From a virus, in the IMG/VR virus record IMGVR_UViG_3300029118_000008: 53,152 bases of DNA; one strand, written 5' to 3'. Below the pieces are notes generated by a model, which was not told the origin of the DNA, did no database searches, and saw nothing but the letters and a program-made list of their open reading frames with translations. Both the position numbers and the translations under genes were made by a program. This document shows, piece after piece, positions 1 to 53,152 of this stretch. Positions within the stretch are counted from its first letter, which is position 1. Every line of letters starts with the position of its first letter.

Positions 1-99
1 GTTGCGTGAGGAAAGGAGAAACGCAATGAAGTATCTTCACGAACTTAAAGAAAAACTCTGCGAAGAGCTGCAAGAGATTGCGGAGAAGCAGGATATGTC
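1..99. repeat. 99-nt exact terminal duplication (1-99 = 53054-53152); the contig closes into a circle of ~53,053 bp
   Basis: Both ends read gttgcgtgaggaaaggagaaacgcaatgaag...gcaggatatgtc. The gene starting at 26 therefore directly follows the gene ending at 53062. Confidence 0.9.
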
Positions 100-403
100 G
101 GCGGGCGACCTCGAAGCCGTTCACAAGCTGACAGACACCATCAAAAACATCGACAAGATTGAGATGCTTGAATCGGACGGGTACAGCAATAATGGCGGCG
201 ACTGGGAAGCGCGTGGTAGCTATGACGGTATGTACCGCGATGACCGATACAGCCGCCGTGGACGCGATATGCGCGGACGGTACAGCCGCCACGACGGCAC
301 GGACAAGCGCCTGATGGACGAGCTGGAAGAGCTGATGCGTACCATCGAGCCGGGGAAGCGTGACGTGATTCGGCGGGCGCTGGAAGAACTGAAAGAAGCA
401 TAA
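26..403 (+). CDS. Hypothetical protein with coiled-coil ends and a central G/Y/R/D-rich low-complexity segment
   Basis: ATG at 26 lies 7 nt after AAAGGAGA. The ORF-track 2..403 frame begins upstream only because of the contig edge. Composition: RDDRYSRRGRDMRGRYSRHDG. Confidence 0.6.
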   Translation: MKYLHELKEKLCEELQEIAEKQDMSAGDLEAVHKLTDTIKNIDKIEMLESDGYSNNGGDWEARGSYDGMYRDDRYSRRGRDMRGRYSRHDGTDKRLMDELEELMRTIEPGKRDVIRRALEELKEA

Positions 404-422
404 AGGAAAGGGGGCTGGCTGC

Positions 423-767
423 GTGGTCACGCTGACGTGGATTGATGGGCAGATTGAGAAGGCAATCGAAGAGGGCAACAATCCTCAGAATATCCGCGAT
501 TTGGCGGCGCTGATTACAGTGCGTGAGTACCTCGCCACGCGGTCAGCCCCGAAAGCCGATGCACAAAGTGTGCAAGAATCCGCCGATGACAAGAAGCGCC
601 GGGACGCGGTTGTCCTTATGACGCACAGCGCGGATCTGGACACAGTGCCGACCATCCAGCAGGTGGAGACGGCACTGCATTCCATCAGCGTCAACACGCC
701 GGAGGAACGGAAGCGTGTACAAGATGCGAAGAAGTGGGCGCAAATCATCTCACAGAAAAACGCTTGA
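423..767 (+). CDS. Hypothetical protein (GTG start)
   Basis: 114-aa ORF immediately downstream of the previous gene. No recognisable motif. Confidence 0.45.
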   Translation: MVTLTWIDGQIEKAIEEGNNPQNIRDLAALITVREYLATRSAPKADAQSVQESADDKKRRDAVVLMTHSADLDTVPTIQQVETALHSISVNTPEERKRVQDAKKWAQIISQKNA

Positions 768-792
768 CAAAACGATTAGAAACGTTTATAAT
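764..792 (+). promoter_or_regulatory. Perfect sigma-A consensus promoter TTGACA-N17-TATAAT
   Basis: TTGACA at 764-769, 17-nt spacer, TATAAT at 787-792. It overlaps the stop codon of the 423..767 ORF. Confidence 0.5.
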
Positions 793-822
793 GATGTTGG
801 TCAAATGTTCCAGTTCCTTTCT

Positions 823-860
823 CCCTTCCATGCACAGCCCTGCATGGAGGGGCTTTTTTT
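823..860 (+). terminator. Rho-independent terminator
   Basis: 12-bp stem CCCTTCCATGCA / TGCATGGAGGGG with one G-U pair, a 6-nt loop, then C plus T7 (854-860). Confidence 0.75.
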
Positions 861-1095
861 GACCCCCGTTTTGACTACTTCGTGCGACGGAAAGAGAGTC
901 AAAATTGCGAATTTGGGGATTGCAAAAACCATGTGCGATAACAGCAGATTGAGCAATTACAAGGCATACGCAAGCGCAGAGTAGTGAAGAGAAAACCGCT
1001 TTCGCTTTCTTCCATGGAAAGCAAACAAAATCCGTAGAACTGTTGGATTCTCTATGGTTCTCAGCCCCTTGCAACGCTTCTGACTACCAGTTTGA

Positions 1096-2145
1096 CTACT
1101 TGGACACAGAAGTCAACATACTTTCGACCTTTCGGATGGCGTTTTCTTCCTTTTTTTCCGTGAGATGTGCATATATCCGCATTATCATCGTCTCATCCTC
1201 ATGCCCCATCCAGCGCGCGGCAGTTTTAATGTCAACATCCGCATTATAAAGCATCGTCGCAAAAGTATGTCTGCAATCGTGCTGCCTGATTACCACATTT
1301 CTCCCCGCAATTTTTGATAGATGATTTTGGTAACGCTTCCACGCATCGGTTACAGCACTGAAAGAAATAATTTTGTTATCTTTCGATATTATCACGCTTC
1401 CGTGTCGCCCTTGCAAGACATCCCGTAACGGCGGAAACAGCGGCACGTTACGAATACCAGCTTTGGTTTTGGGTACAGTGATAATATAGTCGGAACGTTC
1501 GCGTCGAATCGCCTTTCGGACGTGAATCACACCTTTCTCAAAATCAACATCATCATCAATATCGAGCGCAAGCGCTTCTCCACGCCTAAGCCCTGCATAC
1601 ACCATCACCATCGCGTAAATTCCCATTCTTTCGCTGTCACAAGTATCTCTGATTAGTTTTATTTCCCAATCATCAAGATTGCGGTGCGTCCCTACTTCTC
1701 CTTTCTTTCGCCTAACGTTCTCGCAGGGAGAAATTGCAACTATTCCATCATTTTTTGCAGCGCGGAAAACCGCTCTTGTTGCTTCGGCTATCTTTCTTCG
1801 CGTCCCTTCTCCGCGGTCGGCAAAAGCGTTATAAAGTCGCTGTACATCCGACGGCGTGATTAGTCGCATCTCTGTCTGCGGCAGGATTGATGCTATCTGG
1901 TTAAGGCGTGAGACATATGCATCATATACATTTATTGTCACCTCGCTCTTGTACGTCGGCAGCCACTCCGCCGCGTACTCCGCGAACGTGTACTTCTCCC
2001 GTGGCTTCCTGCCGTATTTTTCCTGTTTCTTGTACTCTTCGCGGGCTGAAAGGGCTTCGGACTGCGTTCGCCCGTAGAACGAGAATCCTTTATATTTGCA
2101 AACGTAACGCCCGTCTGGGCGCTTTTTTAGTGTCTGGCGTGGCAA
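1096..2145 (-). CDS. int: Tyrosine recombinase / phage integrase
   Basis: Catalytic signature LRRGEALAL ... HDCRHTFATML ... MGHEDETMIMRIYAHL (R-H-R-Y), with an N-terminal DGRYVCKY arm-binding-like domain. Probable TTG start at 2145, 8 nt after AAGGAG. The ORF track extends to 2253. Confidence 0.9.
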   Translation of the reverse strand: MPRQTLKKRPDGRYVCKYKGFSFYGRTQSEALSAREEYKKQEKYGRKPREKYTFAEYAAEWLPTYKSEVTINVYDAYVSRLNQIASILPQTEMRLITPSDVQRLYNAFADRGEGTRRKIAEATRAVFRAAKNDGIVAISPCENVRRKKGEVGTHRNLDDWEIKLIRDTCDSERMGIYAMVMVYAGLRRGEALALDIDDDVDFEKGVIHVRKAIRRERSDYIITVPKTKAGIRNVPLFPPLRDVLQGRHGSVIISKDNKIISFSAVTDAWKRYQNHLSKIAGRNVVIRQHDCRHTFATMLYNADVDIKTAARWMGHEDETMIMRIYAHLTEKKEENAIRKVESMLTSVSK

Positions 2146-2320
2146 GTGTATCACTCCTTTTTTCTCATTGTGCCGCAAATCGCAGCAAAGTGCCATCGTA
2201 ATTTGTGAACAAATTGAAAACATTTTGCAAACGCACAGAAAATTTTTTATCATATTTCGCTGTGCGTCAGCATATGGTATTGCGGTGGACGGTAAAAAAT
2301 ACGCGACGGGAGATGAAAAT

Positions 2321-2449
2321 ATGCCTATTTTTTATAAAAAGTTTGTTGTTAAAACGCTCGTCGAGAAGGTGAAGGAACTGCCGGATGACCTGCAAGCGGA
2401 ATTTTTTTCGTGGCTGGAAAAGAAAATTTCTACAAATGAAACGTTATGA
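2321..2449 (+). CDS. Small hypothetical protein (42 aa)
   Basis: ATG lies 8 nt after GGGAG. Sequence MPIFYKKFVVKTLVEKVKELPDDLQAEFFSWLEKKISTNETL. No motif found. Divergent from int. Confidence 0.3.
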   Translation: MPIFYKKFVVKTLVEKVKELPDDLQAEFFSWLEKKISTNETL

Positions 2450-2490
2450 ATATATAAACAATATGAACTGCGGAGAGCATCGAATCCGAA

Positions 2491-2547
2491 AGCAAACGGA
2501 AGCAAAGCAAAAGCAAACGAAAGCAAAATAAAGCAAAGCTAAGCAAA
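2491..2547. repeat. Eight AGCAAA direct repeats, mostly phased at 10-11 nt
   Basis: AGCAAA starts at 2491, 2501, 2506, 2512, 2522, 2532 and 2542 (plus an overlap copy). The region is non-coding. Confidence 0.85.
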
Positions 2548-2591
2548 GAAAAGCTGTGCTATCATTTGCTATTCTATTTTTCCGGATGCGA

Positions 2592-2638
2592 AAGTCAGGA
2601 AAGGTCAAACCACACCCATGAAGGTCAGGGAAAGTCAG
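2592..2638. repeat. Four A(A/G)GTCA(G) direct repeats spaced 10/20/10 nt
   Basis: aaAGTCAGGaaAGGTCAaac...gaAGGTCAGGgaAAGTCAGag. Confidence 0.8.
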
Positions 2639-2730
2639 AGTATGGCGTGTTTCATAATTTGCAAAAGCGCCTGAAATACAGTGATTGCAAGGCTTTGCGC
2701 CACGCTGACGCAAAAATCCGCAAAATGCGA

Positions 2731-2870
2731 TAGCTATGCTAAAAATAAAATAGCTTAGCTATTAAAAAAATAGCTGAATTATTTTTGCTATTAAAAAAAA
2801 TAGCACAGCTAAAAAATAAATAGCAGAATTATTTTTGCTATGCACATTTTTTTTGTGCTATTCGGCGCTA
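2731..2870. repeat. Helically phased A-tract + TAGC/GCTA array, including a ~50-bp duplicated unit
   Basis: TAGC starts at 2731, 2751, 2771, 2801 and 2821, each preceded by A5-A8. TAGC(T/A)GAATTATTTTTGCTA occurs at 2771-2790 and 2821-2840. Confidence 0.85.
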
Positions 2871-2905
2871 ATAATCTCCGCGTTTTACAAGTGGCGTTTG
2901 TTGTC

Positions 2906-3068
2906 TCGCGCGCGCGACATAGTTATATTATAATACATACTTGTGTGTAATATAATATATATTATCATACAGTATAATATAAGTTGCTATATAGTACAAG
3001 CATGGATATATAATAATATAAGCAGCTATATAACACAAGTATGTATATATAAATAATATATAATAAAA
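2906..3068. repeat. TCGCGCGCGCGA palindrome followed by a ~150-nt block made almost entirely of TA/TATA-type words
   Basis: tcgcgcgcgcga at 2906-2917, then atagttatattataatacatac...tatatataaataatatataataaaag. There is no credible ORF on either strand. Confidence 0.85.
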
Positions 3069-3237
3069 GACCACTACCACCACAAGAACACATACTCGAC
3101 AGAGTAGGGTAGGGGGATAATAGGGGGTATAGAGTAATAGGGGGTATGGGGGGAAGAGGGGAAAGGGGGGAAGAAGCGGGAGGGGAGAGGGACGGGCGGT
3201 GGTCTTGTGGTGGTGGCAGCGGCGGTGGTCTTTTTTT
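3065..3237 (+). repeat. G-run tract (more than ten runs of G3-G6) enclosed by a long-range stem and followed by T7
   Basis: 5' arm aaaagaccactaccaccacaagaac (3065-3089). G-runs at 3104-3197. 3' arms ggtggtcttgtggtggtgg (3198-3216) and ggcggtggtcttttttt (3221-3237). Confidence 0.8.
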
Positions 3238-3381
3238 ATCCAGCACCTTTCTGCGGGCATCCGCAGCATGGTCATCTTCGCGCCTTCGCAAAATTGATAG
3301 CCACGGGCAGACCATTTTCGCGGCATCACGCAAATGGTTCTCACAGCCATTTTTGCCCAACAAAAAAATCAGCAGGGGGGC

Positions 3382-3410
3382 TTGACAAGCGGGGCAATCT
3401 GGCATATAAT
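3382..3410 (+). promoter_or_regulatory. Perfect consensus promoter pointing into the 3' end of the minus-strand repressor gene (antisense)
   Basis: TTGACA at 3382-3387, N17, TATAAT at 3405-3410. The repressor CDS ends at 3497 on the opposite strand. Confidence 0.5.
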
Positions 3411-3496
3411 CATGGCATCTTGCTTCTTCGCTCTGCTCCTCTGCTGGTTCTCCTGCTTGTCCTCACGCGCTTGCCGCTCTCAGGCGTTCGGGGACA

Positions 3497-3910
3497 TCAC
3501 GGTTCGCCCTTTTCAGCATCCACCTTGTCCGCCATGCGCTTTAAGCTATCGCGTTCCCTGCGCTCCTGCCGCATCCGACGTTCCGCCTTCGCGGTGAGGT
3601 ACTCAACGTAGTTCATCGCTTCACGCACCACGTCATCCGGCGCGCCCATCAGCTTGGCGATAATCGCCTCGCAGGTTGCGTCGAGAATCGGGCGGTCAGA
3701 CGTTCCTTGCGGGTTGTCGGACAGTCCGCAAAGGTAGTCGGTTGTCACGCCGAGCGCTTCGGCGAACTTCACGATGCTGGTAATCTCCGGCGTGATGATT
3801 CCACGCTCATAGCACGAATACGTCGCTTGCGACACTCCAACGATGCTTGCCATTTCGGCTTGCGTCTTTTTTTTTGCCTTTCTCGCTTCCTTGAGCCTAT
3901 CTCCAAGCAT
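3497..3910 (-). CDS. CI-like XRE-family HTH repressor
   Basis: N-terminal LKEARKAKKKTQAEMASIVGVSQATYSCYERG HTH. C-terminal DDVVREAMNYVEYL tail shared with two paralogues. Divergent from a Cro-like gene. Confidence 0.8.
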   Translation of the reverse strand: MLGDRLKEARKAKKKTQAEMASIVGVSQATYSCYERGIITPEITSIVKFAEALGVTTDYLCGLSDNPQGTSDRPILDATCEAIIAKLMGAPDDVVREAMNYVEYLTAKAERRMRQERRERDSLKRMADKVDAEKGEP

Positions 3911-3943
3911 AAAAACACCTCAAAAATTTTTTCGCGTATTATC

Positions 3944-3972
3944 TTGACATATAAAATCGAGTGTGCTATTAT
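3944..3972 (+). promoter_or_regulatory. Early rightward promoter (TTGACA-N17-TATTAT) with the adjacent palindrome TTATTAgcattgaTAATAA
   Basis: Lies in the 92-nt divergent intergenic region between the repressor and the Cro-like gene. Confidence 0.55.
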
Positions 3973-4008
3973 TAGCATTGATAATAAGCACTGATTGGAG
4001 GGATGCGG

Positions 4009-4209
4009 ATGCAGAACCGCTTGCGTGAGTTCCGCGCAAAGAAGGGCTTGACGCAGATGCAGATTGCAGACGTGCTCAGATGTCAGCAGAGCCTTGTATC
4101 TCAGTATGAGAGGGGTGTACATACACCGTCACTGCATAACGCTATCCGCCTTGCCCGTGCGCTTGGAACGACGGTCGAAGCCCTTTTCGGGGGTGAGGTT
4201 GATGGCTGA
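4009..4209 (+). CDS. Cro-like XRE HTH protein
   Basis: LREFRAKKGLTQMQIADVLRCQQSLVSQYERG. The ATG at 4009 is 7 nt after GGAGGG. The ORF-track start at 4003 is too close to the SD. Confidence 0.75.
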   Translation: MQNRLREFRAKKGLTQMQIADVLRCQQSLVSQYERGVHTPSLHNAIRLARALGTTVEALFGGEVDG

Positions 4210-4741
4210 GAAGCTGCGGCACTTTCTCCACGTCGCCGGGGTTCGAGGAATCAGCGTCGCCGCGCTGTCCGAGAAGTCGGGCATCTCGAAGACGACTATT
4301 TACGGATACGCCAACGGACAGGGAAGCCCAACGGTTGACGCGATGAAGCTCATTGCCGAAGCCCTCGGATGCACAGTCCGAGAGGCGTTCCCGGAGGTTT
4401 ACAGCGAGAAGGTTGACGTGCCGACAGTAAACATCACGGACACGCAGCCCATCAGCACGGCAAAGCTGGCGATGCAGTACGGCATGACAACACGCGAGTT
4501 TAATCAGGCACTGTTCCGCGCTGGTATCCAGATACAGCGCGCCGATGGCACTTGGGTGGTCGCCGGGAACTTCGCCGACATGGCGACTTACAAGCCCGTC
4601 AAAACGGAGAACGGCACGGTGCGGCTGTTCGCAATGTGGACGCTGACGGCGCGAAAGGTGATTCAGTCCTTGCTGGCGGAGCAAGGGATAGTTCCGGCGG
4701 ACGGCGTGAACGTGGGGTCGTCGGATCGCCCGACGAGATAG
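4202..4741 (+). CDS. HTH + KilA-C/ANT-like antirepressor
   Basis: N-terminal HTH (ISVAALSEKSGISKTTIYGYANG). C-terminal AKLAMQYGMTTREFNQALFRAGIQIQRADGTWVV...TARK resembles the KilAC domain. The ATG overlaps the cro-like stop. Confidence 0.6.
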   Translation: MAEKLRHFLHVAGVRGISVAALSEKSGISKTTIYGYANGQGSPTVDAMKLIAEALGCTVREAFPEVYSEKVDVPTVNITDTQPISTAKLAMQYGMTTREFNQALFRAGIQIQRADGTWVVAGNFADMATYKPVKTENGTVRLFAMWTLTARKVIQSLLAEQGIVPADGVNVGSSDRPTR

Positions 4742-4905
4742 TCGAGCGACACGCCGTAGAAGTCGGCGAGGGCTATCAGGGCGGACAGAGGAATCTCACG
4801 TTCTCCGCGCTCATAGCGGCTGTAAAGCGGCTGTCCGCAGCTGATGATTCTTGCAACGTCGCTTTGCTGCAAGTGCCGTTCCAGCCGTAAGGCTTTCAGT
4901 CTCAA
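4663..4905 (-). CDS. XRE-family HTH repressor (second switch)
   Basis: LKALRLERHLQQSDVARIISCGQPLYSRYERGEREIP...LDYLVGRSDDP. Confidence 0.75.
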   Translation of the reverse strand: MRLKALRLERHLQQSDVARIISCGQPLYSRYERGEREIPLSALIALADFYGVSLDYLVGRSDDPTFTPSAGTIPCSASKD

Positions 4906-4936
4906 AAAAAATCACCTCAAAAGGCAATATGCCCTA

Positions 4937-4965
4937 TTGACATATATGCCAAATTGACATATAAT
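4937..4965 (+). promoter_or_regulatory. Perfect consensus promoter containing the direct repeat TTGACATATA x2
   Basis: TTGACA at 4937-4942, N17, TATAAT at 4960-4965. A second TTGACATATA starts at 4954. Confidence 0.55.
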
Positions 4966-4994
4966 ATAGTTACCAGCGCAGAGGGGGGCAAGAA

Positions 4995-5195
4995 ATGAGC
5001 AAGCTGGTCGATGCGCTTAATGCGCGCGGATGGACACAGAAGGAGCTTTCGCAGAGAACCGGCATCAGGCAAGACACGCTTTGCAAGTACGCTTCCGGTA
5101 AAAATACCCCCAGCGTTCTGGTAGCGATTCGTATCGCCGACGCGCTGGGGGTAGAAGACATCAGGGCGCTATTCTCAGGTAGCGGTAATCTTTGA
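4995..5195 (+). CDS. Cro-like XRE HTH protein (second switch)
   Basis: LNARGWTQKELSQRTGIRQDTLCKYASGKNTPSVLVAIRIADALGV. Confidence 0.75.
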   Translation: MSKLVDALNARGWTQKELSQRTGIRQDTLCKYASGKNTPSVLVAIRIADALGVEDIRALFSGSGNL

Positions 5196-5997
5196 CATAA
5201 TATTGCGCGTACCTTGAAGAATGCGAAAACTGGACGCAAGCGTAAACGTCAGAATCGCCATAAAGCCAGAGCGTGACGTATTTTGCGCCGGTTGCATTGG
5301 CGATTTCGCGGCAGTCGATAACATAGCGGTCTGGTGCGGACGGACAAGAAGCATTCGGATTATAGTTGTCCAGCATCTTCCTGCAGTATTCGCCGGACAC
5401 GCTAATGTCGATACTCGGCTTGTCGTAGGGTTCGATGGATGAAATGGAAATCGAAAGCAGATTGACGTTATCGCCGCTGAACTTATCAACGATGTACTGC
5501 AAGTCCTCTTCGGAGTATCGTTCATCTGCAACCCAGTACGAAGTTTGCGCATTCGACGCAAATCGACCGTTGACCTGATGCGGCGTTCCGCCCTTGGAAG
5601 AAAACGCACAATACGCGCCGGAGGACGCGATAGCACTGTGGAAGTACGTTAAGCGCAAGTAGTAGCTGTCACTGCCGACAGAGGTGCGCATAAGCGAATC
5701 GACGGACGAAAACAGCTCGAAAATGTGAGCAAGAAGCTCCTGATATTCTGGCGAATAACTCTTGTAGAGCGATTCCAGAAGCATATATTCGCCCTTGATA
5801 ACAAAGCAGTTCGTTTCCGTGTCGAGCGAAACGTCGTAGGAAATGCCATCTTCTGGTTTGCTTGAGAAGAACTCATTGATAAAGTGCAAGGCAAGCATTT
5901 CGCCGTCGGTGAGGTCGCGTTTCTCGGTCGCAAGGGCGGGGGCAATGGAGAGTGTAAGGCAGCAAAGAACAAGCAGGACGGAAACAAACTTCTTCAT
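5161..5997 (-). CDS. Secreted protein of unknown function (moron in the lysogeny region)
   Basis: N-terminal signal peptide MKKFVSVLLVLCCLTLSIAPALA|TEK. No catalytic motif recognised. Confidence 0.65.
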   Translation of the reverse strand: MKKFVSVLLVLCCLTLSIAPALATEKRDLTDGEMLALHFINEFFSSKPEDGISYDVSLDTETNCFVIKGEYMLLESLYKSYSPEYQELLAHIFELFSSVDSLMRTSVGSDSYYLRLTYFHSAIASSGAYCAFSSKGGTPHQVNGRFASNAQTSYWVADERYSEEDLQYIVDKFSGDNVNLLSISISSIEPYDKPSIDISVSGEYCRKMLDNYNPNASCPSAPDRYVIDCREIANATGAKYVTLWLYGDSDVYACVQFSHSSRYAQYYVKDYRYLRIAP

Positions 5998-6034
5998 CGT
6001 GATGATACCCCTTTCGTGTTTTGGAGGTGTGAAC

Positions 6035-6382
6035 GTGTATCAGAGAAAGCGGCAGTTGAAACAGCGGATTGAGGACTTGCAAGCAAAAGTCGAGATGCTG
6101 GAAAAGGAGAACTTCGCGCTTCGCGAGGAAACGTACATGAGCGACGGCGTTTTCAAGCACAATCCGCTTTTGAGCTGGTACAGCAAGGAGTTGTGCCTTG
6201 CGTTCGGGCGAATCCTCGTTGCTCCGCGCTATCTGAAGCTGGACTTCGACCAATATAGCAAGTATATGCGCGATGTGCTTGACTACTTGAAGGAGATTCG
6301 GCTACTTGAAGAGAGCTATCAGCGAGAGAATCAAGCTGACGGCGGAGATGCCGACGGGAAGCAGGAATCGCAAGCAACTTGA
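6035..6382 (+). CDS. Coiled-coil hypothetical protein
   Basis: GTG at 6035 lies 7 nt after GGAGG (6023-6027). Heptad-like RKRQLKQRIEDLQAKVEMLEKENFALREE. Confidence 0.5.
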   Translation: MYQRKRQLKQRIEDLQAKVEMLEKENFALREETYMSDGVFKHNPLLSWYSKELCLAFGRILVAPRYLKLDFDQYSKYMRDVLDYLKEIRLLEESYQRENQADGGDADGKQESQAT

Positions 6383-6578
6383 CTCGTACTGCTCCATTTC
6401 ATCCAGCGCGTGACGGTTCAGCTCCGGCACATAATCCGGAGGACGTGCATCAAGGTCGGATGGGTGCGGCGGCTGTGGCTCCAAGAAGCCAGATGAACGC
6501 AACCGCGCAAGCTGTTCCGCCGAAAGCTGTTTGCCGCGCTGAAAGTCACGGCAGAGACGATATTCCGACGCAAGCATG
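6302..6578 (-). CDS. Small tail-anchored membrane protein
   Basis: Internal ATG at 6578 after GGAGG. C-terminal TM segment LLPVGISAVSLILSLIALF. Co-oriented downstream of an RHH gene. Confidence 0.5.
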
Positions 6579-6622
6579 GCATACTCACCTCCATTCCTGC
6601 ATAGGATATGACTGCATAGCAA

Positions 6623-6841
6623 TCATTCCTGATTTTGAGGGAGGACGATTTCGCCGTGCTTGTCCTCATAGTCCGCGATATGCTGACGCATTAGCATCTC
6701 CAATTCGCGGTTGACGGTTCGCAGGTTTTTTTTCGCAACCACGCGGAACTTGTCAAGCGTCTGCTTGTCGGTGCGGAGCGTAAACTTCGGGAGGTCGGAC
6801 GGCAAGGGAATCACCACCTTCAAAAAAATTTCGGTCAGCAC
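6623..6841 (-). CDS. Ribbon-helix-helix (Arc/CopG-like) DNA-binding protein
   Basis: KFTLRTDKQTLDKFRVVAKKNLRTVNRELEMLMRQHI fits a beta-strand plus two-helix RHH pattern. The real start is probably the TTG at 6805, after AAGGTGG. Confidence 0.6.
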   Translation of the reverse strand: MLTEIFLKVVIPLPSDLPKFTLRTDKQTLDKFRVVAKKNLRTVNRELEMLMRQHIADYEDKHGEIVLPQNQE

Positions 6842-6842
6842 C

Positions 6843-6890
6843 TTGACAGCAAGGTGACGGCACTATATAATAAAAGAGAGGTGACGGCAC
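6843..6890 (+). promoter_or_regulatory. Perfect consensus promoter with two GGTGACGGCAC direct repeats (operator candidates)
   Basis: TTGACA at 6843-6848, N17, TATAAT at 6866-6871. GGTGACGGCAC at 6853-6863 (in the spacer) and at 6880-6890 (downstream of +1). Confidence 0.6.
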
Positions 6891-6891
6891 A

Positions 6892-7038
6892 ATGACGGCA
6901 GACAGCTGGAAAGTCACACTGCGAATGGGCGCGGGGCTTCATCGCAAGCTGCAAGTCCTTGCAGAGCGCGAAAACCGAAGCGTCAACCAGCAGATGATTC
7001 ACATCATCCAGCACGCCATTGAGGGGAGCGAGAAGTAG
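6892..7038 (+). CDS. Arc-like RHH protein, 48 aa (below the ORF-track size cut-off)
   Basis: My translation: MTADSWKVTLRMGAGLHRKLQVLAERENRSVNQQMIHIIQHAIEGSEK. Classic Arc/Mnt pattern (KVTLRM...LHRKL...AERENRSVN). Confidence 0.65.
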   Translation: MTADSWKVTLRMGAGLHRKLQVLAERENRSVNQQMIHIIQHAIEGSEK

Positions 7039-7142
7039 TGTACCATGTCAACCCGCCAGGCATCGAAAACCGGGTGAAGTACGCCATCACGACGCGGCGG
7101 AAGCGAAAAGAGCTTTGCGCGAAAGCAACGTCTAATTCGCAC

Positions 7143-7224
7143 AAAAACGCCCTCAGGAGCGCTTGCACGTCGTGACTGGTATTTCCTCGCCTGACGGGCT
7201 GGAAGCGCTCAGAACGCCGTTTTT
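7143..7224. terminator. Long imperfect inverted repeat between convergent units (bidirectional terminator candidate)
   Basis: aaaaacgccctcaggagcgctt (7143-7164) pairs with aagcgctcagaacgccgttttt (7203-7224). A-run upstream and T-run downstream. Confidence 0.5.
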
Positions 7225-7258
7225 GTCCTTGTAGAGTGTTGTCCAGCGCAAACGCGCA

Positions 7259-7570
7259 TCAGGAGCGCGATTTGATGAACTCGATGTACTTCATCACATC
7301 CGCACGCTGGAGCGCGGAAAGAGACTTCACCTGTTCCATTAGCGGGTCGAAGTCGGGCGGCGAGAACGCATTTTCATCACGTCCAACGAGCGTATCGAGC
7401 GAAACACCGAGAGCATCAGCGATTGCGAGAAGACGCGTCGGAACGGGGTTGCTTCTTCCAGATTCGTAGTTGCGGATTGTTATCTCTGCGACATTGGCAC
7501 GGTCTGCAAGTTGCTGCTGGGTCAGCCCGTTCGAGATCCGCAGCGCAAGCAGAATTTCCGGGAACGGCAC
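7259..7570 (-). CDS. XRE-family HTH protein, CI-type paralogue
   Basis: LLALRISNGLTQQQLADRANVAEITIRNYESG. The C-terminal ...ALQRADVMKYIEFIK tail is paralogous to 3497..3910 and 7582..7908. Confidence 0.75.
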   Translation of the reverse strand: MPFPEILLALRISNGLTQQQLADRANVAEITIRNYESGRSNPVPTRLLAIADALGVSLDTLVGRDENAFSPPDFDPLMEQVKSLSALQRADVMKYIEFIKSRS

Positions 7571-7581
7571 GGTGCATCACC

Positions 7582-7908
7582 TCACTTGCGCGGGTTCGCC
7601 CGGACATAGCGAGCGTACCGCATTACTTCCTCCCGGTCGGACGGAGCAAGCGCGGAAATCTCCAAGTAGAGCGTATCTGTTTCTTTGGGAGACGGCGCAT
7701 CATCGCATCCGGCAAGATAATCGTAGGAAACGCCGAAGAGGTCAGCGATTTTTCCGAACACCTCAACGCTGGGCGAACGCTGGCACTTCTCCAACTGCGT
7801 CACGGACGCGCCGGAGACACCAAGCGCATCACCAAGCGCCGCAACGGAAAGCCCCGCTTGCTTGCGTAGCACCAAAAGGCGGGAAGCAAATTTTTCTCGC
7901 GAAAACAT
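7582..7908 (-). CDS. XRE-family HTH repressor (third switch), CI-type paralogue
   Basis: ATG at 7908 after AAGAGG. LLVLRKQAGLSVAALGDALGVSGASVTQLEKC. C-terminal ...SDREEVMRYARYVR tail. Confidence 0.75.
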   Translation of the reverse strand: MFSREKFASRLLVLRKQAGLSVAALGDALGVSGASVTQLEKCQRSPSVEVFGKIADLFGVSYDYLAGCDDAPSPKETDTLYLEISALAPSDREEVMRYARYVRANPRK

Positions 7909-7918
7909 TGTAAACCTC

Positions 7919-7947
7919 TTGACATCAACGTAAAGTTGATGTATAAT
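7919..7947 (+). promoter_or_regulatory. Perfect consensus promoter with the palindrome CATCAAC-N5-GTTGATG in the spacer
   Basis: TTGACA at 7919-7924, N17, TATAAT at 7942-7947. The inverted repeat spans 7923-7941. Confidence 0.6.
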
Positions 7948-8000
7948 GTAAACAAGCAAGCGGAAAACACTTGCCGAGAGTTGATGAGAAGGGAGCAACA

Positions 8001-8195
8001 ATGAGAACCGCATTAAAGCGGGTCAGAGCCTTGCAATGCTGGTCGCAAGCCGATGTTGCAAAGCAACTCGGAATCACGGTACAGGCTTACAGTCTAATCG
8101 AGACTGGGAAGCGTGACCCGTCCTACAAAGTGTTGGTAGCGCTGGAGGACGTATTTCACACTTCCCACAGGGAATTGTTACGGAGAGAGGAGTGA
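8001..8195 (+). CDS. Cro-like XRE HTH protein (third switch)
   Basis: LKRVRALQCWSQADVAKQLGITVQAYSLIETGKRDP. ATG after GGGAG. Confidence 0.75.
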   Translation: MRTALKRVRALQCWSQADVAKQLGITVQAYSLIETGKRDPSYKVLVALEDVFHTSHRELLRREE

Positions 8196-8202
8196 CACGG
8201 AG

Positions 8203-8334
8203 ATGCCACACGCAGACCCGGCAGGATTCGTCTTTTTGGGACTGAGCATCGCACTCATCGCCGCGCTATGGCTGATTAACGAGGTAGCAACCTACATCAG
8301 CGTAGAGCGCGAGGGACGCAAGTCGCAGAGATGA
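8203..8334 (+). CDS. Small single-TM protein (43 aa; not in the ORF track)
   Basis: My translation: MPHADPAGFVFLGLSIALIAALWLINEVATYISVEREGRKSQR. Starts 8 nt after the previous stop. Confidence 0.35.
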   Translation: MPHADPAGFVFLGLSIALIAALWLINEVATYISVEREGRKSQR

Positions 8335-8464
8335 CAGAATCCTGCACACAAAGCATAACACAAGGCGATTGACAAAATCAAACGTCTATCCCCAAAGAAG
8401 AAGAAAAATCAAATTTTTTTAGCGGAAAACTTGACCGCCGGGCAAGTTAAGGAAAGGAGAAACG

Positions 8465-8647
8465 TTGGTAAACATTAGAAGCCTTGCAGAAAGCAGGGGG
8501 TTGAAGATGGCGGACATTGCGCGAATCACGGGCATTTCAGAATCAATGCTTTCGCGGATTGCGAATGGTGAACGCAACGTCACGCCGAAGGTTGCAAAGC
8601 AGCTTGCGCCGACTTTGGACGTGGACTGGTGGACACTCATCGACTAA
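8465..8647 (+). CDS. XRE-family HTH protein (TTG start)
   Basis: RGLKMADIARITGISESMLSRIANGERNVT. TTG at 8465 lies 5 nt after AAAGGAGA. Confidence 0.65.
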   Translation: MVNIRSLAESRGLKMADIARITGISESMLSRIANGERNVTPKVAKQLAPTLDVDWWTLID

Positions 8648-8684
8648 CAGCGCGAAAAGCGCAAAGATAGAAAGGGGTATCACA

Positions 8685-8975
8685 ATGAGCGATGAAGTTA
8701 TCAAGGTGCGAATCGCAAACCGTCTGCTGGACGAGTACGGCAAGGACATCCAGAGCCAGTGCATGGGCGGGTGTGTGTCGCGCGGTGACGCGAACAAGGC
8801 GATTTTCGCCATTCGCCAGAGTGCGCGGAAGCTGAAAGCCATGACGCGCGACGAGTTCGCGAAGCTGGGGAACTGGGACTATATCAGCGAGGCATACGGC
8901 GCGTATGAAGCCGTAATGGAAGCCCTGCTGTTGGCGGTTAAGTACGAGATGGACAAGACGGCGGTAGCCGTCTAA
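8685..8975 (+). CDS. Hypothetical protein
   Basis: ATG at 8685 after AAAGGGG, in the 8517..8975 frame. No motif found. Confidence 0.5.
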   Translation: MSDEVIKVRIANRLLDEYGKDIQSQCMGGCVSRGDANKAIFAIRQSARKLKAMTRDEFAKLGNWDYISEAYGAYEAVMEALLLAVKYEMDKTAVAV

Positions 8976-8990
8976 GGGAGGGAAAAGAAA

Positions 8991-9314
8991 ATGAAAATCC
9001 TGAATCTTGAGAAAATCGTGCCGGACGAGGAAGCCAGGAAGGAACTCTTTGAGCAGCACATGATGGAAACCACGCTGCGGCTCAATGCGCCGCGCATCAT
9101 CCGCGAACTCGACAACGCTTGCGATAGCAAGCGCACCGCCGACCGCATTTGGAAGATTATCTGGATGGACGTACGGAGCGGGAAGGTGAAGGACTACGGA
9201 GCCTTTCAGAAGGTTTTCCCCGGCGAATTTGATGCCTACGTTGTCTACGGAGACATCATGAATAAGCTGCTTGAAGAAATCAGCGACAAGATGGGGGCGC
9301 TTTGGAATGACTGA
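8991..9314 (+). CDS. Hypothetical protein
   Basis: 107-aa ORF with an SD (GGAGGGAAAAG). Co-oriented in the early operon. Confidence 0.55.
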   Translation: MKILNLEKIVPDEEARKELFEQHMMETTLRLNAPRIIRELDNACDSKRTADRIWKIIWMDVRSGKVKDYGAFQKVFPGEFDAYVVYGDIMNKLLEEISDKMGALWND

Positions 9315-9654
9315 CTTCCAGCGAGCAACCGGGGTAACGATGCAGCCGGAGGAAGGCAAGGGCTTGCGCTGGTGTCCAATCGACGCGGTAATCGTCAAGC
9401 AGATTCGGGCGCATCTGGGAGACAGCGCCGCAATGCGGATTGTCTACGACGCCGTCTGCAATATGGCGGGCATCAACACGCCGGACGACATCACCAAGCT
9501 GACGTTTGAGCGGGCGTATAGCCGCGCATTGTCCGAGACGGGGCGGTATCAGGCGGGGGAGATTGACGCACAGGGCAACTTTATCGCGGAAGTAATCGCG
9601 ACGGCTTTCGCCCTTGCACCTAATGAAATAATAACACAGAAAGAGGTGAAATAA
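9307..9654 (+). CDS. Hypothetical protein
   Basis: The ATG at 9307 overlaps the previous stop (ATGA). Confidence 0.5.
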   Translation: MTDFQRATGVTMQPEEGKGLRWCPIDAVIVKQIRAHLGDSAAMRIVYDAVCNMAGINTPDDITKLTFERAYSRALSETGRYQAGEIDAQGNFIAEVIATAFALAPNEIITQKEVK

Positions 9655-10107
9655 ATGACCGAGTTTGGAGGGAATGAGCTGCGGAAAGCACGAGAAAATG
9701 CAGGTATCCGGCAGTGGCAGATTGCAAGCGAAATCGGCGTTTGTGAAGCACTCGTCGGGCGCTGGGAGCGTGGCGAAGCGTTCCCGTCGCCAGACGACGT
9801 TGACCGACTGGAAATCGCCTACAAAGCGCCGGGATTGTGGCACAAGTGGATGCTATCCAACTGCGATAGCTACCGCCGACATTATCGCGGCGTAGATGAG
9901 ACAACGACGGCGGGGAGCGTTCTCCGAGGACGGTTTGCGATTGAGGACGTGATGTGCTTGCAAAGCGCAATTGAGCGCGACGTGTCGGAAGACGGGCGCA
10001 TTGATAACCCGATTAACCGAGATAAGTACGAGGAGGTTCTGCGAAAGGCAATCGCCTGTCTGACGGACACGCTTGCCCGAATCGAGAAAAGAGGTGGCGC
10101 GAAATGA
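9655..10107 (+). CDS. XRE HTH protein with a C-terminal extension
   Basis: LRKARENAGIRQWQIASEIGVCEALVGRWERGEAFP. Confidence 0.7.
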   Translation: MTEFGGNELRKARENAGIRQWQIASEIGVCEALVGRWERGEAFPSPDDVDRLEIAYKAPGLWHKWMLSNCDSYRRHYRGVDETTTAGSVLRGRFAIEDVMCLQSAIERDVSEDGRIDNPINRDKYEEVLRKAIACLTDTLARIEKRGGAK

Positions 10108-10388
10108 CGCAGTACCTCAACACCGAGCGCGTCGCCGAAATCCTCTGCATTAGCAAGGAGAGCGCCCGAAAATTTATGCGCGAAATGCCGCACATCTGCA
10201 TCGGCGGCAATGCGCACGAAACCATCCGCGTAACGGTCAGCGACTTTGAGCAGGAGCTGGAGCGCCGAAAGCGTTACCCGACGCAGGAGCAGGAGAACGA
10301 GGTCATCCGCCAGCGCAAGAAGCGCAACGACCTTGTTGCGCGTGGGCTGATGAACCCTGACGGCACAATTGCCCGGAGACGTGCATAA
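10104..10388 (+). CDS. Excisionase/MerR-type HTH protein
   Basis: LNTERVAEILCISKESARKFMREMPHI resembles the excisionase-family HTH. ATGA overlap with the upstream gene. Confidence 0.45.
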   Translation: MTQYLNTERVAEILCISKESARKFMREMPHICIGGNAHETIRVTVSDFEQELERRKRYPTQEQENEVIRQRKKRNDLVARGLMNPDGTIARRRA

Positions 10389-10498
10389 AAAAAGCGCCCG
10401 TGACGCGGGTACAAAGCGCGGCACGAGCAGACAGAAAGGGTAAGGGGCGGTTAAGCCACTTACATTCTAACACAAAAACGAAAGGAAGTCAACATATA

Positions 10499-11014
10499 AT
10501 GGAGCAGTTTATCAGCGAAATCGAGGAAAACGAGCAGGAAGAACGCGCTGGTTTTGTCATCGACAACGACCAGAAGGCGGATTGGGCGGTTCGCCGCATT
10601 GCGGAGTTGGAAGCCGACACGCAGAAGTGGAAGGACTACTACAAGGCACAGAGTGAGCGCGTGGCGCAGTCCAACCAGCAGAGCATTGACTACTTTACCG
10701 CCCTGCTGGAAAGCTACTTCGACACCGTTCCGCACAAGGCGACGAAGACCAGCGAGAAGTACAAGCTGCCGAGCGGCGTTCTGGTTCGCAAGGCGCAAGC
10801 GCCGGAGTACGAGCGCGACGATGCGCAGATTATCGCGTGGTGCGCCGAGAATGCGCCGTCCTGCGTGGAGAATGTGCCAAAGCTGAAATGGACTGCGCTG
10901 AAAGGGCTGATTACAGATAACAACGGACAGGCGATTGACGAAATTACGGGCGAAGTCGTTCCCGGCATCAAAATTGTTCCGCGCGACCCGGTTTTCGCGG
11001 TGCAAAAGGGGTGA
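10499..11014 (+). CDS. gam: Mu Gam-like host-nuclease inhibitor
   Basis: FVIDNDQKADWAVRRIAELEADTQKWKDYYKAQSERV... is typical of the Gam family. ATG at 10499 after AAAGGAAG. Confidence 0.65.
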   Translation: MEQFISEIEENEQEERAGFVIDNDQKADWAVRRIAELEADTQKWKDYYKAQSERVAQSNQQSIDYFTALLESYFDTVPHKATKTSEKYKLPSGVLVRKAQAPEYERDDAQIIAWCAENAPSCVENVPKLKWTALKGLITDNNGQAIDEITGEVVPGIKIVPRDPVFAVQKG

Positions 11015-11019
11015 GCAAA

Positions 11020-11217
11020 ATGGCAAGACGCTGCTGCCTGTGCGGGGCATATCTGGATAGCGGTGAGCACTGCGACTGCGGATGCAGTCAGACGGACGAA
11101 GTCCCGCGCGGGTGCAGGAAGCCCGTGCGGAGGGTTGATGAAGCAAGCCGAACTGGGGAAGATTGGCGCTGGGAGAAGTACATCAACGACCAGTATCAGA
11201 GATGGTACGAGTGCTGA
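11020..11217 (+). CDS. Small Cys-rich (zinc-binding?) protein
   Basis: MARRCCLCGAYLDSGEHCDCGC. ATG at 11020 lies 8 nt after AAGGGGTG. The ORF track starts at GTG 11011. Confidence 0.45.
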   Translation: MARRCCLCGAYLDSGEHCDCGCSQTDEVPRGCRKPVRRVDEASRTGEDWRWEKYINDQYQRWYEC

Positions 11218-11231
11218 TAGGAGGAACGAGC

Positions 11232-11912
11232 ATGGAAAACGGGCAGATTTACGCCGCAATCAGCGCGGCGATGGCGGACATTTCCGCAATCGGCAAGGAC
11301 AAGTACAACCAGCAGCAGGGTTTTAAGTTCCGCGGCATCGACGATGTGATGAACGCGCTGAAGCCAATTCTGACGAAGAACAAGATTTTCACCGTTCCGC
11401 AGGTTTTGGAGCAGACGCGAGAAATCAAGGTAACGGCGAAAGGTGGAGAACTGCGTTACAGCCTCCTCAAAATCGCGTTCCGCTTCTACACCACCGACGG
11501 GAGCTTTGTCGAGGCGGTGACGCTGGGCGAAGGCATGGACAGCGGCGACAAGGCAAGCAACAAGGCAATGGCGATTGCTTACAAGTACGCACTGTTTCAG
11601 GTCTTCTGCATTCCGACGGAAGAAATGACTGACCCGGACGGTGAAAGCTACGAAACAAAGCACGAGACGCAAAAAAAACCGGAGCAGCCGAAGCCGCAGA
11701 GCAAGCCAACAGAGAACCCGTCGGAAACGCCGACAAACTACATTATGCGCGAGTGCGGAAACATCGGCATGGATATGCAGGAGTTGGGCAGAGTTCGCGC
11801 CGCGCTTGTGGAAGCAAACATCGTCCGCAACATCCCGACGAAAGAAATGACGATGGCGGACGCAAAGGCGCTGATGGACGCGGTGAAGGCTAATTTCCGG
11901 GAGGCATCGTAA
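11232..11912 (+). CDS. erf: ERF-family single-strand annealing protein
   Basis: QQQGFKFRGIDDVMNALKPILTKNKIF...SNKAMAIAYKYALFQVFCIPT matches the ERF core. Confidence 0.8.
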   Translation: MENGQIYAAISAAMADISAIGKDKYNQQQGFKFRGIDDVMNALKPILTKNKIFTVPQVLEQTREIKVTAKGGELRYSLLKIAFRFYTTDGSFVEAVTLGEGMDSGDKASNKAMAIAYKYALFQVFCIPTEEMTDPDGESYETKHETQKKPEQPKPQSKPTENPSETPTNYIMRECGNIGMDMQELGRVRAALVEANIVRNIPTKEMTMADAKALMDAVKANFREAS

Positions 11913-12265
11913 TGAATCGAGCAGAACGCAGAAGAGCGGCGCGGGACATAAACCACGCCGCGCAGAGCATCATGAGGGCGCGGGGAGGCTACGAACGCGA
12001 GTATGAGCGCGGAGCGAAGGACGCAGAACGCCATGCAATCAAGATGATTTTCGCCGGGATGTGCCTTGCGATGAAAGAGGAGTTCGGTTTCGGCACAAGG
12101 CGGATTTATCGGATGCTGACGGCAACGCAAAAGTATCTTCAACCAGGCGCGTACTTCACAACGGCAGAATTGATTGATGAGGTGCTGGAAAAGACGGGCA
12201 TCCGACTGGATTTCGACGACCCGTTTGACATGGTGGAGCGAATCGAGAAAGGGGAAAAGCGATGA
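11912..12265 (+). CDS. Hypothetical protein
   Basis: 117-aa ORF. TAATG overlap with erf. Confidence 0.5.
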   Translation: MNRAERRRAARDINHAAQSIMRARGGYEREYERGAKDAERHAIKMIFAGMCLAMKEEFGFGTRRIYRMLTATQKYLQPGAYFTTAELIDEVLEKTGIRLDFDDPFDMVERIEKGEKR

Positions 12266-12840
12266 ATGTTGTTAGCAACGTCGAAATCATGGGGCTTGCG
12301 TCGAGCGTAAAGGCAAGCCGCTATCCGATGGCAACCGACACGGAGCAATGCAGCGCGGAAGTCACAGAGAGGACAATGGCGCTTGCCAACTGCCAGACAG
12401 GAAGCGGACACGACCAGTTTTTGACGGGAATTGTTGTGCAGTTCGACCTCACGTTCACCGTAAAGGCGTGGGTGGAAGCCGAGCGGTATCATTTTCTGGA
12501 TTTTGTATCGAGCCAGTCTACAATGCACCGCATAACAAGCATGGACATCGACGAGCAATGCATCGACTATGTGCGCCGGGAGACAATCGAGCTTGTGGAA
12601 AAGCTGGTTGCGGAGTACAAGGAAGCCCCAACGCCGGAACGGTATCTTGCAGTCCTTTACAACGTGCCTGTTGGCTTGCGGCTGACAGCGCGAATGACCA
12701 CCAACTACCGGCAGCTCAAAACGATTTACCAGCAGCGCAAGAATCACCGTCTGCCGGAATGGAGGGCGTTCTGCGCATGGATTGAGACGCTGCCGAGAGC
12801 AGAATTTATTACTGGAAAGCGAGTTGACGCGGATGGCTGA
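12262..12840 (+). CDS. ThyX-like (flavin-dependent thymidylate-synthase fold) protein with a degenerate active-site motif
   Basis: AERYHFLDFVSSQSTMH aligns where ThyX has RHRxxSxxxxSxRY. TNYRQLKTIYQQRKNHRLPEWRAF resembles the second ThyX motif. It is short at 192 aa. Confidence 0.4.
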   Translation: MNVVSNVEIMGLASSVKASRYPMATDTEQCSAEVTERTMALANCQTGSGHDQFLTGIVVQFDLTFTVKAWVEAERYHFLDFVSSQSTMHRITSMDIDEQCIDYVRRETIELVEKLVAEYKEAPTPERYLAVLYNVPVGLRLTARMTTNYRQLKTIYQQRKNHRLPEWRAFCAWIETLPRAEFITGKRVDADG

Positions 12841-13039
12841 ACGCGGGGAAGCATATCGCGAATATCAGCGGGCTTACTATCAAGCGCACAAAGAAGAGCT
12901 GCAAAAACGGCAGCGCGAATATTACTTAGCGAATATAGAAAAAATCCGTAAAGCTGCACGGGAACGTTATTACAAACATCAAGCAGACCGCATGGAGAAA
13001 GGGGCGGAAAAGCTGTGGGAGGGGGAAAAGAATGCCTAA
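12833..13039 (+). CDS. Hypothetical helical protein (Y/R/E-rich)
   Basis: The ATG at 12833 overlaps the upstream stop (ATGGCTGA). Confidence 0.4.
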   Translation: MAERGEAYREYQRAYYQAHKEELQKRQREYYLANIEKIRKAARERYYKHQADRMEKGAEKLWEGEKNA

Positions 13040-13187
13040 AGAAGAACTTATGCCGCGATGCCCGTACTGCGACGATGAAATGAAATACGTTGTACTCGAT
13101 ATGGTAAGAAGAACAGCGCGGCTTCATTGCCCGACGTGCGATTCAGAATTTCCGCCAAGGGAGGAAGAAAGTGACGATGACGACTAA
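13032..13187 (+). CDS. Small zinc-ribbon protein (51 aa; not in the ORF track)
   Basis: My translation: MPKEELMPRCPYCDDEMKYVVLDMVRRTARLHCPTCDSEFPPREEESDDDD. Two CxxC pairs. Confidence 0.45.
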   Translation: MPKEELMPRCPYCDDEMKYVVLDMVRRTARLHCPTCDSEFPPREEESDDDD

Positions 13188-13449
13188 GCAGCGAAACCGC
13201 GTTCTGACGTTTGCCGAAGCAATCACGCAGAACCAAAAGACGGCGCGTATTTGGGTGGAACTGCGCTACAATATTCCAATCTGCGCGTATTTCCTCGTGC
13301 GCACAAACAAAACGTGCCGAGTGATTCCGTACAATCCTGGTATTGGTAGCTTCGTCGTCGGAGAAGAGGACTACGGCACAAAGTGGCGGTGCTGGGAGAA
13401 AGAGCCGACACGCGAAGAAACCAAATGCGAGCCGTGGAGTGAGCAATGA
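13171..13449 (+). CDS. Hypothetical protein, paralogue of 16895..17164
   Basis: Shared NRVL(T/S)(F/L)AE...YG(T/E)xWRCWxKxPTxEExxxxPW(S/E)E ends. Confidence 0.55.
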   Translation: MTMTTKQRNRVLTFAEAITQNQKTARIWVELRYNIPICAYFLVRTNKTCRVIPYNPGIGSFVVGEEDYGTKWRCWEKEPTREETKCEPWSEQ

Positions 13450-14159
13450 TTGCGACAATCGGCAAAGTCATCGAGCAGCCGGGCAGCCTGACAATCCAGA
13501 CTGCCCGCCCCGATGCGGAAAACTTATCCGATACCGTCACGGTGCTTTGGCAGGACTGCCGCACAATCAGTCCAGAGCAACGGCGCAAGGCGTGGGCGCT
13601 GATTGGCGAGATTGCCGCCGCGACGGGATACATCGGGCAGGGCGACAAGAGCGACATCAACACGATGCTCAAGGCGGAGTTTCTGCGAGCGCGGATTGAC
13701 AAGCTGCAAGCGGAGGCAATCAAGGCATTCAGCCTTTCCGACGTGGATATGACAACCGCGCGGCTTTACATCGACTGGCTTGTTGAGTTCTGCGTGGTAA
13801 ACGACATCCCGACAAAACAGCCGCTTGTGGAGTATGCGGAGGACATCGACGCGTACATCTACGCTTGCGTGATGCACAAGCAGTGCGCCGTCTGCGGACG
13901 CAGACCGTCAGACCTCCATCACTGGGAGCGCGTCGGAATGGGCGCAGACCGCACAGAAATCAATCATATCGGGCTGACGTGTGAACCGCTTTGCCGGGTA
14001 CATCACACAGAGTGCCACACGATGGCACAGGCGGATTTTGATGCAAAGTACCACATCCAGCCCGTCAAAATCGACGAAAAAATAGCGAAGCTGTACAAAC
14101 TGGGGAGGAAAAGCAATGAACAAGCTGACAATCATCGGGAATCTGACGCGCGACGTTGA
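13446..14159 (+). CDS. Zn-finger/HNH-like phage replication-region protein (DUF968-like)
   Basis: CAVCGRRPSDLHHWERVGMG...CEPLCRVHHTECH. Confidence 0.45.
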   Translation: MIATIGKVIEQPGSLTIQTARPDAENLSDTVTVLWQDCRTISPEQRRKAWALIGEIAAATGYIGQGDKSDINTMLKAEFLRARIDKLQAEAIKAFSLSDVDMTTARLYIDWLVEFCVVNDIPTKQPLVEYAEDIDAYIYACVMHKQCAVCGRRPSDLHHWERVGMGADRTEINHIGLTCEPLCRVHHTECHTMAQADFDAKYHIQPVKIDEKIAKLYKLGRKSNEQADNHRESDARR

Positions 14160-14517
14160 GTTGCGCACGACGCAGAGCGGCAAGAGCGTCGCCAATTTCA
14201 CGATTGCGGTCAATCGCCGCGCGAAACCGGGTGAAAAGGCGGAAGCAGACTTCTTCCGCGTATCCGTCTGGGATAAGCAAGCGGAAACGTGCCAAAAGTA
14301 TCTTGCGAAGGGGCGCAAGGTGTGTGTGATTGGCAGCGTCAGCGTCAGCACATACAACGCCAACGACGGAAGCACACGCGCGACGCTGGAAGTATTTGCG
14401 CAGGATGTTGAGTTTATAGACAGCGCGAAGCAGGATGCACCGCAGACGGCGCATGAGGCGGCTCAACCGCCCGCGCAGAGTTACACCCCGGTATACAACG
14501 AGGATTTGCCGTTTTAA
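14116..14517 (+). CDS. ssb: Single-stranded DNA-binding protein
   Basis: OB-fold start MNKLTIIGNLTRDVELRTTQSGKSVANFTIAVNR and an acidic C-terminal tip NEDLPF. Confidence 0.9.
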   Translation: MNKLTIIGNLTRDVELRTTQSGKSVANFTIAVNRRAKPGEKAEADFFRVSVWDKQAETCQKYLAKGRKVCVIGSVSVSTYNANDGSTRATLEVFAQDVEFIDSAKQDAPQTAHEAAQPPAQSYTPVYNEDLPF

Positions 14518-14533
14518 CGGAGGGAGAAAGTAA

Positions 14534-15295
14534 ATGGAGCTTGAGTATGTGCCTGTGCAAGTAGCCATGCGCCGGGAAATCGCGAGACTTTCCGACGAAG
14601 AAACCGGACGTGCGCTTAAAGCCATTCTTGATTATATGGCGACGGGTGAGGATGTCGAGCCGGAAGGAAACGCGGCGTTTTTGTACCTTGCGCTGTTGCG
14701 AGAATGCGATAAAATCTGCAAGATTCACGAGGTGCGTTCCGCAGGTGGCAAGGCTGGCGGACGTGGTCGCCCGAAGAAAACAAAGTCAGAAGACATCCAG
14801 CAGCCCGAATCGGAACAGGCGCAGCTCAACCCCGAACCAGAGAAAAAGCCCGAAGCACATACACCTGCACCCTTCATTAGCGACAAGGAAGCCGTAGAAA
14901 TCCAGCAAGGCACAAACGATGTGCTGGACGAAGCGAAAAGGCAAGGATTCCCCGACACGACGGCGACGATGGAGACGCTCAACCAGCTTGTGGCGGACAA
15001 CGGCACGGAAGAAGTGCTGGAATGCGTCAAAATCGCCGGGGAATCCGGGAAGCCTAACATCCGATACCTCAAGGGTGTAATCAATGGACGCGCGAAAGAG
15101 AAACAGGAGAAAGAGCGACGAGAGCAAGCGCGGATTGAGGCGGAAAAGCACCCGATAAGGTTTATCAATAGCACGGACGAAATTGAAGTGCACGAACCGC
15201 CGAAAATCAAACAAAGAGATGTATTTATGAATAGCGTTGGGTATCCAGAGGTACGGACGAAGTTGGAAGAAATAGCGAAAAAATGGAGTAGTTAA
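14534..15295 (+). CDS. Replisome organiser / DnaD-like helicase loader
   Basis: N-terminal LSDEETGRALKAILDYMATGE and C-terminal ...GKPNIRYLKGVINGRAKE DnaD-like segment. Sits immediately upstream of the DnaB helicase. Confidence 0.6.
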   Translation: MELEYVPVQVAMRREIARLSDEETGRALKAILDYMATGEDVEPEGNAAFLYLALLRECDKICKIHEVRSAGGKAGGRGRPKKTKSEDIQQPESEQAQLNPEPEKKPEAHTPAPFISDKEAVEIQQGTNDVLDEAKRQGFPDTTATMETLNQLVADNGTEEVLECVKIAGESGKPNIRYLKGVINGRAKEKQEKERREQARIEAEKHPIRFINSTDEIEVHEPPKIKQRDVFMNSVGYPEVRTKLEEIAKKWSS

Positions 15296-15297
15296 AG

Positions 15298-16605
15298 ATG
15301 GACGCATACATCAACGAGGACGCGGAAAAGAGCCTGATTGGGCTTGCAATGCAAGACGCAATCGTGGCGCAGGAAGTTGCCGCACTGCCTGATGCACTCT
15401 TTGGCTTAAAGCAGATGCAAGCCTGTCAGCGCGGAATCATGCGACTTGTGAAGCAGGGGAAAAACGTTGACCTTGTGACGCTGGATGCAGAAGTGCAATG
15501 CGACTTCCAAGATACCGCACTCTTGATGCAATGCGTTCAAATGGGCATTTCACCCATCATGTCGCGGCAGTACATAGCGATTTTGGCGGAGTGCGCGAAA
15601 CGCCGCGAACTTGCGACGCTGGCGCGAAAAATCCTGCAAGATGTAGGAAATCCGGGCGTGTCGGTTGCAGCGCTGCAAGCGGATTGCGCGGCGGCGGCAC
15701 AGTCGTCAACCGCTGGCAACGACGGGGTGACGATGCACGAAGCGTCGCTCATGCTTGCGAATTCTTTCGACAAGAAAGATGGCGTGACATGCGGAATCGC
15801 AGACCTTGACGTAATGCTGGGCGGCTTCAAGCCGGGACAGCTAATCTACATCGGCGCACGTCCGGGTGTCGGCAAAACGTCGCTGGCTATCTGCATGGCG
15901 AAGTACGTTGCGGAGCACGGCGGCGGGGTGCTGCTTGTGTCGCTGGAAATGAACCCGGTTGAAATTGCGGCGCGTTTCATGGCGAACGAATCAGGCGTGG
16001 ACTTGCAGAAAATCTCCACAGGCAAGATGGAATTAGAGGATTTCGCGCAGATTTCGCCCTGCTATCAGGTGCTTGCAGATTTACCAGTCACCATCGAGGA
16101 AAGAGCGGTCACGCCATTGCAAATACGCAACGCGGCAGCGAAGATGAAGGCAAGCAAGCAGGGATTGAGCCTGATTGTGGTTGATTATATCCAACTCATG
16201 CGAGCCGACGAGAAATGCGGAAACCGCACGGAGGAGGTGACGCAAATCAGCCGCGAATTGAAGCTGATGGCGATGGATTTAGGCGTTCCGCTGTTGTGCA
16301 TGACGCAGTTCAACCGCGAGAGTGAGAAGGGATTCGGCAAATCGACAAGAAGCGAGCCGGATATGTCACAAGCGCGAGACAGCGGCGCGATTGAGCAGGA
16401 CGCGAACGTGTTTCTCATCCTACACGAGCCAGAAGAACCGCAGGACGCGAACAGCGACAGATGGCAGATGTACCACAATTGCCAAGCGAACGGGTTGACG
16501 TGGCAAACGTGCCGAATCAGGAAGAATCGAAACGGCGCAACGGGGCTTGTGCATCTGGGCTTCGACAAGCCGCACATGCGGTATACTTGCCTAAAAAAGG
16601 ACTAA
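15298..16605 (+). CDS. dnaB: Replicative DnaB-family helicase
   Basis: Walker A GARPGVGKTSLAICMA. DnaB C-terminal motifs LIVVDYIQLM, SRELKLMAMDLGVPLLCMTQFNRE and RDSGAIEQDANV. Confidence 0.9.
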   Translation: MDAYINEDAEKSLIGLAMQDAIVAQEVAALPDALFGLKQMQACQRGIMRLVKQGKNVDLVTLDAEVQCDFQDTALLMQCVQMGISPIMSRQYIAILAECAKRRELATLARKILQDVGNPGVSVAALQADCAAAAQSSTAGNDGVTMHEASLMLANSFDKKDGVTCGIADLDVMLGGFKPGQLIYIGARPGVGKTSLAICMAKYVAEHGGGVLLVSLEMNPVEIAARFMANESGVDLQKISTGKMELEDFAQISPCYQVLADLPVTIEERAVTPLQIRNAAAKMKASKQGLSLIVVDYIQLMRADEKCGNRTEEVTQISRELKLMAMDLGVPLLCMTQFNRESEKGFGKSTRSEPDMSQARDSGAIEQDANVFLILHEPEEPQDANSDRWQMYHNCQANGLTWQTCRIRKNRNGATGLVHLGFDKPHMRYTCLKKD

Positions 16606-16625
16606 GTTAAGGAGGAATAGGCGTA

Positions 16626-16820
16626 ATGCGAGAAAAACCAAAACCTTGCCCGAATTGCGGAGGTAAGTATGTGGAAATGTTGTGTGTATTCTTCGGCGGT
16701 AACGGTTTCGAGGTAAGATGCTCGGACTGTGGCTATATCGGTGAGCTTGGGAAAACAAGAGCCGCAGCCGTGAAAGCGTGGAACAACAACGAAGGGAGAA
16801 AGAAGAATGCAGGATTATAA
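16626..16820 (+). CDS. lar: Lar-family restriction-alleviation protein
   Basis: PKPCPNCGG...VRCSDCGY...TRAAAVKAWNN matches the Lar zinc-ribbon pattern. Confidence 0.6.
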   Translation: MREKPKPCPNCGGKYVEMLCVFFGGNGFEVRCSDCGYIGELGKTRAAAVKAWNNNEGRKKNAGL

Positions 16821-16898
16821 GTGGAAGGACGCTTCTGGCTGCGGAAGCCGACGAAAAACGAGCAGGAAAACACGCCGTGGGAGGACGAAGGAAGATGA
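16821..16898 (+). pseudogene. 25-codon remnant of the WxxKPTxxE...PWE tail, in frame directly after the lar TAA stop
   Basis: My translation: VEGRFWLRKPTKNEQENTPWEDEGR*. It matches the C-termini of 13171..13449 and 16895..17164. Its end supplies the SD and the ATGA for the next gene. Confidence 0.4.
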
Positions 16899-17164
16899 AT
16901 GAGAACAAAAACCGTGTGCTGTCCCTTGCAGAGCTTGCGGTAAGCGCAGGAACGCTCGTATGGATTGAAGATAATAACGGAGACGACGAGCCGTGCGTCC
17001 GTGCGCGAATGGTAACGTACTGGGAAAGTAAAAGCCACCGCATGTATTTCGACGGCGGACGCACGTGGTACGCCGATTACACCTACGGCGAGACGTGGCG
17101 CTGCTGGATGCGGAAGCCGACGGAGAAAGAAATGGCAAACGCACCGTGGGAGGAAAAGTCATGA
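16895..17164 (+). CDS. Hypothetical protein, paralogue of 13171..13449
   Basis: MNENKNRVLSLAEL...YGETWRCWMRKPTEKEMANAPWEEKS. Confidence 0.55.
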   Translation: MNENKNRVLSLAELAVSAGTLVWIEDNNGDDEPCVRARMVTYWESKSHRMYFDGGRTWYADYTYGETWRCWMRKPTEKEMANAPWEEKS

Positions 17165-18036
17165 GCAGAAAAACAAAGATAGATTGGGCAGACAGCACAT
17201 GGAATCCTGTAACTGGTTGCCGGCACAGCTGCGAATACTGCTATGCGCGAAAGATTGCGGAGCGGTTCGGCGGCGTGTATTACGAGGACGAGCTGCCAAA
17301 CCGCTGGGGTGAATATGAGTGCGAACGCCTACACGCAGATGGAGACTTACATGAGCTTGATTATCCGCTCAAGAATTACGGAAATAACAAAATAGCCCCG
17401 TATCCCTTTGAGTTCGACCCCACCTTCTACCGCTACAAGCTGGATGAGCCGCAGCGCTGGAAAAAGCCACGCACCATCTTTGTGTGCAGTATGGCAGACC
17501 TGTTCGGCGACTGGGTTCCAGATGAATGGATTGCGGAAGTATTCATGGCGTGCGAAGCCGCGCCGCAGCATCGGTATTTGTTCCTGACAAAAAATCCAGC
17601 CAGACTGTGCAAAATGGCGAGCGCCTATAAAGTAAAGCGCTGGAATGAAACGCATGGAGGGAAGACACATCCGCAGACGGCAGAATACGCGCATACGCTC
17701 GTTCTCCCAAGCCATGAAAACTGGTGGTTTGGAAGCACGCTGGACAACAAAAATGCCAGAAGATTCCAAGGGGATAACCATTTTCACACGTTTACGAGCA
17801 TTGAGCCGCTAACCGAGGACATGGACGTTGGGCTTGGTTCTTTCGGCTCGGACGAATGGGTAATCATCGGCGCAGAAACGGGCAATCGAAAAGGCAAGAT
17901 TACTCCAAAGCGCGAATGGGTTGAAAATATCGTCGAAGCCGCACAGATTACTGGCATGAAGGTGTTCATGAAAGAGAGCCTTCGCGAACTTATGGGAAAC
18001 GACTTCCGGCAGGAAACGCCCTGGGAGGGAAAATGA
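17161..18036 (+). CDS. Phage Gp37/Gp68 (DUF5131) radical-SAM-like protein
   Basis: Characteristic start KIDWADSTWNPVTGCRHSCEYCYARK with a CX3CX2C motif. ATGA overlaps on both sides. Confidence 0.7.
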   Translation: MSRKTKIDWADSTWNPVTGCRHSCEYCYARKIAERFGGVYYEDELPNRWGEYECERLHADGDLHELDYPLKNYGNNKIAPYPFEFDPTFYRYKLDEPQRWKKPRTIFVCSMADLFGDWVPDEWIAEVFMACEAAPQHRYLFLTKNPARLCKMASAYKVKRWNETHGGKTHPQTAEYAHTLVLPSHENWWFGSTLDNKNARRFQGDNHFHTFTSIEPLTEDMDVGLGSFGSDEWVIIGAETGNRKGKITPKREWVENIVEAAQITGMKVFMKESLRELMGNDFRQETPWEGK

Positions 18037-18758
18037 CGTTAGGCAGTCTTTTTGATGGGAGCGGAGGTTTTCCTCTTGCGGGGGCGCTCTCCGGAATCCG
18101 CCCGGTCTGGGCGGCGGAGGTGGAGCCGTACCCCATTGCGGTGACGCGCTCCCGCTTTCCCATGATGCAGCACCTCGGCAGCGTGACCGAGGTGCATGGC
18201 GACAAGGTACAGCCGGTGGATGTGATTACGTTCGGAAGCCCTTGCCAAGACCTTTCTGTTGCTGGCAAGCGCGCAGGCATCCATGACGGTCAGCGCTCGA
18301 ATCTGTTTTTTGAAGCAATCCGAATTATAAAGGAAATGAGGGCAGCAACTAATGGACGGTATCCAACTTTCGCTGTTTGGGAAAACGTGCCCGGAGCCTT
18401 CTCTTCAAACCAGGGAGAGGACTTCCGATGCGTCCTCCAAGAGTTTGTTGGAATCTGCGGGAACGGCACAGTACCTCGACCTGACAAAGGCAAATGGAAA
18501 TCAGCCGGAGAGGTCGTGGGCGACGGATACAGCGTCGCGTGGCGGCAACTCGACGCGCAATACTGGGGAGTGCCCCAGCGTCGCAAGAGAATCTACCTTG
18601 TGGCAGATTTTGCAGGCGGACGCGCCGGAAAAATACTATTTGAGCGCGAGGGCCTGCAAGGGCATCCTGCGGCGTGCGGAACGACGGGGCAAGGCGCTGC
18701 CGCCGATGCTCCTGGAAGCGCTGGAGGAAGCCGTGGCATTGAATGCTGGAAACGTTAA
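18033..18758 (+). CDS. dcm: DNA (cytosine-5) methyltransferase, N-terminal catalytic part (motifs I, IV, VI, VIII)
   Basis: LFDGSGG (I), GSPCQDLS (IV), WENVPG (VI), QRRKR (VIII). After ~18660 the frame decays into A/G-rich sequence and stops at 18758. Confidence 0.8.
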   Translation: MTLGSLFDGSGGFPLAGALSGIRPVWAAEVEPYPIAVTRSRFPMMQHLGSVTEVHGDKVQPVDVITFGSPCQDLSVAGKRAGIHDGQRSNLFFEAIRIIKEMRAATNGRYPTFAVWENVPGAFSSNQGEDFRCVLQEFVGICGNGTVPRPDKGKWKSAGEVVGDGYSVAWRQLDAQYWGVPQRRKRIYLVADFAGGRAGKILFEREGLQGHPAACGTTGQGAAADAPGSAGGSRGIECWKR

Positions 18759-19509
18759 AAGCGCGCAGCAGCCGAATTGCGTCTGCTATCCGCAGGTTGC
18801 CCGGACGCTGACGGCAGAAGCGGATGCGTCCACCTGCATCGACCGTGGCCAGAACGTTGTGTGCTACGACGCATGCGGGAACGGCGACGGGGCGCACTGC
18901 CAGACGTTGACCGGTGACCACGAGAACCGCGTGACGGATTACACGGCGGTCACAGTATATCGCAGCCCGAAAATTGGAGAGTATGCCGCTGATGGCACAG
19001 CATCCACAATGGCAGCGCGAGATTTCAAAAGTCCTCGCGATTTGGTTGTCGAACATACTCCCGTCTACGGCATGGACTGCCGAAACGCCGTATTGGACGA
19101 AGAAAAAACGCACACGCTGCAAGCCAAGGCGAATGGCGAACAAAGCCTGAACTGTACGCCCAGCGTTTTGATGGACGGAAGGCCGCCGCGCAAGTACATC
19201 ATCCGCCGCCTGACGCCGCTGGAATGCTGCCGCTTGCAGGGCTTCCCCGACGGGTGGGGCGTCCCCGACCACAAGGACAGGCTGTCAGAGGAAGAGCTGG
19301 CGTTCTGGCAAGGAGTGCGCGACACTTGCTCGCTCATCGCGGGCAAACCGTCCAAGAAATACAGCGCGGAAACGCTGACCAAGTGGTATAACGCCCTGCA
19401 CACGGATAGTGCAGAGTACAAAATGTGGGGCAACGGCATCGCACTTCCATGCGCGGCGTTCGTGTTGGGCGGCGTCGCCGAAACCCTGATGGAGGAAAAG
19501 CAAAAATGA
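18352..19509 (+). CDS. dcm: DNA (cytosine-5) methyltransferase, target-recognition + C-terminal part (motifs IX, X), in the +1 frame
   Basis: PEKYYLSARACKGILRRAERRGKALP, RRLTPLECCRLQGFPDGW (IX), WGNGIALP (X). The true N-terminus is unknown: a frameshift junction or a TTG start at 18598. Confidence 0.7.
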   Translation: MDGIQLSLFGKTCPEPSLQTRERTSDASSKSLLESAGTAQYLDLTKANGNQPERSWATDTASRGGNSTRNTGECPSVARESTLWQILQADAPEKYYLSARACKGILRRAERRGKALPPMLLEALEEAVALNAGNVKSAQQPNCVCYPQVARTLTAEADASTCIDRGQNVVCYDACGNGDGAHCQTLTGDHENRVTDYTAVTVYRSPKIGEYAADGTASTMAARDFKSPRDLVVEHTPVYGMDCRNAVLDEEKTHTLQAKANGEQSLNCTPSVLMDGRPPRKYIIRRLTPLECCRLQGFPDGWGVPDHKDRLSEEELAFWQGVRDTCSLIAGKPSKKYSAETLTKWYNALHTDSAEYKMWGNGIALPCAAFVLGGVAETLMEEKQK

Positions 19510-20048
19510 AAAAGTACGAACTGACAGGCGAAACAAAAGAAATCGGCGGAAAGATTCTGCATCGCATCCGTGCGCTGATTGATATTCCGGAGCACGACGT
19601 GAAGGCTGGTGACTTGGGCGGCTGGATTGAGGCGGAGAAAAATCTGTCGCAAAACGGCGCAGCGTGGGTAACTGGCGAGGCGTTGGTGATGGGTTCGGCG
19701 CGCGTGATGGATTCGGCGTGGGTGATGGGTTCGGCGCGCGTGATGGGTTCGGCGCGCGTGATGGATTCGGCGCGCGTGATGGATTCGGCGTGCGTGATGG
19801 GTTCGGCGCGCGTGATGAAGTCGTCTGACTGCATCACCATCGGAGCAATCGGAAGCCGTGACGGCACAACCACTTTTTACCGTTGCGAAGATGAGAAAAT
19901 ATACGTTTCCTGCGGATGCTTCAGCGGCTCGATTGACGACTTTGCCGCAAAAGTCAAGGCAGTCCACGCCGGGACGAAGCACGAAAGGACGTATCTGCTG
20001 GCAATCGAACTGGCGAAGGCGCAGCTTGGGACGACGGAGGAGGAGTGA
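19506..20048 (+). CDS. Hexapeptide-repeat (left-handed beta-helix / bactofilin-like) phage protein
   Basis: MKKYELTGETKEIGGKILHRIRAL..., then eight (G/D)SA(R/W/C)VM hexapeptides. Confidence 0.6.
   Translation: MKKYELTGETKEIGGKILHRIRALIDIPEHDVKAGDLGGWIEAEKNLSQNGAAWVTGEALVMGSARVMDSAWVMGSARVMGSARVMDSARVMDSACVMGSARVMKSSDCITIGAIGSRDGTTTFYRCEDEKIYVSCGCFSGSIDDFAAKVKAVHAGTKHERTYLLAIELAKAQLGTTEEE
19686..19817 (+). repeat. In-frame 18-nt tandem repeat (7 full units plus a partial one)
   Basis: gtgatgg(g/a)ttcggcg(c/t)g(c/g) units begin at 19686, 19704, 19722, 19740, 19758, 19776 and 19794. Confidence 0.9.
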
Positions 20049-20053
20049 TAATT

Positions 20054-20389
20054 ATGGGAAAATTGCAAGATGAGATTGTGACGGTTGTGTTTTCCGAACT
20101 TCTTCGAGCGCAGAAAGAGCATGGAGAGACGTTTAACTCCATGCCGGAGGCGTTTTCCGTCATCTGGGAGGAAATCGAGGAGGCGAATGAAGAGATGCAG
20201 CGTGTTCGGCAAAAGGCAAATGACGTGTGGCTGGCAAATCGCCGGGATGATGCAGATGCGTTTCAGGTACGCGCGAGCAAAACAGCAGCGGCAGCTACAC
20301 TGCTGGCTTGCGAAGCTGTGCAGGTTGCTGCTATGTGCATCAAGGCGCAGAGAGGAGGTGCAGCATGGTCGAAAGGCAAGAATGGCTGA
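20054..20389 (+). CDS. All-alpha hypothetical protein (possibly a MazG-like NTP pyrophosphohydrolase)
   Basis: EHGETFNSMPEAFSVIWEEIEEANEE resembles the EExxE metal-binding helix of MazG-type proteins. ATG at 20054 lies 8 nt after GGAGGAG. Confidence 0.35.
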   Translation: MGKLQDEIVTVVFSELLRAQKEHGETFNSMPEAFSVIWEEIEEANEEMQRVRQKANDVWLANRRDDADAFQVRASKTAAAATLLACEAVQVAAMCIKAQRGGAAWSKGKNG

Positions 20390-20523
20390 ACGCAATGACA
20401 ATTTGCCCGGTGTGCAACGCAGTGATGAAGCTATACACTACGATTGATGTTCAGGGAGGCGCATGGGTAAAATGTACAAATCCAAAGTGCGGACTACATG
20501 GCGTTCTATTTATGCCGATGTAA
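20365..20523 (+). CDS. Small zinc-ribbon protein
   Basis: CPVCNAVMKLY...VKCTNPKCGLHG. ATG after GGAGG. Confidence 0.4.
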   Translation: MVERQEWLNAMTICPVCNAVMKLYTTIDVQGGAWVKCTNPKCGLHGVLFMPM

Positions 20524-20882
20524 TCCCGACGGAGGATGAAGAGCAGGAAGCCCTTTTCCGCTGGGCGGAGGCTCAAAGCGCAACGAAGCCGTGGCTGAAA
20601 GGGATGTTCGCCATCCCGAACGGCGGTTATCGCGCCAAAGCAACCGCCGCGAGGATGAAGCGAACCGGGACGCGTGCAGGAGTGCCGGACATCTTCCTGC
20701 CCGTCTCCAACGGTCGCGAACACGGGCTTTTTATCGAAATGAAGCGGCGCAAGGGCGGGACGGTATCGACATCGCAGAAGGTGCGCATGAAGATGCTGAC
20801 TGCCGAGGGATACCGCTGCGTTGTGGCGAAGGGATGCCAAGAAGCGATTGATGCGATTATGCGATACATGAACGGAGAGTGA
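20463..20882 (+). CDS. VRR-NUC domain nuclease
   Basis: EEQEALFRWAE...FAIPNGG...GVPDIFLPV...GLFIEMKRRKGGTVSTSQKVRMKMLTAEGYRCVVAKG. Confidence 0.8.
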   Translation: MGKMYKSKVRTTWRSIYADVIPTEDEEQEALFRWAEAQSATKPWLKGMFAIPNGGYRAKATAARMKRTGTRAGVPDIFLPVSNGREHGLFIEMKRRKGGTVSTSQKVRMKMLTAEGYRCVVAKGCQEAIDAIMRYMNGE

Positions 20883-20886
20883 GACA

Positions 20887-21168
20887 ATGGTGGACACCGA
20901 CGACATCCGGTACTCTTTTTGGCTGGAGAAAGAGCTGGAAAAGAACGTCAAGCGGCTTGCAGGGAACGTTTCGCGCGGATGCAAAAGCCGCCACGATGCC
21001 TACAAAGTCAGGGCGACGCAGGACGCAATCAGGCGGCTAAACGGCGAAAAGGAGGCAAACGGAGCAATCGAGAAGGTACAAGATATGCTGTACACGGAGC
21101 TAATGAGCGGACAGATTCGCCCGGCGCTGTATACAGCGATTGTAAAGGCGTTTGAAGGGGTAAAATAA
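20887..21168 (+). CDS. Hypothetical protein
   Basis: 93-aa ORF co-oriented with its neighbours. No motif found. Confidence 0.45.
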   Translation: MVDTDDIRYSFWLEKELEKNVKRLAGNVSRGCKSRHDAYKVRATQDAIRRLNGEKEANGAIEKVQDMLYTELMSGQIRPALYTAIVKAFEGVK

Positions 21169-21194
21169 TCGTGTGGCGGTTGCGGGAGGGGAAA

Positions 21195-21590
21195 ATGGTT
21201 GACTTAAAGCGGATGCGGTATCTCATCAGGCGGTATCCTATGGCTTGCTTGCGAGCGGAGCAGGCGCGAATCCGGGCGCAGAAGCTGACGCGGACAATAA
21301 GCGACGCGCCGCGCGGGGGCGGGAGCATGAACAGCACGGAGGAAGGGCTGCTGTATCGCGTCGAGGCGCTTGAGCGCAAGAAAGCAATCTGGGACGAGTT
21401 GTGCAAGATGCGCGAAGAGCTTGCGCCGCTGGTGGATGCGCTGGAAAGTCCGTTGGAAGTGCAGTGCATGAGGATGCGATATCTGGAGGGAAGGAGTGTC
21501 CGGGAAATCAGCTACAATCTGGCGTATTCCGAGCAGCACGTCTTCCGCGTAATTGGTAACGCAGAGCGGGAAATCCAGAGCGCGGAATAA
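21195..21590 (+). CDS. Sigma-70 region-4-like late transcription regulator (ArpU/RinA-type)
   Basis: C-terminal RMRYLEGRSVREISYNLAYSEQHVFRVIGNAEREI resembles a sigma region-4 HTH. It is the last gene of the early/middle block. Confidence 0.55.
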   Translation: MVDLKRMRYLIRRYPMACLRAEQARIRAQKLTRTISDAPRGGGSMNSTEEGLLYRVEALERKKAIWDELCKMREELAPLVDALESPLEVQCMRMRYLEGRSVREISYNLAYSEQHVFRVIGNAEREIQSAE

Positions 21591-21595
21591 GGCGG

Positions 21596-21625
21596 TCGCG
21601 CATCGAAAGGTGCGCGATTTTCTTT
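21596..21625 (+). terminator. Rho-independent terminator
   Basis: TCGCGCA-tcgaaagg-TGCGCGA followed by TTTTCTTT. Confidence 0.7.
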
Positions 21626-21739
21626 GCAAAAATCGCAAAAAAATGTGATTTGCCCCTTGACATATACGGTAGTATATGCTATAATAAATAGTGTCAAGGG
21701 GCGGTAAAAAAGAACCCCGGACAGAAAGAGGTAAGAAAA
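21623..21739 (+). promoter_or_regulatory. Cassette copy 1: A-tract upstream element + perfect promoter + conserved 5' leader hairpin + SD
   Basis: tttgcaaaaatcgcaaaaaaatgtgatttgcc. TTGACA at 21657-62, N17 (containing CATATAC-N4-GTATATG), TATAAT at 21680-85. Leader atagtgtcaaggggcggtaaaaaagaaccccggacagaaagaggtaag. Confidence 0.7.
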
Positions 21740-22051
21740 ATGGAAAAAACTCGTAAGTTGGACGTAGAAAGTCAGTACGACCATTTCGTTGTGGAAATCG
21801 AAGTCGTTGACGGAGTTTGCGATGGCTATCGCAGTTTTATCGCCGCTTGTGACGGCGCTTATTACGACGGAAGTTCCTATAAATACGACGGAAGTTCCTA
21901 TAAAGAAGCAAAAGCGATGTATGATAAACTCGCCAAATACGAAGACGGCATACATGGTGCCGTTATTTTGATAGCGCACAACATCGAGTGCGATGATTGG
22001 GATACGCTGGAAACAAACGAAATCAATGATGTTTGTCAGGACGAAGAATAA
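21740..22051 (+). CDS. Small acidic orphan protein with an internal YDGSSYK duplication
   Basis: 103 aa, D/E-rich, ending ...CDDWDTLETNEINDVCQDEE. First gene behind cassette copy 1. Confidence 0.6.
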   Translation: MEKTRKLDVESQYDHFVVEIEVVDGVCDGYRSFIAACDGAYYDGSSYKYDGSSYKEAKAMYDKLAKYEDGIHGAVILIAHNIECDDWDTLETNEINDVCQDEE

Positions 22052-22140
22052 CCATGCACCCGCCCGGAGGTACGAGGGCAAAAGGAGGAAATGCGCAATG
22101 CTTTGCAACCAGAAGGATTTTGTAAACCTGCGTAGACTAT

Positions 22141-22223
22141 TTGACATATACGGCAGTATATGCTATAATAATAGTGTCAGAAGGGCGGTACAAAAAAAGC
22201 CCCCGACAGAAAGAGGTAAGACA
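22141..22223 (+). promoter_or_regulatory. Cassette copy 2: perfect promoter + conserved leader
   Basis: TTGACA at 22141-46, N17 (CATATACGGCAGTATATG), TATAAT at 22164-69. Leader aatagtgtcagaagggcggtacaaaaaaagcccccgacagaaagaggtaag. Confidence 0.7.
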
Positions 22224-22649
22224 ATGACTGATAAAGCAAAAAGCGCGGCGCTGTTTGAACAGCACCGCCAAATGACCAAGGCGTGGGAAGCGCAAATGGA
22301 CGCACTCGCCAAAGAAGAAAGCATCACCGACGAGGAATACGAACAGAAGCTCATGGAGCTTTACAATCAACACAAAGAAAAAGCGGATGCGGTTTGGCTG
22401 AAAGCGTTTGCACTGCGATTTCCGAAGCGCAAGGGCTGGTTCGCGGACGTTTTCGCGCCTTCGTTCGGGATTTGCGAAAACAAGAAACTTTCGCCGAAGC
22501 AAACACAAGTGTTCATCGACTACTGCATCAGTGATGCGGATACATGGCGGAATGGCAATACGTACTGCCGGTTTGGAGACAAGCTGGTAACGCTCACTCG
22601 CCCGCGTTACGCAAATGGATGCGGGTACGTTACAATAAGGCAACTGTAA
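22224..22649 (+). CDS. Orphan protein (141 aa)
   Basis: ATG at 22224 lies 6 nt after the conserved AGAGGTAAG. The longer ORF-track reading (from 21993) would run through the promoter. Confidence 0.6.
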   Translation: MTDKAKSAALFEQHRQMTKAWEAQMDALAKEESITDEEYEQKLMELYNQHKEKADAVWLKAFALRFPKRKGWFADVFAPSFGICENKKLSPKQTQVFIDYCISDADTWRNGNTYCRFGDKLVTLTRPRYANGCGYVTIRQL

Positions 22650-22841
22650 ATGAATGGAAGGGAAAACACAGTGATGCTGACGCTGACGAAGGAAGAATAC
22701 AGAGAGCTTAAAAAGCATGGTCATCTTGAAAAAAATGGTTTCGTGTACAGCCACATTGCAACGCTGGACGGGAAAATGGTCGCAGTCTGCGAAAGAGCAA
22801 ATGATTTGGACTACATCGTAGAGGTGAAGCGTGAAAAGTAA
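22650..22841 (+). CDS. Small hypothetical protein (63 aa)
   Basis: Starts immediately after the previous stop. Confidence 0.45.
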   Translation: MNGRENTVMLTLTKEEYRELKKHGHLEKNGFVYSHIATLDGKMVAVCERANDLDYIVEVKREK

Positions 22842-22896
22842 CAGCTTGCAAAATCAACCATCATATGCTACAATATCCCCGAAAGGGGTTGTGGCA

Positions 22897-23115
22897 ATGC
22901 GTAAAGAGTATTACCAAGGGGACATTTCCGTCCGCGCGATGAAGAAGTACCGCGAAAAAGAAGGAATCAAGACGGTGCGCTTCGACGTTCGCGCTGGGAG
23001 CAAAGAGGCGCTGGAAGAAGAAGCAAAGCGCCGCGGTATCTCGGTGGCGCAGCTAATCGTTGATTCCGTAAACGCTTATGTCGGGCGTGCGATAATTACC
23101 AACAGAAAACAATAA
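22897..23115 (+). CDS. RHH-like small DNA-binding protein (Aca-like position)
   Basis: KTVRFDVRAGSKEALEEEAKRRGISVAQLIVDSVNAYV fits a strand-helix-helix pattern. It has its own TTGCAA-N17-TACAAT promoter upstream and a terminator follows. Confidence 0.45.
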   Translation: MRKEYYQGDISVRAMKKYREKEGIKTVRFDVRAGSKEALEEEAKRRGISVAQLIVDSVNAYVGRAIITNRKQ

Positions 23116-23123
23116 TAGCATGG

Positions 23124-23150
23124 GGCGCATCCGCTGGGGTGCGCCTTTTT
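23124..23150 (+). terminator. Rho-independent terminator
   Basis: GGCGCA-tccgctgggg-TGCGCC followed by TTTTT. Confidence 0.7.
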
Positions 23151-23164
23151 CGTTGCGCAAAAAG

Positions 23165-23284
23165 TTTGCAAAAATCGCAAAAAAAATGTGATTTGCCTCT
23201 TGACATATACGGCAGTATATGCTATAATAATAGTGTCAGGAGGGCGGTACAAATAAAAGCCCCCGACAGAAAGAGGTAAGAATT
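23165..23284 (+). promoter_or_regulatory. Cassette copy 3: upstream element + perfect promoter + conserved leader
   Basis: tttgcaaaaatcgcaaaaaaaatgtgatttgcc. TTGACA at 23200-05, N17, TATAAT at 23223-28. Leader aatagtgtcaggagggcggtacaaataaaagcccccgacagaaagaggtaag. Confidence 0.7.
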
Positions 23285-23494
23285 ATGAAGTTCGCGAGCA
23301 TCAAGAAGGGCATCCGCATCACCGAGGAAATGAAAAAGAAGCTGGCAGCCAATTGGTTCTGCGAAACGAAAACGTACTGCTACGAGTTGCAGTACGGGGA
23401 CGAAACGATGGATGGCGACTACGAGCGCAGCATCGTTCGCTGGAAGAAAGGCGAAGAGTACAAGCCTTCCGAAGTCGTTGCAACGCTGGCGTGA
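23285..23494 (+). CDS. Small orphan protein (69 aa)
   Basis: First gene behind cassette copy 3. Confidence 0.55.
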   Translation: MKFASIKKGIRITEEMKKKLAANWFCETKTYCYELQYGDETMDGDYERSIVRWKKGEEYKPSEVVATLA

Positions 23495-23516
23495 ACAGGA
23501 AGGAGGAGCAAGCACC

Positions 23517-23828
23517 ATGTCAAACGAAGAAATCATCGCCAAGTCCGCCATCAGCGCGGGCATCTTCTCCGAAGAGGAAGCCGCAGCCTACATCATGAAC
23601 GGGTTGCGCCTCCCGATTCACACCTTCGCCGAGTGGAAGAATCACGGGTACATGGTTAAAAAGGGCGAACACGCCGCGCTGGTCGTGAGCATCTGGAAGC
23701 CCAAGACGCGCAAGCAGAAGAAGGACGACGAAAAGAACGTTGACGCAAAGGAAGAAAATAGCGGGTTCTTCATGACGACCGCCTACTTGTTCACCAAGCA
23801 GCAGGTGGAAGCAATCAAGCCCGCATAA
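23517..23828 (+). CDS. ArdC-N-terminal-like (ssDNA-binding, anti-restriction-type) protein
   Basis: PIHTFAEWKNHGYMVKKGEHAALVVSIWK resembles the (T/W)FxQWxxxGxxVxKGEK core of the ArdC N-domain. ATG after AGGAAGGAGGAG. Confidence 0.35.
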   Translation: MSNEEIIAKSAISAGIFSEEEAAAYIMNGLRLPIHTFAEWKNHGYMVKKGEHAALVVSIWKPKTRKQKKDDEKNVDAKEENSGFFMTTAYLFTKQQVEAIKPA

Positions 23829-23838
23829 TCGCAACAAA

Positions 23839-23875
23839 ATGCCGCCTGAGAGACGCCGGAGCAATCAGGCGGCAT
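23839..23875 (+). terminator. Perfect 11-bp hairpin (weak U-tail) after the island I operon
   Basis: ATGCCGCCTGA-N15-TCAGGCGGCAT. Confidence 0.35.
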
Positions 23876-24024
23876 AATTATAAGCAAAAACAAGCAAGCC
23901 GTTAGAACACGAAATAGGCGGCATTGCTGGCAATGGCAAAGAAACAAAAACATATAGAAATAAAAAAATGAGAGTTATGAGAGTAATTTCCGTGATATAA
24001 TGTAAAATGTAAAAGCAGCAAGAA

Positions 24025-24056
24025 AGACGCAAGCAGTGATGCAAGCGTCTTTTTTG
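24025..24056 (+). terminator. Hairpin + T-run, near-identical to the terminator after the intron HEG
   Basis: AGACGC-N14-GCGTCT + TTTTT. The string gcgtcttttttgttggaag recurs at 38358-38376. Confidence 0.55.
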
Positions 24057-24169
24057 TTGGAAGAGGCGACTATGGAAGTGCTGCTCTTGCCTCTTCAGCG
24101 GCGGGATTTATGCGCGATGCGCTTTGTTGCGTTGGTGGGGACGCGACGGAAGAAGAGGAGGGAAAACCA

Positions 24170-24679
24170 TTGCTTGACTGGAACGGCATCAAAATCGTCG
24201 AAACGGATTGTATGCTGCCGATTGACCGCGTGAAACCATACGCGAGAAACGCAAAGCGGCATCCGCAGGAGCAAATCGACGAAATCAAGGCAAGCATCAA
24301 GCGGTTCGGAATGGACGACCCCATCGGCATCTGGGGCAAGGAAAACCTGATTGTAGAGGGTCACGGGCGGATGGAAGCGTGCAAGCAGCTCGGCATCCCC
24401 ACAGTGCCGTGCATTCGCCTTGACCACCTGACGAAGGAAGAGCGCAAGGCGTACACACTGGCGCACAACAAAACCAACATGGACAGCGGCTGGGACTTTA
24501 CGGCGCTCGACCAAGAGCTGGCGGAAATCGTTGATATTGACATGAGCGAGTTCGGTTTCGGTGCTTCCGTGGGGGGGCAAGAAGTCAACATTGACGAGCT
24601 GTTTGCGGCAAATGGAGAAGAGAAAAAGAAAACCAAAACTATAACATGTCCTCATTGCGGGCAAACTTTCGAGCCATAA
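24170..24679 (+). CDS. ParB/Srx N-terminal-domain protein with a C-terminal zinc ribbon (DpdB-like position)
   Basis: LPIDRVKPYARNAKRHPQEQIDEIKASIKRFGMDDPI...IVEGHGRMEACKQLG is a ParBc-type pattern. C-terminal ITCPHCGQ. TTG at 24170 after GAGGAGGG. Confidence 0.65.
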   Translation: MLDWNGIKIVETDCMLPIDRVKPYARNAKRHPQEQIDEIKASIKRFGMDDPIGIWGKENLIVEGHGRMEACKQLGIPTVPCIRLDHLTKEERKAYTLAHNKTNMDSGWDFTALDQELAEIVDIDMSEFGFGASVGGQEVNIDELFAANGEEKKKTKTITCPHCGQTFEP

Positions 24680-25518
24680 TGCGAATTTTTCTAGCTGGGG
24701 GGGTATCTGGGAATCTCAAACCGCTATGGGATGATGTTGCAGAAGGGAAAGACTTATCGGAAGCGATGAATGTTTTTTTAGCTGGGAATGCTCCTTATAG
24801 GAATGAAGGCTTATACGATACAACAATCACAACAAACCGCCCATATATTCTCGAATCGTTCTATTACGCAGATGCAACAACAGAAAAGCTCATTCCATAT
24901 TACGGCGACTTTCTATTGGACAGCGGAGCTTTCACATTTATGATGGGAAGCAAAAATTGCAAAACGTTAAAATGGAACGAATATGCTGATAAATACGCTG
25001 ACTTTATTAAGCGAAATAACGCAAAAAAGTACTTCGAGCTTGACATAGACAGCATCGTTGGATATGAGCAAGTAAAAATCCTGCGAAATCGCTTGCAAAA
25101 AACTACTGGCATTCAGCCGATACCCGTATGGCATAAAAGCCGCGGGAAAGACGAATTTTTGCGGATGGTTGACGAGTACAAGTACGTCGCACTCGGTGGA
25201 ATCGTCAGCAAAGAATGGAGCAAAGATGAACACAAATTCTTTCCGTGGTTCATCAATGAAGCGCATAAGCGCAATGCCAAAATCCACGGTTTGGGTTACA
25301 CAAGCCTCGAAGGATTGAAGAAATATCATTTTGATAGCGTAGATTCGACAGCATGGACGACTGGAAATAGATTTGGGTACATTTACAAATTTGATGGTTC
25401 GACTATGAAGAAATATGATGCTCCGCAAGGGCATAGATTAGCAGATTCACGCAAAGCCGCGCTAATTAACTTTGGCGAATGGGTGAAATTTCAAAAATAT
25501 GCGGAGGTGCATTTGTGA
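24679..25518 (+). CDS. dpdA: DpdA-family (tRNA-guanine-transglycosylase-like) DNA 7-deazaguanine transglycosylase
   Basis: FLLDSGAFTFM (TGT catalytic-Asp motif xDSGGF), YVALGGIVS (LGGL-like) and HFDSVDSTAW (FDCV-like). TAATG overlap with the ParB-like gene. Confidence 0.65.
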   Translation: MRIFLAGGVSGNLKPLWDDVAEGKDLSEAMNVFLAGNAPYRNEGLYDTTITTNRPYILESFYYADATTEKLIPYYGDFLLDSGAFTFMMGSKNCKTLKWNEYADKYADFIKRNNAKKYFELDIDSIVGYEQVKILRNRLQKTTGIQPIPVWHKSRGKDEFLRMVDEYKYVALGGIVSKEWSKDEHKFFPWFINEAHKRNAKIHGLGYTSLEGLKKYHFDSVDSTAWTTGNRFGYIYKFDGSTMKKYDAPQGHRLADSRKAALINFGEWVKFQKYAEVHL

Positions 25519-25751
25519 ATTATGAAATCGTCGGAATCATAGCCACCATTGTGGTTTTGCTTTCCTTCACAAAGACAAAATGTGAAAGAATCAGAATCGT
25601 AAATATGGTTGGTGCGGCAATATATTGCCTGTATGGGCATCTAATCAAGTCACCAAGCACGATAATCCTGAACGGTGCATTGATAGCTATACATACATTT
25701 TTTCTCGTTAAGAAAGTGAGGGAACCACATGAAAAACCACAAGACTTCTGA
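25515..25751 (+). CDS. Small 3-TM membrane protein (SemiSWEET/YgjV-like topology)
   Basis: Three hydrophobic helices in 78 aa. GTG at 25515 lies 7 nt after GGAGG and overlaps the dpdA stop (GTGA). Confidence 0.45.
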   Translation: MNYEIVGIIATIVVLLSFTKTKCERIRIVNMVGAAIYCLYGHLIKSPSTIILNGALIAIHTFFLVKKVREPHEKPQDF

Positions 25752-26373
25752 ACTCCAAACGGTTCTTACCGTTACTTTTGTTGCTTGTTTCTTGATTGCA
25801 AACATTCTTGCAGGGAAACAGTTCCAATTGCCATTCGGCATCACGATGACGGGTGCAGTAATAATCTTTCCGATGACGTATATTCTTTCGGATATATTTT
25901 CAGAGGTGTACGGTTATCGGTGGAGCAGATTAACGTGTTACATGGCATTCGGGGCAAATATCCTGATGGCTATTGTATTTGCCATTGCTATCGCGCTTCC
26001 TGCTGCGCCATTCTGGATGAACCAAGAAGGATTTTCCGCGACGTTAGGCAACGCGCCGCGAATCCTGCTTGCGTCGCTGGCGGGATATGTCGTCGGTGAT
26101 TACGCAAACGATATTGTGTTCCAGATAATGAAAAAAAAGCACGAAAACACAATTAAGGGGTTCGGCAGCAGGGCAATTCTTTCAAGCGTTATCGGTGAAC
26201 TCGCAGATAGCACAATTTTCATCCCGATTGCGTTTGCCGGAGAAATGCCTATCGAATCAATGCTTATCATGGGTGCAACACAGGTTATTCTAAAAGTCGC
26301 CTATGAAATCATCATTCTACCACTGACAAATTTTGTTGTCAAGAGGGTATCCGTGCATGAAGCAAGAGCCTGA
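25729..26373 (+). CDS. yhhQ: YhhQ/VUT-family queuosine-precursor (preQ0/preQ1) transporter
   Basis: Polytopic membrane protein. IANILAGKQF...GAVIIFPMTYILSDIFSEVYGYRWSR and ...SSVIGELADSTIFIPIAF match the DUF165/YhhQ family pattern. Confidence 0.7.
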   Translation: MKNHKTSELQTVLTVTFVACFLIANILAGKQFQLPFGITMTGAVIIFPMTYILSDIFSEVYGYRWSRLTCYMAFGANILMAIVFAIAIALPAAPFWMNQEGFSATLGNAPRILLASLAGYVVGDYANDIVFQIMKKKHENTIKGFGSRAILSSVIGELADSTIFIPIAFAGEMPIESMLIMGATQVILKVAYEIIILPLTNFVVKRVSVHEARA

Positions 26374-27106
26374 TTTTAACCTCGACATCCCGGAAATCCA
26401 CCTCCCAGACACAATCGAGCTTGACGACGATATAGACTTCTCCGTCGCTGACTTCTCCATCGTAGACGATGAAGAGCAGACGCGCATCATAAAGCCCAAG
26501 ATGGCAAAGTCGGCAATCTACAACAAGGCGGATTTTCAGCACGCACGCGACCTTGCCGCAAAAATTTGTCTGGAACGCAATGCACGGACTACCTGCATCG
26601 TTCCGGGCAATTTCATTTTTGGCGACTTGCCGGAAGCACTTGTAATGTATCGCGGCATCGACCTCAAAACAATCTACTGCTCAACGTTGTCACTGTCGGA
26701 AAACAACGTGGACAGCTTCAAAAACCTGCTGCTTTTCCGCAACGTGGAGAAAATCAATCTGATGCTATCCGGATACTTCTACAGCCACTACAAAACGGAT
26801 TTAATTCCGTACTTGTATGAGGAATTGGACATAGACAACAAATTGCAAGTGGCGTTCACCAACACACACATGAAAATCCTGCTGATGGAAACGCACAAGG
26901 GGAATCATTATGTGCTGACGGGGAGCGCGAATTTGCGGAGCGCGTCTTGCCTGGAACAATTCGACTTCGAGGAGAACGCGGAGCTGTTCAACTTCTACCG
27001 GGAAGCGTTCGACAACCTCATTGACAAGTACAAAACAATCAACTACACGAAACCAAAAATCGTAAGGGGGAATAAAGCATGGCAAGCGGTTCGGGGCGAG
27101 CGCTAA
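26357..27106 (+). CDS. PLD-superfamily (HKD-motif) protein with an acidic N-terminal tail
   Basis: A single HxK...GSxN motif: HMKILLMETHKGNHYVLTGSANLRS. The N-terminus is D/E-rich. Confidence 0.55.
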   Translation: MKQEPDFNLDIPEIHLPDTIELDDDIDFSVADFSIVDDEEQTRIIKPKMAKSAIYNKADFQHARDLAAKICLERNARTTCIVPGNFIFGDLPEALVMYRGIDLKTIYCSTLSLSENNVDSFKNLLLFRNVEKINLMLSGYFYSHYKTDLIPYLYEELDIDNKLQVAFTNTHMKILLMETHKGNHYVLTGSANLRSASCLEQFDFEENAELFNFYREAFDNLIDKYKTINYTKPKIVRGNKAWQAVRGER

Positions 27107-27213
27107 GAAACGGTTCTGCGCTGGCGAAGAAATCATCTGGCGCATACCAGCGCCGAGTAGCATACACCATCAACCGGCAGACAGGCGAAATCCGCAGGCA
27201 GCCCAAGAGGTGA
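27079..27213 (+). CDS. Possible small basic protein (44 aa; not in the ORF track)
   Basis: My translation: MASGSGRALRNGSALAKKSSGAYQRRVAYTINRQTGEIRRQPKR. ATG lies 8 nt after GGGGG. Confidence 0.25.
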   Translation: MASGSGRALRNGSALAKKSSGAYQRRVAYTINRQTGEIRRQPKR

Positions 27214-27218
27214 CATGA

Positions 27219-27602
27219 ATGCCGAGAGGAACTCATCCTAATAGCCTTGCAAACCTGCAAAAGGGGAAAAGGTTCGGGAGCGGGAAGGACGGGGCGACGA
27301 GTGACGCGAGGAAAGCGCACGAAAAAGCAACGCAGGCGCGCAAAGCAAATTTTACCGTCAAGGAGCTGATGCTCAATCTGCTTGACGAGCCGTTGCAAAA
27401 TGGCGGGACGTTGCGAGAAGCACTTGTGAAACGCACCGTCAAAATGGCAGCAGACGGGAATTTACCCGCTTTTCAGTATATCATGCGGATTATCGGGGAA
27501 GACCCCGGAGACGTTGTGACCGTCAAAGCGCCGCAGTTGTCCGAGGACGCGAAAGCAGACATTGACAAGCTGCTGAAAGAAACGCGGGGAGAAGTAAAAT
27601 GA
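27219..27602 (+). CDS. terS: Terminase small subunit
   Basis: MPRGTHPNSLANLQKGKRFGSG... is a typical TerS N-terminus. Directly upstream of terL with an ATGA overlap. Confidence 0.7.
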   Translation: MPRGTHPNSLANLQKGKRFGSGKDGATSDARKAHEKATQARKANFTVKELMLNLLDEPLQNGGTLREALVKRTVKMAADGNLPAFQYIMRIIGEDPGDVVTVKAPQLSEDAKADIDKLLKETRGEVK

Positions 27603-28870
27603 CGACGCTGACGCGGGATGAAGTGTGGAACATTTGGCGATACCATCCCGCCGCCGTCGGAAGAATGTGCGGATTCCGTGACTTAACGGACGAGCTTCAC
27701 GGACGCTGGATGCAGCACATCATCTTCGGAGCGGACGATTACACGCTTCAAGCGCACCGCCTGTCCTACAAGTCTTCCTGCCTTTCCGTCGCTTTGGCAA
27801 TGTGGTGCGTTCTCAACCACGGAAAAAACGCGATTTTTATGCGAAAAACCGACAGCGACGTTGTGGAGAGCATCGCACAGGCGAAAAAGGTATTCGCGAA
27901 CGAGGCTTTTTGCTACATGGCGCAAATCCTCATGCAGCAGGACGTGACGCTGCTGAAATCTGGCGGCAACTGTATGACGGTGAGCGTGTACGATTCGCCG
28001 CGCGGCGCTGACCAGCTAATCGGCATCGGCTGCGGTTCGTCCATGACGGGCAAGCACGCGGATTTGATTGTATGTGACGACGTTGTAAACCTCAACGACC
28101 GCATCAGCCGCGCAGAACGAGAGCGCACAAAGGGAGTTATCCAGGAGCTGCGAAACATCGTCACCCGCGACGGGCGAATCGTCTTTATCGGCACACCGTG
28201 GCACATCGAGGACGCGTTCACGATGGTTGCACCGCCGGAAAAGCACGACTGCTATTCCACCGGGTTGATTTCGCCGGAGAAGCTGGAAGAGCTGCGGAAA
28301 TCAATGTCGCCGTCGCTGTTTGCCGCGAACTACGAGTTGCGCCACATCGCCGCCGAAAACGCGCTGTTCGACACGCCGCCGACGTTCACGCCGGAGGCGG
28401 AAAAGCTGCGGGACGGCATCGCGCACGTTGATGCTGCCTATGGCGGCGAGGACTACACCGCGCTGACGTGCGCCAAGAGGGACGGTGACACGCTGTACTT
28501 GTACGGGCGTTTGTGGCGCAAGCACGTTGATACGCTGATGGACGCACTGCAATCGGAGACGGATCGCCTCATGTGCGCCCCGATTTACTGCGAGACAAAC
28601 GGCGACAAGGGGTATTTGGCGCGGGAATTGCGCCGCCGAAACATGGCGGTACGCGCGTACCCGGAGAAAATGAACAAGTACCTAAAAATCAGCACATACC
28701 TCAAAAAGTGGTGGGGGAATATCGTGTTTTTGGAAGGAACAGACAGGGACTATATCGCGCAGATTATGGACTACACAGAGGACGCGGAACACGACGACGC
28801 GCCGGACAGCGCCGCGTGCTGCTGCCGGATTCTCGACAGGAGCGGCGCGAGTTTGTATGTTGGGGGGTGA
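27599..28870 (+). CDS. terL: Terminase large subunit
   Basis: Size and position fit. ATPase-like ...KSSCLSVALAMW / ADLIVCDDVVN and a nuclease half IVFIGTPWHIEDAF. Confidence 0.8.
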   Translation: MTTLTRDEVWNIWRYHPAAVGRMCGFRDLTDELHGRWMQHIIFGADDYTLQAHRLSYKSSCLSVALAMWCVLNHGKNAIFMRKTDSDVVESIAQAKKVFANEAFCYMAQILMQQDVTLLKSGGNCMTVSVYDSPRGADQLIGIGCGSSMTGKHADLIVCDDVVNLNDRISRAERERTKGVIQELRNIVTRDGRIVFIGTPWHIEDAFTMVAPPEKHDCYSTGLISPEKLEELRKSMSPSLFAANYELRHIAAENALFDTPPTFTPEAEKLRDGIAHVDAAYGGEDYTALTCAKRDGDTLYLYGRLWRKHVDTLMDALQSETDRLMCAPIYCETNGDKGYLARELRRRNMAVRAYPEKMNKYLKISTYLKKWWGNIVFLEGTDRDYIAQIMDYTEDAEHDDAPDSAACCCRILDRSGASLYVGG

Positions 28871-28875
28871 TATAG

Positions 28876-30348
28876 ATGTTCACAAAAATCACATGGCAGG
28901 ACTGGCAGAACGAGCCGGACAAGGGAAAGGCGACGCTGGCGGTTATTGGTGCATACAAGCACAGCGAGGACTTCGACAAGGCAGGAATCGCGCAACGATA
29001 CTACGAGGCGCGGAACGATACTGTTTCCGCGAAAGTCGTGCTACAAGCGACTACATCGGAGACGGAGCAGATAACCGCCGACGGGAAGAAGGTAAAGAAG
29101 AAAGCGACGGCAACGCAAGCAATCCCCGGACAGCGCATATACAGCGACTTTTTCCGCCGCTTTACAATGCAACAGGCTAATTATCTGCTGGGTAATGGCG
29201 TGGAGCTGGAAAACGACGAGATGAAGGGCAAGCTGGGCGTCGGATTTGATACGACGCTTGCGAAAATCGGACTGTATGCGCTGGTACACGGCGTCTGTTG
29301 GGGGTACTGGAATCTTGACCACGTTGAGATTTTGCGTGCGTACACGGATAAAAACAGCGGATTTGTGGCGCTGCTGGACGAGCTGACGGGCGAACCGATG
29401 GTTGGGGTGCAGTTCTGGCAGATTGGCGACGACAAGCCGCTGATGGCGCGTGTATTCGAGCCGGACGGCGTGACGGTGTACAAAACGCGCGAAAACGCCT
29501 CTGATTTGGAGGTGGCGCAGGAGAAACGCGCCTATAAACGGACATACGCGAGGGACATAACGGGAGAACGCCTTGTGTCCGAGGAAAATTATAGCGCACT
29601 GCCGATTGTGCCGCTGTACGCGAACGACAAGAAGCAGACGGAACTGACGCTGGCGATTCGTTCCAAAATCGACCTGTATGACATCGTACTTTCCGACTTT
29701 GGAAACAATCTGGAGAAAGCGAACGATGTTTACTGGGTGCTGAACAACTTCGGGGGCAACTTCGACGAGGTTGCGCTGATGCTGGAACAGATTCACCGCC
29801 TGAAAGCAATTGCAAACATTTCGGACGGCACGTCATCCAGCACAGTAACGCCGGAGACGTTTGAAGTTCCGTATGCAGCGCGTCAAACCGCGCTGGAATT
29901 GCTGGAACGGCAGCTATATCGCGATTATATGGCGCTGGATGTGTCTGAGCTGACGGGCGGCAGCCTGACGAACGTCGCCATCCGCGCGAGCATGGCTAAC
30001 CTCGATCTCAAGGCGAACGCCTACGAATGGCAGTGCTTTGATTTCGTGCAGAAGTTGCTTCGGATTCTGGGCATTGAGACGGAGACAATCCGTTTTAAGC
30101 GGCAGACGATTGCCAACGAGAGCGAAATCATCCAGAACATCTACACCGCGCAAGGGGATTTGGACAAGGAGACGCGCCTGAAACTCAATCCGATGATTCT
30201 GTCGGAGGAAATCGACGACATCATGAAGCGCGGGGAGGAAGAATCGCTTTTGGGTATGCGTATGGCGCAACAGGCGATGCAGAAGACAGGCGAGGAGGAA
30301 GAAGATGCTGTATCTGATGGTGATTCTTCAAGCGCTGGCGGCGAATAA
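28876..30348 (+). CDS. Portal protein (SPP1 gp6-like)
   Basis: 490 aa immediately after terL, with an acidic C-terminal tail. Confidence 0.75.
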   Translation: MFTKITWQDWQNEPDKGKATLAVIGAYKHSEDFDKAGIAQRYYEARNDTVSAKVVLQATTSETEQITADGKKVKKKATATQAIPGQRIYSDFFRRFTMQQANYLLGNGVELENDEMKGKLGVGFDTTLAKIGLYALVHGVCWGYWNLDHVEILRAYTDKNSGFVALLDELTGEPMVGVQFWQIGDDKPLMARVFEPDGVTVYKTRENASDLEVAQEKRAYKRTYARDITGERLVSEENYSALPIVPLYANDKKQTELTLAIRSKIDLYDIVLSDFGNNLEKANDVYWVLNNFGGNFDEVALMLEQIHRLKAIANISDGTSSSTVTPETFEVPYAARQTALELLERQLYRDYMALDVSELTGGSLTNVAIRASMANLDLKANAYEWQCFDFVQKLLRILGIETETIRFKRQTIANESEIIQNIYTAQGDLDKETRLKLNPMILSEEIDDIMKRGEEESLLGMRMAQQAMQKTGEEEEDAVSDGDSSSAGGE

Positions 30349-30460
30349 CGTCATCGTTCCGGACTGGCTCTTGTGCATCGGCTGGTGGATTGTAGCGGTT
30401 CGACTTGTCTTGCGCATCCTGATTGCATTTTTTGACGCTGGGGAGACGGGCAAGCCGTGA
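30305..30460 (+). CDS. Possible small membrane protein (51 aa; not in the ORF track)
   Basis: My translation: MLYLMVILQALAANNVIVPDWLLCIGWWIVAVRLVLRILIAFFDAGETGKP. Bridges the portal and MuF-like genes. Confidence 0.3.
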   Translation: MLYLMVILQALAANNVIVPDWLLCIGWWIVAVRLVLRILIAFFDAGETGKP

Positions 30461-31371
30461 CGGACGTGGAGCGCAACGATTTGCGCGAAGCCGCGCTGCA
30501 AATGCGCATAAAGGCGATGTACCAAGAGGCGCTTGACATCGCCACGGAGCGCCTGAAAGACTTCTTGCGGAAAAAGCAGCAAGTGGATGAAGGCAAGATA
30601 AAGCCGCCCGCGTACTACGACACGCCGGAAAAGGTGGAGCGGTGGAAAGCGGGTTTTGTCCGCGAACTCATCCGCCAATACCGGGTGGAAGAAGTCATCA
30701 TGGAGGAAATCTGCAAGGCAGGGAACCGGGCAACCGACGACATCCGGAACACGATGGGCGACGTGTACGCCGATAGTTTAGGCGAGGCGCAAACCGTCAT
30801 CGAGGCGCAGGCAGACCGCGCGGGTGTAAAGGTGTCGTTCGCGCAGCCCAACAAGCGCGAAATCAAAGCGATTTTCGCCGCGAACGAAACAGCATTCACG
30901 AAGCTGGCGTACAAGAATTTAGGACAGAACACCGAGATTCGCCACAAACTGCAAAACGCGCTGGCGCTGTCATCCACGCTGGGCGAGGACAGGAAGAAAC
31001 TGATGAACCGCATCAGCGACATCACAGGACAGAGCGAGTGGCAAGCGCGGCGCGTGGCGCAGACAGAGCGGACGCGGTCACAGAGCCAAGCGAGTTACGC
31101 CGCGTCGCAGGAGGCAGCAGACCAAGGTGTAACGGTTTACAACAAGTGGTTCTGCCGATTCCAGAATAGCCGTGAAGCGCATATGGCGCGACATGGCAAG
31201 ATGGCAAAACAAGGCGAGTGTTTTCCGAACAGCAACATCCGCTTTCCGGGCGACCCGAACGGCAGCGCAGCGGAAACAATCAATTGCTACTGCATGATTA
31301 TGCCGAAAGTCATCCTGTCCACCGAGTATGTGGACGCAGACGGCAACATCCGAAAGAAGGAAAAGAAATGA
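30457..31371 (+). CDS. Minor head / head-morphogenesis protein (Mu F / SPP1 gp7-like)
   Basis: RVAQTERTRSQSQASY...NSREAHMARHGK... pattern, positioned after the portal gene. Confidence 0.7.
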   Translation: MTDVERNDLREAALQMRIKAMYQEALDIATERLKDFLRKKQQVDEGKIKPPAYYDTPEKVERWKAGFVRELIRQYRVEEVIMEEICKAGNRATDDIRNTMGDVYADSLGEAQTVIEAQADRAGVKVSFAQPNKREIKAIFAANETAFTKLAYKNLGQNTEIRHKLQNALALSSTLGEDRKKLMNRISDITGQSEWQARRVAQTERTRSQSQASYAASQEAADQGVTVYNKWFCRFQNSREAHMARHGKMAKQGECFPNSNIRFPGDPNGSAAETINCYCMIMPKVILSTEYVDADGNIRKKEKK

Positions 31372-31787
31372 GCGGGTTCGTAGACCACACACCGGAAATC
31401 AATCAAAAGCTGGAACAGGCAATGTTTGTCGGACTTTTGGCGGTCGGGCAAGAAGCCGTCGGCATGGTACGCGAGAAGATGGTTACTGGCTATGAGCACA
31501 AGGTCTACGACACTGGCAATCTGGCGCGAAGCATTTCCGCCGACATCGACCAGGACAACAACGAAGTAACAATCGGCACAAACGTTGAGTACGCGCATTA
31601 TGTGCACGATGGACACGCCGGACACGCCGTTTTCTTTCCCAAGCTGGGCGACAAAGGCGAGTTCCGCGTCATGCCGGGAGGATACACCCCCGGCAGACCG
31701 TTTATGACGGACACGTTCGCGGATTCCGCAAACACGGAACGCCTTGTGGACATCATGGCGGACACAATCAAGCAGAATATGGACTAA
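31368..31787 (+). CDS. HK97 gp10-like virion protein
   Basis: DTGNLARSISADIDQDNNEVTIGTNVEYAHYVHDG matches the gp10-family signature. Confidence 0.5.
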   Translation: MSGFVDHTPEINQKLEQAMFVGLLAVGQEAVGMVREKMVTGYEHKVYDTGNLARSISADIDQDNNEVTIGTNVEYAHYVHDGHAGHAVFFPKLGDKGEFRVMPGGYTPGRPFMTDTFADSANTERLVDIMADTIKQNMD

Positions 31788-31808
31788 TTACAGCAATATC
31801 AGCGCATG

Positions 31809-31894
31809 GCAAAGCACCGCCGTGCGCTGTTTGCATATACGCGGAAAAGCAAAGCACCGCTTAACCGCAAACAATCAAAGGCGCAAAGCACCGC
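31809..31894 (+). repeat. Three exact copies of GCAAAGCACCGC in the scaffold-upstream intergenic region
   Basis: Copies at 31809-31820, 31849-31860 and 31883-31894, plus a partial AGCAAAGG at 31902. Confidence 0.9.
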
Positions 31895-31919
31895 GCCCCG
31901 AAGCAAAGGAGATTGAATC

Positions 31920-32516
31920 ATGAATATCCTCACCCGAAAAAACCTGAAAGCCCTGAATGTGCCTGATGAGGCGATTGACGCAATTGTGGAAGCACACAGC
32001 GACGCAATCAACGACATCAAGGCGGAGCGTGACAAGTACGCGGAACAGGCGAAGCAGATTGCAGCGCTGACCACGGAGCGCGACACGCTCAAGCAGCAGC
32101 TTGCCGACGCGAAGAAGAGCGGCGGCGACGCGCAGAAGATCCAGGAGGCGTTCGACGCCTACAAGCAGCAGGTGGAAACGGAGAAAAAAACCGCGACGTT
32201 GACAACCGCCGCAAGAAAGCTGCTGACAAGCAAGGGGATGCAGGAGAAACTTGCCGACCTTGTAATGGCAAAGCGCGGACTGGATGGCATCGAACTCGAC
32301 GACAAGGGCGCAATCAAGGACGGCGACAAGCTGATTGACGCGCTAAAGGGCGAGTACGGCGACCTTTTCTCCACGCAGCAGCAGCAGGGTACACCTACCA
32401 CAACCCCGCCGAGCGGCAGCAATGCCACGCACGGCAGCGGACGCGCCGCAGCACTGGCGGCGAAGTACGCGCAAGATATGTATGGCGCAGTTGCGCCGGA
32501 AGGAGCAAATAAATGA
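31920..32516 (+). CDS. Scaffolding protein
   Basis: Long coiled coil with a charged centre, positioned before the capsid gene. Confidence 0.65.
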   Translation: MNILTRKNLKALNVPDEAIDAIVEAHSDAINDIKAERDKYAEQAKQIAALTTERDTLKQQLADAKKSGGDAQKIQEAFDAYKQQVETEKKTATLTTAARKLLTSKGMQEKLADLVMAKRGLDGIELDDKGAIKDGDKLIDALKGEYGDLFSTQQQQGTPTTTPPSGSNATHGSGRAAALAAKYAQDMYGAVAPEGANK

Positions 32517-32872
32517 GCTTTACCAGCAATGCAACCGGGACTGTTTACCAGCCCGGTTATTTCCTCAAAAACGCGGAAGATGCAATCCGCGAAACCAAGC
32601 AGATTAAGCAGTCGGGCGCTACCACCGCCGAAAACGGCGCGAAGTACGTCAGGATGGGGACTGTTTACCCCGCGAACGACGGCACTGCCGTCGGCATCGT
32701 GTACGAGGACGTGGACGTTACCAGCGGCGACATGCCCGGCAGCGTCGTGACGCGCGGCACGGTTTACGAGAGCCGTCTCCCCGCCGCAATCAACAGCACC
32801 GCCAAGAGCGCGCTGACGGCAAAGGGCTTCTACTTCATCGCCGCCGAAGCCGCGACGGTGCGTCCGTACTGA
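32513..32872 (+). CDS. Head decoration-like / small capsid-associated protein
   Basis: 119 aa between the scaffold and major capsid genes. ATGA overlap. Confidence 0.4.
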   Translation: MSFTSNATGTVYQPGYFLKNAEDAIRETKQIKQSGATTAENGAKYVRMGTVYPANDGTAVGIVYEDVDVTSGDMPGSVVTRGTVYESRLPAAINSTAKSALTAKGFYFIAAEAATVRPY

Positions 32873-32887
32873 CGAAAGGAGAATACC

Positions 32888-34246
32888 ATGCAGATTCCAT
32901 CTTTTGAGAACAATATTTTCGGTCTTATCCCCAAGGAAGAGTGGCTGGACGTTGGCTTTAACGTCAGCCGCCCGAATGACCCGGTTGACGCGCTGTTTCC
33001 CGACGAGTACAGCGAAAATCTCGTGGCTAAGTGGCAGGAGATTGCCAACCAGTACCAGCTTCCCGTGATGGCTGACTTCCACAGCTTCGATAGCCGGACG
33101 AACATCGCCACCCGCATCCCCGTCGATACCCACAGCATCGAAAAGGGACTGATTAAAGTAAAGATTAACCAGTCCGAGCGTATGCGTGCGCTGCTGCGTT
33201 CCGGCGTGCAGAATGACGCTATGTACGACTACGTTATCCGTGACGGCATCATGCTTGCCGACCAAGTTGTGACGCGCACTAAGGTTGCGAAGAACGAGGT
33301 TCTGGCGACTGGCAAAATGACCATCAAGGAAAACGACCTCGACCTGACCATCGACTACGGCGTGAAGCCGGAACAGACGGAATTCACGTTCGATTTCAGC
33401 GAGGACGCGGACATCCCTGCACAGATTCAGTTCGTGGTTGATACCGCGCTGGACGCTGGCACGACGCTGGACACCATCGTAACGAGCCGAAAGGTTATCA
33501 ACAAGATTCGCGCGAACAGCGCAGTCCAGAAGCGCATCAACGGCACGTTGAGCGAGGGCGCGTATGTGAGCAATGCCGCGCTGAATACGTTCCTTTCCAC
33601 CGAGTACGGCATTAACCGCGTTATTACTAACGATTTGCAGTACGCCATTGACGGCGGCATCGGTGCGGACGGGCGACCGATTCGCACCACGAAGCGCTAT
33701 TTCCCGCAGGACAAGATGACGTTCCTCGGCACTGGCAGCGCCATGACGCGCATCGGCGCGGGCTTGTGGGGACAGACCCCGGAAGAGACGGTAAATACCG
33801 CAAACACCGGGCTTAACGTCAATCAGTCCGGGCAGCACCGCTATGTGATGGTGTCGCAGTGGGTGGAAAATGACCCCGTTGTGCTGTGGACGCGGGCATC
33901 CGGCTTGTTCATGCCGGTTATCTTCAATCCGCAGAGCATCTGGATTGCGACCATCACGGACGCGGCGACGGGTCAGTTGACGGTTTCCTCTGCCGCTGGC
34001 ACGGGCAAGGGCAACACGAAGCTGACTGTCAGCCCCGCGAAAGAATCCAGCTCCAATTTGTATAAGGTGAAGGCTGGCGCGACCGCGCCGACTGCGACCT
34101 ATGGGCAGAATGTCCGTACTTGGAGCAACTGGGACGGCACGTCTGACCTTGCGATTGCAACCGGGCAGAAGGTGACGGTTGCGGAATGCACCAGCGACTA
34201 CCGCGTGATTCGCTCCGGCAGCGCGACGGTGACGGCAGCGAACTAA
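32888..34246 (+). CDS. Major capsid protein with a C-terminal Ig-like domain
   Basis: 452 aa after the scaffold gene. The C-terminal ~100 aa (LTVSSAAGTGKGNTKLTVSP...KVTVAECTSDYRVIRSGSATVTA) looks like a Big/Ig-like beta-sandwich. Confidence 0.75.
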   Translation: MQIPSFENNIFGLIPKEEWLDVGFNVSRPNDPVDALFPDEYSENLVAKWQEIANQYQLPVMADFHSFDSRTNIATRIPVDTHSIEKGLIKVKINQSERMRALLRSGVQNDAMYDYVIRDGIMLADQVVTRTKVAKNEVLATGKMTIKENDLDLTIDYGVKPEQTEFTFDFSEDADIPAQIQFVVDTALDAGTTLDTIVTSRKVINKIRANSAVQKRINGTLSEGAYVSNAALNTFLSTEYGINRVITNDLQYAIDGGIGADGRPIRTTKRYFPQDKMTFLGTGSAMTRIGAGLWGQTPEETVNTANTGLNVNQSGQHRYVMVSQWVENDPVVLWTRASGLFMPVIFNPQSIWIATITDAATGQLTVSSAAGTGKGNTKLTVSPAKESSSNLYKVKAGATAPTATYGQNVRTWSNWDGTSDLAIATGQKVTVAECTSDYRVIRSGSATVTAAN

Positions 34247-34259
34247 TGGAGGTGGAAAC

Positions 34260-34688
34260 ATGGCTGTGACGCTGGAAATGGCAATGCGCGAGTGTAACAA
34301 CTTTTTTGAGCGCTGCAAGTACGCAGGAGAGATTCGCATTGCGGGCGGTAAAATCGTTCCGGATGTAGGTTCGCCCTATGTGTACATCAGCGGCAGCGCG
34401 CGAAACGACGGCGTTCACAGCCTTGTTTCTGGCGCAATGGAGGACGCAGACGGGGAGGAAACTTTCGACGGCACGTTGTGGTTTCTTTACCCGCCGCGCC
34501 CGTTTATCGAGATTGTAAAAGAATGCGCGGAGTACGAGACGAAAAACCCAACGGGGGCATACACCTCGGAATCGTTCGGGCATTACAGCTATTCGCGGGC
34601 GACTGGCAGCAACGGCGTTGTAACGTGGCAAGCGGCATTCGCGGACAAGCTGCGACCGTATCGCCATATGTACACGGAGGTGGGCTGA
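34260..34688 (+). CDS. Head-tail connector/adaptor (putative)
   Basis: Assigned by position after the capsid gene. 142 aa. Confidence 0.4.
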   Translation: MAVTLEMAMRECNNFFERCKYAGEIRIAGGKIVPDVGSPYVYISGSARNDGVHSLVSGAMEDADGEETFDGTLWFLYPPRPFIEIVKECAEYETKNPTGAYTSESFGHYSYSRATGSNGVVTWQAAFADKLRPYRHMYTEVG

Positions 34689-35029
34689 TGGCATGGACAG
34701 ACTTTCTGGATGACGCTTGTATGATGGACAAGCGCACGGAATCTGACGGCATGGGCGGCATCGTTGTCACATGGACAGACGGCGCGCCGTTTCGTGCCGG
34801 ATTCATCCGCAACAGCAGCACGGAAGCCCGGATTGCATACCAGAACGGCATCCGCGAACTGTTTACAATCGTGTTTTCCGATATGCTGGTACTCTTGCCG
34901 AACGACCGCGTGAAGCGGATTTCCGACGGCAAAGTCTTCCGAATCACGTCGGATTCGCGGGATATGACAACGCCGGAGCAGAGCGATATGCACTTCCGGG
35001 AGGCGGACGCGGAGGTGGTGACGACGTGA
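34688..35029 (+). CDS. Head closure / head-tail adaptor (putative)
   Basis: ATG overlaps the upstream stop (TGATG). Size and position typical of an SPP1 gp16-like protein. Confidence 0.45.
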   Translation: MAWTDFLDDACMMDKRTESDGMGGIVVTWTDGAPFRAGFIRNSSTEARIAYQNGIRELFTIVFSDMLVLLPNDRVKRISDGKVFRITSDSRDMTTPEQSDMHFREADAEVVTT

Positions 35030-35424
35030 TTGACTTGCAGCGGAAACTATACAAGTTTTGGAACAGTTTCACCTACGAGGGCAAGCCCATCCCTGCATAC
35101 ATCGAGGACGCAGTGCCGGAGGAAGCGTCTTTTCCCTATTTCGCGTTTCAAGTGCAAGAAGGGGACGCATTCGGAAAATCTGCAATGATTTGCACGCTGT
35201 GCTGTCAGGCGGAAAGTGGAAGCAACGTAAACTTGCAGCGCGCGGCAATCCTCGACGAGGTTCGCCGCGCCATTCCGCCGGAGGGAACTGCAATCTATTG
35301 CGACGATGGCTTTATCACGCTATACCGCAACAATAGCAACTTTTTCCGCCTCGAAGTGGACACGACGCTTAAAAGCGTCTGTTACGGGCGAATTTACTAT
35401 GAAATCGTGACTTATTACACCTAA
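35026..35424 (+). CDS. Tail completion / tail terminator-like protein (GTG start)
   Basis: GTGA overlap. 132 aa immediately upstream of the major tail protein. Confidence 0.45.
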   Translation: MIDLQRKLYKFWNSFTYEGKPIPAYIEDAVPEEASFPYFAFQVQEGDAFGKSAMICTLCCQAESGSNVNLQRAAILDEVRRAIPPEGTAIYCDDGFITLYRNNSNFFRLEVDTTLKSVCYGRIYYEIVTYYT

Positions 35425-35438
35425 TAGGAGGTAACAAA

Positions 35439-36044
35439 ATGACGACTGGTCTTCGGGCAAGCACATTTGAGAACTTGCAGCTCAATGCCGGAATGTTTCT
35501 TGCAAACTTTGACTATTCCACCGCCACGGACGCGGCGACGCTGGGCGCGCTGCTGAAAACGGAGCGCGAAAAGACAAGCGGCTCTGCGCTGATTGGCGCA
35601 ACGCGCGGCGGCGGCACGTTCGTCTGCACGCCCAACACGCGCAGCATCGAAGCGGACGGCAAGCGCGAGGAATGGAAAGGCAGCAGCGTCAATGATGGCT
35701 GGACTATCAAGCTGACGACTACCCTGCTCGAAATCAATGCCGACAACCTTAAGCGTTCTTTCGGCACTGCCGACGTAACGGACACGGAGAAGAAGCACAC
35801 CATCAAGATTCGCACCGACATCAAGGATGCGGATTATATTGATAGCCTTGTTTGGGTTGGCGACACCTCGAAGGGCTATGTGCTGATTGCCATCAAAAAC
35901 GCGCTGAACACGGCGGGCGCAACGCTGACGTGGACGGACAAGGGCGAGGGCACTATCCCGGTGGAGTTTACCGCGCATCAGGATGGGCTTGAAACCGACG
36001 GATATGCACCTTGCGAGGTCATTTTCTTCGACCCTGCCGCCTAA
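35439..36044 (+). CDS. Major tail protein
   Basis: 201 aa, positioned before the chaperone pair and the tape measure gene. Confidence 0.65.
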   Translation: MTTGLRASTFENLQLNAGMFLANFDYSTATDAATLGALLKTEREKTSGSALIGATRGGGTFVCTPNTRSIEADGKREEWKGSSVNDGWTIKLTTTLLEINADNLKRSFGTADVTDTEKKHTIKIRTDIKDADYIDSLVWVGDTSKGYVLIAIKNALNTAGATLTWTDKGEGTIPVEFTAHQDGLETDGYAPCEVIFFDPAA

Positions 36045-36098
36045 CAACACGCGGCAGGGTTCGCGCCCTGCCGCACTTAATTTTGAGGAGGAAAACGC

Positions 36099-36425
36099 AT
36101 GAATACCGCAACCGCATTTGAGCAGATGGCGAACGCTATTCCCTACATCGACAAGTTGGTAAACAGCAAGGAAATGAAAGCCTTTGTAGAAGAAAAGAGC
36201 AAGGGCGATGTTGTCGGACGCGACATCCTGATGAAGATGCTGCCGATTCTGTACGCCAAGCATCCCAAGGAAACGATGGGCATTCTCGGCGCCATGCACG
36301 GCAAGACGGCGGAGGAAGTCGCAGAAATGGACTTCACGGAAACCGCCGCCATGATGGACAAGGACACGCTCGATTCGCTGTTTGCTTTTTTTACCTTTGC
36401 GCTTCGTCTGGGGTGCATCATGTAA
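36099..36425 (+). CDS. Tail assembly chaperone (G-like)
   Basis: 108 aa, acidic, directly upstream of the tape measure gene. Contains the T7 slippery run. Confidence 0.7.
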   Translation: MNTATAFEQMANAIPYIDKLVNSKEMKAFVEEKSKGDVVGRDILMKMLPILYAKHPKETMGILGAMHGKTAEEVAEMDFTETAAMMDKDTLDSLFAFFTFALRLGCIM

Positions 36426-36712
36426 TCCCTGCGCTGTACAAATACCGCCCGCAAAACGTGCACGCGCTGGGGGTGCTTCTGGCGCACGAAACGCAGGAGG
36501 AAGCAAAACGTTGCTACATGGCTAATATGGCGTGGATGACGGTGCTTGCTATTTCGTCGTTCGGCGGCGCGAATCTGGAAATTCCGTCATACAGCGACGT
36601 TTTCGGCGAAGAGAAACATGAAACAAAGCAAAAAACAGCAGAGGAAATCTGCGACGATATTATAAACGGATTAATGGCGAGGGGAGGTGCAGAAGATGGC
36701 GGAAGCATTTGA
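36099..36712 (+). CDS. Tail assembly chaperone -1 frameshift product (GT-like)
   Basis: T7 run at 36386-36392. The -1 frame is open from there to 36712 and overlaps the tape measure start. Confidence 0.6.
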
Positions 36713-37413
36713 GTTGTACGCAAGTTTCAAGATTGATACAAGCGGCTACACGCAAGAGCTGAATAAAATCCGGCAGGAAATGCAGCAGTTTCAGCAGGAA
36801 CTCAACAGCCTTGCTATTCATCCGACGTTTGACGGCGGACGTTTCCAAATGGAATTGCAGCAAGCACAGCAGCAGTCCACGCAAGCGGCGGAGGAAATCC
36901 AGCGTTTGCAGCAGCAAATCCAGTCTTTGCAGCAAGCCGCAGACGGCGGCGGTTCTGGCGATTCGGGCGGCGGTGTGCTTAGCGGATTTTTGAGCCAACT
37001 CGATGTTATAGGTGATATTGCAAGCGGGCAGTTCCTTGCCAATATGGCAGTGAATGGCATCAATAGCATTATCGACGGCGTCACGGGTTCAATTAGCGAA
37101 TCAATCGGACTTGCGTCTGACCTTGTGGAGACGCAGAACGTTGTTGATGTGACGTTTGAGGATTCCGCGTCCACCATCAATAAGTGGGCGCAGGAGGCGC
37201 TGAACGCATACGGCATCACGGAAACCAAGGCTAAACAGTATTCGTCCACGCTGGGCGCTATGCTGAAATCCATGGGCATAGCGGATGACCAAGTTCTCCA
37301 AATGTCTATGGATATGGCGGGGCTGGCGGCGGATATGGCGTCTTTTTACAACCTCGACCACGACACGGCATTTGAGAAAATCCGCTCCGGCATTTCCGGG
37401 GAAACAGAACCGT
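36696..37413 (+). CDS. Tape measure protein, exon 1
   Basis: ...HDTAFEKIRSGISGETEP(L) is the conserved TMP core and breaks off at 37413. ATG at 36696 lies 8 nt after GGGGAGG. Confidence 0.8.
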
Positions 37414-38495
37414 TGATTTTAGCGGCTTAATGGAGAAATCCATTCTGAAACTGCTGGTGAACGCAAGCAAAAGCGGTGTGCATGAAAATGCGCTAACGGT
37501 AAAACTCTAAACTTGTTGAAAAGTTTGTGGATTTGTGATATAATACCTTTGAGGTGAAAAATTTGAAAGGTGTTATCTATCGCTATAATTCCCCAAGCGG
37601 AAAAATCTATGTAGGGCAAACAATGATTCTCGAAAGAAAGCGAATCGACAAGCATAAATTCGAGGCGTATACAAAGAAATGCAATACGCCGTTTGGAAAT
37701 GCGATTCGCAAGTATGGATGGGAAACAATCAGGGCAACATACGCAGTAATTGAACATGTCGAAGGGATAGACAAAAAGGACTTAAAAGCTAAACTGACGG
37801 AACGCGAAAACTATTGGATTCAAGAGCTTGATACATTCGTTCCCAACGGTTACAATGTAAAGCTGACAAATCAGCACACATTAGGCGAGTACCGGAATAA
37901 AGAAGCCATGTATAAGAAAATCAGCAACACGCTGAAAGGAAAATACATGAACCAGCCGTCTACGAGCAAACCAGTTATTGATGCAACCACAGGGATAACG
38001 TATCCGTCAATCAGCGAAGCAAGCCGCAGCACGGGCATATTCGTTCAATCAATATGCGGAGTGCTTAAAGGGAGATACCTTCACGCGGGCGGGCATCGTT
38101 TCTGCTACATAAAGGACGATGGAACACCCGACACGTCAAATCTTCGACAGAAAAGAAGAAAGCAACTGCCAGTGTATTGCCCCGAATTGGATAAATCGTT
38201 TGTTTCAGCCTATGAAGCAGCTAAGTATATTGGGCATCCGGACGGGAAAAACAACATACGCACTGCCGCGCAGACTGGTAAACAACGATATGGACTTACA
38301 TGGGTTTATAGCAAGCAAGACAATACCGTGCCAAGCCAACAATCATGACGCAGAAATGCGTCTTTTTTGTTGGAAGGTGTAACGACTAATTGTAGCGTCG
38401 AGATTAGCACGACGCGAAGTGCCAGCCGCCCCCCCGAAAGGGCGAAGAGATAGTCTAATCCCCTACAAAATATCGGGAAACCGAGGGTATAAATG
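37414..38495 (+). mobile_element. Group I intron (IA2/td-like core) carrying a GIY-YIG homing endonuclease
   Basis: U37413 pairs with G37422 (U-G) in P1 (ccgu/gcgg). P10 is gauuuua (37415-21) against uaaaauc (38496-502). The terminal nucleotide is G38495. P7-like gacua (38384-88) / uaguc (38451-55). Splicing restores ...EPLKSLGINMS... in frame. Confidence 0.8.
37554..38348 (+). CDS. GIY-YIG homing endonuclease (I-TevI-like) with two NUMOD/IENR-type HTH repeats
   Basis: GVIYRYNSPSGKIYVGQT...RIDKHK...ENYWIQELDTFVPNGYN. The start is probably the TTG at 37563, 6 nt after GAGGTG. Confidence 0.85.
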   Translation: MKNLKGVIYRYNSPSGKIYVGQTMILERKRIDKHKFEAYTKKCNTPFGNAIRKYGWETIRATYAVIEHVEGIDKKDLKAKLTERENYWIQELDTFVPNGYNVKLTNQHTLGEYRNKEAMYKKISNTLKGKYMNQPSTSKPVIDATTGITYPSISEASRSTGIFVQSICGVLKGRYLHAGGHRFCYIKDDGTPDTSNLRQKRRKQLPVYCPELDKSFVSAYEAAKYIGHPDGKNNIRTAAQTGKQRYGLTWVYSKQDNTVPSQQS

Positions 38496-41089
38496 TAAAA
38501 TCTTTGGGCATCAATATGTCCGTTGCGAACCTGAACGCCTTTGCCCTCGAAAAGGGCATGAACAAGGCGTTTGACAAAATGTCGCAGGCGGAACAAGCGA
38601 CGTTGCGCTATCAGTATCTGCTGGAAGCCACGAAGGACGCGCAGGGCGACTTTGCGCGAACCGGGGACAGCTTTTCCAACGAGATGCGCAAGCTGCAAAC
38701 CAACCTCGACCGCATCAAGACGGAGTTTGGCAAGGGGCTGCTGGGCGTTGTAACGCCCGCGATTTCGCTGCTTAACAACGTGCTGTCTGACAAGTCATAC
38801 CAGCAAACGGCAATCGAGAAAATCTATTCCGAACGCGACGAATCGCTGTTTGCTGCAGAAGTGGCATACCAGCGTTCGCTCACAATCGTTGATTCCATGC
38901 GGAGTATAGAGGATGAGAGCGGCGACGCAGTAAAATCCACGGAGGAATGGCGCGCCGCGCTGGAAGCCTTGAAAGACGTTATGCCGGGGTTGTCACAGTA
39001 CGTCGACCTTACAACTGATGCAATCATCGGCAACGATGAAGCCATACAGAATTACGTTGACACATTGCATGGTGTAACGAAATACAACAGCTACGACCAA
39101 GCGGTATCCGATGCGCAGAAAACGTATGATGATTTGCAGACGCAAATCGCGGAGACAGAAGCGGATATTGCAAAAAGGGAATTGCTCATTCAAAGCAGCG
39201 ACGAACTACAAAAACTATACGATAAGCGCGTAGAAGATGCATGGCGTACATACGCACAACGATATGGCTACGAGCCTGACTACCAAACGGCTCGTAATAT
39301 GCCATCAAGCGATGTGCGAAGTTATGCCTATGCAACCAGCACCGAAAATCCGTACGCCAATCTGGGAGGACTTGCCACAGGGCTGAACGCTGAACAAATT
39401 TACTATTTCGACCTTTTTAGAAACGCACAGAACGCCGCGAAAGACCCGCTTGCACAAGAAAAAGCGGAGCTTGAAAGCGAAAAGGAAGAACTTGCAGAGC
39501 TTGTTCCGCAAGCCGAAGCAGCGGCAGTCGCGCTGGACGATGTAAAGAAAAGCCGGGAGGAATATGTAAATAGCCCGGAAGGGCGCAAGGCAAAACTAAA
39601 TTCCGACTTCAAAGCCGCCGTTGACGCAGAGAAGAAAGCCCTCGAAGACCTTAAAACCACGCTGAAAGACGTGGATACCTACCGCGCGGACACGCTGAAA
39701 AAGGCGCAGGAAGCCTACAAGGGCGTTGCGTCTGGCATGGGCTACATGGTAACGCACACGCAGGAGGAAATGAAGAAGCTCCTCGATACCGATTACAGCA
39801 AGGAAAACGTGCTTAGTTGGTACGGCACGAATGCGGATGCGCTACACGCCTATAATGATGCTTTGCAGCAAGCCGAAGCTGCTGGCGTTGACGTTGGCAT
39901 CTTGTCAGGGCTTACTACATACTCCCGCGACAACGATGCGTACCTTTCGCGTCTGCTGAACCTAACGCCGGACGAAATCAAGCAGCTAAATGCAGACTAC
40001 CAGCGCGCCCGCGACGAAGAAAACGCGATGGCGGAAACCAAAACGCGGTATACGCTGGCGGACGATGAGACGTATCAGGCGATGCTGGAAACCGTGCAAA
40101 AGTCGCTCGAAGCGTTTGAGCAAAAGGACGCAATCGCGGCATACATGGCGGAAAATAACAGCGCGGTTTTGGCTGGCATCAACACAATGCGCAAGACGCT
40201 GGAAGCAGAAATTCCGGGCATCAATGCGCTTCTCGAACAGTTGGGGTTAAAGCAAATTGATTACGAACTGAAAGATAAGCCGTGGATATCCGATTACTTC
40301 GTTCGCGGAGATGCTGACCAGCGAGAAGAAGATATTGCGCACGAAAAAACAGCCCCGACGCTAAAAGAGCAAGCGCAATCACGCCGCGCCCGCGAACAGG
40401 CACGAGCGCGAAGCGGCTATGCGGACATGATTGAAGATGGGCTAATGCCCGACGACATCAAAGCCCGCGCGCAGCGGTGGAATCGGCTTGTCGAGATGAA
40501 GACGCAGGAGATGAACGACATCGTTGATATTTTGGAACAGCGCATGGAGGAAAACCAGCGTCAGCGTGAAGCCGCAGAAGCGGAGCAGTGGAATAATCGA
40601 GCAACAAAAGACATGCCGCCACTGTATATGATGGACACGATTATTGCCAACGAAGCGCACCCTAAATTTGTGCCGAATACATACATCGGCGCACCTTCGA
40701 GCGAACAGCAAGAAAAAACAACGGGCGGCAATTTTTTCTCCGCCATCGAAAGCGCCATTGATGCTGCAAAAGAAATCGAAAGTAGAACGATACAGGAAGG
40801 ATTTGTAACGCAGTCTATCTTCAATACACTTGGAGAAATGATGGAGAACTACAAGGAAAGCCTAAAAAACAACAGCGCACCAAACATCTTCAGCAATGGC
40901 GACGGCGTTCTTTTTGTGCAAGTAACAAACCCGGACGAAATTGCGAACGCTGTTTCTGGGCTTCCGCCAACAACCATCAATAACACATTCAGCGTTGACG
41001 GCAAAACCGTCGCAACGGCGGTTGCACCTATCGTCAACAAAATAATCGGCAGGGGCATCCGTGGAAATCTGATGGAGGTGGCGCGATAA
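38496..41089 (+). CDS. Tape measure protein, exon 2
   Basis: (L)KSLGINMSVANLNAFALEKGMNKAFDKMSQAEQATLRYQYLLEATKDAQGDFARTGDSFSNE continues the TMP core. Exon 1 plus exon 2 total 3312 nt, or 1103 codons plus stop. Confidence 0.8.
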
Positions 41090-41854
41090 ATGGTAACGCG
41101 ATACCGCGCGTGGATGGGGGAAGAAGCGCTGGAAGACCTCGACCCGTCCATCATCATCATCGACATTTCGGAGGACGCGCCGAAGGAAGCAGTGACAACC
41201 GAAGCACGCCCGGGCGGGGGGATGTACCTCACCGGGCAGCTTCGGCAGTCCATCACGGTAACAATTGCCGTTGAGATTCACGAAGCAAACACCATCCACA
41301 GGCAGCTTGTTCTCAGTAAAATCATGCGCTGGGGCAACGGTGGACAGTACCTGCGCACGTCATACCGCCCGGAACAGCGATTATACATCGACAGCATCGA
41401 GGCAGCGAGTGTTTCCGCGCTCAAATGGACGGACACGCTGGCAATCAAGTTGACGGCATATCAGCGTCCGTGGTGGGAGGAAGCAACTGTTTCCAAAATG
41501 GAAACAGTTGAAGCAAGCAAAAGTGGCATCCTGACGGTTTACAATCGCGGGGACGTGGCGTGTCCGCTTGAAGCGGTTTTTGTGGCAATCGACACGCTGA
41601 CAAACGTTGAAATCAGTTGCGGCAACGAAAAAATCGCGCTGACGAACATCAGCGTGAAAACAGGCGAGGAAATCCGCATAGGACACGACGATAACGGCAT
41701 CCAGCAAATCACGGCGGCAGGGCAATCCGCAATGGGAAACCGAAACGGGCAGTCCGCCGACGAAATCACGCTAAAACCCGGAATCAATAAGGTGTCGTTC
41801 AGCGGCGACGGGCTTTTGTCGCTGACAGTCACTGCGAGGGGGCGAAAATATTAA
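41090..41854 (+). CDS. Distal tail protein (Dit-like)
   Basis: 254 aa immediately after the TMP (TAAATG). Confidence 0.6.
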   Translation: MVTRYRAWMGEEALEDLDPSIIIIDISEDAPKEAVTTEARPGGGMYLTGQLRQSITVTIAVEIHEANTIHRQLVLSKIMRWGNGGQYLRTSYRPEQRLYIDSIEAASVSALKWTDTLAIKLTAYQRPWWEEATVSKMETVEASKSGILTVYNRGDVACPLEAVFVAIDTLTNVEISCGNEKIALTNISVKTGEEIRIGHDDNGIQQITAAGQSAMGNRNGQSADEITLKPGINKVSFSGDGLLSLTVTARGRKY

Positions 41855-41930
41855 CTACAAAGCATATGGCACACCGCAGGAAGTAACCCTAACGTCCAAA
41901 ATAAAATGCCGTCTTGAGGTAAACCCTGAT

Positions 41931-43385
41931 GTGGAAAATCCCACTGGTTGGCAGATGGAGGTCGGCTATCCAACAATCGGGAGAACAAAGGTCACTTTTC
42001 CGGTTGTTCTTCCAGCCGACGCAGTAATCACCTCCGCACGAGTACACGCAGATTTTCGGCGCGACCTTTGGGGCAATCAACAAAAGCAGGACGTAAACGA
42101 TGTACACGTTGACGAGGCAGGATTCGCAACAGTAACACTTCCTGACGGGGCAAGCACCGTATCCCTTATTGTAACACTATCCTTTCAAATGTGGGAAAAA
42201 GTTTACACTGATACGGTTGAACGGACTTTTAACGTAGACGTCCGCGACATCTACCTCACAATCGACTATGTTTCCGGCATCATCCCCGACCCAGACGCAA
42301 GCAAAGCATACACCAACAACGTCCGTTTGCCGCGTCTTCTGGACAAAAATCTGCGAGAAATCAAGCGCTTGCGCCCGTCTTCGCTTTCTTTGTCGCTAAC
42401 AATCGACGACATCTCCACCGCAAGCATGACGCTCGTGGACGGCACATGGATGGACGCAACGCAGTTTGTGGAACTGTACCACATCGGCGGCAGCGTCGGC
42501 ATCTTCCGCTTGCGCTCTGACACACAGACTTATAGAAATTACGCGACGCAGGAAGTCAACCTCGACCATGCCATTTCAACACTGATGGACGGGCTTCTCC
42601 CGGAGCAGCTAAAAATCGGCAGCGCATCCGTTGACGCGGTTGACGTGCTGGCGCAACTTCTCACCTACCAGCCGGAAACGCGCTGGCAGATGGGAACGTG
42701 CGAGCTATCGCAGCATCTCACATACGATTTCGACGCAGGGACGAACATCTGGACAGCAATCAACAACGTCAAGAACTTGTCGCCCGCAGAAATGATGTGG
42801 CAGTACGACTTTTCCACTCATCCGTGGACGCTCAACCTCGTTAATATGCCAAATACCGTCTCCTGCGAAGCGCGTTTTAACGGCGCGCTAACCAGCGCAA
42901 CTGTCAGCACCGACCGCGACGACCTTGTGACCCGGATGTACGCATACGGCAAAAACGGCATCACCGTTGGCACTGTAAACGATGGCAAGGACTACATCGA
43001 CGCGGACACCATCGAAGAGTGGGGCATCGTATGCGGCAAATACTCCGATAACAGCATCACGGACAAGGAAACGCTGTTGGAAAACGCAAAGAAGGAACTG
43101 GCGAAAAAGAAAACCCCGCCGATTTCCATCGACGTTTCCCTTGTGGAGCTTTCCGCCATAACAGGATTGCCCTACGACCATTTCCGGCTTGGGAGCATCT
43201 GCCGGGTTGCAATGCCTAAATTCGGGCGCTGCTATGATGAGCGCATTCTCACGCTTAACGCGGACAACGTACTGCTTGAGCCGCAAAAGGTACAAGTCAC
43301 CATGTCCACGGAGGGCAAGAGCGTCAGCGGCATCATCGAGGCGCTGGGCGGCAAGAGTGGACTTATTTCCGCAGGAACGGAATAA
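41931..43385 (+). CDS. Tail tip / tail-associated protein (Tal-like)
   Basis: 484 aa after Dit. GTG start is uncertain because the frame is open upstream to ~41841. Confidence 0.6.
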   Translation: MENPTGWQMEVGYPTIGRTKVTFPVVLPADAVITSARVHADFRRDLWGNQQKQDVNDVHVDEAGFATVTLPDGASTVSLIVTLSFQMWEKVYTDTVERTFNVDVRDIYLTIDYVSGIIPDPDASKAYTNNVRLPRLLDKNLREIKRLRPSSLSLSLTIDDISTASMTLVDGTWMDATQFVELYHIGGSVGIFRLRSDTQTYRNYATQEVNLDHAISTLMDGLLPEQLKIGSASVDAVDVLAQLLTYQPETRWQMGTCELSQHLTYDFDAGTNIWTAINNVKNLSPAEMMWQYDFSTHPWTLNLVNMPNTVSCEARFNGALTSATVSTDRDDLVTRMYAYGKNGITVGTVNDGKDYIDADTIEEWGIVCGKYSDNSITDKETLLENAKKELAKKKTPPISIDVSLVELSAITGLPYDHFRLGSICRVAMPKFGRCYDERILTLNADNVLLEPQKVQVTMSTEGKSVSGIIEALGGKSGLISAGTE

Positions 43386-43394
43386 GGAGGACGC

Positions 43395-44357
43395 ATGAAT
43401 GAGTTAAATTACACCTGCAACTTGTCTGCTGGGTTGCGGATGACACCGCTCAAAGCGGCGCTTGTGCAAGGCGAAGCAAACGCCCACACGCTGAAAATCG
43501 CGTTTGAGAAGGATGGCGCACCGTACAGCATGGATTCGGGCGCAACGATTGTCGGCAGCTTTATCAGGCTGGACAGCGTTGCAAGCACGGACGAAAACCC
43601 GACGATTCTGCTGCAAGGCGCAGTTAGCGACGGCGTGGCATCCGTGACGCTTTCCTCTGCTTGTTACGCGGTTGTTGGGCGTTTCCGCCTGATGGTCACG
43701 GCGACGGTCGGCGAGGACACGACGGCTATCTTGTGGCTTGAGGGGCGCGTCGCGGCGGGGGCAACCGGGACAGTGTATGACCCGGACAACGCCATCCCCG
43801 ACATCACAACGGTGCTTGCGAAGGTGGAGGACTGCAAAAATGCCGCAGCAAACGCGAATGCGGCAGCGGAAAGTGCAACATCCGCAGCGCAGCAGTTTCT
43901 GGGAAAGTATATCACGGATGAGGAAAAATTGTTACTGCTGGAACTGCTGCAAATGGGTGCATATCGCTCAAACACTGCCGCACAAAATTATAGCAAGCTA
44001 TACGCAGCGTGGAAGGATGATGTATCAGCGCTTGAGGCACAGCGCCCGCGAATCGTCAGCGTTGAGGCGGACAAAACGACAATCGCCGTCGGAGAAAGCG
44101 TGACGTTCACGGTGACGCAGAAGAACGCGGCATCAATCCGCTTCCTTGTGGACGGCGCAGTAAACGAGCGCATTTACGACGTTCAGCAGGAAACGATAAC
44201 GTTCATAAAGCAGTTTCAATCTACCGGCAGCGGAACGCGGATTGTTGCATTCCAGGCGGTTGACGCGAGCAGCAACGTCGGGCTGGAATCGGATAGTATC
44301 ATCATCACAATTAAGGAGGCGGCACAAAATGGCGTGGAATCTAATCCGCAGGAATAA
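43395..44357 (+). CDS. Baseplate upper / receptor-binding-complex protein with a C-terminal Ig-like domain
   Basis: BppU-N-like start, an Ala-rich coiled coil (AAANANAAAESATSAAQQF), and a C-terminal beta-rich domain. Confidence 0.45.
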   Translation: MNELNYTCNLSAGLRMTPLKAALVQGEANAHTLKIAFEKDGAPYSMDSGATIVGSFIRLDSVASTDENPTILLQGAVSDGVASVTLSSACYAVVGRFRLMVTATVGEDTTAILWLEGRVAAGATGTVYDPDNAIPDITTVLAKVEDCKNAAANANAAAESATSAAQQFLGKYITDEEKLLLLELLQMGAYRSNTAAQNYSKLYAAWKDDVSALEAQRPRIVSVEADKTTIAVGESVTFTVTQKNAASIRFLVDGAVNERIYDVQQETITFIKQFQSTGSGTRIVAFQAVDASSNVGLESDSIIITIKEAAQNGVESNPQE

Positions 44358-44544
44358 CGGCGAGACTATCCACACGGACTATGTTGAGTGGATGTTGGAT
44401 AACGCCGCCGACATCTCCAATGGCACAGAGCCGGGGAAGTCTGGAAGCATCGGCAGTCTGGCGTACACCGCCGGATTCGGGGCGATGTGGCAGAAGGACG
44501 CGCAGGGCGCGTGGGTGAAGATTGGAGGTAGCAAAAATGGTTGA
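44329..44544 (+). CDS. Small tail-fibre-associated protein
   Basis: ATG at 44329 after AAGGAGG. 71 aa. Confidence 0.4.
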   Translation: MAWNLIRRNNGETIHTDYVEWMLDNAADISNGTEPGKSGSIGSLAYTAGFGAMWQKDAQGAWVKIGGSKNG

Positions 44545-45505
44545 TGCAAGCACGCTTGGTGTGATTCTGTCGCTTTATGGCGCAGACGAGAATGGCGGTA
44601 TTCCTACGGTGCTTGTGACGGACAAAACGCTGGCGCTGGAGAACCGCGCGGCGGACGCGAAATCTGCTGGCGACGCTATCCGCGCGGTTACGAATACCGC
44701 CAACACGCTTTCCGCGCGCGCGAACGTTTTGTCTGGCAGTGTGTCCGGCGCGTCGATTACTGCGACGGATTCTTTTGCCGCGCCTTTTGTCGGCTTGCGC
44801 GTCTGCGGCAAAAGCACGCAGGACGGTACGCCGCTCCCGACTGCGCCCGTGCCGATTGTCAGCGCGGGTGACGGCGGAACGGTAGTGGTCACGGTGTCGG
44901 ACGGCGCGAACAAGTCGCAGACGCTGACACTGCAAACGCCGAACGCGCTGCCGGGCATCCCGGTCACATCCGGCGGAAACTACACGGACGAGAACGGGCA
45001 GCAGTGGGTCTGCGATGAGGTAGATTTGGCGCGCGGGGTGTATGTGCAGCGCGTCACCAAAATCAAGGTGACGTCTTCGCTCAACTGGCAGACGTCTGGA
45101 CAAAAGGTTGATAGATACTTTGCTTGGTTCGCTGGTACTTCTGCGACAAATGTTCTTTGTACGCACTTTTCCACCACCGTAGGTTCGGAAGTTGTCGGCG
45201 GCGCTATCGCAAATCAAAACAACCTCATCGGCTTTGCCTATGCGCAAAAAGGCACATCAACACTTGATGAGTTCAAAGCATTCCTCGACGCGAAAGAGGT
45301 GTATGTTTTGACATCGCTTGCAACACCCGTCGAAACCGCCCTTTCCGCTGCTGAAATTGCCGCGTACAAAGCGCTGACCACCTACGCCCCGACGACCGTC
45401 ATCAGCACAAGCGGCGGCGCTGGCGCGACGGCAACGTATCAGCGAGACGTGACCATTGTAATCAAAAATCTTGAGGATGCGATTGCGTCCATGACGCAGA
45501 ATTAA
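44537..45505 (+). CDS. Tail fibre / receptor-binding protein
   Basis: 322 aa, the last large structural gene before the lysis cassette. Confidence 0.5.
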   Translation: MVDASTLGVILSLYGADENGGIPTVLVTDKTLALENRAADAKSAGDAIRAVTNTANTLSARANVLSGSVSGASITATDSFAAPFVGLRVCGKSTQDGTPLPTAPVPIVSAGDGGTVVVTVSDGANKSQTLTLQTPNALPGIPVTSGGNYTDENGQQWVCDEVDLARGVYVQRVTKIKVTSSLNWQTSGQKVDRYFAWFAGTSATNVLCTHFSTTVGSEVVGGAIANQNNLIGFAYAQKGTSTLDEFKAFLDAKEVYVLTSLATPVETALSAAEIAAYKALTTYAPTTVISTSGGAGATATYQRDVTIVIKNLEDAIASMTQN

Positions 45506-45517
45506 GGAGGTATCTTT

Positions 45518-45736
45518 GTGGCAATTAACAGCAAAGCTCGGCACGACCTGACGCTGCGCGCGATTAAGCGCGAGATTTCCGCTGGACGTGATGTGGCATT
45601 TTGGCTCGATAAGGCTTACACGCACCTCGACAACGGGCTGTTTAATGAGGACGACATTGCGGAAATCGAGAAGCTGGCGCAGACGTACTATGATTCGCTG
45701 GACGCGGCGGAAAATGGTAGAGAAAACACAATCTAA
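45518..45736 (+). CDS. Small hypothetical protein (XkdX-like position)
   Basis: 72 aa between the fibre and lysis genes. GTG start after AGGAGG. Confidence 0.4.
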   Translation: MAINSKARHDLTLRAIKREISAGRDVAFWLDKAYTHLDNGLFNEDDIAEIEKLAQTYYDSLDAAENGRENTI

Positions 45737-45855
45737 GTTGCAATTAAGTTGCAATCTTGCTGCTCAGCGTTTCGCAAATGCCGATTTTTCGGCATTTTTA
45801 AGTTGCACGCAAGTTGCAAGTTAGTACCAAGTTAGTACCAAGTTAGTACCAAGTT
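45735..45855 (+). repeat. AAGTTGCA(A) x4 plus an 11-nt tandem AAGTTAGTACC x3.4 upstream of the endolysin gene
   Basis: AAGTTGCAA at 45735, 45746 and 45811. AAGTTGCAC at 45800. AAGTTAGTACC units at 45818, 45829 and 45840, plus AAGTT at 45851. Confidence 0.9.
45779..45799 (+). terminator. Short hairpin + T-run inside the repeat region
   Basis: GCCGA-tttt-TCGGC followed by ATTTTT. Confidence 0.45.
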
Positions 45856-45870
45856 TTAGGAGGTGTCATC

Positions 45871-46647
45871 ATGCCCAAAATCGCAGTATCCGACATTCTG
45901 GGCGACTTCCAGCGGATGCTTGCCGAGCACTGGACGTATACGGAAGGCGCGGCGCAGAAAGGCAATGTGGACTGTTCCGGCGCGTTCGTGTACGCCTTCC
46001 GGCAACACGGGCTCTACATTTATCACGGCAGCAACCGCATTGCTCGGACGGAAATTGTTGAGCTTGTCCCGATTTCCGCCGCAAAGCCCGGAATGGCGGT
46101 TTTTAAGTGCCGGAATCCGGGTGATTCGCGGTATGCCTTGCCGTCAGGCTATAAACAGGGTAGCAAATACTACAACGGCGACTTGAGGGATTTTTACCAC
46201 ATCGGGCTGATGGGTGAGGACGGCAAGGTTCTTAATGCGCAGAGCAGCGCAACGGGCTTCGTCGCTTCACCCGTCAAATCGTGGACGTGTGCAGGATACC
46301 TCAAAAAGGTCGAATATAAGGAGGATACACCAATGGAGAATGATAACACCGAGGTTATTTGCGTCGGACGTGTGACAGCGCAGAGCGGCAGCACGGTCAA
46401 TCTTCGTGCAGAGCCGAGCAAATCCGCAAAGGTGCTGGAAAAAGTCAAAATCGGCACTTCTGTCAACGTCATCGGGAATAGTGGCGGTTGGCTGCACATC
46501 GAGACGGAGACGAATCAGGGCTATATGATGGAGGAGTTTGTCGATGTGGGTGTTTCCAAATCGGAAACACCCACGTTCTCTGAGATTGCGGAACGCATCG
46601 AAAAGCTGGAGGAACGTGTCGCCGCGTTGGAAGGCGGTGTAGGCTGA
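45871..46647 (+). CDS. Endolysin: NlpC/P60-type cysteine peptidase + SH3b-like wall-binding domain
   Basis: Catalytic NVDCSGAFVYAF and FYHIGLM. SH3b-like GRVTAQSGSTVNLRAEPSKSAKVLEKVKIGTSVNVIGNSGGWLHIE. Confidence 0.75.
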   Translation: MPKIAVSDILGDFQRMLAEHWTYTEGAAQKGNVDCSGAFVYAFRQHGLYIYHGSNRIARTEIVELVPISAAKPGMAVFKCRNPGDSRYALPSGYKQGSKYYNGDLRDFYHIGLMGEDGKVLNAQSSATGFVASPVKSWTCAGYLKKVEYKEDTPMENDNTEVICVGRVTAQSGSTVNLRAEPSKSAKVLEKVKIGTSVNVIGNSGGWLHIETETNQGYMMEEFVDVGVSKSETPTFSEIAERIEKLEERVAALEGGVG

Positions 46648-46648
46648 C

Positions 46649-47023
46649 ATGGAAAGCCTCACCGCTGATAAACTGATTCTGGCGCTGGGCGTGATCCTCG
46701 TCCTGCTGGGAGCATACAACACATTTTACACCGCGCGGAAAAATGCGCGAGATGAACGCAAGAGACAGGAGCAGCCAACAAACGCGCTGGCATCCAGCGT
46801 ATCAGACATCAATCGCAAGCTGGACACAGACAAACGCCGCCTTGATGGGCACGAAGAGCGCATCGGCGGCTTGCGTGACGGACTGATGGTAACGTGCGCC
46901 GGAGTACAGGCACTTTTGGAGCATGAGTTACACAACGGCAACGCCGACGAAATGACGGCGGCAAGCAGGGAAATTGATAATTGGTTGAGGGGCAACGCCC
47001 TAAAGGGAGGAAATGCAAAATGA
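46649..47023 (+). CDS. Lysis-associated membrane protein (N-terminal TM + coiled coil)
   Basis: LILALGVILVLLGAYNTFY TM segment followed by a charged helix. Lies between the endolysin and holin genes. Confidence 0.45.
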   Translation: MESLTADKLILALGVILVLLGAYNTFYTARKNARDERKRQEQPTNALASSVSDINRKLDTDKRRLDGHEERIGGLRDGLMVTCAGVQALLEHELHNGNADEMTAASREIDNWLRGNALKGGNAK

Positions 47024-47241
47024 GTGAGAATTTGAAGCGCAAGCTGACAAGCCGCAAGTTCTGGGCGGCAGTTGTATCCTTTGTAACCATGCTGATTATG
47101 GCGTTCGGCGTTGCGGATGAAACCGCAACACAGGTCGGCAGCATCATCATGGCGGGTGCTACGGTTATCGCCTACATCATCGGTGAGGGCATGACGGACG
47201 CGGCGGCGGTCACAGAGGGCAAGGACAAACCGAAGGAGTAA
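47020..47241 (+). CDS. Holin
   Basis: 73 aa, KLTSRKFWAAVVSFVTMLIMAF...IIMAGATVIAYIIGEG. Two TM segments and a charged C-terminus. ATGA overlap. Confidence 0.65.
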   Translation: MSENLKRKLTSRKFWAAVVSFVTMLIMAFGVADETATQVGSIIMAGATVIAYIIGEGMTDAAAVTEGKDKPKE

Positions 47242-47244
47242 CGT

Positions 47245-47496
47245 ATGAGCCGCGAAGTCGTATGGACAAAAGCGGTTGTAGATGCTTTTGTGGATGAAGC
47301 CTGTTTGTCGGATGAAGAAGAGCTGATTATCAGGTCGCGGGCAAAAGGCTGGACACGCACAAAGCAGTCGATGCAGTACAATATGAGCATTCGCAAGATT
47401 GACTATATTATACACACGCTAAAAACCAAGTACGACGAGGCGCAAAAATACTCCGAAATTTTACCCAAAAGGAATATAAAGAAAGCCGGGACGTAA
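47245..47496 (+). CDS. Small sigma-region-4/LuxR-type HTH protein
   Basis: SDEEELIIRSRAKGWTRTKQSMQYNMSIRKIDYIIHTLKTK. Confidence 0.45.
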   Translation: MSREVVWTKAVVDAFVDEACLSDEEELIIRSRAKGWTRTKQSMQYNMSIRKIDYIIHTLKTKYDEAQKYSEILPKRNIKKAGT

Positions 47497-47512
47497 TGTC
47501 CCGGTATTTTTT
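47486..47512. terminator. Bidirectional rho-independent terminator between the late operon and minus-strand island II
   Basis: CCGGGAC-gtaat-GTCCCGG followed by TATTTTTT, with an A-rich 5' flank. Confidence 0.7.
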
Positions 47513-47520
47513 GTTGCGCA

Positions 47521-48114
47521 CTATTCTTGAGCCTGACGCTTGCACTCAACGTCAAGTTCTGGATATACCCCTGCGATTTTCGCAAGGGTTTCGCTTTTTA
47601 GGCGATGGTACAGCTCTTCCTTGCCGACAAGCCAGAACAGGTCAAGCAATTTGTCGTCATATTCACAGAGGTTATGGCGGATGAAATTAACCATCCAGCG
47701 TTCCAGCGTCTCGGTGTTCGGGGACAATATATCCACATTGCCATGCTCCAAATACCATTCTTGCTTTGCGTTCAGCGTCGCCTCTTCCAGAACGGACATA
47801 TCCCAGCGCGTAACGTGGATGGAAGCAATGAGGTCATCGGCAATAGCTTCGGCGTTCTTTCGCTTCGTTTCGACGGCTTTTGCGGACGCTGCTTTTCGTG
47901 CGGCTGCTTTTGCCGCCATCGTCTGGAACTCCTGCGTCTCCATGGCGGAACGTACATCTTCCTCGCGCCATAACTTCATGGGCGCGGCGGATGCGTAGCG
48001 CGGATTCCGTTTGAGGACGGGCGGCGGCAGCAGCTTTTCTATCATGGACTTGGTGAAGCCCATGGACAGAACTGCCGATTGCGAAATAAGCTGTTCCTTC
48101 TGCTTTTCCGGCAT
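47521..48114 (-). CDS. Hypothetical protein (197 aa)
   Basis: ATG after AAGGGGG. Last gene of a minus-strand operon. Confidence 0.55.
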   Translation of the reverse strand: MPEKQKEQLISQSAVLSMGFTKSMIEKLLPPPVLKRNPRYASAAPMKLWREEDVRSAMETQEFQTMAAKAAARKAASAKAVETKRKNAEAIADDLIASIHVTRWDMSVLEEATLNAKQEWYLEHGNVDILSPNTETLERWMVNFIRHNLCEYDDKLLDLFWLVGKEELYHRLKSETLAKIAGVYPELDVECKRQAQE

Positions 48115-48148
48115 GGTGTCCCCCTTGTGTTGACTTTATTGCAGGATG

Positions 48149-48967
48149 CTATTTTTTGTTTATTTTTAATACCTCGTCTATTGCCGCACGACTTTCGTCA
48201 GAAACCTTCTTCCCATTTTCGTAATTTCGTATTGTTCTTTCGGATAAATGCACGATTTCCGATAGCCGTGCAACGGTAAAGCCCGCTGCAATTCGCGCCT
48301 TGCTTGCTTCTGTTTTCTCTTTTCGATACTTTCTCGGCTTTTCAAGCGAACCGTGTTGCTTCTTTGCTGGCAGATTAGAGGCTTTAAGCGCCTTTGCATC
48401 CGCGCAAGCATCGGAACAATATACTCTGTGCGCTTTATTGGGCGTAAATATCTTTCCGCAAGTTGGGCATAAACGAACGCGTATTTCCGCCATCTTCTTT
48501 TGCGTCTCACCACGCGATTCTTTCCGCCTCTGATTTGTCTTCTCAGCGTTTTTTTTATAGTAATCCAGCGCGCGCTTGCGCGTTTGCTCTGCCGCGCAAT
48601 CTGGACACATTACTTGCTTTCCACTGTTTATAATATACGGTTTTCCGCAAATCTCGCAGTAGGCAGTTCCGCCGATTACACGACTTTTCCCATTTTTCTT
48701 TCGTTCTTCATACTCTTTTTTCCTTTTTTTCTTCGCCGCCACGTTGCAAGTCGGACAACGCTTTGAGCGCGGATAACCCATGTATTTTGCGCCGCAATCC
48801 TCGCAGACCTTCTCCTTTATTGTTTCGTGTATATTAAAATGCCCTTTTCCTAATAAGGCATTTGCTTCTTTTGATTCCTTCTTTTTCATCTCAATAGCGC
48901 ATTGCGGGCAGCAGAAGTACTCCTGCTGCCCGGATAATGGTTTCCCACAGTTTTCGCAAAGCCTCAC
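48149..48967 (-). CDS. Multi-zinc-ribbon protein with a C-terminal XRE-type HTH
   Basis: At least five CxxC...CxxC pairs (CENCGK..CCPQC, CEDCGA..CPTC, CEICGK..CPDC, CPTCGK..CSDAC), then FTVARLSEIVHLSERTIRNYENG. Confidence 0.6.
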   Translation of the reverse strand: MRLCENCGKPLSGQQEYFCCPQCAIEMKKKESKEANALLGKGHFNIHETIKEKVCEDCGAKYMGYPRSKRCPTCNVAAKKKRKKEYEERKKNGKSRVIGGTAYCEICGKPYIINSGKQVMCPDCAAEQTRKRALDYYKKNAEKTNQRRKESRGETQKKMAEIRVRLCPTCGKIFTPNKAHRVYCSDACADAKALKASNLPAKKQHGSLEKPRKYRKEKTEASKARIAAGFTVARLSEIVHLSERTIRNYENGKKVSDESRAAIDEVLKINKK

Positions 48968-49263
48968 TCTTTAAGCCCCCACATCTCCAGCGTATCGTCG
49001 ATATACTCGGTGTCGCTTTCGTTGCATTCCTTCCAAGGGGTTCTGGGGTCGCCGATAATCGCTTCGATTTTAGCGATTGTCTCTTCTGCCCATTTGCTAC
49101 CATCCTCTTCAAGGTCATTCAGCGCGACAGGATTCCCTTCCGTCGTGAGAATCCACTCACCATAGACGGGTTCGACACCCACATACAGCGTGTAGGTGAG
49201 ACCTTCTTCAGAGCCACAGAACTCGTAGATTTCGGTGTTCTCGTTAACAATAACCTTCTTCAT
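48964..49263 (-). CDS. Small acidic orphan protein (99 aa)
   Basis: ATG at 49263 behind cassette copy 4. By my count, 24 D/E against 7 K/R. Confidence 0.6.
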   Translation of the reverse strand: MKKVIVNENTEIYEFCGSEEGLTYTLYVGVEPVYGEWILTTEGNPVALNDLEEDGSKWAEETIAKIEAIIGDPRTPWKECNESDTEYIDDTLEMWGLKE

Positions 49264-49390
49264 AATGCTTACCTCTTTCTGTCCGGAGCTTTTATTTTGC
49301 ATCGCCCCTTGACACTATGTATTATAGCACAAGATATATACTTTGTCAATATCTTTTTGGGGTTTTCCGCAAGTTTTTTGCAACTTCCAC
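49264..49390 (-). promoter_or_regulatory. Cassette copy 4 (minus strand): upstream A-tract element + perfect promoter + conserved leader
   Basis: Read on the minus strand: gttgcaaaaaacttgcggaaaaccccaaaaagata-TTGACA(49349-44)-N17-TATAAT(49326-21)-acatagtgtcaaggggcgatgcaaaataaaagctccggacagaaagaggtaagcatt-ATG. Confidence 0.7.
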
Positions 49391-49392
49391 TC

Positions 49393-49554
49393 CTATTCCT
49401 TCCGCACTCTTTCCGCCAGCCACTCCGAGATTGCAAGCCGAATGACAGCCGAATCGTTCAGGCTTAACTTTTTTGCTACGTCCTTAATCTGCGCATTCTG
49501 CTCTTTCGTCAGAATTACGCACTTTGCAACCTTGTTACCGTTTTCACTAATCAT
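49393..49554 (-). CDS. RHH (CopG/Arc-like) protein, 53 aa (not in the ORF track)
   Basis: My translation: MISENGNKVAKCVILTKEQNAQIKDVAKKLSLNDSAVIRLAISEWLAERVRKE. ATG lies 8 nt after GGAGGAG. Confidence 0.6.
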   Translation of the reverse strand: MISENGNKVAKCVILTKEQNAQIKDVAKKLSLNDSAVIRLAISEWLAERVRKE

Positions 49555-49561
49555 CTTCTTG

Positions 49562-49993
49562 TTACTCCTCCTTTCTGGGGCTGCCGTAAATCGGCTTACA
49601 CCAATTGCCCATGCTTCCGACCACCACCTGCGGCAAGTAACCGCCTGTGGTGCGGTCGTAGTGCATCAGCGTCAGCTCAATGCCGCGATACACGCAGCCA
49701 CGGATAACCGCCGCCACGCAAGCGGTCAGTCCCGTGACGTAGACGACCAGCGGGTGATTGCCCGTTGTCACCTCGATGTCCGCGTACTCGTTGTCGTTGA
49801 ATCGAGTACCATAATTGGACAAATGTGTCCCCACACGATTGTCAAGGAACGCGTCGACCGTCCGCGACATAGCGCGGAAGTCCGTGGGGTCTACCTCCAT
49901 TTGGAAGATAAACTCGTCCACGGGCATGTCGTGCCGCCCAGCACACAGACCGACGACGACGGCATTGGAAGGAATTTGAAAAGTAAAGTCCAT
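49562..49993 (-). CDS. Orphan alpha/beta-looking protein (143 aa)
   Basis: ATG at 49993 after AGAGGA. VVVGLCAGRHDMP...LVVYVTGLTACVAAVIRG...HYDRTTGGY. No family recognised. Confidence 0.55.
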   Translation of the reverse strand: MDFTFQIPSNAVVVGLCAGRHDMPVDEFIFQMEVDPTDFRAMSRTVDAFLDNRVGTHLSNYGTRFNDNEYADIEVTTGNHPLVVYVTGLTACVAAVIRGCVYRGIELTLMHYDRTTGGYLPQVVVGSMGNWCKPIYGSPRKEE

Positions 49994-50085
49994 AATATTT
50001 CCTCTCGCTTTCTGCCCTCGTAACCTCCGGGGCGGGTGCATGGTTATTCTTCGTCCGGGGGCCTTTTTGTACACTATGTATTATA
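49994..50085 (-). promoter_or_regulatory. Cassette remnant (copy 5): -10 box and truncated leader without a -35, plus a 55-nt segment repeated at 22039-22091
   Basis: Read on the minus strand: TATAAT(50085-80)-acatagtgtacaaaaaggcccccggacgaagaataaccatgcacccgccccggaggttacgagggcagaaagcgagaggaaatatt-ATG. Confidence 0.5.
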
Positions 50086-50119
50086 GCACAAGCATTCTGC
50101 CGGGCGTGCGCCCGGAGCA

Positions 50120-50497
50120 TCAAAGCTCTGCAAGCCAGCGGGTTGCACCGAAGCCGAAGTCACGTTCCAGCTCTTCACGCAGGCAGTACTGCTCTGCGTC
50201 CTCATCTGCCTCCAACCACTCCGTGTCATCCAGCAGTTCCGCTGGAACATTGCGGTCGTCGGTTAGGTACTGCTCCAGCCACATTTCTTGCCCCAGAATA
50301 GCCTCCTTCATGCCACTGTCGGGCTCCAGCATTTCATCCCAACTATCGAAGAATAAGGGGTCGCCGTTCGTTTCGACACACACGCTTCCCGTCGCCGTGT
50401 CGAGGAGGATGTGTCCTCCTTCTTCCCAATTCCCATCGTAGTCCTCGTAGTGGTACGCAGTCACGCGCACCCGCTGCTTCAAAATCGTCTTTTCCAT
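50120..50497 (-). CDS. Strongly acidic orphan protein (125 aa; DNA-mimic-like composition)
   Basis: By my count, 33 D/E against 9 K/R. First gene behind cassette copy 6. Confidence 0.6.
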   Translation of the reverse strand: MEKTILKQRVRVTAYHYEDYDGNWEEGGHILLDTATGSVCVETNGDPLFFDSWDEMLEPDSGMKEAILGQEMWLEQYLTDDRNVPAELLDDTEWLEADEDAEQYCLREELERDFGFGATRWLAEL

Positions 50498-50625
50498 ACG
50501 TTACCTCTTTCTGTCGGGGGCTTTATTTTTTTTGCACCGCCCCTTGACACTATTATTATATCACAAGATATATACTTTGTCAATACCTTTTTGAGGTTTT
50601 CCGCAAGTTTTTTTGCAACTTTCCA
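50498..50625 (-). promoter_or_regulatory. Cassette copy 6 (minus strand): upstream element + perfect promoter + conserved leader
   Basis: Read on the minus strand: gttgcaaaaaaacttgcggaaaacctcaaaaaggta-TTGACA(50583-78)-N17-TATAAT(50560-55)-aatagtgtcaaggggcggtgcaaaaaaaataaagcccccgacagaaagaggtaacgt-ATG. Confidence 0.7.
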
Positions 50626-50689
50626 GCGTTTTGTCTGCATTTCCCAACCGCCAGAATCGCCTATACTATAATCAGTAGGAGGTGGTGCG

Positions 50690-51067
50690 GTGTATATCCA
50701 CTACAACCCTAATCCGCACGGCTTGCGTGTCGGGGATTGCGCTGTCCGCGCAGCATCCAAGGCAGCAGGGAAAACGTGGGGAAGCGCCTATGCGGCACTC
50801 TGTGCGCTGGGTTATGACTGCGGAGACATGCCAAACGCCAACCACGTTTGGGGACGTTACTTGCATGAGCGCGGATTCACGCGCCACGCCCTGCCGGATA
50901 CTTGTCCAATCTGCTATACTGTCGCGGATTTCTGCCGTGAACATCCGCGCGGGGTGTACGTCCTCGGCATCGGCGACCACGTTGTGTGTGCCGTAGACGG
51001 TGACTGGTACGACGCATGGGATAGCGGCGCGGAAATACCAGCGTATTACTGGAAGAGGGGGAACTGA
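50690..51067 (+). CDS. Small papain-like (Cys-His) peptidase-fold protein
   Basis: GDCAVRAASKA (candidate nucleophile Cys) and GIGDHVVCAVDGDWYDAWD (candidate His/Asp). GTG after AGGAGGTGG. Confidence 0.4.
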   Translation: MYIHYNPNPHGLRVGDCAVRAASKAAGKTWGSAYAALCALGYDCGDMPNANHVWGRYLHERGFTRHALPDTCPICYTVADFCREHPRGVYVLGIGDHVVCAVDGDWYDAWDSGAEIPAYYWKRGN

Positions 51068-51070
51068 TGT

Positions 51071-51511
51071 ATGGCGTATGGTTATCCACAATATTATCCA
51101 CAGATTCCGTATTATAACGCGCAGCAGACGGCAATGCCAGACCAGCTTGCGCAGCTTCGAGCAGCACAGCAGCCGATGATGCAGCAGCCATCGCAGCCAT
51201 CAAGCAACGGACTGATTTGGGTGCAGGGGGAAGCCGGAGCGAAAAGTTACCTTGTCGCCAACGGTTCGAGCGTTCTCTTGATGGATAGCGAGAAGCAGAC
51301 GTTTTACATCAAGTCAGCGGACGCGGCAGGAATGCCGTCCATGCGCACGTTTGATTATACGGAGCGCAACGCATCCGTAAAGCCATCCAGCAGCGCGCAG
51401 GACGCGCCGGAGTACGTGACGCGGGACGAACTCAACACGCTTACAAAGCGCCTTGAAGCCCTTGAGGGGCGCAAGAAGAAGGGGGTAACGCAGGATGAAC
51501 CCACTGTTTAA
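51071..51511 (+). CDS. Protein with a Y/P/Q-rich N-terminus, a small beta domain and a C-terminal coiled coil
   Basis: MAYGYPQYYPQIPYYNAQQ...QQPMMQQPSQP, then GLIWVQGEAGAKSYLVANGSSVLLMD. Confidence 0.5.
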   Translation: MAYGYPQYYPQIPYYNAQQTAMPDQLAQLRAAQQPMMQQPSQPSSNGLIWVQGEAGAKSYLVANGSSVLLMDSEKQTFYIKSADAAGMPSMRTFDYTERNASVKPSSSAQDAPEYVTRDELNTLTKRLEALEGRKKKGVTQDEPTV

Positions 51512-51713
51512 CGCACTCGGCGGCGGGCAGATGCCCGGAGCTATTGGCGACTTCCAGCGGATGATGCAGCAGTTTCAGCAGTTTCGCGCGACGTTTCAGG
51601 GCGACCCTGAGCAGGAGGTTCGCAAACTGATTGCATCTGGAAAAATCTCGCAAAACCAGCTTAATCAGCTTCAACAGGCGGCGCAGATGTTTCAATCGTT
51701 CCTCGGTTCTTAA
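51495..51713 (+). CDS. Small Q-rich helical protein
   Basis: FQRMMQQFQQFRATFQ...QNQLNQLQQAAQMFQ. Confidence 0.45.
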   Translation: MNPLFNALGGGQMPGAIGDFQRMMQQFQQFRATFQGDPEQEVRKLIASGKISQNQLNQLQQAAQMFQSFLGS

Positions 51714-51776
51714 CTTTGGCTATCATTGTTGCGCAACAATTTAGCATAAACTTCAAATTCCGAAAGGAGAAAAACA

Positions 51777-52529
51777 ATGAGTATGACCTCGGAACTCTCC
51801 GCTTCTGACGTGGCTCTGCTTTCCGGCAGAAACAGCAACCAGAACGGCGACGGCTTCTTTGGTGGCAATGGCGCATACTGGATTATTATCCTCTTCCTCT
51901 TCGTCTTCTGCGGATGGGGCAATAACGGATGGGGTGGCTTTGGCAATCGCAACGGTGGACAGGGTTCTGTCATGGACGGTTACGTCCTCACCTCCGACTT
52001 CGCCAATATCGAGCGGAAAATCGACAACGTGAACAGCGGCTTGTGTGATGGATTCTATGCACAGGCGCAGCTCACCAATGGCGTACAGATGCAGATGGCA
52101 AACGGCTTTGCGCAGGCGGAACTCTCGCGCGCCAATCAGCAGACCGCGCTGATGCAGCAGCTTAACGCGATGCAGGCACAGGCGGCGGATTGCTGCTGCA
52201 AGACGCAGACGGCAATCCAGGGCGTGAACTACAACCTTGCCACTCAGGCTTGCGACACTCGCAACACCATTCAGAGCGGCGTTCGCGACATTTTGGACAA
52301 CGCCAACGCTAACGCCCGAGCGGTGATTGACGCACTGACGGCACAGCGCATCGAGGCGAAGGACGAGAAGATTGCGGCGCAGAATCAGCAGATTTTCGGC
52401 TTGCAGCTTGCCGCGTCTCAGGCGGCGCAGAATCAGTATCTTGTAAATACGATTCGTCCTTGCCCTGTCCCGGCGTACACGGTAGCCAATCCGTTCTGTT
52501 GCAATCAGGCGCAGTATTGCGCTGGTTAA
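51777..52529 (+). CDS. Membrane protein with a G/N/W-rich juxtamembrane region, a Q/A/N-rich coiled coil and Cys clusters
   Basis: TM segment AYWIIILFLFVFCGW flanked by GNNGWGGFGNRNGGQG. Cys clusters: CCCK, CPVP and FCCNQAQYC. Confidence 0.55.
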   Translation: MSMTSELSASDVALLSGRNSNQNGDGFFGGNGAYWIIILFLFVFCGWGNNGWGGFGNRNGGQGSVMDGYVLTSDFANIERKIDNVNSGLCDGFYAQAQLTNGVQMQMANGFAQAELSRANQQTALMQQLNAMQAQAADCCCKTQTAIQGVNYNLATQACDTRNTIQSGVRDILDNANANARAVIDALTAQRIEAKDEKIAAQNQQIFGLQLAASQAAQNQYLVNTIRPCPVPAYTVANPFCCNQAQYCAG

Positions 52530-52636
52530 GCTCCAGACAGCTTCCTGCTGCCTGTGCAGGATGATCCGACAAACGGCAACTGAAAAAGCGGCGGGGCGTT
52601 GATTGATTCGCGCCCTGCCGCTGAAAGGAGAAAATC

Positions 52637-53062
52637 ATGGCTGAATATACTGCGGCGGCGGCTCAAACCGTCGCCAATGGCAACAACGTCCTTTTTACTG
52701 CAACGCCCGTCTGCGCAACGCGCTGCATCGTCCATCGTGAGGGGTCTGGCATCGTGACACTGCGAGGCATCACCAACGGACAGTGCCGCGCACGTTTCCG
52801 CGTCAATTTTGGCGGCAATATCGCCATTCCGACGGGCGGCACTGCCGGAGCTATCTCTGTCGCGCTTGCAATCGCGGGTGAGGTGCTTCCGGCTTCTACC
52901 GCCATCGTCACCCCTGCGGCGGCGGCACAATACCAGAACGTCAGCGTCGACACCTTTGTTGACGTTCCGGCGGGGTGCTGCACGACCATCAGCGTCAAAA
53001 ATACCGCTGGCGTGGATATTGACGTGCAGAATGCCAACCTGATTGTCACGCGCGTTGCGTGA
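52637..53062 (+). CDS. TNF/C1q-like all-beta protein resembling exosporium BclA-C-terminal / BxpB (ExsF)-type domains
   Basis: IVTLRGI...ARFRVNFGGNIAIPTGGTAGAISVALAI...TTISVKNTAGVDIDVQNANLIVTRVA. There are no collagen repeats. Confidence 0.35.
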   Translation: MAEYTAAAAQTVANGNNVLFTATPVCATRCIVHREGSGIVTLRGITNGQCRARFRVNFGGNIAIPTGGTAGAISVALAIAGEVLPASTAIVTPAAAAQYQNVSVDTFVDVPAGCCTTISVKNTAGVDIDVQNANLIVTRVA

Positions 53063-53152
53063 GGAAAGGAGAAACGCAATGAAGTATCTTCACGAACTTA
53101 AAGAAAAACTCTGCGAAGAGCTGCAAGAGATTGCGGAGAAGCAGGATATGTC

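Follow-up and report, generated by a model that had tools for sequence, protein, structure and literature searches.

Promoter-early stem-loops (PeSLs) of T4-type phages (Arbiol et al., 2010, PMC2839356; Comeau et al., 2014, PMC4122927) are repeated small cassettes in which a consensus sigma-70-type promoter with AT-rich DNA upstream and a stem-loop sequence, often lying between -35 and -10, are followed by a Shine-Dalgarno (SD) sequence and the start codon of an ORFan. They cluster in variable regions and serve as crossover points for modular shuffling. A second arrangement is known from the Bacillus pumilus plasmid p576 (Val-Calvo et al., 2018, PMC6294495), where clustered small genes, an ArdC-type anti-restriction gene among them, stand behind several strong sigma-A promoters with a 17-bp spacer and a TGn extended -10. 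One small ribbon-helix-helix (RHH) protein, Reg576, has been demonstrated to repress all these promoters and to control how much of itself is made, so that expression comes as a transient burst once the DNA has entered a cell. In the immI region of phage P22, Arc (and Mnt) are RHH repressors acting on Pant, as CopG does on Pcr of plasmid pMV158 (PMC2724298). Lastly, 5' mRNA stabilisers of Firmicutes include the aprE leader stem-loop, ermC, the SP82 polypurine stabiliser and the cryIIIA STAB-SD (PMC3997798), and this review (citing Hambraeus 2002 and Hue 1995) gives a stem-loop at or close to the 5' end plus a strong, exposed polypurine SD as the common determinant of leader-conferred stability.

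We analysed a window of 53,152 nucleotides (the whole stretch of DNA), a ~53-kb circular contig whose integrase-like and CI-like genes point to a temperate phage, not a T4-like myovirus, and whose terminase shares 49% identity with terminases of temperate Enterococcus and Lactococcus phages. Small orphan genes in two accessory islands of this genome are headed by a copied "expression plug" of candidate parts read from the sequence: consensus promoter, repressor site, RNA hairpin and ribosome site. The cassette is a fresh variation on arrangements that T4-like phages, phage P22 and Bacillus plasmids already show. With PeSLs it has in common every element listed above, but it occurs in a ~53-kb temperate phage instead of a T4-like myovirus and in 5-6 copies per genome instead of ~50, its spacer palindrome co-varies with an RHH allele and is an operator candidate where PeSLs have a terminator, and only here is there a separate conserved hairpin leader, predicted to be transcribed. 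The PeSL idea of regulatory cassettes as recombination hot spots, drawn from T4-like lytic phages that infect Gram-negative bacteria, is thereby extended to a temperate phage of another lineage.

The likeness to p576 lies in its promoters, in an RHH-like gene in each island and in an ArdC-N-like gene behind copy 3. The locus differs in belonging to a phage and not a plasmid, in having two islands with separate operator specificities, in a near-identical promoter-leader repeat used for cargo exchange, and in its 18-bp spacer palindromes, whereas p576 operators are TTATCCC heptamers in direct pairs, most of which precede the -35; in p576 repression has been demonstrated, and here it is predicted. 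As with Arc and Pant, a ~53-aa phage RHH protein would be made from a promoter that it shuts off, through an operator overlapping the core promoter. P22, however, has a single regulated promoter pair and not a repeated cassette, with no shared leader hairpin and no cargo shuffling, and past weak RHH-level matches no sequence homology was detectable.

We consider it probable that the cassette is modular, joining an RHH-repressor-gated promoter to a putatively stabilising hairpin/SD 5' UTR and acting as a homology patch for cargo exchange. Gut phages hold many small orphan genes of unknown timing and control, for which the cassette would be a standard, recognisable "socket"; it offers a sequence handle for finding accessory or anti-defence islands in uncultured Firmicutes phages, and a testable model in which orphan genes are expressed in a burst, as under Arc or Reg576.

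Cassette copies in the window and in related phages

A preliminary description had placed three plus-strand copies at 21623-21739, 22141-22223 and 23165-23284, and all three were found there, each with TTGACA-N17-TATAAT. Searching for the 29-mer promoter with at most 1 mismatch yielded 3 matches against 0.00 expected (100 shuffles), and the window holds 5 perfect promoter matches, against 0.17 expected at up to 2 mismatches. For comparison we used ~60 related ~50-kb viral contigs with together ~148 cassettes, 141 of which have complete upstream sequence and form the base for promoter counts. Both hexamers were perfect in 131/141 cassettes and the TGn extended -10 (TG at -15/-14) was present in 141/141; phased A-tracts precede the promoters. 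As in PeSLs, a consensus sigma-70-type -35/-10 pair stands behind an AT-rich stretch. The first part of the cassette would be a full-consensus host sigma-A/sigma-70 promoter made up of A-tract element, TTGACA, 17-bp spacer, TGn and TATAAT.

Copy 1 consists of an upstream A-tract element (21623-21654, about -38 to -70), presumably functioning like an UP element and kept in class I cassettes of relatives, and a predicted promoter with TGn extended -10 at 21657-21685, whose spacer carries the class I palindrome CATATAC-GGTA-GTATATG (21661-21678). Copy 2 has its promoter at 22141-22169 and its class I palindrome at 22145-22162, with neither an upstream A-tract element nor a terminator. In copy 3 an A-tract element at 23165-23197 precedes the promoter at 23200-23228, with the class I palindrome at 23204-23221. 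The upstream element reported for copies 1 and 3 is present in both, but it is not an exact repeat, copy 3 having one extra A. Similarly, the 11-nt inverted repeat noticed around the copy 1 promoter is real, but across relatives only 1/64 class I cassettes has it, most having 5-6 nt; we regard it as incidental, without a general role.

The cassette had been taken for a feature of island I, which overlooked two further full copies on the minus strand at 49.3 and 50.6 kb. These have the hexamers and the leader in common with island I and differ in the spacer palindrome and the A-tract upstream element. Copy 4 (49261-49385) begins 44 nt past the stop codon of the RHH-like gene g86 and comprises A-tracts, a promoter (49349 to 49321) with a class II palindrome (49346 to 49329), a predicted hairpin (49314 to 49280), an SD and an ATG at 49263. 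Copy 5 (50495-50620) comprises phased A-tracts, a promoter (50583 to 50555) with the class II palindrome ACAAAGTATATATCTTGT (50580 to 50563), a predicted hairpin (50549 to 50512), an SD and an ATG at 50497. A sixth, decayed copy on the same strand (50085 to 49994, in the segment 49994-50100), likewise overlooked, retains the extended -10 and ATAGTGT, but its -35 is gone, as is the hairpin's 5' half; its leader gave no stable fold (z +1.19).

A terminator-like hairpin with a T-run lies at 21594-21627 on the plus strand (hairpin 21594-21619; 11 pairs, 6 GC, then TTCTTTG), past the sigma-region-4/DUF1492-like gene g42 (21195-21590), whose unit it would close just 5' of copy 1; it is kept upstream of class I cassettes in relatives. 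Another lies at 23122-23155 on the same strand (hairpin 23122-23147; 11 pairs, 7 GC), between g46 and copy 3. The statements that a cassette heads every transcription unit and that each unit is insulated by a terminator were overstated: copies 1 and 3 do follow a terminator, but copy 2 does not, and g46 has a separate, weaker promoter of its own (TTGCAA-N17-TACAAT, 22846-22874).

Leader hairpin and Shine-Dalgarno sequence

The leader 16-mer GACAGAAAGAGGTAAG recurs exactly, as described, in all three plus-strand copies. Hairpins were predicted at 21692-21723 in copy 1 (UGUC/GACA outer helix, GGGG/CCCC inner helix; -10.1 kcal/mol, z -2.08), at 22175-22208 in copy 2 (type A; -9.4 kcal/mol, z -1.34) and at 23234-23268 in copy 3 (type A; -13.9 kcal/mol, z -2.74), each on the plus strand. 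They begin 5-6 nt past the -10 box, that is at +1 or within ~2 nt of the predicted transcription start, and are closely followed by an exposed SD (AAAGAGG) 7-9 nt from the ATG. The hairpin was the minimum-free-energy fold in 80/80 leader variants, with the SD unpaired in 76/80, and z-scores were modest (-1.3 to -2.7). That the inner helix varies with pairing kept holds for the three copies, but no compensatory pattern appeared across 58 distinct leaders, among which covariation was practically nil (1 pair with both sides changed, in 2 cells) and for which the outer helix was fixed by the first search pattern. A search against Rfam at the gathering score gave no match anywhere in the window, and in 21550-23350 there was not even one at E≤1.

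This second part of the cassette would be a phage-family-specific 5' UTR of ~50 nt, in which a GC-stemmed hairpin with an A-rich loop, a few nt from the predicted start, precedes an unpaired polypurine SD; most likely it would shield the 5' end and boost translation of any ORF placed behind it. A stem-loop near the (predicted) 5' end and a strong exposed polypurine SD are also what characterises the Firmicutes stabilisers, but the leader has no sequence similarity to the aprE, ermC, SP82 or cryIIIA leaders and is likened to them by predicted fold. The hairpin lacks covariation support, so that the stabilising role suggested earlier is putative.

The leader could instead be an RNA operator for a post-transcriptional regulator shared by both islands whatever the promoter, such as a translational repressor, an endoribonuclease (e.g. 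RegB-like) or a pausing or antitermination factor. The same leader occurs with each of three different operator-promoters, and its conservation far exceeds that of the surrounding DNA, its stems and flanks being conserved while the A-rich loop varies. Moreover, promoter-operator-RHH modules of unrelated phages have short leaders without a hairpin, so that the hairpin appears dispensable for the repressor circuit and the leader would add something specific to this phage family. We nevertheless regard an RNA operator as unlikely: no candidate RNA-binding protein was found and the Rfam search was negative even at the permissive threshold, the predicted fold leaves the SD unpaired and so offers no obvious switch, and recombination or gene conversion between copies can also yield high conservation. 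We see a similarly small chance that the hairpin leader does more than stabilise and serves the phage family as a dedicated element for RNA (or DNA) recognition. As such, it may be a common RNA operator by which a phage or host factor gates the orphan units of both islands on top of the RHH repressors; or it may form the core of an actively mobile cassette system, with PeSL-like mini-circle excision or gene conversion, that would carry orphan genes from island to island and from phage to phage.

Operator classes and RHH-like proteins

Returning to the reading of the cassette as an RHH-gated promoter, the spacer palindrome CATATAC-N4-GTATATG proved exact in all three plus-strand copies. Across relatives, the spacer palindromes are 18 bp long and fall into three classes, all at the same position, where they fill the -35/-10 spacer, so that a symmetric operator candidate overlaps the core promoter; their centre varies and their arms are constant. 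Class I palindromes go with island I and class II or class III palindromes with island II, and class II and class III were found together in one genome's island II in 0/32 cases.

Island II encodes g86 (49393-49554, minus strand; 53 aa), an RHH-like protein and putative class II repressor with Cys at residue 12. This Cys is shared by 17/17 class II contigs, and 22/22 class III contigs have Asn at the position (Fisher 2e-11). Cys12 was found on two protein backbones, one of them only 3 residues away from a class III protein, and among the 93 window genes class-dependent differences were limited to g86 and its neighbour g87. As the sequences are closely related, this association could partly come from tight physical linkage and shared ancestry. 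The AlphaFold model of g86 (pLDDT 70) shows a coil (1-16), a helix (17-29) and a second helix (35-51), which is the RHH topology, and profile matches were weak (ORF56, E=0.038; CopG, 0.8; RHH_1/RHH_3, 0.006-0.009 for some alleles); a Foldseek search with the model gave no match below E=1. The gene is located 50-80 nt upstream of a cognate cassette in 36/40 cases. In 35/40 it also has another cognate cassette upstream of it in the same orientation, and this upstream cassette was missing from none for which sequence was available.

Beyond this phage family, the exact class I promoter was found in unrelated contigs, in which a ParG-like RHH gene comes next in 22/22 cases with visible sequence. 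In another unrelated contig (L171), ACAAGATATATATCTTGT lies in a consensus promoter with a TATATA-centred operator and is followed by a g86-like protein with Ser12. Since residue 12 tracks class and the class I promoter precedes RHH genes elsewhere, the spacer palindromes are most likely operators for RHH proteins that would give self-limiting expression, in keeping with the earlier suggestion of an operator. The DNA specificity of RHH proteins is set by beta-strand residues, and we take Arc Asn11 to align with residue 12 of g86 when the starts of helix A are matched. On a more speculative reading, residue 12 (Cys/Ser versus Asn) may be a natural one-residue switch of operator specificity. The series of RHH alleles and operator classes, with one strand residue apparently setting specificity, would be useful for orthogonal repressor-promoter pairs.

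For island I the candidate is g46 (22897-23115, plus strand; 72 aa), an RHH-like protein with weak matches to RHH_1 (E=0.007, below the Pfam cut-off) and to phrog_3887 "transcriptional regulator" (5.7e-5). In 36/39 relatives a class I cassette follows it at a distance of ~110 nt, and in only 16/39 does a cassette precede it. Elsewhere, class I promoters come with a ParG-like RHH, of which the window has no homologue and whose profile matched that of g46 weakly (hhalign probability 12.5%). We tentatively propose g46 as the class I operator binder.

In the proposed circuit, each island would encode a small RHH repressor that takes the 18-bp spacer palindromes of that island as its operators; g86 would serve the class II or class III operators of island II, and g46 probably the class I operators of island I. 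When phage DNA enters a repressor-free cell, the promoters would fire strongly, or in a lysogen they may be held at a low set level; as the RHH protein builds up, they would be throttled. The circuit would be self-limiting because the RHH gene is transcribed from, or adjoins, promoters under its control.

It is improbable, in our judgement, that the palindromes serve another regulator (CI-like or Cro-like, the sigma-region-4-like g42 or a host factor) with the RHH genes as passengers. The class I palindrome is invariant within the family, and in one contig it is unchanged beside a divergent g46 allele (62% identical, strand QKITIEVQ versus KTVRFDVR); in addition, TTGACATATA also begins the promoters at 3944 and 4954 that adjoin the CI-like gene. 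The full class I palindrome is, however, restricted within the window to the three plus-strand cassettes, CI-like and Cro-like allele identities do not follow class II/III and if anything behave oppositely (n=3-4), and an RHH gene of some family follows these promoters in independent phage lineages.

We think it very improbable that the cassettes are unregulated "moron" promoters, strong, constitutive and duplicated with their genes, whose palindromes are PeSL-type attenuators or hitch-hiking sequence. Like morons, they form autonomous units whose orphan cargo is present in some close relatives and absent from others, and T4-type PeSL stem-loops between -35 and -10 have been interpreted as terminators or attenuators and not as operators (PMC2839356); but morons normally have unrelated promoters, and here there is one standardised, candidate repressor-gated promoter-leader. 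The palindromes sit in the untranscribed spacer of their own promoter, and on sequence inspection of the cassettes no T-run follows the spacer palindrome or the leader hairpin. Against this reading also stand the two-fold symmetry kept by three classes at the same position, classes that stay unmixed within an island, the perfect tracking of class by RHH residue 12, and the same promoters heading RHH genes in unrelated phages.

Least probable of all is that the RHH genes are antitoxins (e.g. in a g87-g86 pair) with palindromes as autoregulation sites and cassette repetition secondary: RHH antitoxins such as RelB (PMC2812701) do repress their own promoters via palindromes, the best PDB match of g46 is antitoxin VapB26 (E=0.15) and there is linkage between the allele of g87 and the backbone of g86, but no toxin match was found in Pfam, PHROG or PADLOC for g87, g88, g85 or g43-g47, the gene beside g86 differs between genomes (g87 is missing from some class II genomes), and one operator-promoter heads at least 2 units per island with variable cargo.

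Cargo genes and recombination

The cassette had been called a shared expression platform for orphan genes, and the orphan genes behind it indeed lack a Pfam, PHROG or PADLOC match. On the plus strand, copy 1 leads through the SD AAAGAGG (21725-21731) to g43 (21740-22051, 103 aa), copy 2 to g44 (22224-22649, 141 aa) and g45 (22650-22841, 63 aa), and copy 3 to g47 (23285-23494, 69 aa), all orphans; g47 is followed by g48 (23517-23828, 103 aa), which is ArdC-N-like or anti-restriction-like (ArdcN, 6.2e-7; phrog_7245 anti-restriction, 4.6e-7). On the minus strand, the orphans g88 (50120-50497, 125 aa) and g85 (48964-49263, 99 aa) lie behind copies 5 and 4 respectively, and the orphan g87 (49562-49993, 143 aa) lies beside g86.

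Among relatives, 14 cargo families were found behind the cassette, and several of these occur with two or three of the promoter classes; one conserved site holds at least 5 alternative cargo genes, with homology stopping at the SD/ATG. Cassettes adjoin ORFans in variable regions and mark the breakpoints of indels and replacements between relatives. As ~120 bp are repeated 5-6 times per genome and are common between phages, the cassette would act as a portable homology patch through which cargo genes could be exchanged, duplicated or deleted. The earlier idea of a recombination scaffold is upheld by this cargo diversity together with chimeric cassettes and a deletion scar. Ten cassettes that are chimeric in promoter class and leader type coincide with cargo families moved between islands. 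Copy 1 is itself chimeric, since its class I promoter is joined to a type B leader, the usual partner of class II/III promoters, and homologues of its cargo g43 in relatives lie behind class II/III promoters in island II. Directly downstream of g43, a second repeated element AACCATGCACCCGCCCGGAGGTACGAGGGCA with an orphaned SD/ATG (22052-22100, plus strand), also present in island II upstream of g87, is a recombination junction. The decayed copy 6 is a deletion scar, in which a GGAC microhomology joins what is left of the cassette to the final codons of a g43-like gene and the AACCATGCACCC element. In one relative, a tandem duplication was found.

Cassette copies and the phage family

From the sequence comparisons reported here, we infer a standardised, ribbon-helix-helix (RHH)-gated, PeSL-like promoter-leader cassette in a temperate, uncultured phage family, accompanied by a natural covariation between an RHH residue and the operator class, all functions being putative. 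The three + strand copies of island I lie where the preliminary description had placed them: the promoter 29-mer TTGACATATACGG(C/T)AGTATATGCTATAAT is found at positions 21657, 22141 and 23200, with no more than one mismatch (0.00 expected by chance), and both the leader 16-mer GACAGAAAGAGGTAAG and the spacer palindrome CATATAC-N4-GTATATG are exact in copies 1, 2 and 3. The upstream A-tract element is absent from copy 2. Two further full copies on the - strand (49385->49261 and 50620->50495, copies 4 and 5 of island II) had been missed, as had a decayed copy 6 at about 50100->49994 (- strand). The proposed terminators correspond to terminator-like hairpins with T-runs at 21594-21619 and 23122-23147 (+); since copy 2 has no terminator upstream and a separate promoter serves the RHH-like gene at 22897-23115, the statements that the cassette heads every transcription unit and that each unit is insulated went too far. 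The window has a G+C content of 53% and carries an exact 99-nt terminal direct repeat (positions 1-99 = 53054-53152); the contig closes into a circle of about 53,053 bp, and islands I and II thus belong to one complete genome.

We searched the IMG/VR contigs with the leader pattern ATAGTGTCA-N20-45-GACAGAAAGAGG, yielding 100 stretches in about 60 contigs, mostly of about 50 kb. Three of the 100 loci (L056, L071 and L092) were promoterless and were discarded as chance matches, and for the same reason were dropped as cases of a hairpin replaced by a different hairpin, leaving about 148 cassettes. Every fairly complete genome of the family shares the layout with two islands: island I holds 1-3 cassettes 3' of a sigma-region-4/DUF1492-like gene, and island II, some 25 kb away, holds 1-3 on the other strand. 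Among 50,697 isolate phage records, blastn found no match to the island, so the family has no described close relative there. The leader pattern gave 0 matches, and hence no prophage, in 185,579 species-representative genomes, and a terminase-based scan found just two short contigs, from MAGs under the labels Subdoligranulum and Alloprevotella. Terminases of temperate Enterococcus and Lactococcus phages share 49% identity with the large terminase, and a 78% match to the short contig of the Subdoligranulum MAG is a weak hint at the host. No tRNA genes were found. This temperate, uncultured family probably infects Firmicutes.

Putative operator classes and candidate RHH regulators

Promoter features were counted in the 141 cassettes with complete upstream sequence. 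Both hexamers are perfect in 131 of these, TG is found at -15/-14 in 141/141, the spacer is 17 bp, and phased A-tracts lie upstream at about -41, -52 and -63. The spacers fall into three classes, each with its palindrome at the same position: CATATAC-N4-GTATATG in class I, ACAAGGTATATACCTTGT in class II (ACAAAGTATATATCTTGT in the window) and ACAAGTTGCGCAACTTGT in class III. Changes within a class concentrate in the palindrome centre and the N of TGn, and spare the arms. Island I always has class I; island II has class II or class III, which are mixed in 0/32 contigs.

We compared all 93 predicted window proteins with those of related loci, split by operator class. The only class-dependent proteins were g86, an RHH-like protein of island II (53 aa, 49393-49554, - strand), and the adjacent g87: for g86, identity is about 93% among class II contigs versus about 54% among those of class III, whereas the other window proteins are about 90-99% identical in both groups. 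As g87 is missing from several class II genomes, its association with class reflects linkage. At residue 12 of g86, Cys is encoded by 17/17 class II contigs and Asn by 22/22 class III contigs (Fisher 2e-11, relatedness of contigs ignored), and residue 2 (Ile/Leu) likewise follows the operator class. Cys12 is found on two g86 backbones, one of which differs from a class III protein by just I2L, C12N and A25E. The end of g86 is followed 50-80 nt further by a cognate cassette in 36/40 cases, and in 35/40 another cognate cassette lies upstream of the gene. Allele patterns, at small n, led us to reject the CI-like and Cro-like proteins as binders of classes II and III.

Searching proteins with g86 as the query retrieved just 7, all near-identical. 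Its single-sequence AlphaFold model (pLDDT 70) has an extended N-terminus (1-16) followed by helices at 17-29 and 35-51, an RHH-like topology, and Foldseek on the same model gave nothing below E=1. The top PDB sequence matches are RHH proteins, ORF56 of pRN1 (E=0.038) and CopG (0.8), and RHH_1 and RHH_3 match some g86 alleles at 0.006-0.009, a weak but consistent indication of an RHH fold. CopG Thr6 and Arc Asn11 are base-contacting strand residues, and residue 12 of g86 would align with them if the starts of helix A are matched. A generic scan with TTGACAA-N9-CTTGTGnTATAAT was too loose, most matches being unrelated non-palindromic promoters, and one locus, L171, was informative. On this unrelated 38-kb contig (228-737, - strand), a perfect 18-bp palindrome ACAAGATATATATCTTGT lies inside TTGACA-N17-TATAAT, followed by a hairpin-free leader, a 95-aa ORF and then a g86-like protein (52 aa, MIKADGNKVNVSIIMTKE..., Ser at position 12), an order that lends independent support to the putative operator-RHH pairing. 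Island II also holds a 272-aa ORF downstream of copy 4 (48149-48967, - strand) with weak double-zinc-ribbon matches and a C-terminal HTH_3-like segment (E about 2-3e-4, under Pfam cut-offs), a possible further regulator.

Class I is invariant within the family. By position, the candidate for this operator is g46, an RHH-like protein of island I: in 36/39 relatives a class I cassette follows its gene at about 110 nt. The protein matches Pfam RHH_1 (E=0.007), phrog_3887 'transcriptional regulator' (5.7e-5) and VapB26 (0.15). A counter-example is L004 (IMGVR_UViG_3300045988_058537), in which g46 is 62% identical to that of the window and has a very different predicted strand, with the class I operator unchanged. 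We then scanned for the class I promoter alone, which identified the same 29-mer in about 25 unrelated viral contigs (L103-L136, for example L120 6725-6961, L105 and L115), where the leaders behind it are short and lack the hairpin. In 22/22 of those with enough sequence, a protein of 60-63 aa is encoded 0-500 nt after the promoter. This protein is ParG-like (Pfam ParG 0.014, PDB ParG 0.049), ParG being an RHH family, and a class I promoter leading into its gene is the arrangement expected of a putative autoregulated RHH promoter. The class I palindrome is likely to be an RHH operator, and the chances that g46 is its binder appear evenly balanced. The ParG-like family has no homologue in the window or the family loci, and its comparison with g46 gave no HMMER match and a weak profile match (hhalign E=0.0023, probability 12.5%). 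The next gene in L105 and L120 resembles an IS30-family transposase.

The window contains 14 near-consensus sigma-A promoters within 2 mismatches, versus 0.17 expected, others being located at 7919-7947 (+), 26314-26342 (-), 3944-3972 (+) and 4937-4965 (+). The promoters at 7919 and 26314 have spacer palindromes of their own (CATCAAC-N5-GTTGATG and GACAACAAAATTTGTC respectively), and CACCTCAAAA...TTGACATATA is common to those at 3944 and 4954. As a rule, this genome seems to keep its operators within promoter spacers.

The predicted leader hairpin

The ATAGTGT motif begins 1-2 nt past the -10 hexamer, which sets the start of the hairpin 5-6 nt past it; given a transcription start 5-9 nt past the hexamer, the hairpin would begin at the 5' end or within about 2 nt of it. 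Predicted folds of the five window leaders range from -9.4 to -13.9 kcal/mol, with z-scores of -1.3 to -2.7. The outer helix is part of the minimum-free-energy fold of 80/80 distinct leaders, an invariance partly built in because the first search pattern fixed this helix, and the SD is unpaired in 76/80 of these folds. In the leader alignment, 87.7% of cells are paired; the covariation among homologous leaders that the preliminary description had proposed as a check is absent, one pair having changed on both sides, in two cells. Rfam gave no match, whether at its gathering score or with the limit set to E<=1.

According to a review (PMC3997798), leaders that confer stability in Bacillus share as their determinant a 5'-terminal stem-loop combined with a strong SD. 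As the cassette leader has this stem-loop and SD design by prediction, a stabiliser or translation enhancer is its most economical reading, one to which we give slightly less than an even chance; the likeness to Firmicutes 5' stabilisers is one of design only. Alternatively, the leader could conceivably serve as an RNA operator for some factor. Because promoter-RHH modules elsewhere occur without it, the leader is a separate, family-specific module. In L046, L117 and L137, a cassette variant has its loop cut to 4 nt and its 3' side altered (UGUCAGGAGGGC-AUGA-GCCAACCGACA); the hairpin still forms, and a long different leader takes the place of the SD region.

Recombination, cargo and comparison with known systems

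The gene directly behind a cassette belongs to one of fourteen protein families, several of which occur with more than one promoter class. For the first cassette of island II, an identical upstream flank is followed by at least five different genes, and homology stops at the SD/ATG. Leader type A (CAGGAGGGC) accompanies class I in 58/64 cassettes, and type B (CAAGGGG) accompanies class II/III in 68/72; the ten promoter/leader chimeras coincide with cargo families that moved from one island to the other. This chimera pattern, together with the cargo switching, places crossovers both between -10 and hairpin and between hairpin and ATG. Copy 1 of the window is itself a chimera (class I promoter, type B leader and the cargo gene g43). 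The 11-nt inverted repeat that brackets copy 1 occurs in 1/64 class I cassettes; it was not retained as a feature and is a by-product of this chimeric make-up.

Decayed copy 6 retains an extended -10 and ATAGTGT, and a GGAC microhomology joins it to the final codons of a gene resembling g43, together with an element AACCATGCACCCGCCC..., the exact sequence found 3' of g43 in island I. This element, AACCATGCACCCGCCC(C)GGAGGT(T)ACGAGGGCA, is a second intergenic repeat and lies at 22052-22085 (+) and 50049->50014 (-); in relatives it is located 3' of the stop codon of intact g43-like genes and 5' of various genes. It has no stable fold in the decayed-copy context and no Rfam match, and could be a processing site or one more junction for recombination. 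L004 carries a tandem duplication of the block g46 promoter-g46-terminator-class I cassette-cargo. The SD is weakened (GAAAGGGAAAG) in one of its two cassettes, and about 17 further cassettes share this variant. Gene order, but not family counts, was taken from a single-linkage clustering of island ORFs, which cassette read-through ORFs had contaminated.

The genes behind cassettes have no Pfam, PHROG or PADLOC match, with the exception of g48. This gene, second in the copy 3 unit, is ArdC-N-like and anti-restriction-like, which would fit an entry or establishment role. On plasmid p576, one autoregulated RHH protein, Reg576, represses several sigma-A promoters of establishment genes, ardC included, resulting in a burst of expression after entry (PMC6294495). 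The circuit suggested here by the sequences matches that of Reg576, and likewise those of P22 Arc/Pant (PMC2724298) and CopG/Pcr. In anatomy and evolutionary behaviour, the cassette closely matches the T4-type PeSLs (PMC2839356), but it belongs to another phage lineage and its palindrome behaves as a putative operator, not as a terminator.

Elsewhere in the window, an 18-nt unit (GCGCGCGTGATGGRTTCG-like) is repeated eight times in tandem at 19644-19841, inside a + strand ORF, and would encode a hexapeptide repeat. AT-rich repeats of AAATAGCTnAGCTATT at 2723-2841, flanked by an integrase-like gene (1096-2145, -) and a CI-like HTH gene (3497-3910, -), may be attP arm sites or an origin. Downstream of island I are a ParB_N-like gene (24170-24679, E=3.7e-4) and a gene for a Vut_1/YhhQ-type transporter (25729-26373, E=1.4e-40), an unusual phage cargo.

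Follow-up and report, generated by a model that had tools for sequence, protein, structure and literature searches.

On the Bacillus pumilus plasmid p576, strong extended -10 promoters are combined with the RHH repressor Reg576, ardC, variable genes of unknown function and stabilizing leader structures, and among the plasmids akin to p576, those of clade II in the pLS20 family, only ardC and reg are conserved; the logic of the regulon is a burst of expression when naked DNA enters, followed by shut-off (PMC6294495; PMC8708921). Aca14, an Aca of the RHH type, represses its own and a neighbouring operon via an AT-rich inverted repeat at the promoter (bioRxiv 10.64898/2026.07.27.740549). In T4-type phages, PeSL motifs are homologous-recombination sites that shuffle genes (PMC2839356; PMC4122927), and in archaeal viruses a conserved strong-promoter motif marks small early genes, some shown to be anti-defence genes, with Aca-like regulators associated (PMC11065993).

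The locus studied here, Island I, lies within the window, i.e. the whole 53,152-nucleotide stretch of IMG/VR virus record IMGVR_UViG_3300029118_000008, and its features are consistent with a hypervariable, self-regulating accessory locus built like a counter-defence or "establishment" regulon, an interpretation that we hold with moderate confidence. The analysis suggests a cassette-shuffling accessory island of counter-defence-like build, the cargo of which comprises good, still unproven, candidate immunity inhibitors. The genome is that of a tailed phage of temperate siphovirus type, with integrase, terminase, portal, major head and tape-measure genes, and its host is probably Gram-positive, an anaerobe of the gut, and not a Proteobacterium. 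The strong promoters and short orphan genes that a sequence-only reading had described are all present, and the island does lie, as that reading had it, at the early/late boundary, between VRR-NUC and DUF1492 (sigma-r4-like) genes on one side and genes from ParB-like to terminase on the other. In 30 related IMG/VR phage contigs the island is at the same place, directly after the DUF1492 gene. Its left border is an intrinsic terminator (21594..21619; this and all other features of Island I are on the plus strand) with an 11-bp stem followed by a T-run, which ends the upstream VRR-NUC/93-aa/DUF1492 operon and the sequence of which is kept 5′ of the first cassette in all relatives. A 284-nt non-coding region (23829..24112), 89–98% identical in nearly all relatives, closes the island; within it are a stem-loop of 10 bp (23840-23874), the extended -10 element TGATATAAT near 23993-24001 and, at 24016-24058, a terminator hairpin of very high stability together with a U-run (dG -25.7, z -6.1). 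The late operon is probably controlled from this region. Directly downstream of the island are ParB_N, a DpdA-like gene (phrog_887, E 3.8e-55) and a YhhQ/Vut_1 gene (E 1.4e-40), and at this DNA-modification position relatives have methyltransferases, of the C5 or another type, or a gene for PAPS reductase. These neighbours have an anti-restriction function, guarding the phage's own DNA, and acr-Aca14 operons are likewise associated with restriction-modification or DNA-modification genes.

Within the island, three near-identical units of about 90 nt, at 21657, 22141 and 23200, drive six small genes (P1–P6). Every unit combines a perfect TTGACA-17-TGnTATAAT promoter, whose spacer contains a 7-bp dyad, with a conserved leader and a strong site for ribosome binding. 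All three promoters (21657..21685, 22141..22169 and 23200..23228) match the sigma-70/sigma-A consensus at 12 of 12 positions, each with the extended -10 TG, and are part of repeats, 64 nt and 37 nt long, that are 75–100% identical; the promoter 29-mer was observed three times, against 0.00 expected from shuffles. An A-rich, UP-element-like tract, TTTGCAAAAATCGCAAAAAAATGTGATTTGCC (21620..21656), is found 5′ of the -35 of cassette 1 and again at 23162-23199, and is missing ahead of cassette 2. Each leader (21686..21739, 22170..22223 and 23229..23284) has a hairpin and a Shine-Dalgarno sequence. In leader 1 the predicted 5′ hairpin is TGTCA..GGGG / CCCC.GACA (dG -10.1, z -2.2) and the Shine-Dalgarno sequence is AAAGAGGT; leader 3 gave dG -13.2 and z -3.3, and no covariation support was found for the predicted leader hairpin. 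The middle operon, P2-P3-P4, ends in an intrinsic terminator (23122..23147) that is conserved before the last promoter in relatives, and also has a weak internal promoter-like site, TTGCAA-17-TACAAT with TG (22846..22874), ahead of the RHH gene, found only where P3 or family F46 precedes that gene.

When promoter and leader were used as a search handle, 77 cassettes carrying roughly 25 orphan families were retrieved from public viromes. A second island of the window, Island II (47.5-50.6 kb, minus strand), has the same leader with another dyad and another small terminal protein. Among the 77 leader-sharing cassettes, dyads of type I occurred with the 72-aa RHH protein (22:0) and dyads of type II with a different terminal protein of 53–57 aa (9:0), so that a pairing of promoter and regulator type by island is directly observed. 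The type-I dyad, CATATAC-N4-GTATATG, lies between the -35 and -10 of all three Island I promoters (21661-21678, with GGTA as its centre; 22145-22162, with GGCA; and 23204-23221) and at no other site in the whole window, and in a variant promoter both arms were changed with symmetry kept (CATATTGCC and GGGAATATG). Three unrelated MAG loci without any island protein have the same promoter and dyad, so that the dyad could be a generic element, or a different factor could bind it.

The RHH-like protein that would read this dyad, P4 (22897..23115, 72 aa), is the product of the gene that ends the cargo operon; it has an N-terminal extension of about 25 aa followed by strand-helix-helix. For the RHH assignment made in the sequence-only reading there are matches that agree across libraries, but all of these are weak: Pfam RHH_1 was matched at E 0.007 and 16.7 bits, below its cut-off of 20.5, and further weak RHH matches fell in the same register (phrog_3887, E 5.7e-5; PDB VapB26, E 0.033; an NCBIfam LexA-regulated protein, E 0.0012), NCBIfam also giving the RHH antitoxin BrnA (E 0.013). 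We propose P4 as autorepressor of the type-I promoters, and infer its binding to the dyad; two variants of its RHH beta-strand (the recognition strand) and two dyad variants within type I showed no covariation. Similarity to Aca14 of Pasteurella multocida was seen by hhalign, which aligned 35 columns in register with 31% identity (probability 45%, E 2.2e-4), and by BLASTP (E 0.003), but in a control Aca14 scored higher against CopG, and a P4 variant lacked the in-register Aca14 match; by sequence comparison, the likeness is no better than generic RHH similarity. In both proteins the RHH core, a putative one in P4, is preceded by an N-terminal extension of about 25 aa (Aca14 67 aa, P4 72 aa). 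In both systems an operon of small and variable genes has a small DNA-binding gene at its 3′ end, the core promoter is overlapped by an inverted repeat rich in A and T, and neighbouring operons carry the same motif, as in a regulon; the Aca14 site has the same heptamers as the window dyad in swapped order. Unlike the acr-aca systems, however, Island I has no known Acr, and the Aca14 host is a Proteobacterium.

The p576 regulon also shares much of this anatomy, with several strong sigma-A extended -10 promoters in separate operons under a common regulatory or upstream sequence, a small RHH protein (Reg576 represses the regulon and its own operon, the role proposed here for P4), an ardC-type gene (here P6, behind promoter 3), leader structures (which in p576 raise the transcript level), and retention of the ardC-type gene and repressor while other small genes vary. 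The carrier there, however, is a conjugative plasmid, with expression following ssDNA transfer, rather than a temperate phage, the operator consists of dual direct heptamers (TTATCCC) flanking the promoter whereas the candidate here is a dyad in the spacer, and only here is the promoter/leader unit nearly identical among cassettes and common to a second island. Reg576 has a C-terminal third helix where P4 has an N-terminal extension, and no homology between them appeared when the sequences of all chains in PDB were searched with the P4 profile at E values of up to 10; VapB26 was best and Reg576 was not returned. The archaeal-virus loci are alike in having a conserved strong-promoter motif ahead of many small genes; they differ in domain of life, promoter type and proteins, and their genes are early, as we would expect those of Island I to be.

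Conservation of the RHH gene and P6 stands against variability of the remaining cargo in the relatives. The RHH gene is present in every relative locus covering its position, always last in its operon, with seven different gene sets 5′ of it among the 30 related contigs, and P6 is in all but two complete loci. P3 accompanies the RHH gene behind differing cargo; the RHH gene is also directly 3′ of unrelated cargo (families F13, F20 and F46) and thus has no constant partner. P5 (23285..23494, a 69-aa orphan) is missing from some relatives or replaced by an unrelated family, F15, and P1 (21740..22051, a 103-aa orphan, GC 43%) is in only 1 of 31 genomes. The P1 cassette is a single gene with no regulator of its own, and the gene has an in-frame 21-nt tandem duplication at 21863-21904. 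P2 (22224..22649, 141 aa) belongs to a diverse family of proteins of about 140–155 aa with 45 representative clusters, and P3 (22674..22841) has 55 aa if begun, as in relatives, at the internal Met at 22674, or 63 aa from 22650 (22650-22841). The sequence-only reading had seen motif-free proteins of 141, 63 and 69 aa, which is correct as to the lack of any family match, while the 63-aa protein is likely the shorter form; P1, P2, P3, P5 and more than 20 cargo families of relatives matched nothing in Pfam, PHROGs or NCBIfam, and no sequence resemblance of cargo to any validated anti-defence protein was found in these searches. The small acidic proteins it had described come down to P1 (net charge -16, pI 4.2), P2–P6 having pI 6.8–10. 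Structure prediction with Foldseek, which it had suggested as a check, gave a confident model of P2 (pLDDT 96.4; a helical hairpin and a small alpha/beta domain) for which no structural match was found in PDB or BFVD, and no significant match for P6. Its likening of the island to acr-aca-type loci holds as to architecture and is strengthened by the relatives, with their conserved terminal RHH-like gene and variable cargo, but not for known anti-defence homologues, of which these searches gave none, nor for acidity beyond P1.

P6 (23517..23828, 103 aa, containing HTFAEWKNHGYMVKKGEHA) is a stand-alone ArdC-N-like protein (DUF1738/beta-hairpin) and contradicts the earlier statement that no protein here belonged to a nameable family, while agreeing with the ArdC-N-like ssDNA-binding motif noticed at the same time: it matched Pfam ArdcN at 30.1 bits (cut-off 22.6) over model positions 68-121 of 123, the C-terminal half, as well as the related Rad4 model BHD_2 (E 1.5e-4) and phrog_25027 (E 2.4e-19), and a Bacillus plasmid encodes a 116-aa "ArdC family protein" with 41% identity to it. 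We regard it as a putative ssDNA-binding protein. P6 resembles the ssDNA-binding N-terminal domain of ArdC of IncW/IncN plasmids (PF08401), but at 103 aa it ends after the beta-hairpin region and is without the metalloprotease domain. Its AF2 model (pLDDT 75) had no significant Foldseek match, the best in PDB being the Rad4 BHD at E 1.6.

Exchange of cassettes could be followed in the sequences themselves. Over 21677-22065, from inside the -10 to 14 nt beyond the stop codon, the P1 cassette and an Island-II-type cassette of another contig (L034) share 97% identity, and this recombination junction is observed directly. P1 also has a homologue in another phage group, where it is 3′ of an RHH gene and both a terminator and a strong promoter come before it. 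Cargo families C7 and P1 are present in both islands; cargo, acidic P1 included, has moved between Islands I and II. In one further locus (L073), P2-, C15- and C7-like genes form one operon with an XRE HTH gene last, so that HTH and RHH regulators interchange behind related cargo, as in acr-aca loci. Repeated terminator-promoter units flank variable ORFs, with a recombination junction inside the -10/leader; the PeSL cassettes of T4-type phages likewise have repeated terminator and early-promoter motifs flanking variable orphan ORFs in hyperplastic regions (PMC2839356; PMC4122927). Unlike PeSL, the units here add a conserved leader with ribosome-binding site, an operator-like dyad and a dedicated regulator gene, in a phage of temperate siphovirus type.

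The elements of a cassette are a terminator and an A-rich tract, then a perfect sigma-A promoter that has the extended -10 and the spacer dyad, a conserved leader with its strong ribosome-binding site, and a swappable set of small proteins. Under the counter-defence reading, when naked phage DNA enters the cell the three promoters would fire at full strength, because no repressor protein arrives with the DNA, and the cargo (P1, P2, possibly P3, and P5) together with P6 would be at work early, the most plausible target being host restriction or some other form of immunity. P4, co-transcribed last, would accumulate, bind the dyads of all type-I promoters and turn the regulon off; such repressor-driven shut-off has been demonstrated for Reg576 of p576 and for Aca proteins including Aca14 (PMC6294495; PMC8708921; bioRxiv 10.64898/2026.07.27.740549). 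The promoter/leader units would meanwhile serve as homology arms by which cargo swaps between phages and between Islands I and II.

An alternative explanation could be that the cassettes are classical morons, autonomous units of promoter, gene and terminator expressed from the resident prophage to help the lysogen by superinfection exclusion, small proteins that defend against other phages or a gain in fitness, with the RHH protein setting a steady-state level. This is possible but rather improbable. Prophage expression could occur in a phage that is temperate (integrase 1096-2253, CI-like repressor 3497-3910), terminators delimit every unit, which is served by a constitutive-type promoter of its own, and silencing by the main repressor would not be expected, as the island dyad was not found in the phage immunity region; yet an autorepressor on a maximal promoter is a design for a burst followed by shut-off, as in the studied analogues. 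Hypervariable cargo at fixed hot-spots is typical of prophage-encoded defence as well, and the cargo families that L073 shares with the window are located after its lysis cassette, a common moron position, but no island protein matched a PADLOC defence-system model, and the cargo proteins are small and soluble without enzymatic or membrane signature. Moreover, virulent phages of Lactobacillus delbrueckii carry homologues of P6 in units of a similar kind, and the neighbouring genes guard the DNA of the phage itself.

The P6 homologues bear also on a further and still less probable explanation, that the island encodes early helpers of host takeover or DNA metabolism, with P6 as an accessory for ssDNA or distorted DNA, the cargo as inhibitors or modulators of host processes and the RHH protein as temporal regulator of early genes. 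The homologue in LL-Ku, a virulent Lactobacillus phage, has a Holliday-junction resolvase gene (recombination) on one side and replication genes on the other, a placement that fits a role in DNA metabolism as well as one in anti-restriction, and in Faecalibacterium phage Toutatis the ArdC-N-like region is within a 313-aa protein near a primase. ArdC-N/DUF1738 domains are found in primase-type proteins too. The island itself is 3′ of replication/recombination genes (DnaB-like helicase, 15298-16605; VRR-NUC, 20463-20882), but core replication helpers are rarely swapped wholesale among close relatives, as the cargo is here, and the flanking DNA-modification genes point rather to conflict with host restriction. 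That the RHH gene and a neighbour (P3-P4, or RHH with a P1-like gene elsewhere) form toxin-antitoxin or addiction modules is very unlikely, for although RHH antitoxins (VapB26, BrnA) are among the best PDB/NCBIfam matches of P4, P3 and the RHH gene co-occur, and an RHH gene overlaps the start of the P1-like gene in L049-L053, neither P3 nor P1 matches any toxin family, P1 is strongly acidic, the RHH gene changes partners and every RHH match is weak and generic.

If the counter-defence reading is extended to both islands, they may tentatively be seen as a system through which phages of gut Clostridia exchange counter-defence cargo, in which the shared promoter-proximal leader would be a universal homology arm, two orthogonal operator/regulator pairs would give each island its own separate control, the roughly 25 orphan families (P1, the P2 family and the acidic proteins of Island II among them) would each be new immunity inhibitors, and the RHH protein would read its dyad with the N-terminal helix, as modelled for Aca14; this wider proposal we consider doubtful as a whole. 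To our knowledge, very few anti-defence proteins are known from phages of strictly anaerobic gut Firmicutes, where homology searches fail because the inhibitors are orphans. The 29-nt promoter and leader of about 55 nt provide a search handle independent of protein homology, and they also lead to two candidate pairs of regulator and operator. If the cargo proteins are not inhibitors, the island is still a clear case of gene shuffling by regulatory cassettes outside the T4 group. If they are, they would constitute a ready list for screening against gut-bacterial defence systems, and the logic of the RHH-type "Aca" and of the plasmid "establishment regulon" would extend to temperate phages of another phylum.

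Island I (21594-24112, + strand) is best read as an accessory island that regulates itself and is of counter-defence or establishment type, a reading that is moderately probable. The island holds three near-identical regulatory units with small genes behind each, and their promoters (21657, 22141 and 23200, all +) are perfect TTGACA-17-TATAAT with an extended -10 TG, which confirms the strong promoters that the sequence-only reading had placed ahead of short genes. The units form direct repeats, 64 and 37 nt long and 75-100% identical, the promoter 29-mer occurring in three copies in the window and in none of the shuffles, and 3' of each promoter come a conserved leader and then the ribosome-binding site AAAGAGGT. 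All three spacers contain the dyad CATATAC-N4-GTATATG, of which the 53-kb window has no other copy; for lack of such further copies the dyad was rejected as an operator of the main immunity repressor. Terminators end the operon upstream of the island (21594-21619) and the middle operon (23122-23147). A weak internal promoter (22846-22874) is found among relatives only where the P3 gene or cargo family F46 precedes the ribbon-helix-helix (RHH) gene; where families F13 or F20 are present the RHH gene follows them directly, with its own Shine-Dalgarno sequence. Rfam families were absent from 20-26 kb, and the leader hairpin was rejected as a conserved RNA structure, with 0 compensatory pairs among 20 distinct leaders, so that the hairpin is supported by energy alone.

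The window has no DNA similarity to GenBank phages, and relatives were taken from an exact IMG/VR scan with the promoter 29-mer, which gave 30 phage contigs. The island lies 3' of the DUF1492 gene in 30/30 of these, and its layout is a promoter, variable cargo and the RHH gene, followed by a promoter, then P5, family F15 or nothing, then P6. The expectation that a small DNA-binding gene ends the cargo operon is thus borne out. Seven cargo sets occur 5' of the RHH gene (P2+P3; F27+P2+P3; F18+F13; F20; F12+F11+P3; F32+F11+P3; F46), and none of the cargo representatives from relatives matched a known family. No locus that covers the position of the RHH gene lacks it, and P6 is absent from only two complete loci (L015 and L029). 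A genome scan for host assignment gave matches in MAGs of Oscillospiraceae and Ruminococcus, all of them at unrelated loci. The Island I promoter, CATATAC-N4-GTATATG spacer included, stands in unrelated contexts in Ruminococcus, Oscillospiraceae and Clostridiales MAGs (L031, 4304-4332; L032, 4909-4937, -; L033, 2108-2136, -), one copy preceding a long leader and a TrpB-like gene and two coming after a terminator and an TTTTTCAAAAAACTA tract and driving small ORFs; none of these three loci encodes an island protein.

The RHH-like protein P4 (22897-23115, +, 72 aa) has weak RHH matches in one register (Pfam RHH_1, E 0.007, under the cut-off; phrog_3887, 5.7e-5; VapB26, 0.033; NCBIfam, 0.0012), and CATATACGGCAGTATATG is a putative DNA site for a P4 dimer or tetramer. 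Its homologues in L001 and L022, loci with two RHH cassettes in tandem, and the homologue P0017 present two alleles whose differences are nearly confined to the strand predicted to read DNA (EGIKTVRFDVR or IGMQKITIEVQ), P0017 being a mosaic of both.

Island II (47521-50583, -) is as variable in relatives as Island I. Its two perfect promoters (50555-50583 and 49321-49349, both -) carry the Island I leader with another spacer dyad, ACAAG-N8-CTTGT, which in relatives even becomes a perfect CAAGTTGCGCAACTTG, and the orphans under their control measure 125 aa (acidic), 99 aa (acidic), 143 aa and 197 aa. Also driven by these promoters are a 272-aa protein with Zn-ribbons and an XRE HTH (48149-48967, -) and a small terminal protein of 53 aa (49393-49554, -), for which an RHH match reached E 0.05 at best and in one family member only, so it stays RHH-like by pattern. 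A leader-based search found 77 cassettes, 57 with the Island I spacer dyad (type I) and 20 with that of Island II (type II). Promoter type and regulator are paired: the 72-aa RHH accompanies type I in 22 cassettes and the 53-57-aa protein in none, while type II has the 53-57-aa protein in nine and the 72-aa RHH in none, counts drawn from cassettes that are not phylogenetically independent.

Cargo passes between the islands, families C7 and P1 being found in both. From inside the -10 (21677) to 14 nt beyond the stop codon, the P1 cassette and an Island-II-type cassette of locus L034 share 97% identity, and the 50 nt that come next match the window's own Island II; homology starting inside the -10 indicates that recombination within the shared unit is what moves cargo. 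Another phage group, of about 40 kb, has a P1 homologue (74% identity) directly 3' of a 62-aa RHH_1 gene, with a terminator and a TTGACA-17-TGATACAAT promoter ahead. In an unrelated 55-kb phage, the one distant locus (L073) found with a narrowed P2 alignment is an operon (3256-5677) directly 3' of the lysis genes (endolysin, holin), in which a terminator and promoter are followed by C15-like, P2-like (46%) and C7/F20-like genes and, at the end, genes for an acidic protein of 71 aa and an XRE HTH protein. Strong-promoter operons closed by a small DNA-binding protein, RHH or HTH, thus carry related cargo in these other phages as well.

The cargo itself is largely orphan. P1 (21740-22051, +, 103 aa), P2 (22224-22649, +, 141 aa), P3 (22674-22841, +, 55 aa, a 63-aa reading from 22650 not being common to relatives) and P5 (23285-23494, +, 69 aa) had no match in Pfam, PHROGs, NCBIfam or PADLOC, so the earlier statement that no family could be named holds for these four but not for P6, which matches the Pfam ArdC N-terminal domain. 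Small acidic proteins had likewise been described, and this is true of P1 (net charge -16, pI 4.2) but not of P2-P6 (pI 6.8-10). Defence systems were rejected as an identity for the cargo, PADLOC giving no matches, and a HicA-like toxin, suspected for P3 from its sequence pattern, was without family support in Pfam, PHROGs and NCBIfam. P1, with G+C of 43% and GC3 of 45%, is below the genome average (about 54%) and contains a perfect in-frame 21-nt tandem duplication (21863-21904; YDGSSYK twice), of which P0100, a P1 homologue in another phage group, has one copy. The P2 family comprises 45 representative clusters at 50% identity (members P0104-P0147), all of 140-155 aa, with the conserved motifs FALxFPxxRNxWF, ISxKQ and YCRVG.

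P6 (23517-23828, +, 103 aa) scored 30.1 bits against the ArdC N-terminal domain (cut-off 22.6), upholding the ArdC-N-terminal-like motif, with coverage of model positions 68-121 only; phrog_25027 is matched too, at 2.4e-19, and Rad4 BHD_2 is touched. Proteins homologous to P6 stand alone, are about 100 aa long and carry the label DUF1738 or ArdC at source; cultured phages of Lactobacillus delbrueckii, Butyrivibrio and Faecalibacterium encode some of them. For the virulent phage LL-Ku the homologue is annotated as a terminator-promoter-gene-terminator unit of its own, and a Bacillus altitudinis plasmid encodes a 116-aa 'ArdC family protein' with 41% identity to P6 among small orphan genes. The structure prediction and Foldseek check that had been proposed for each ORF was run for P2 and P6. 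The AF2 model of P2 is very confident (pLDDT 96.4), a long helical hairpin with a small alpha/beta domain, and nothing in PDB or BFVD matched it significantly; that of P6 (pLDDT 75) had nothing significant in PDB, the best being Rad4 BHD at E 1.6. PDB sequence searches with P6 and with P6, P4 and P2 profiles gave weak matches only.

The window is a temperate tailed-phage genome, with integrase, CI-like repressor, DnaB-like helicase, TerL, portal, major head and tape-measure proteins, TerL having its nearest cultured relatives in Enterococcus and Lactococcus phages (about 48% identity). Ten perfect consensus promoters were found in it, the two of Island II among them; besides the promoters of the islands, five with a 12/12 consensus lie on the + strand in the lysogeny/early region (764, 3382, 4937, 6843, 7919). 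In or around their spacers are the dyad CATCAAC-GTAAA-GTTGATG (7919), GGTGACGGCAC twice (6843) and TTGACATATA twice (4937); an Arc-like gene lies at 6623-6841 (Pfam Arc, E 9e-5), and XRE-type HTH genes are unusually many in 3.5-8.6 kb. Island I is preceded by VRR-NUC, a 93-aa gene and the DUF1492/sigma-r4-like gene, and followed by a 284-nt non-coding region (23829-24112) with 89-98% identity in nearly all relatives, whatever comes after. In this region, without an Rfam match, a 10-bp stem-loop is accompanied by the extended -10 element TGATATAAT and, some 25 nt on, by a very stable terminator hairpin (dG -25.7, z -6.1); the region could serve as the late promoter, controlled by antitermination, or encode a small RNA about 55 nt long. 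Beyond it are a ParB_N-like gene (24110-24679), a DpdA-like gene (24646-25518; phrog_887 'queuine tRNA-ribosyltransferase', E 3.8e-55) and a YhhQ/Vut_1 transporter (25729-26373; E 1.4e-40), which we take to be a 7-deazaguanine DNA-modification set. Relatives have at this site a C5 methylase with Methyltransf_11, a ParB-methyltransferase, other methyltransferases or a PAPS reductase, so that Island I adjoins genes protecting phage DNA from restriction. DNA modification is represented a second time in this genome, by a DNA-methyltransferase-like gene in the replication module (18352-19509), which matches several methyltransferase families of PHROGs with E as low as 2e-14.

Island I is a variation on known system types and no new category. 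In plasmid p576, ardC and further small genes are transcribed from strong extended -10 promoters, leader structures increase transcript levels, and the RHH protein Reg576 represses these promoters and itself, giving an expression burst after DNA entry (PMC6294495); only ardC and reg show conservation among related plasmids, the other genes varying (PMC8708921), much as the regulator and the ArdC-like gene are kept in Island I among variable others. Aca14, an RHH Aca, represses its own and the neighbouring operon via an AT-rich inverted repeat at the promoter, and RHH and HTH regulators replace each other (2026 preprint, bioRxiv 10.64898/2026.07.27.740549). Aca14 (67 aa) and P4 share one build, an N-terminal extension and RHH core, but in sequence they are weakly alike (hhalign probability 45%, BLASTP E 0.003), no more so than RHH proteins in general, and membership of P4 in Aca14 was rejected. 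The Aca14 operator TGTATATG-TAAG-CATATACA has the window's heptamers in swapped order, which may or may not be meaningful. Repeated terminator-promoter units around orphan genes also recall the PeSL promoter cassettes of T4-type phages, in which such units shuffle orphan genes (PMC2839356, PMC4122927), and in archaeal viruses anti-defence genes have been traced by way of conserved strong-promoter motifs (PMC11065993).

The observations behind the proposed anti-defence locus are confirmed, and its interpretation is upheld in part. The analysis establishes the anatomy, a regulator and P6 that are kept while cargo varies, the pairing of promoter type with regulator at island level, a recombination junction and the DNA-modification genes nearby. 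Against counter-defence, the cargo bears no likeness to known inhibitors, the phage is temperate, and P6 lacks ArdC's protease domain. The genes could be morons or prophage-expressed exclusion genes, which we think unlikely, or host-takeover or DNA-metabolism helpers, a possibility we find more doubtful still; toxin-antitoxin pairs seem highly improbable. Other points against counter-defence are the recurrence of promoter and dyad in the three unrelated MAG loci and the two RHH strand variants, for which no covariation with the promoter dyad was found within type I. Under the counter-defence or establishment reading, the entry of naked DNA would set off the maximal promoters, the cargo and P6, the ArdC-N-like protein, would act early, and the co-transcribed P4 would shut the regulon off; this timing, the repression by P4 and any inhibitor activity are what we infer. 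The value is practical, in that the promoter/leader sequence is a handle free of protein homology, which already supplies about 25 orphan families, along with two regulator/operator pairs, to be tested in a phage group with almost no known anti-defence genes.

Follow-up and report, generated by a model that had tools for sequence, protein, structure and literature searches.

The window analysed here is a 53,152-nucleotide stretch of viral DNA (IMG/VR record IMGVR_UViG_3300029118_000008) from what is a temperate gut phage. Just upstream of its terminase genes lies a compact run of five genes, two of which resemble a DNA-guanine transglycosylase and an importer of queuosine precursors, raising the question of whether the phage could decorate its own DNA with a base that it does not make. 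We consider it probable that a cassette within this run imports a 7-deazaguanine precursor and puts it in place of some guanines in the double-stranded DNA of the phage itself.

Layout of the locus

A preliminary description of the window, made from its sequence alone, had reported five tightly packed genes upstream of terS. Inspection of the open reading frames in 24110-27106 agreed: all five reading frames lie on the + strand, each overlapping or adjoining the next. These genes and their neighbors are as follows.

23200..23287, + strand: promoter, 5' leader and ribosome-binding site (TTGACA-17-TATAAT, consensus sigma-70-type)
23412..23828, + strand: ArdC-N-like protein (anti-restriction, ssDNA-binding domain; Pfam ArdcN, 1e-06), directly upstream of the cassette
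24110..24679, + strand: stand-alone ParB/Srx (CTPase-fold) protein, 189 aa (phrog_620, 1e-44), directly upstream of DpdA
24679..25518, + strand: putative DpdA-family DNA-guanine transglycosylase, 279 aa (phrog_887; hhalign to CAjan DpdA)
25515..25751, + strand: three-helix membrane (3-TM) protein, 78 aa, single-repeat YgjV/MtN3 (SWEET) type (Imp-YgjV, AF2, synteny)
25729..26373, + strand: predicted YhhQ/VUT-family queuosine-precursor (7-deazaguanine base) importer, 214 aa (Vut_1, TIGR00697)
26357..27106, + strand: predicted single-HKD PLD-superfamily (Nuc/NucT-like) phosphodiesterase (HKD motif, AF2/Foldseek)
27219-27602, + strand: terS, after the PLD gene
27599-28870, + strand: terL (phrog_38 terminase large subunit, 4.6e-64)

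The ParB-like and DpdA reading frames have TAATG in common and those of DpdA and the 3-TM protein GTGA, while the 3-TM and YhhQ frames overlap by 23 nt, the YhhQ and PLD frames overlap by 17 nt and a gap of 112 nt separates PLD from terS. The five genes are two units, a modification cassette (24110-26373) and the PLD-like gene (26357-27106). The promoter at 23200 is identical to the consensus at 12/12 positions and belongs to the third copy of a promoter/leader/RBS module that occurs three times (21657, 22141 and 23200), with a terminator-like hairpin (23122-23147) just 5' of this copy. It probably heads the transcription unit containing the cassette. The ArdC-N-like product scores 29.4 bits against Pfam ArdcN (cut-off 22.6), and a gene of this kind also lies upstream of the ParB-like gene in related loci L004-L006 (77–78% identity).

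The DpdA-like transglycosylase and its probable precursor supply

As far as sequence comparison can tell, the 24679-25518 product is a DpdA-family transglycosylase, as originally proposed. It matched phrog_887 ('queuine tRNA-ribosyltransferase') at 3.7e-55, and tblastn returned matches in 159 phage records, the DpdA proteins of phages CAjan and Iggy among them. Identity to CAjan DpdA is only about 24%, and a profile of 35 homologues (profile A2) aligned with CAjan DpdA over 234 columns (hhalign, probability 100%, E 3.2e-41). The motifs LDSGAF, ALGG and FDSVDS were all found in the sequence, and D81 (LDSGAF), D122, H203-L205-G206 and D222 (SVDS) are invariant among the 35 homologues; LDSGAF and S-x-DS fall in the same columns of the CAjan alignment. 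Deletion of dpdA from CAjan abolishes all modification (PMC7544227). Three aspartates are invariant in TGT and DpdA, corresponding to Asp95, Asp130 and Asp256 of bacterial DpdA (PMC10164549), and D81, D122 and D222 of the window protein fit this triad. In the marginal match to the NCBIfam DpdA model, residues 167-225 align with profile positions 199-258, placing D222 near Asp256; a sequence-only search of the PDB with the DpdA profile gave a weak best match (7ui4 at E~1). tRNA-guanine transglycosylases typically carry a Cys-rich zinc site, which is missing here since the protein contains a single Cys.

The assignment of the 25729-26373 product to the YhhQ/VUT family was likewise confirmed above curated cut-offs, with 1.4e-40 and 139.5 bits against Pfam Vut_1 (cut-off 27.2) and 106.6 bits against TIGR00697 'queuosine precursor transporter' (cut-off 50.95). 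Orthology to the E. coli protein was rejected, since the window protein reaches 30.5 bits on NF008406, the E. coli-type model, whose cut-off is 252. No folE, queD, queE or queC was found among six-frame ORFs of at least 40 aa in the window (HMMs at E<=1), in line with the earlier claim, and the precursor must therefore be imported or supplied by the host. We examined 128 related DpdA loci, which were not de-replicated and on which the DpdA-locus counts given here rest. In the slot downstream of DpdA, YhhQ was present in 64 loci and at least three of QueC, QueD, QueE and FolE in 44, with both in 2, such that YhhQ holds the position that the synthesis genes take elsewhere. This near-exclusivity at one position is the pattern expected if each is a source of precursor.

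The small protein wedged between DpdA and YhhQ measures 78 aa if translation starts at GTG 25515 and 90 aa if it starts at ATG 25479. Its own match to Pfam Imp-YgjV (6e-4, 20 bits) is below the cut-off of 23.5; a close homologue (P0122) passes it with 27.3 bits, longer two-repeat relatives reach up to 43 bits, and one homologue also matches MtN3_slv. AF2 modelled three helices (pLDDT 92.7), for which Foldseek comparison with SemiSWEET structures stayed below significance (E>1). We detected the protein in 11 DpdA loci, with YhhQ in the same locus in 10/11. Its best three homologues looked up, from an unbiased search of 1.84 billion proteins, all adjoin YhhQ; two of these have DpdA on their other side, in a phage whose terminase differs and in which no PLD gene separates YhhQ from terL. 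The preliminary guess of a transporter component thus gains ground from synteny with YhhQ and from YgjV-type homologues, and the protein is likely a half-size YgjV/SemiSWEET-type transporter subunit working with YhhQ.

A competing explanation would draw the base from the host preQ0 pool and make YhhQ and the 3-TM protein dispensable extras, as in CAjan, where deletion of yhhQ leaves modification at the wild-type level and ΔfolE and ΔqueC mutants incorporate some host-derived preQ0 (PMC7544227). Further, 18/128 loci pair ParB with DpdA in the presence of neither YhhQ nor que genes (for example locus L099 of Faecalibacterium prausnitzii); their phages must rely on something not encoded beside DpdA, and the host of the window phage might supply preQ0 too. 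Against this stands the near-exclusive distribution of YhhQ and the synthesis genes. Moreover, CAjan encodes the full preQ0 synthesis pathway, so its ΔyhhQ mutant is not a fair test of a cassette with YhhQ only. We give this explanation a small chance and favor import by the cassette itself.

The probable ParB-like partner and the PLD-like neighbor

The gene preceding dpdA most likely starts at ATG 24110 and not at 24170 as first described, because sibling phages, defined by PLD proteins at least 91% identical and by terL of equal length, conserve the extra N-terminal residues in their protein sequence. Its core contains an NxxR box (N47), GxxRxxA (G84-R87-A90) and N120, and its C-terminal tail an IDELF motif and a CPHC knuckle; N47, G84 and N120 are invariant in the family and R87 is at least 90% conserved. 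A family profile matched the N-domains of ParB, Spo0J and Noc (E 2e-15 to 2e-11), aligning GHtRlkA to GERRWRA, and the single sequence scored 20.5 bits on Pfam ParB_N, below the cut-off of 26.3. Judged by these profiles, the protein is a member of the ParB/Srx (ParB-CTPase fold) superfamily. It also matched the N-termini of phrog_498 methyltransferases (2e-38) and of PADLOC MTase_II (9e-24). A canonical ParB partition protein was rejected, as no recognisable HTH DNA-binding domain was found in the protein and its match to TIGR00180 (26.1 bits, cut-off 58.45) involves the N-domain alone; a non-exhaustive scan of window proteins returned no ParA-like family.

In 110/128 loci the ParB-like gene immediately precedes DpdA, and the stop codon of the first usually overlaps the start codon of the second. 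These loci span phages of Clostridia, Bacteroidales, Veillonella, Staphylococcus, Fusobacterium and Arthrobacter, and the pairing also occurs in two cultured phages, phiFN37 of Fusobacterium and Sonali of Arthrobacter. Identity among DpdA-linked ParB sequences falls to ~20%, and recent common descent therefore does not account for the adjacency. A loose hydrophobic-acidic-F/L tail motif was found in 31/33 DpdA-linked ParB-like proteins. In the Sonali protein, two matches to the motif lie elsewhere and look incidental. The preliminary description had drawn an analogy to DpdB of the bacterial dpd system, which stands as far as a conserved partnership with DpdA is concerned and fails as an identification. 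Orthology to DpdB was rejected, with no match to DpdB models at E<=0.1 (NCBIfam and PADLOC, libraries assumed to contain DpdB), GHGRMEA (GxxRxxA) in place of DGQQR, a length of 189 aa and a short tail only. A further ground is that sibling phages employ a core 81–86% identical with methyltransferases and a radical-SAM enzyme.

In sibling phages, the same slot holds other enzymes. Downstream of a ParB core 81–86% identical comes a C5-methyltransferase, a ParB-methyltransferase fusion or a radical-SAM enzyme; a core with 83% identity forms a fusion with an N6/N4 methyltransferase, and in one sibling a TAGT glycosyltransferase follows a ParB-like protein that has diverged further (35% identical). 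The switch falls exactly after ...EFGFGA, the C-terminal tail alone varying with the partner. Across the 128 loci, the DpdA cassette is commonly found just before packaging genes. The cassette at 24110-26373 is most likely a self-contained, horizontally swappable anti-restriction cassette, and it is found again in many other gut phages.

Could the ParB-like protein nevertheless be unrelated to DpdA, serving as a partition, nuclease or packaging-site protein at a recombination hotspot? Phages very commonly encode stand-alone ParB-fold proteins (bioRxiv 10.1101/2025.10.10.680097), and the core is common to cassettes with other enzymes. We regard this as quite unlikely, in view of the adjacency to DpdA maintained from Clostridia to Arthrobacter phages at such low identity, the physical fusion of the same domain to DNA methyltransferases and the covariation of the tail with the partner enzyme. 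Another possibility is an auxiliary metabolic queuosine cassette, in which YhhQ imports precursor and the TGT-like enzyme adjusts translation by acting on tRNA; DpdA and TGT are paralogues, and phages with preQ0-pathway genes but without DpdA might boost host queuosine (Hutinet et al., PMC6884629). This appears very unlikely, as over its whole length the enzyme aligns with a DpdA that acts on DNA, its neighbor has a ParB fold of the sort seen in fusions with DNA methyltransferases, the slot in sibling phages is filled by DNA methyltransferases and in one case by a DNA-glycosyltransferase (TAGT), and the cassette commonly sits just before packaging genes.

The PLD-like protein gave a sub-threshold match to Pfam PLDc_2, and none of its 653 homologues carries a precomputed Pfam domain. 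Residues H171, K173, G189, S190, A191 and N192 are invariant among 58 sequences. Foldseek matched its AF2 model to SauUSI, Zucchini, NucT and Nuc in the PDB with probability 1.00 (E from 8e-07 for SauUSI, the best PDB match, to 8e-05 for Nuc) and to a phage 'NucT-like nuclease' in BFVD (E 1.3e-10), and the predicted structure thereby confirms a PLD-superfamily fold. An acidic, disordered stretch of low pLDDT occupies the N-terminus (residues ~1–45) and is not a tail, as had been stated. Among close relatives, taken as those whose PLD protein is at least 86% identical, terL was detected downstream of the gene in 48/48; among distant ones it follows in 29/34. The packaging block begins with this gene, which is separate from the DpdA cassette. 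The earlier idea that the PLD protein is a nuclease discriminating modified from unmodified DNA, making the five genes a modification-plus-attack system, is extremely unlikely despite the 17-nt overlap with yhhQ and a best PDB match to the SauUSI nuclease domain (from a modification-dependent restriction enzyme), since DpdA is upstream of PLD in only 7/41 close and 0/25 distant relatives, four unrelated phages or prophages have PLD directly before a small ORF and terL with no DpdA in the locus, and PLD occurs in only 4/128 DpdA loci.

Proposed mechanism and comparison with known systems

The modified base is most likely not made by the phage, and guanine replacement would serve escape from restriction. 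After prophage induction, the unit would be transcribed, possibly from the promoter at 23200. YhhQ in the host membrane would, by the function of its family, import the free base (preQ0, preQ1 or queuine), and the 78-aa SemiSWEET-like protein next to it may act as an accessory subunit or second importer. DpdA would then swap guanine for the imported base after replication by the double-displacement chemistry of TGT, as homology and residue conservation suggest, with D222 as proposed nucleophile and D81 as proposed general acid/base. The ParB-like protein may bind an NTP and recruit DpdA to DNA as a DNA-loading or processivity factor; its conserved pairing and tail-swapping hint at a core that engages DNA and nucleotide and a variable tail that docks the partner enzyme, presumably through the hydrophobic-D-x-F-F motif and the CPHC knuckle. 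Such a role would resemble that of DpdB in aiding bacterial DpdA, though the two are not orthologous. The modified genome would then be packaged. The phage 9g enzyme reportedly works without a ParB-like helper, and CAjan dpdA has no ParB-like neighbor, so a helper requirement is not a given here.

The preliminary description had not recognised the operon as described. Phage DpdA, phage YhhQ and DpdA-only phages possibly dependent on host or imported preQ0 are in fact known (PMC6884629, PMC7544227); the remark holds for an obligate ParB-like partner of DpdA and for the 3-TM/YhhQ pair, of which we found no description in the literature searched.

The closest known systems are those of phage DpdA1 (Escherichia phages CAjan and 9g, Pseudomonas phage Iggy), where post-replicative exchange of guanine for 7-deazaguanine blocks restriction (PMC6884629, PMC7544227, PMC10484667). 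The window transglycosylase is homologous over its full length to CAjan DpdA and keeps the catalytic aspartates, and the CAjan cluster also contains a YhhQ homologue. The purpose of the window cassette is taken to be the same. It differs in the absence of folE, queD, queE and queC, in the ParB-like gene upstream of dpdA, in the extra 3-TM partner of YhhQ and in its location, a swappable slot beside the packaging genes of a temperate gut phage.

The bacterial Dpd system of Salmonella Montevideo (DpdA, DpdB and DpdC) similarly pairs DpdA with a ParB-superfamily NTPase-fold protein, and ATP hydrolysis by DpdB is needed for preQ0 insertion (PMC10164549). In contrast to DpdB (~44 kDa, ~400 aa), the window ParB-like protein is less than half as long, has GxxRxxA instead of DGQQR and does not carry an SspE-like C-terminal domain. 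The dpdC-K genes are missing from the window cassette, and the match of its DpdA to the bacterial model is marginal (E 0.009). The ParB domain is of one kind with the accessory domains of phage DNA methyltransferases, found in ParBc-methyltransferase fusions and next to CmoX (phrog_498, PADLOC MTase_II N-termini), whereas its partner here is a base-exchanging transglycosylase and a separate protein, a pairing not found in the literature searched. SemiSWEET/YgjV (MtN3-like) triple-helix-bundle transporters resemble the window 3-TM protein in its 78 aa and three TM helices, with homologues passing the Imp-YgjV cut-off; what sets it apart is that it belongs to a probable DNA-modification cassette, where it is coupled to a transporter of the VUT family, and that its model has no significant fold match to SemiSWEET structures. 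Finally, the PLD-like protein has the HxK...GSxN motifs and matching fold of Nuc, NucT and Zucchini, from which it is set apart by its membership of a large phage family without annotation, a disordered acidic N-terminus and a fixed place before terS and terL.

Organisation of the region

The window derives from a temperate tailed phage. Besides an integrase gene and repressor-like regulators it encodes replication and recombination functions (Gam-like, Erf-like and DnaB-like) and has a packaging and structural arm. An IMG/VR contig (UViG_3300045988_087019) is almost identical to it, and a nucleotide search with the 3.5-kb region of interest against 50,697 phage records returned no match. A search for tRNA genes in the window was negative, which leaves no att-site or host clue. 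The features relevant here are as follows.

Features of the window
1096-2253, minus strand, integrase
23200-23287, perfect sigma-70-type promoter with leader and ribosome-binding site (RBS)
23412-23828, ArdC-N-like protein (anti-restriction ssDNA-binding domain), directly upstream of the ParB-like gene
24110-24679, plus strand, ParB-like protein
24679-25518, plus strand, DpdA
25515-25751, plus strand, 78-aa protein with three transmembrane helices (3-TM protein)
25729-26373, plus strand, YhhQ
26357-27106, plus strand, phospholipase D (PLD)-like protein
from 27219, packaging and structural arm, beginning with terS (27219-27602) and terL (27599-28870)

Five plus strand open reading frames between 24110 and 27106 overlap or abut, so that the five-gene cluster of the preliminary description is borne out with small corrections. 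The ParB-like and DpdA frames share TAATG at their junction, DpdA and the 3-TM frame share GTGA, the next two overlaps measure 23 nt (3-TM/YhhQ) and 17 nt (YhhQ/PLD), and 112 nt separate the PLD-like gene from terS. The ParB-like frame is present as described, but its start most likely lies at 24110 rather than 24170, given that sibling phages conserve the additional N-terminal residues, and the acidic stretch of the PLD-like protein, reported as a tail, is N-terminal.

A terminator-like hairpin stands just before the promoter at 23200-23287, and the unit that this promoter probably heads takes in, besides the DpdA cassette, a 69-aa open reading frame and the ArdC-N-like gene. This promoter belongs to a module of ~90-100 nt present in three direct copies (21657-21742, 22141-22227 and 23200-23287). 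Each copy holds a perfect or near-perfect TTGACA-17-TATAAT promoter, a conserved leader in which a GC-rich element resembles a hairpin, and GACAGAAAGAGGTAAGA (RBS) followed by a start codon, and each stands at the head of a small gene cassette, the third probably leading into the unit with DpdA. The ArdC-N-like gene beside the cassette recurs upstream in L004-L006, the nearest three relatives that carry DpdA, and the region therefore looks like an anti-defence island. Elsewhere in the window, two overlapping plus strand frames (18033-18758 and 18352-19509, in different reading frames) match DNA methyltransferase PHROGs and may represent a frameshifted or programmed-frameshift methyltransferase or two stacked methyltransferase genes.

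DpdA, its ParB-like partner and a swappable slot

Assignment of the 24679-25518 product (279 aa) to the DpdA family was supported by a match at 3.7e-55 to phrog_887, the phage DpdA family ('queuine tRNA-ribosyltransferase'), and by alignment of a 35-homologue profile with DpdA of Escherichia phage CAjan over 234 columns (hhalign, -norealign; probability 100%, E 3.2e-41). Only 15 columns were aligned between this profile and E. coli TGT, which we regard as an artefact. The protein has a single Cys, so it is without the Cys-rich zinc site carried by tRNA-guanine transglycosylases. By tblastn it matched 159 phage records, including CAjan, Seurat and Iggy. Bacterial DpdA models matched marginally (E 0.009 and 0.005), phmmer against PDB sequences returned nothing, and the profile, compared with PDB entries by sequence only, gave weak hits comprising spurious Homer-domain matches and 7ui4 at E~1. 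Deletion of dpdA in CAjan abolishes preQ0 modification (PMC7544227). Invariant columns among the 35 homologues are D81 (LDSGAF), D122, H203/L205/G206 and D222 (S-V-D-S). By sequence, D81, D122 and D222 fit Asp95 (general acid/base), Asp130 (base-binding) and Asp256 (nucleophile) of bacterial DpdA (PMC10164549).

The ParB-like protein matches phrog_620 (1e-44) as well as the N-terminal domains of phage DNA methyltransferases (phrog_498, 2e-38; PADLOC MTase_II, 9e-24). A profile of 33 DpdA-linked homologues aligned with the CTPase domain of ParB, Spo0J and Noc at E values of 2e-15 to 2e-11, and the protein retains the Box I Asn (N47), the Box II GxxRxxA motif (G84-H-G-R87-M-E-A90) and the Box III Asn (N120). 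All 38 first-round loci examined have a profile-detectable ParB-like frame immediately upstream of DpdA (E 1e-75 to 8e-7). We then relied on a census of 128 DpdA loci, not de-replicated, assembled from IMG/VR (47 loci), GTDB species genomes (80 loci) and annotated phages, with open reading frames annotated by local HMMs. The same arrangement holds in 110 of them; it is missing mainly at contig ends, in CAjan and in the most distant DpdA relatives. The pairing is independent of whether YhhQ or synthesis genes come next and extends to the cultured phages phiFN37 and Sonali.

The protein had been put forward as the counterpart of DpdB, the ParB-like ATPase of the bacterial Dpd system. It is not DpdB itself: no DpdB model in NCBIfam or PADLOC matched at E<=0.1, the motif is not DGQQR, and the protein is 189 aa long without a second domain. 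Both the DGQQR motif and a second domain are found in DpdB (PMC10164549). The tails of the DpdA-linked proteins carry, as a loose pattern, a hydrophobic-acidic-F/L motif (31/33; IDELF in the window), to which YhhQ-type members add a single CPHC knuckle. Published surveys record stand-alone ParB folds and ParB-methyltransferase fusions among phages as proteins of unknown function (bioRxiv 10.1101/2025.10.10.680097; PMC12783734); within our incomplete coverage of the literature, no paper was found linking them to phage DpdA. Some phages have two tandem ParB-like genes before DpdA (L008 221-1251; L222 1260-2214). In phiFN37, three stand-alone ParB-like genes fall inside 8 kb (L001 2060-2566, 5525-6010 and 8928-9416), the first of which adjoins a PAPS-reductase-like gene that might encode another modification enzyme.

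A search with the PLD-like family recovered 48 loci of the phage lineage of the window (PLD at least 86% identical, terL downstream of it in 48/48). DpdA was present in 7 of the 41 loci with enough upstream DNA, while the others carry alternatives in the same slot.

Alternative content of the slot in sibling phages
L142: ParB-like core, then a C5 DNA methylase and a SAM methyltransferase
L149: ParB-like core, then a ParB-methyltransferase fusion
L152: ParB-like core (83% identical) in direct fusion with an N6/N4 methylase
L175: ParB-like core, then a radical-SAM protein
L182: more divergent ParB-like protein (35% identical), then a TET-associated glycosyltransferase (TAGT)

The cores in L142, L149, L152 and L175 are 81-86% identical to that of the window up to ...DMSEFGFGA, and the C-terminal tail switches exactly at this point, together with the partner enzyme. 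We infer that the core, as a general-purpose module, engages DNA and NTP and that the tail is a partner-specific adaptor. Alternative DNA-modification cassettes recur in one hotspot, the slot that separates the ArdC-like gene from the PLD/terS/terL block (L142, L149, L152, L155, L175 and L182), and every one of them starts with a ParB-like protein or domain.

Supply of the precursor

The 25729-26373 product (214 aa) had been read as a YhhQ/VUT transporter, and both Vut_1 (1.4e-40) and TIGR00697 ('queuosine precursor transporter') matched it above their curated thresholds. The reported absence of folE, queD, queE and queC likewise held, as HMMs for QueC, QueD, QueE, FolE and DUF5591 found nothing in the window (six-frame open reading frames of at least 40 aa, E<=1). 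Genes near DpdA in the census were distributed as follows, with Que annotations verified by Pfam at two loci.

Precursor genes near DpdA in 128 loci
YhhQ: 64/128
At least three of QueC, QueD, QueE and FolE: 44/128
Both YhhQ and synthesis genes: 2/128
Neither: 18/128

YhhQ and the synthesis genes occupy the same place, right after DpdA, a pattern expected if each were an alternative source of the base. Among the loci sampled here, Clostridia, Synergistaceae, Peptoniphilus, Peptostreptococcus and Fusobacterium phage phiFN37 account for most of those with YhhQ only, and Bacteroidales, Veillonella and Staphylococcus for most of the synthesis type. The literature already covers phage YhhQ and the proposal that phages with DpdA alone take preQ0 from the host or import it (PMC6884629), and yhhQ is dispensable in CAjan, which also makes preQ0 (PMC7544227). 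A third flavour combines ParB-like protein, DpdA, QueC and YhhQ without QueD, QueE and FolE (L008, L009, L060, L063, L078 and L081), which suggests either that an earlier intermediate (e.g. CDG) is imported and converted by QueC or that a QueC-like amidotransferase makes a different base. Some cassettes enclose a protein with DUF5591 (L012-L014, after QueC; L015, after YhhQ), a domain that also occurs in the archaeosine synthase ArcS; this hints that some members further modify preQ0, e.g. to dG+.

The 3-TM protein is modelled by AlphaFold as three helices (pLDDT 92.7). A word-indexed search returned one near-identical protein only, while a full HMMER search gave 497 representative proteins, many of 70-100 aa. 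The protein of the window falls slightly below the Pfam cut-off for Imp-YgjV; the homologue P0122 and two-repeat relatives exceed it, and one also matches MtN3_slv (SWEET). SWEET/SemiSWEET structures stood near the top of a Foldseek search with the model, at non-significant scores, and a literature search found no known function for YgjV. Its suggested role as a transporter subunit gained support from gene context. Ten of the 11 DpdA loci in which it was detected also have YhhQ, and its three closest database matches that we looked up all adjoin YhhQ, two of them between DpdA and YhhQ in a phage with a different terminase and no PLD gene between YhhQ and terL. The protein is therefore a real, optional part of the import arm, as a candidate YhhQ accessory or second importer. 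Duplication is seen in some homologues, and in others a fusion to an AAA_33-like or GNAT-like domain. C-terminal extensions match AAA_33 (P-loop kinase-like) below the Pfam cut-off in P0134, AAA_24 very weakly in P0149 and a GNAT acetyltransferase just above cut-off in P0184; such fusions, if real, would be reminiscent of transport-coupled substrate trapping.

The PLD-like protein and the reading of the cluster

Residues H171, K173, G189, S190, A191 and N192 of the PLD-like protein are invariant. Among its 653 detectable homologues, none has a precomputed Pfam domain, and wherever a source name exists it reads hypothetical. In structure comparison the model (pLDDT 80.8) paired with nucleases of the PLD superfamily (SauUSI, Zucchini, NucT and Nuc) as well as with PPK domains, and in BFVD with an Arthrobacter phage 'NucT-like nuclease'. 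The preliminary description had considered a modification-plus-attack system with this protein as the attacking nuclease, which gene context does not support. DpdA precedes PLD in 7/41 close and 0/25 distant loci, PLD is present in only 4 of the 128 DpdA loci, and terL instead lies within 4.5 kb after PLD in 48/48 close and 29/34 distant loci. Four unrelated phages and prophages have PLD directly before a small frame and terL; their terminases belong to different families, and none of these loci contains DpdA. The gene thus sits in a packaging-proximal block outside the modification cassette, and we rejected it as part of the module. By analogy with HNH genes before terS, it could be a terminase-associated nuclease; it could also be a host-DNA nuclease or an anti-defence factor.

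The family is very common and unannotated before terS/terL of different terminase families (L051, L054, L055, L057 and L140-L219), with 501 tblastn-confirmed stretches in IMG/VR. Several distant loci have a ParB-domain protein of ~440-480 aa between PLD and terL, the size of the ParB-methyltransferase fusions of sibling phages. Setting PLD aside removes a false lead and leaves a very common uncharacterised family before the terminase genes that is worth a study of its own.

Phages are known to use 7-deazaguanine DNA modification against restriction, and the cluster is, as predicted from homology and gene context, a salvage-type version of this strategy. Two components we did not find described: an obligate ParB-fold partner of DpdA, common as a module to other DNA-modifying enzymes, and a SemiSWEET-like partner of YhhQ. 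Tentatively, and with rather more doubt than confidence, we propose a joint reading in which an NTP-gated, DNA-engaging core would carry an exchangeable docking tail. Tail and enzyme (DpdA, C5- or N6-methyltransferase, radical-SAM enzyme or glycosyltransferase) would travel together as a cassette into the slot before the packaging genes, this clade of phage DpdA would need a helper as bacterial DpdA needs DpdB, and the 78-aa SemiSWEET-like protein would form with YhhQ a previously unrecognised two-component 7-deazapurine importer.

The clade, in which DpdA is consistently paired with a ParB-fold protein, is widespread, mostly in gut and rumen samples, and exists in versions, 'make it' or 'import it', that are interchangeable. 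It offers a handle on why bacterial DpdA needs a ParB-like NTPase, on the role of the abundant stand-alone ParB folds of phages, and on whether phages scavenge environmental queuosine precursors, a micronutrient common to microbiome and host, for genome protection. To our knowledge, the characterised phage systems synthesise the base and use DpdA alone. With respect to the bacterial system, the ParB-like protein is proposed to work like DpdB without being DpdB.

Follow-up and report, generated by a model that had tools for sequence, protein, structure and literature searches.

The viral sequence IMGVR_UViG_3300029118_000008 (53,152 nt, hereafter the window) contains a tape-measure gene that is interrupted by 1082 nt, and this raises the question of what the inserted segment is and whether a single tape-measure protein can be made across it. 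Our analysis indicates that positions 37414-38495 are very probably a mobile group I intron that encodes a GIY-YIG homing endonuclease, splits the tape-measure gene of a siphovirus and would be removed by splicing. Elements of this kind, including those in tape-measure genes, are already well known, and the window provides a further case.

The interrupted tape-measure gene

The locus consists of three parts:

36696..37413, + strand: tape-measure exon 1, from ATG 36696 (the longest open reading frame starts at GTG 36687) to its last base, U37413
37414..38495, + strand: very probable group I intron of 1082 nt, supported by its boundaries, the alleles of relatives and covariation
38496..41089, + strand: tape-measure exon 2, whose first 7 nt, UAAAAUC, are the P10 partner of 37415-21

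The sequence-only reading had described the conserved core of the gene as split, and this is what the reading frames show: ORF 36687/36696..37430 reads ...FEKIRSGISGETEPL, then ILAA and a stop codon, and the motif restarts at 38496 in a different frame as KSLGINMSVANLNAFALEKGMNK.... When U37413 is joined to U38496, both exons are open over 1103 codons, giving the predicted in-frame 3312 nt from ATG 36696 (718 + 2594) and a protein of 1103 aa. The PHROG 1535 profile ('tail length tape measure protein', E 1e-43) covers residues 19-335 of the spliced protein in a single stretch that spans the junction, and PHROG 8462 matches it as well (E 1.4e-21). The gene lies downstream of the major tail protein gene (35439-36044) and upstream of the genes for Dit (41090-41854) and a Tal-like protein, so that both the profile match and its place among the tail genes identify it as a tape-measure gene.

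A comparison with intron-less relatives, which had been proposed as a check, places the insertion to the exact base in the most conserved motif of tape-measure genes. The spliced sequence aligns without gaps with the intron-less allele L004/P0001 (98% identity at the protein level), the exon-joined site of the window reading ...GAACCGTTAAAATCTTTGGGC... and the L004-type site ...GAGCCCTTGAAGGCGCTTGGC..., which differ by a cluster of substitutions that may reflect resistance to the endonuclease, and more distant uninterrupted tape-measure proteins read ...SGISGETEPLKQLGINMSVANL.... Compared to the uninterrupted genes, the motif is broken without overlap or duplication. The G+C content of the insert is 43.8%, as compared to 51.6% in the exons, and no Shine-Dalgarno sequence precedes the first possible start of exon 2, TTG 38504.

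Three states of this same site were observed among related phages: no intron, an ORF-less intron of 267-268 nt (L023, L043, L046 and L065) and an endonuclease-bearing intron of 1081-1082 nt (L086 and L094, like the window). The boundaries and the guide sequence are identical in all of these introns. The intron-bearing tape-measure gene occurs in dozens of protein clusters and in many viral contigs of about 50 kb.

The phage is temperate, with an integrase at 1096-2253, and its host is probably a gut member of the Oscillospiraceae. When representative bacterial genomes were searched for exact copies of the exon-intron junction, there was no match, and a protein-based scan found only uninterrupted tape-measure genes, 45-46% identical, in Faecousia and Oscillospiraceae MAGs. 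No tRNA genes were found in the window.

Splice-site helices and core fold

The helices assigned to the insert and its boundaries are the following:

37410..37425, + strand: P1, ccgU 37410-13 with Gcgg 37422-25, its loop 37415-21 (GAUUUUA) being the P10 guide; the same in six alleles
37429..37444, + strand: P2 hairpin aaugga-GAAA-uccauu, in which alleles L023 and L086 have a C-G pair for U-A, a compensatory change
37453..37459, + strand: P3 5' strand gcuggug, partner ugccagc 38420-26; 100% of cells paired, 4 of 7 pairs changed on both sides, 25 distinct duplexes
37462..37491, + strand: two extra hairpins from P3 to J3/4, hp1 cgc/gcg (37462-64 / 37473-75) and hp2 gcau-GAAA-augc (37480-83 / 37488-91)
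37492..37517, + strand: J3/4 gcuaa, P4 5' strand acggua (37496-501), J4/5 aaa, P5 5' strand ucu (37506-08), P5a 5' strand cuuguu (37512-17)
38310..38331, + strand: P5a 3' strand agcaag (38310-15), P5 3' strand aga (38318-20), J5/4 caa, P4 3' strand uaccgu (38324-29), P6 5' strand gc (38330-31)
38336..38373, + strand: P6a ccaac/guugg (38336-40 / 38369-73), around a terminator-like hairpin; 95.7% paired, 5 of 5 pairs covarying
38377..38388, + strand: P6 3' strand gu (38377-78), J6/7 gua, P7 5' strand acgacua (gacua 38384-88 pairs with uaguc 38451-55)
38395..38415, + strand: P7.2-like hairpin gcgucg/cgacgc between P7 and P3'; 81% paired, 6 of 6 pairs covarying
38420..38455, + strand: P3 3' strand ugccagc (38420-26), P8 cgccc/gggcg (38427-31 / 38440-44), J8/7 aagaga, P7 3' strand uaguc (38451-55)
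38461..38495, + strand: P9 ccc/ggg (38461-63 / 38485-87), tip hairpin cgg-GAAA-ccg (38474-83) and terminal G 38495; 80-94% identical to more than 250 phage records

The ends of the insert have the form that had been claimed for them. U37413 faces G37422 within ccgU/Gcgg as a U-G wobble at the 5' splice site, GAUUUUA is the exact reverse complement of UAAAAUC at 38496-38502 (7 of 7 pairs in P10), and the last intron base, 38495, is a G (omega G). P1 comprises only 4 pairs.

The core helices follow one another in the order P3-P4-P5-P6-P7-P3'-P8-P7', with the pseudoknot, P7 itself being invariant in the sample. Covariation was assessed on 20-32 relatives; in the 20-sequence alignment it supports P3, P4, P5, P6a, P7.2 and P8, including the P3/P7 pseudoknot topology, and 34 of 54 pairs are changed on both sides. 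In this alignment 93.6% of the cells are paired, as compared to 72.7% after shuffling (none of 500 shuffles reached the observed value) and 34-41% when slid. Cognate strands also gave more pairs than non-cognate partners (6.84 vs. 4.8 of 7 in P3, 5.91 vs. 4.85 of 6 in P4, 4.47 vs. 2.34 of 5 in P6a). P4 is paired in 100% of the cells, with 4 of 6 pairs covarying, and P8 in 85%, with all 5 pairs covarying; the corresponding values for the extra hairpins are 89.5% and 4 of 5 (hp1) and 97.3% and 4 of 4 (hp2). P7 and P9 are uninformative by covariation, and P7 does not vary, since the search pattern by which the relatives were gathered fixes these helices.

The strings that had been likened to the P7 core of T4 td-type introns are present as taacgactaa (38380-89) and agatagtct (38448-56), with the P7 bases paired as in introns I1-I3 of phage Twort. 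Together with the flanking J6/7 and J8/7 they read GUAACGACUA ... AGAUAGUCU, which is consistent with a guanosine-binding site. The intron is probably of the IA type, which is frequent among phages of Firmicutes, and the earlier reading of the element as a group I intron is supported. Between P7 and P3' the window has one hairpin (38395-415), whereas two are present in the intron of Staphylococcus phage PH15 and in most relatives (P7.1 and P7.2, an IA2 trait). The hairpins hp1 and hp2 lie outside the textbook group I core; two hairpins between P3 and J3/4 are not known from IA2 descriptions, and a search of the literature for helices named in the P3-P4 interval returned nothing relevant.

A single-sequence minimum free energy fold of the ORF-less allele, a method unable to represent a pseudoknot, recovered P2, hp2, P4, P5, P5a, P6, P6a and P7.2 and mispaired P3' (z-score -2.46). 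An assignment of acggua/uaccgu as a P6a closing the ORF loop, with hp1 and hp2 as a miniature P4-P6, was dropped once the Twort introns had been compared, in their P, Q and R elements, with relatives in which the ORF is placed elsewhere (CS266P3, EF1); this comparison makes acggua/uaccgu P4 and puts the ORF in L5a. A P3 formed with the 3' strand of hp2 was also rejected, as it has only 4-5 pairs, as compared to 6-7 covarying pairs with the upstream strand.

The Rfam model Intron_gpI (RF00028), whose gathering score of 50 bits is a criterion of detection and not a biological definition, gave no match in the window, either in the whole window at the gathering score, in 37300-38600 at E up to 10, or in the 3' part alone. 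The introns of EF1 and CS266P3 were likewise missed by the model, as was that of PH15, which is annotated; the three Twort introns were found with 63-101 bits. The ORF-less allele L023 of the same intron was aligned over its full length with 17.7 bits (E 0.025), as were the ORF-less family members L040, L069, L076, L058 and L017 with 32-43 bits (E 2e-4 to 1.3e-7). Since the PH15 intron is missed and the ORF-less relatives are aligned over their full length, we consider the result for the window a false negative that reflects the sensitivity of the model. A covariance model without a group I core had been named in advance as a refutation; formally, this is the result for the window, and the controls point to a false negative.

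The predicted endonuclease, its spread and alternative explanations

Loop L5a would hold the endonuclease gene and its signals:

37516..37557, + strand: predicted expression signals in L5a, -35 TTGAAA (37516-21), TG-extended -10 TATAAT (37539-44) and Shine-Dalgarno GAGGTGA (37551-57)
37563..38348, + strand: predicted GIY-YIG homing endonuclease gene, 261 aa from TTG 37563 (longest ORF from GTG 37554)

The GIY-YIG motif reported for ORF 37554-38348 was recovered with Pfam PF01541 (26.0 bits, cutoff 22.6), and TIGR01453 ('group I intron endonuclease') gave 53.4 bits (E 3.4e-14), just below its curated cutoff of 56.05. In the alignment with the catalytic domain of I-TevI (1LN0, E 8.5e-4), GIY (VIY in the alignment), YVG, ERENYWIQEL and NGYN are matched, the conserved Arg, Glu and Asn of the domain included, and both the catalytic motifs and the ORF are intact. 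Of the two NUMOD-like HTH repeats that had been proposed, one was found just below the curated threshold (PF22083, 25.5-26.9 bits, cutoff 27); the second was undetected, with neither a Pfam match nor BLASTP similarity to the first. Translation probably starts at TTG 37563 rather than at GTG 37554, because the latter lies inside the Shine-Dalgarno GAGGTGA, and the PH15 layout is identical. The -10-like box noted earlier belongs to a promoter-like TTGAAA-17-TATAAT with an upstream TG (37516-37544, 11 of 12 matches). The terminator is represented by a hairpin, gacgca-GAAA-ugcguc (38347-62), followed by U6 (38363-68), inside P6a; if this intron-internal element were efficient, transcription of exon 2 could be cut off. 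The last 13 codons of the gene are read from P5a', P5', P4', P6 and P6a.

We propose that the late transcript would fold into a ribozyme. Its internal guide would hold the last bases of exon 1 (P1, U37413-G37422) as well as the first bases of exon 2 (P10). With P7 as its binding site, an external guanosine would attack after U37413, the released exon 1 would attack after G38495, and the ligated message ...GAA CCG U|UA AAA UCU... would be translated into a single tape-measure protein of 1103 aa and about 120 kDa. Translation of the unspliced RNA would be stopped by the in-frame stop five codons into the intron. L5a may work as a self-contained cassette of promoter, Shine-Dalgarno and GIY-YIG gene, followed by the terminator-like hairpin in P6a. 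The endonuclease would cleave the conserved motif in alleles that lack the intron, when phages co-infect a cell or a phage meets a prophage, and repair of the cut allele would copy the intron in (homing). Self-splicing, homing, the activity and target of the endonuclease and the use of its promoter and terminator are predictions from sequence.

Genes split by free-standing endonuclease genes are known in T4-like phages, and the promoter-like site, Shine-Dalgarno and terminator-like hairpin of the endonuclease, together with the lack of an Rfam intron match in the window, would suit such a gene, in which case no splicing would occur and two polypeptides would assemble. We regard this as highly improbable. 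Related phages have the ORF-less 267-nt insert at the same base and with the same ends, which a free-standing endonuclease gene cannot explain; in addition, the non-coding flanks show conservation and the covariation of a group I fold, exon 2 lacks a Shine-Dalgarno before TTG 38504, and it is the most conserved motif that is broken, with neither overlap nor duplication. There is a small, slightly greater chance that the element is a group I intron by descent whose copy in the window splices poorly or is dead, in a defective prophage with a dead tape-measure gene. The short P1 and the terminator-like element inside the intron would fit this, as would the temperate nature of the phage (integrase 1096-2253), considering that prophages decay, and in the sole near-identical contig that lacks the intron, three pieces are called for the tape-measure gene. 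Against it, all core helices are intact in the window and the family shows compensated changes, the exons can be read through over 1103 codons, the endonuclease has kept its ORF and its catalytic motifs, and the intron-bearing gene recurs across dozens of protein clusters and many viral contigs close to 50 kb in length.

It is conceivable, although unlikely, that this intron splices in vivo but depends on a host or phage protein (maturase or chaperone), as many group I introns do. Perhaps the 800-nt loop and the extra pair of hairpins in J3/4 create such a need, and the family departs from the RF00028 consensus; nothing in the window, however, points to a maturase. To our knowledge, those phage introns of group I that have been assayed (T4, SPO1, Twort) are self-splicing in vitro, and we know of no GIY-YIG enzyme that acts as a maturase. 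A mobile group I intron with its endonuclease gene remains the reading that we prefer.

Related introns in phages

The closest sequence relative found is the intron in the terminase large-subunit gene of Staphylococcus phage PH15 (DQ834250), whose terminase CDS has been entered as a join, with a GIY-YIG gene ('SegB') inside the intron. The RNA of the window's intron is homologous to this intron and to many others in phages; positions 38316-38493 of the window are 70% identical to the PH15 intron over 178 nt. The two introns share their 5' order (P1, P2, P3, two hairpins, GCUAA-P4, P5, and P5a with TATAAT, GAGGTGA and the GIY-YIG gene) and their 3' order (Q element, P6a CCAAC/GUUGG around a hairpin and U6, P7, P3', P8, P7', P9), and their endonucleases are 26% identical (E 4e-16). 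PH15 differs in its host gene, in its guide sequence and in having P7.1 and P7.2 instead of a single hairpin; moreover, its ORF ends before the core, whereas that of the window runs on through P4' and P6 into P6a.

The three introns of Twort orf142 (I1-I3, of type IA2, I2 being the crystallised Twort ribozyme) also interrupt a phage tail gene, now annotated as that of the tail tube protein. They share the P7 strands ACGACUA / UAGUC with the window and have a very similar Q-P6-R (GCCAAGCC..GGAAGGUG.AACGACUA), but they lack the hairpins from P3 to J3/4, have another P9 and score 63-101 bits with RF00028, as compared to 17.7-43 in the window's family. Their RF00028 matches span only 225-290 nt, which leaves no room for an endonuclease gene there. 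The window endonuclease resembles I-TevI of T4 td in its N-terminal GIY-YIG domain with the Tyr, Tyr, Glu and Asn motifs, followed by a linker and a C-terminal DNA-binding region, and in the position of its gene in a loop of a phage group I intron. Identity is low, however, and the DNA-binding part in the window is NUMOD-like (I-HmuI type); the I-TevI gene lies in P6a, that of the window in L5a.

In prophages of the Bacillus cereus group, tape-measure genes with group I introns (TMP-IVS1, IVS2, IVS3a/b) were described in 2008 (Tourasse and Kolsto, PMC2504315). These introns are like that of the window in host gene, in IA type and in having P1 and P10 adapted to the site; some have an endonuclease gene and some do not, one being GIY-YIG and a homologous one HNH. 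Compared by description, the window differs in coming from a gut Oscillospiraceae-type phage and in the three states at one site.

The 3' 50-60 nt of the intron, 80-94% identical to more than 250 phage records, are found in insertions in terminase, nrdD and DNA polymerase genes. We tentatively suggest, with considerable doubt, that these introns make up an extensive clade of IA-like group I introns carried by phages, a structural subclass of its own. Its size would be more than 120 viral contigs among the matches listed, plus the more than 250 GenBank phage records with the shared 3' core, and its traits would be two covarying hairpins from P3 to J3/4, a near-invariant P9 tip (AUCGGGAAACCGAGGG) and an endonuclease gene in L5a or L6a. 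On such a reading, this architecture would be why the clade falls below the Rfam threshold and is unannotated in viromes. In a sub-branch (window, PH15, the L009 family and L014), the terminator-like hairpin nested in P6a might make the downstream exon and tail genes dependent on read-through and act as a timing device.

The window's intron leaves the known workings of such elements unchanged. If splicing occurs as proposed, the tail-length ruler of a phage lineage would be obtainable only after RNA splicing, and the empty, ORF-less and endonuclease-bearing states of one site offer a natural snapshot of gain and loss of a homing element in uncultivated gut phages. The systematic miss by RF00028 means that a common phage intron family is under-detected, a concern similar to that voiced in a 2025 study of Bacillus phages (PMC11878797). 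Gene callers break the tape-measure gene into a 'hypothetical protein' of 241-247 aa, an endonuclease and an orphan of 861 aa, and exon-1 fragments of such genes apparently account for at least 35 protein clusters in the public collection.

Insertion site and uninterrupted relatives

The tape-measure gene is broken at an exact point by 1082 nt (37414-38495, plus strand). The exon 1 reading frame (36687..37430) terminates in ...FEKIRSGISGETEPL-ILAA-stop, and reading resumes at 38496 in a different frame as KSLGINMSVANLNAFALEKGMNK. The end of exon 1, ccgU (37410-13), is complementary to Gcgg (37422-25), with U37413 opposite G37422; the 7 nt between these P1 strands, GAUUUUA, are fully complementary to the first 7 nt of exon 2, and 38495 is a G. 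When 37413 was joined to 38496, a 3312-nt ORF starting at ATG 36696 and containing ...E-P-L-K-S-L-G... was obtained. The base-level statements of the sequence-only reading, which had proposed this spliced frame, were all correct when checked on the window sequence, and the ORF was reproduced. G+C content is 43.8% in the insert as compared to 51.6% in the exons.

Searching with the spliced protein gave a match to PHROG 1535, "tail length tape measure protein" (E 1e-43), that covers residues 19-335 in a single stretch and spans the junction. Elsewhere, the window encodes DnaB, terminase, portal and capsid proteins and a tyrosine integrase, the last of which indicates that the element is temperate; the phage is a temperate siphovirus. 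The genes around the tape-measure gene and the integrase are as follows.

Genes flanking the tape-measure gene, and the integrase
1096-2253, minus strand, tyrosine integrase (PHROG 1, E 7e-64)
35439-36044, major tail protein gene, neighbour of the tape-measure gene
41090-41854, Dit gene, after the tape-measure gene
41931-43385, Tal-like gene, after Dit

No tRNA genes were found in the window. Two short overlapping ORFs (36099-36425 and 36413-36712) lie between the major tail and tape-measure genes, a position typical of the two tail assembly chaperones produced through programmed frameshift; neither has a PHROG match.

A protein search in which the query was the 255 residues surrounding the junction yielded 418 relatives. 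P0001, the protein of the intron-less contig L004, is uninterrupted and 98% identical (...SGISGENEPLKALGINMSVANL...), and many proteins of 50-65% identity (...GETEPLKQLGINMSVANL...) are gap-free at the junction. About 35 further clusters, 82-99% identical, end at 56% coverage and are presumably exon-1 fragments of intron-bearing genes. The joined exons also align to L004 DNA without gaps. L004 differs at 14 positions in 135 nt, 10 of them no more than about 20 nt away from where the insert sits, and the P1/P10 complementarity is gone (L004 ~770-800 against window 37395-37413 plus 38496-38510); this cluster might mark a co-conversion tract or a site that resists cleavage. L004 is the only near-identical intron-less allele. 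It is a 2.6-kb Logan contig whose tape-measure gene is called as three pieces, and therefore frameshifts or assembly errors are possible. In reference genomes, the closest uninterrupted genes (45-46% identity) are in Faecousia and Oscillospiraceae MAGs.

Predicted ribozyme core and its under-detection by Rfam

The P, Q, R and S elements were placed by comparison with the Twort orf142 introns, CS266P3, EF1 and 30-odd further relatives. In the three Twort introns Q-P6-R reads GCCAAGCC..GGAAGGUG.AACGACUA, and in CS266P3 and EF1 the ORF lies inside P6a.

Predicted helices of the insert (plus strand, 5' strand / 3' strand)
37410-13 / 37422-25, P1
37429-34 / 37439-44, P2
37453-59 / 38420-26, P3
37462-64 / 37473-75, hairpin hp1
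37480-83 / 37488-91, hairpin hp2
37496-501 / 38324-29, P4, preceded by J3/4 GCUAA
37506-08 / 38318-20, P5
37512-17 / 38310-15, P5a
38330-31 / 38377-78, P6
38336-40 / 38369-73, P6a
38384-88 / 38451-55, P7
38395-400 / 38410-15, P7.2-like hairpin
38427-31 / 38440-44, P8
38461-63 / 38485-87, P9
38474-83, GAAA-capped P9 tip

In this layout the group I pseudoknot is present: P3 encloses P4-P6 while crossing P7. Two pairing tests support this predicted layout. Using fixed sequence anchors in 32 distinct relatives, we compared cognate strands with strands of different introns: pairing was 6.84 vs. 4.8 of 7 for P3 (25 distinct duplexes), 5.91 vs. 4.85 of 6 for P4, and 4.47 vs. 2.34 of 5 for P6a. In a MAFFT alignment of 20 sequences (A1; window as 37430-37521 plus 38310-38490, ORF loop excised), 93.6% of cells were paired, as compared to 72.7% after shuffling (none of 500 as high) and 34-41% with the partner slid. 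Both sides had changed in 34 of 54 pairs. Pairing of P3 and P4 was 100%, four pairs covaried in each, and covariation was seen at nearly every pair of hp1, hp2, P6a, P7.2 and P8. P6, P7 and P9a were invariant and P9 varied at a single cell; because the pattern used to select relatives includes P7 and P9, these two helices are uninformative either way.

Hairpins hp1 (37462-75) and hp2 (37480-91), which both covary and lie between P3 and J3/4, are mildly unusual. They are separated by a conserved GGUGU, and their position is kept in the relatives L001, L002 and L003 and in most IMG/VR loci of A1. Our literature search for papers naming helices between P3 and J3/4 found none.

The Rfam search (Intron_gpI, RF00028) that had been proposed as a check gave no match in the window, nor in the ORF-containing controls PH15, EF1 and CS266P3; the Twort controls I1-I3 scored 63.6, 97.4 and 100.9 bits. 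Full-length alignments below the gathering score of 50 were obtained with the ORF-less allele L023 (17.7 bits, E 0.025), where P1, P2, P3, P7, P8 and P9 fall at the same places as in our layout, and with the ORF-less family members L017, L058, L076, L069 and L040 (32.3-42.9 bits, E 1.9e-4 to 1.3e-7). The model thus recognises the family significantly, yet under its gathering score. Hairpins hp1 and hp2 disturb its P4-P6 alignment, as seen on L023, and probably explain the low scores; the 800-nt loop takes away the remaining signal. RF00028 and GISSD models were similarly weak for Bacillus phage introns with nuclease loops in a 2025 study (PMC11878797). Such under-detection of a large intron family is slightly out of the ordinary.

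Allelic forms and known introns

When viral contigs were scanned for a pattern based on the 3' core, at least 120 stretches matched. Among the matches listed, four (L023, L043, L046 and L065) carry an ORF-less insert of 267-268 nt in the same gene at the same base, with identical first and last bases, and in two (L086 and L094) the insert is of the window type, 1081-1082 nt long. With the intron-less L004, the site occurs in three allelic states. A free-standing nuclease gene cannot account for a conserved ORF-less insert in the best-conserved motif of a gene that is essential; such an insert makes sense only if removed from the RNA. The insert of the window is very probably a group I intron that carries a homing endonuclease gene and whose removal by splicing is needed for tape-measure production. 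The intron-split gene noted in the sequence-only reading is confirmed, and its interpretation is supported by the exact break, the ORF-less alleles, the homology to PH15 and the covarying core.

ORF-less and endonuclease-bearing forms differ in a single block, from L5a through P6a (L023 935-1201, L065, L043 and L046 against window 37518-38373): the former have CCAAU in the P5a loop and P6a CCGUC/GACGG, the latter the gene and P6a CCAAC...GUUGG. The two forms are not related by clean insertion of the ORF. Since the P6a stem of the window is identical to that of PH15, the block suggests that introns may have exchanged a ribozyme-plus-gene module. P2 shows a compensated change among alleles (AAUGGA/UCCAUU vs. 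AACGGA/UCCGUU).

Against GenBank phages, blastn matched the insert only, except for one weak match to exon 1. Staphylococcus phage PH15 shares 70% identity with window 38316-38493; its matching stretch closely follows a "SegB" GIY-YIG gene and lies within a large-terminase CDS annotated as a two-piece join. For the last 50-60 nt, identities of 80-94% were obtained with over 250 records from phages of Staphylococcus, Enterococcus, Listeria, Bacillus, Lactobacillus and Clostridium; these matches fall where inserts in terminase, nrdD and DNA polymerase genes end. Read side by side, the PH15 intron has all elements in common with the window, in identical order, but its endonuclease ORF stops ahead of the core, whereas that of the window reads into core strands; the two endonucleases are 26% identical (E 4e-16). 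Unlike the window, the Twort introns are without hp1 and hp2.

Tape-measure group I introns were described in 2008 in prophages of the Bacillus cereus group, at three sites, of types IA1 and IA2, some having an endonuclease gene and others none; in one pair of homologues, a GIY-YIG gene corresponds to an HNH gene (PMC2504315). For the triple-intron gene orf142 of Twort, the current annotation is tail tube protein. Cluster J mycobacteriophages have introns in capsid and minor-tail genes (PMC3706429), and LL-H and Moonbeam have them in terminase genes. Among the fetched loci, introns of the same family interrupt the same tape-measure motif in other phages: in L014 (minus strand, intron end near 3570 in reverse coordinates) at ...GETESL/KDLGVVMTQ, and in the L009 family (L009, L019, L025, L063, L073, L082, L095, L103, L107) four codons further, after ...KDLG. 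For this intron family the motif is a hot spot. Considering all these cases, the insert is an element of known kind in a new phage lineage. Groups of two or three group I introns spanning a few kb were seen on several viral contigs, with RF00028 matches at 5666-5958, 6616-6906 and 11412-11594 in L076, 756-1009 and 1462-1872 in L058, and 1061-1330 and 1432-1691 in L040; L041 has two pattern matches.

The endonuclease gene

The intron ORF had been described as GIY-YIG with two NUMOD-like repeats. GIY-YIG is upheld by Pfam (26.0 bits, cutoff 22.6), together with TIGR01453 "group I intron endonuclease" (E 3.4e-14, 53.4 bits, cutoff 56.05) and PHROG 7168 "homing endonuclease" (E 2.7e-11); only one NUMOD-like domain was found, and the second repeat is unsupported. 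The N-terminal 99 residues match the I-TevI catalytic domain (1LN0, E 8.5e-4), with VIY, YVG, ERENYWIQEL and NGYN opposite the I-TevI motifs. Sequences corresponding to the proposed Shine-Dalgarno, -10-like box and terminator are present.

Features of the endonuclease gene
37516-44, promoter-like TTGAAA-17 nt-TATAAT with TG, 11 of 12 matches
37551-57, Shine-Dalgarno GAGGTGA
residues 149-183 of the endonuclease, NUMOD-like domain
38347-38368, terminator-like GACGCA-GAAA-UGCGUC then U6 (6 pairs, GAAA loop), nested in P6a, overlapping the last two bases of the stop codon

TTG 37563 is the likely start, by analogy with PH15, in which an ATG follows the same box and Shine-Dalgarno. The final 13 codons of the gene (SKQDNTVPSQQS-stop; 38310-38348) are encoded by ribozyme core strands (P5a', P5', J5/4, P4', P6 and the start of P6a); this stretch is doubly constrained. 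A terminator-like hairpin nested in P6a, in an intron ahead of tail genes, is mildly unusual as well; it also occurs in PH15, the L009 family and the ORF-less L014, and is missing from the ORF-less allele L023. It precedes exon 2 and all distal tail genes. If the hairpin and U6 terminate, expression of the tail genes would depend on read-through.

The endonuclease gene sits in L5a in the window, PH15, L009, L010, L042, L060, L066, L087, L100, L104, L122 and L124, and in L6a in CS266P3, EF1, L031, L045 and L093.
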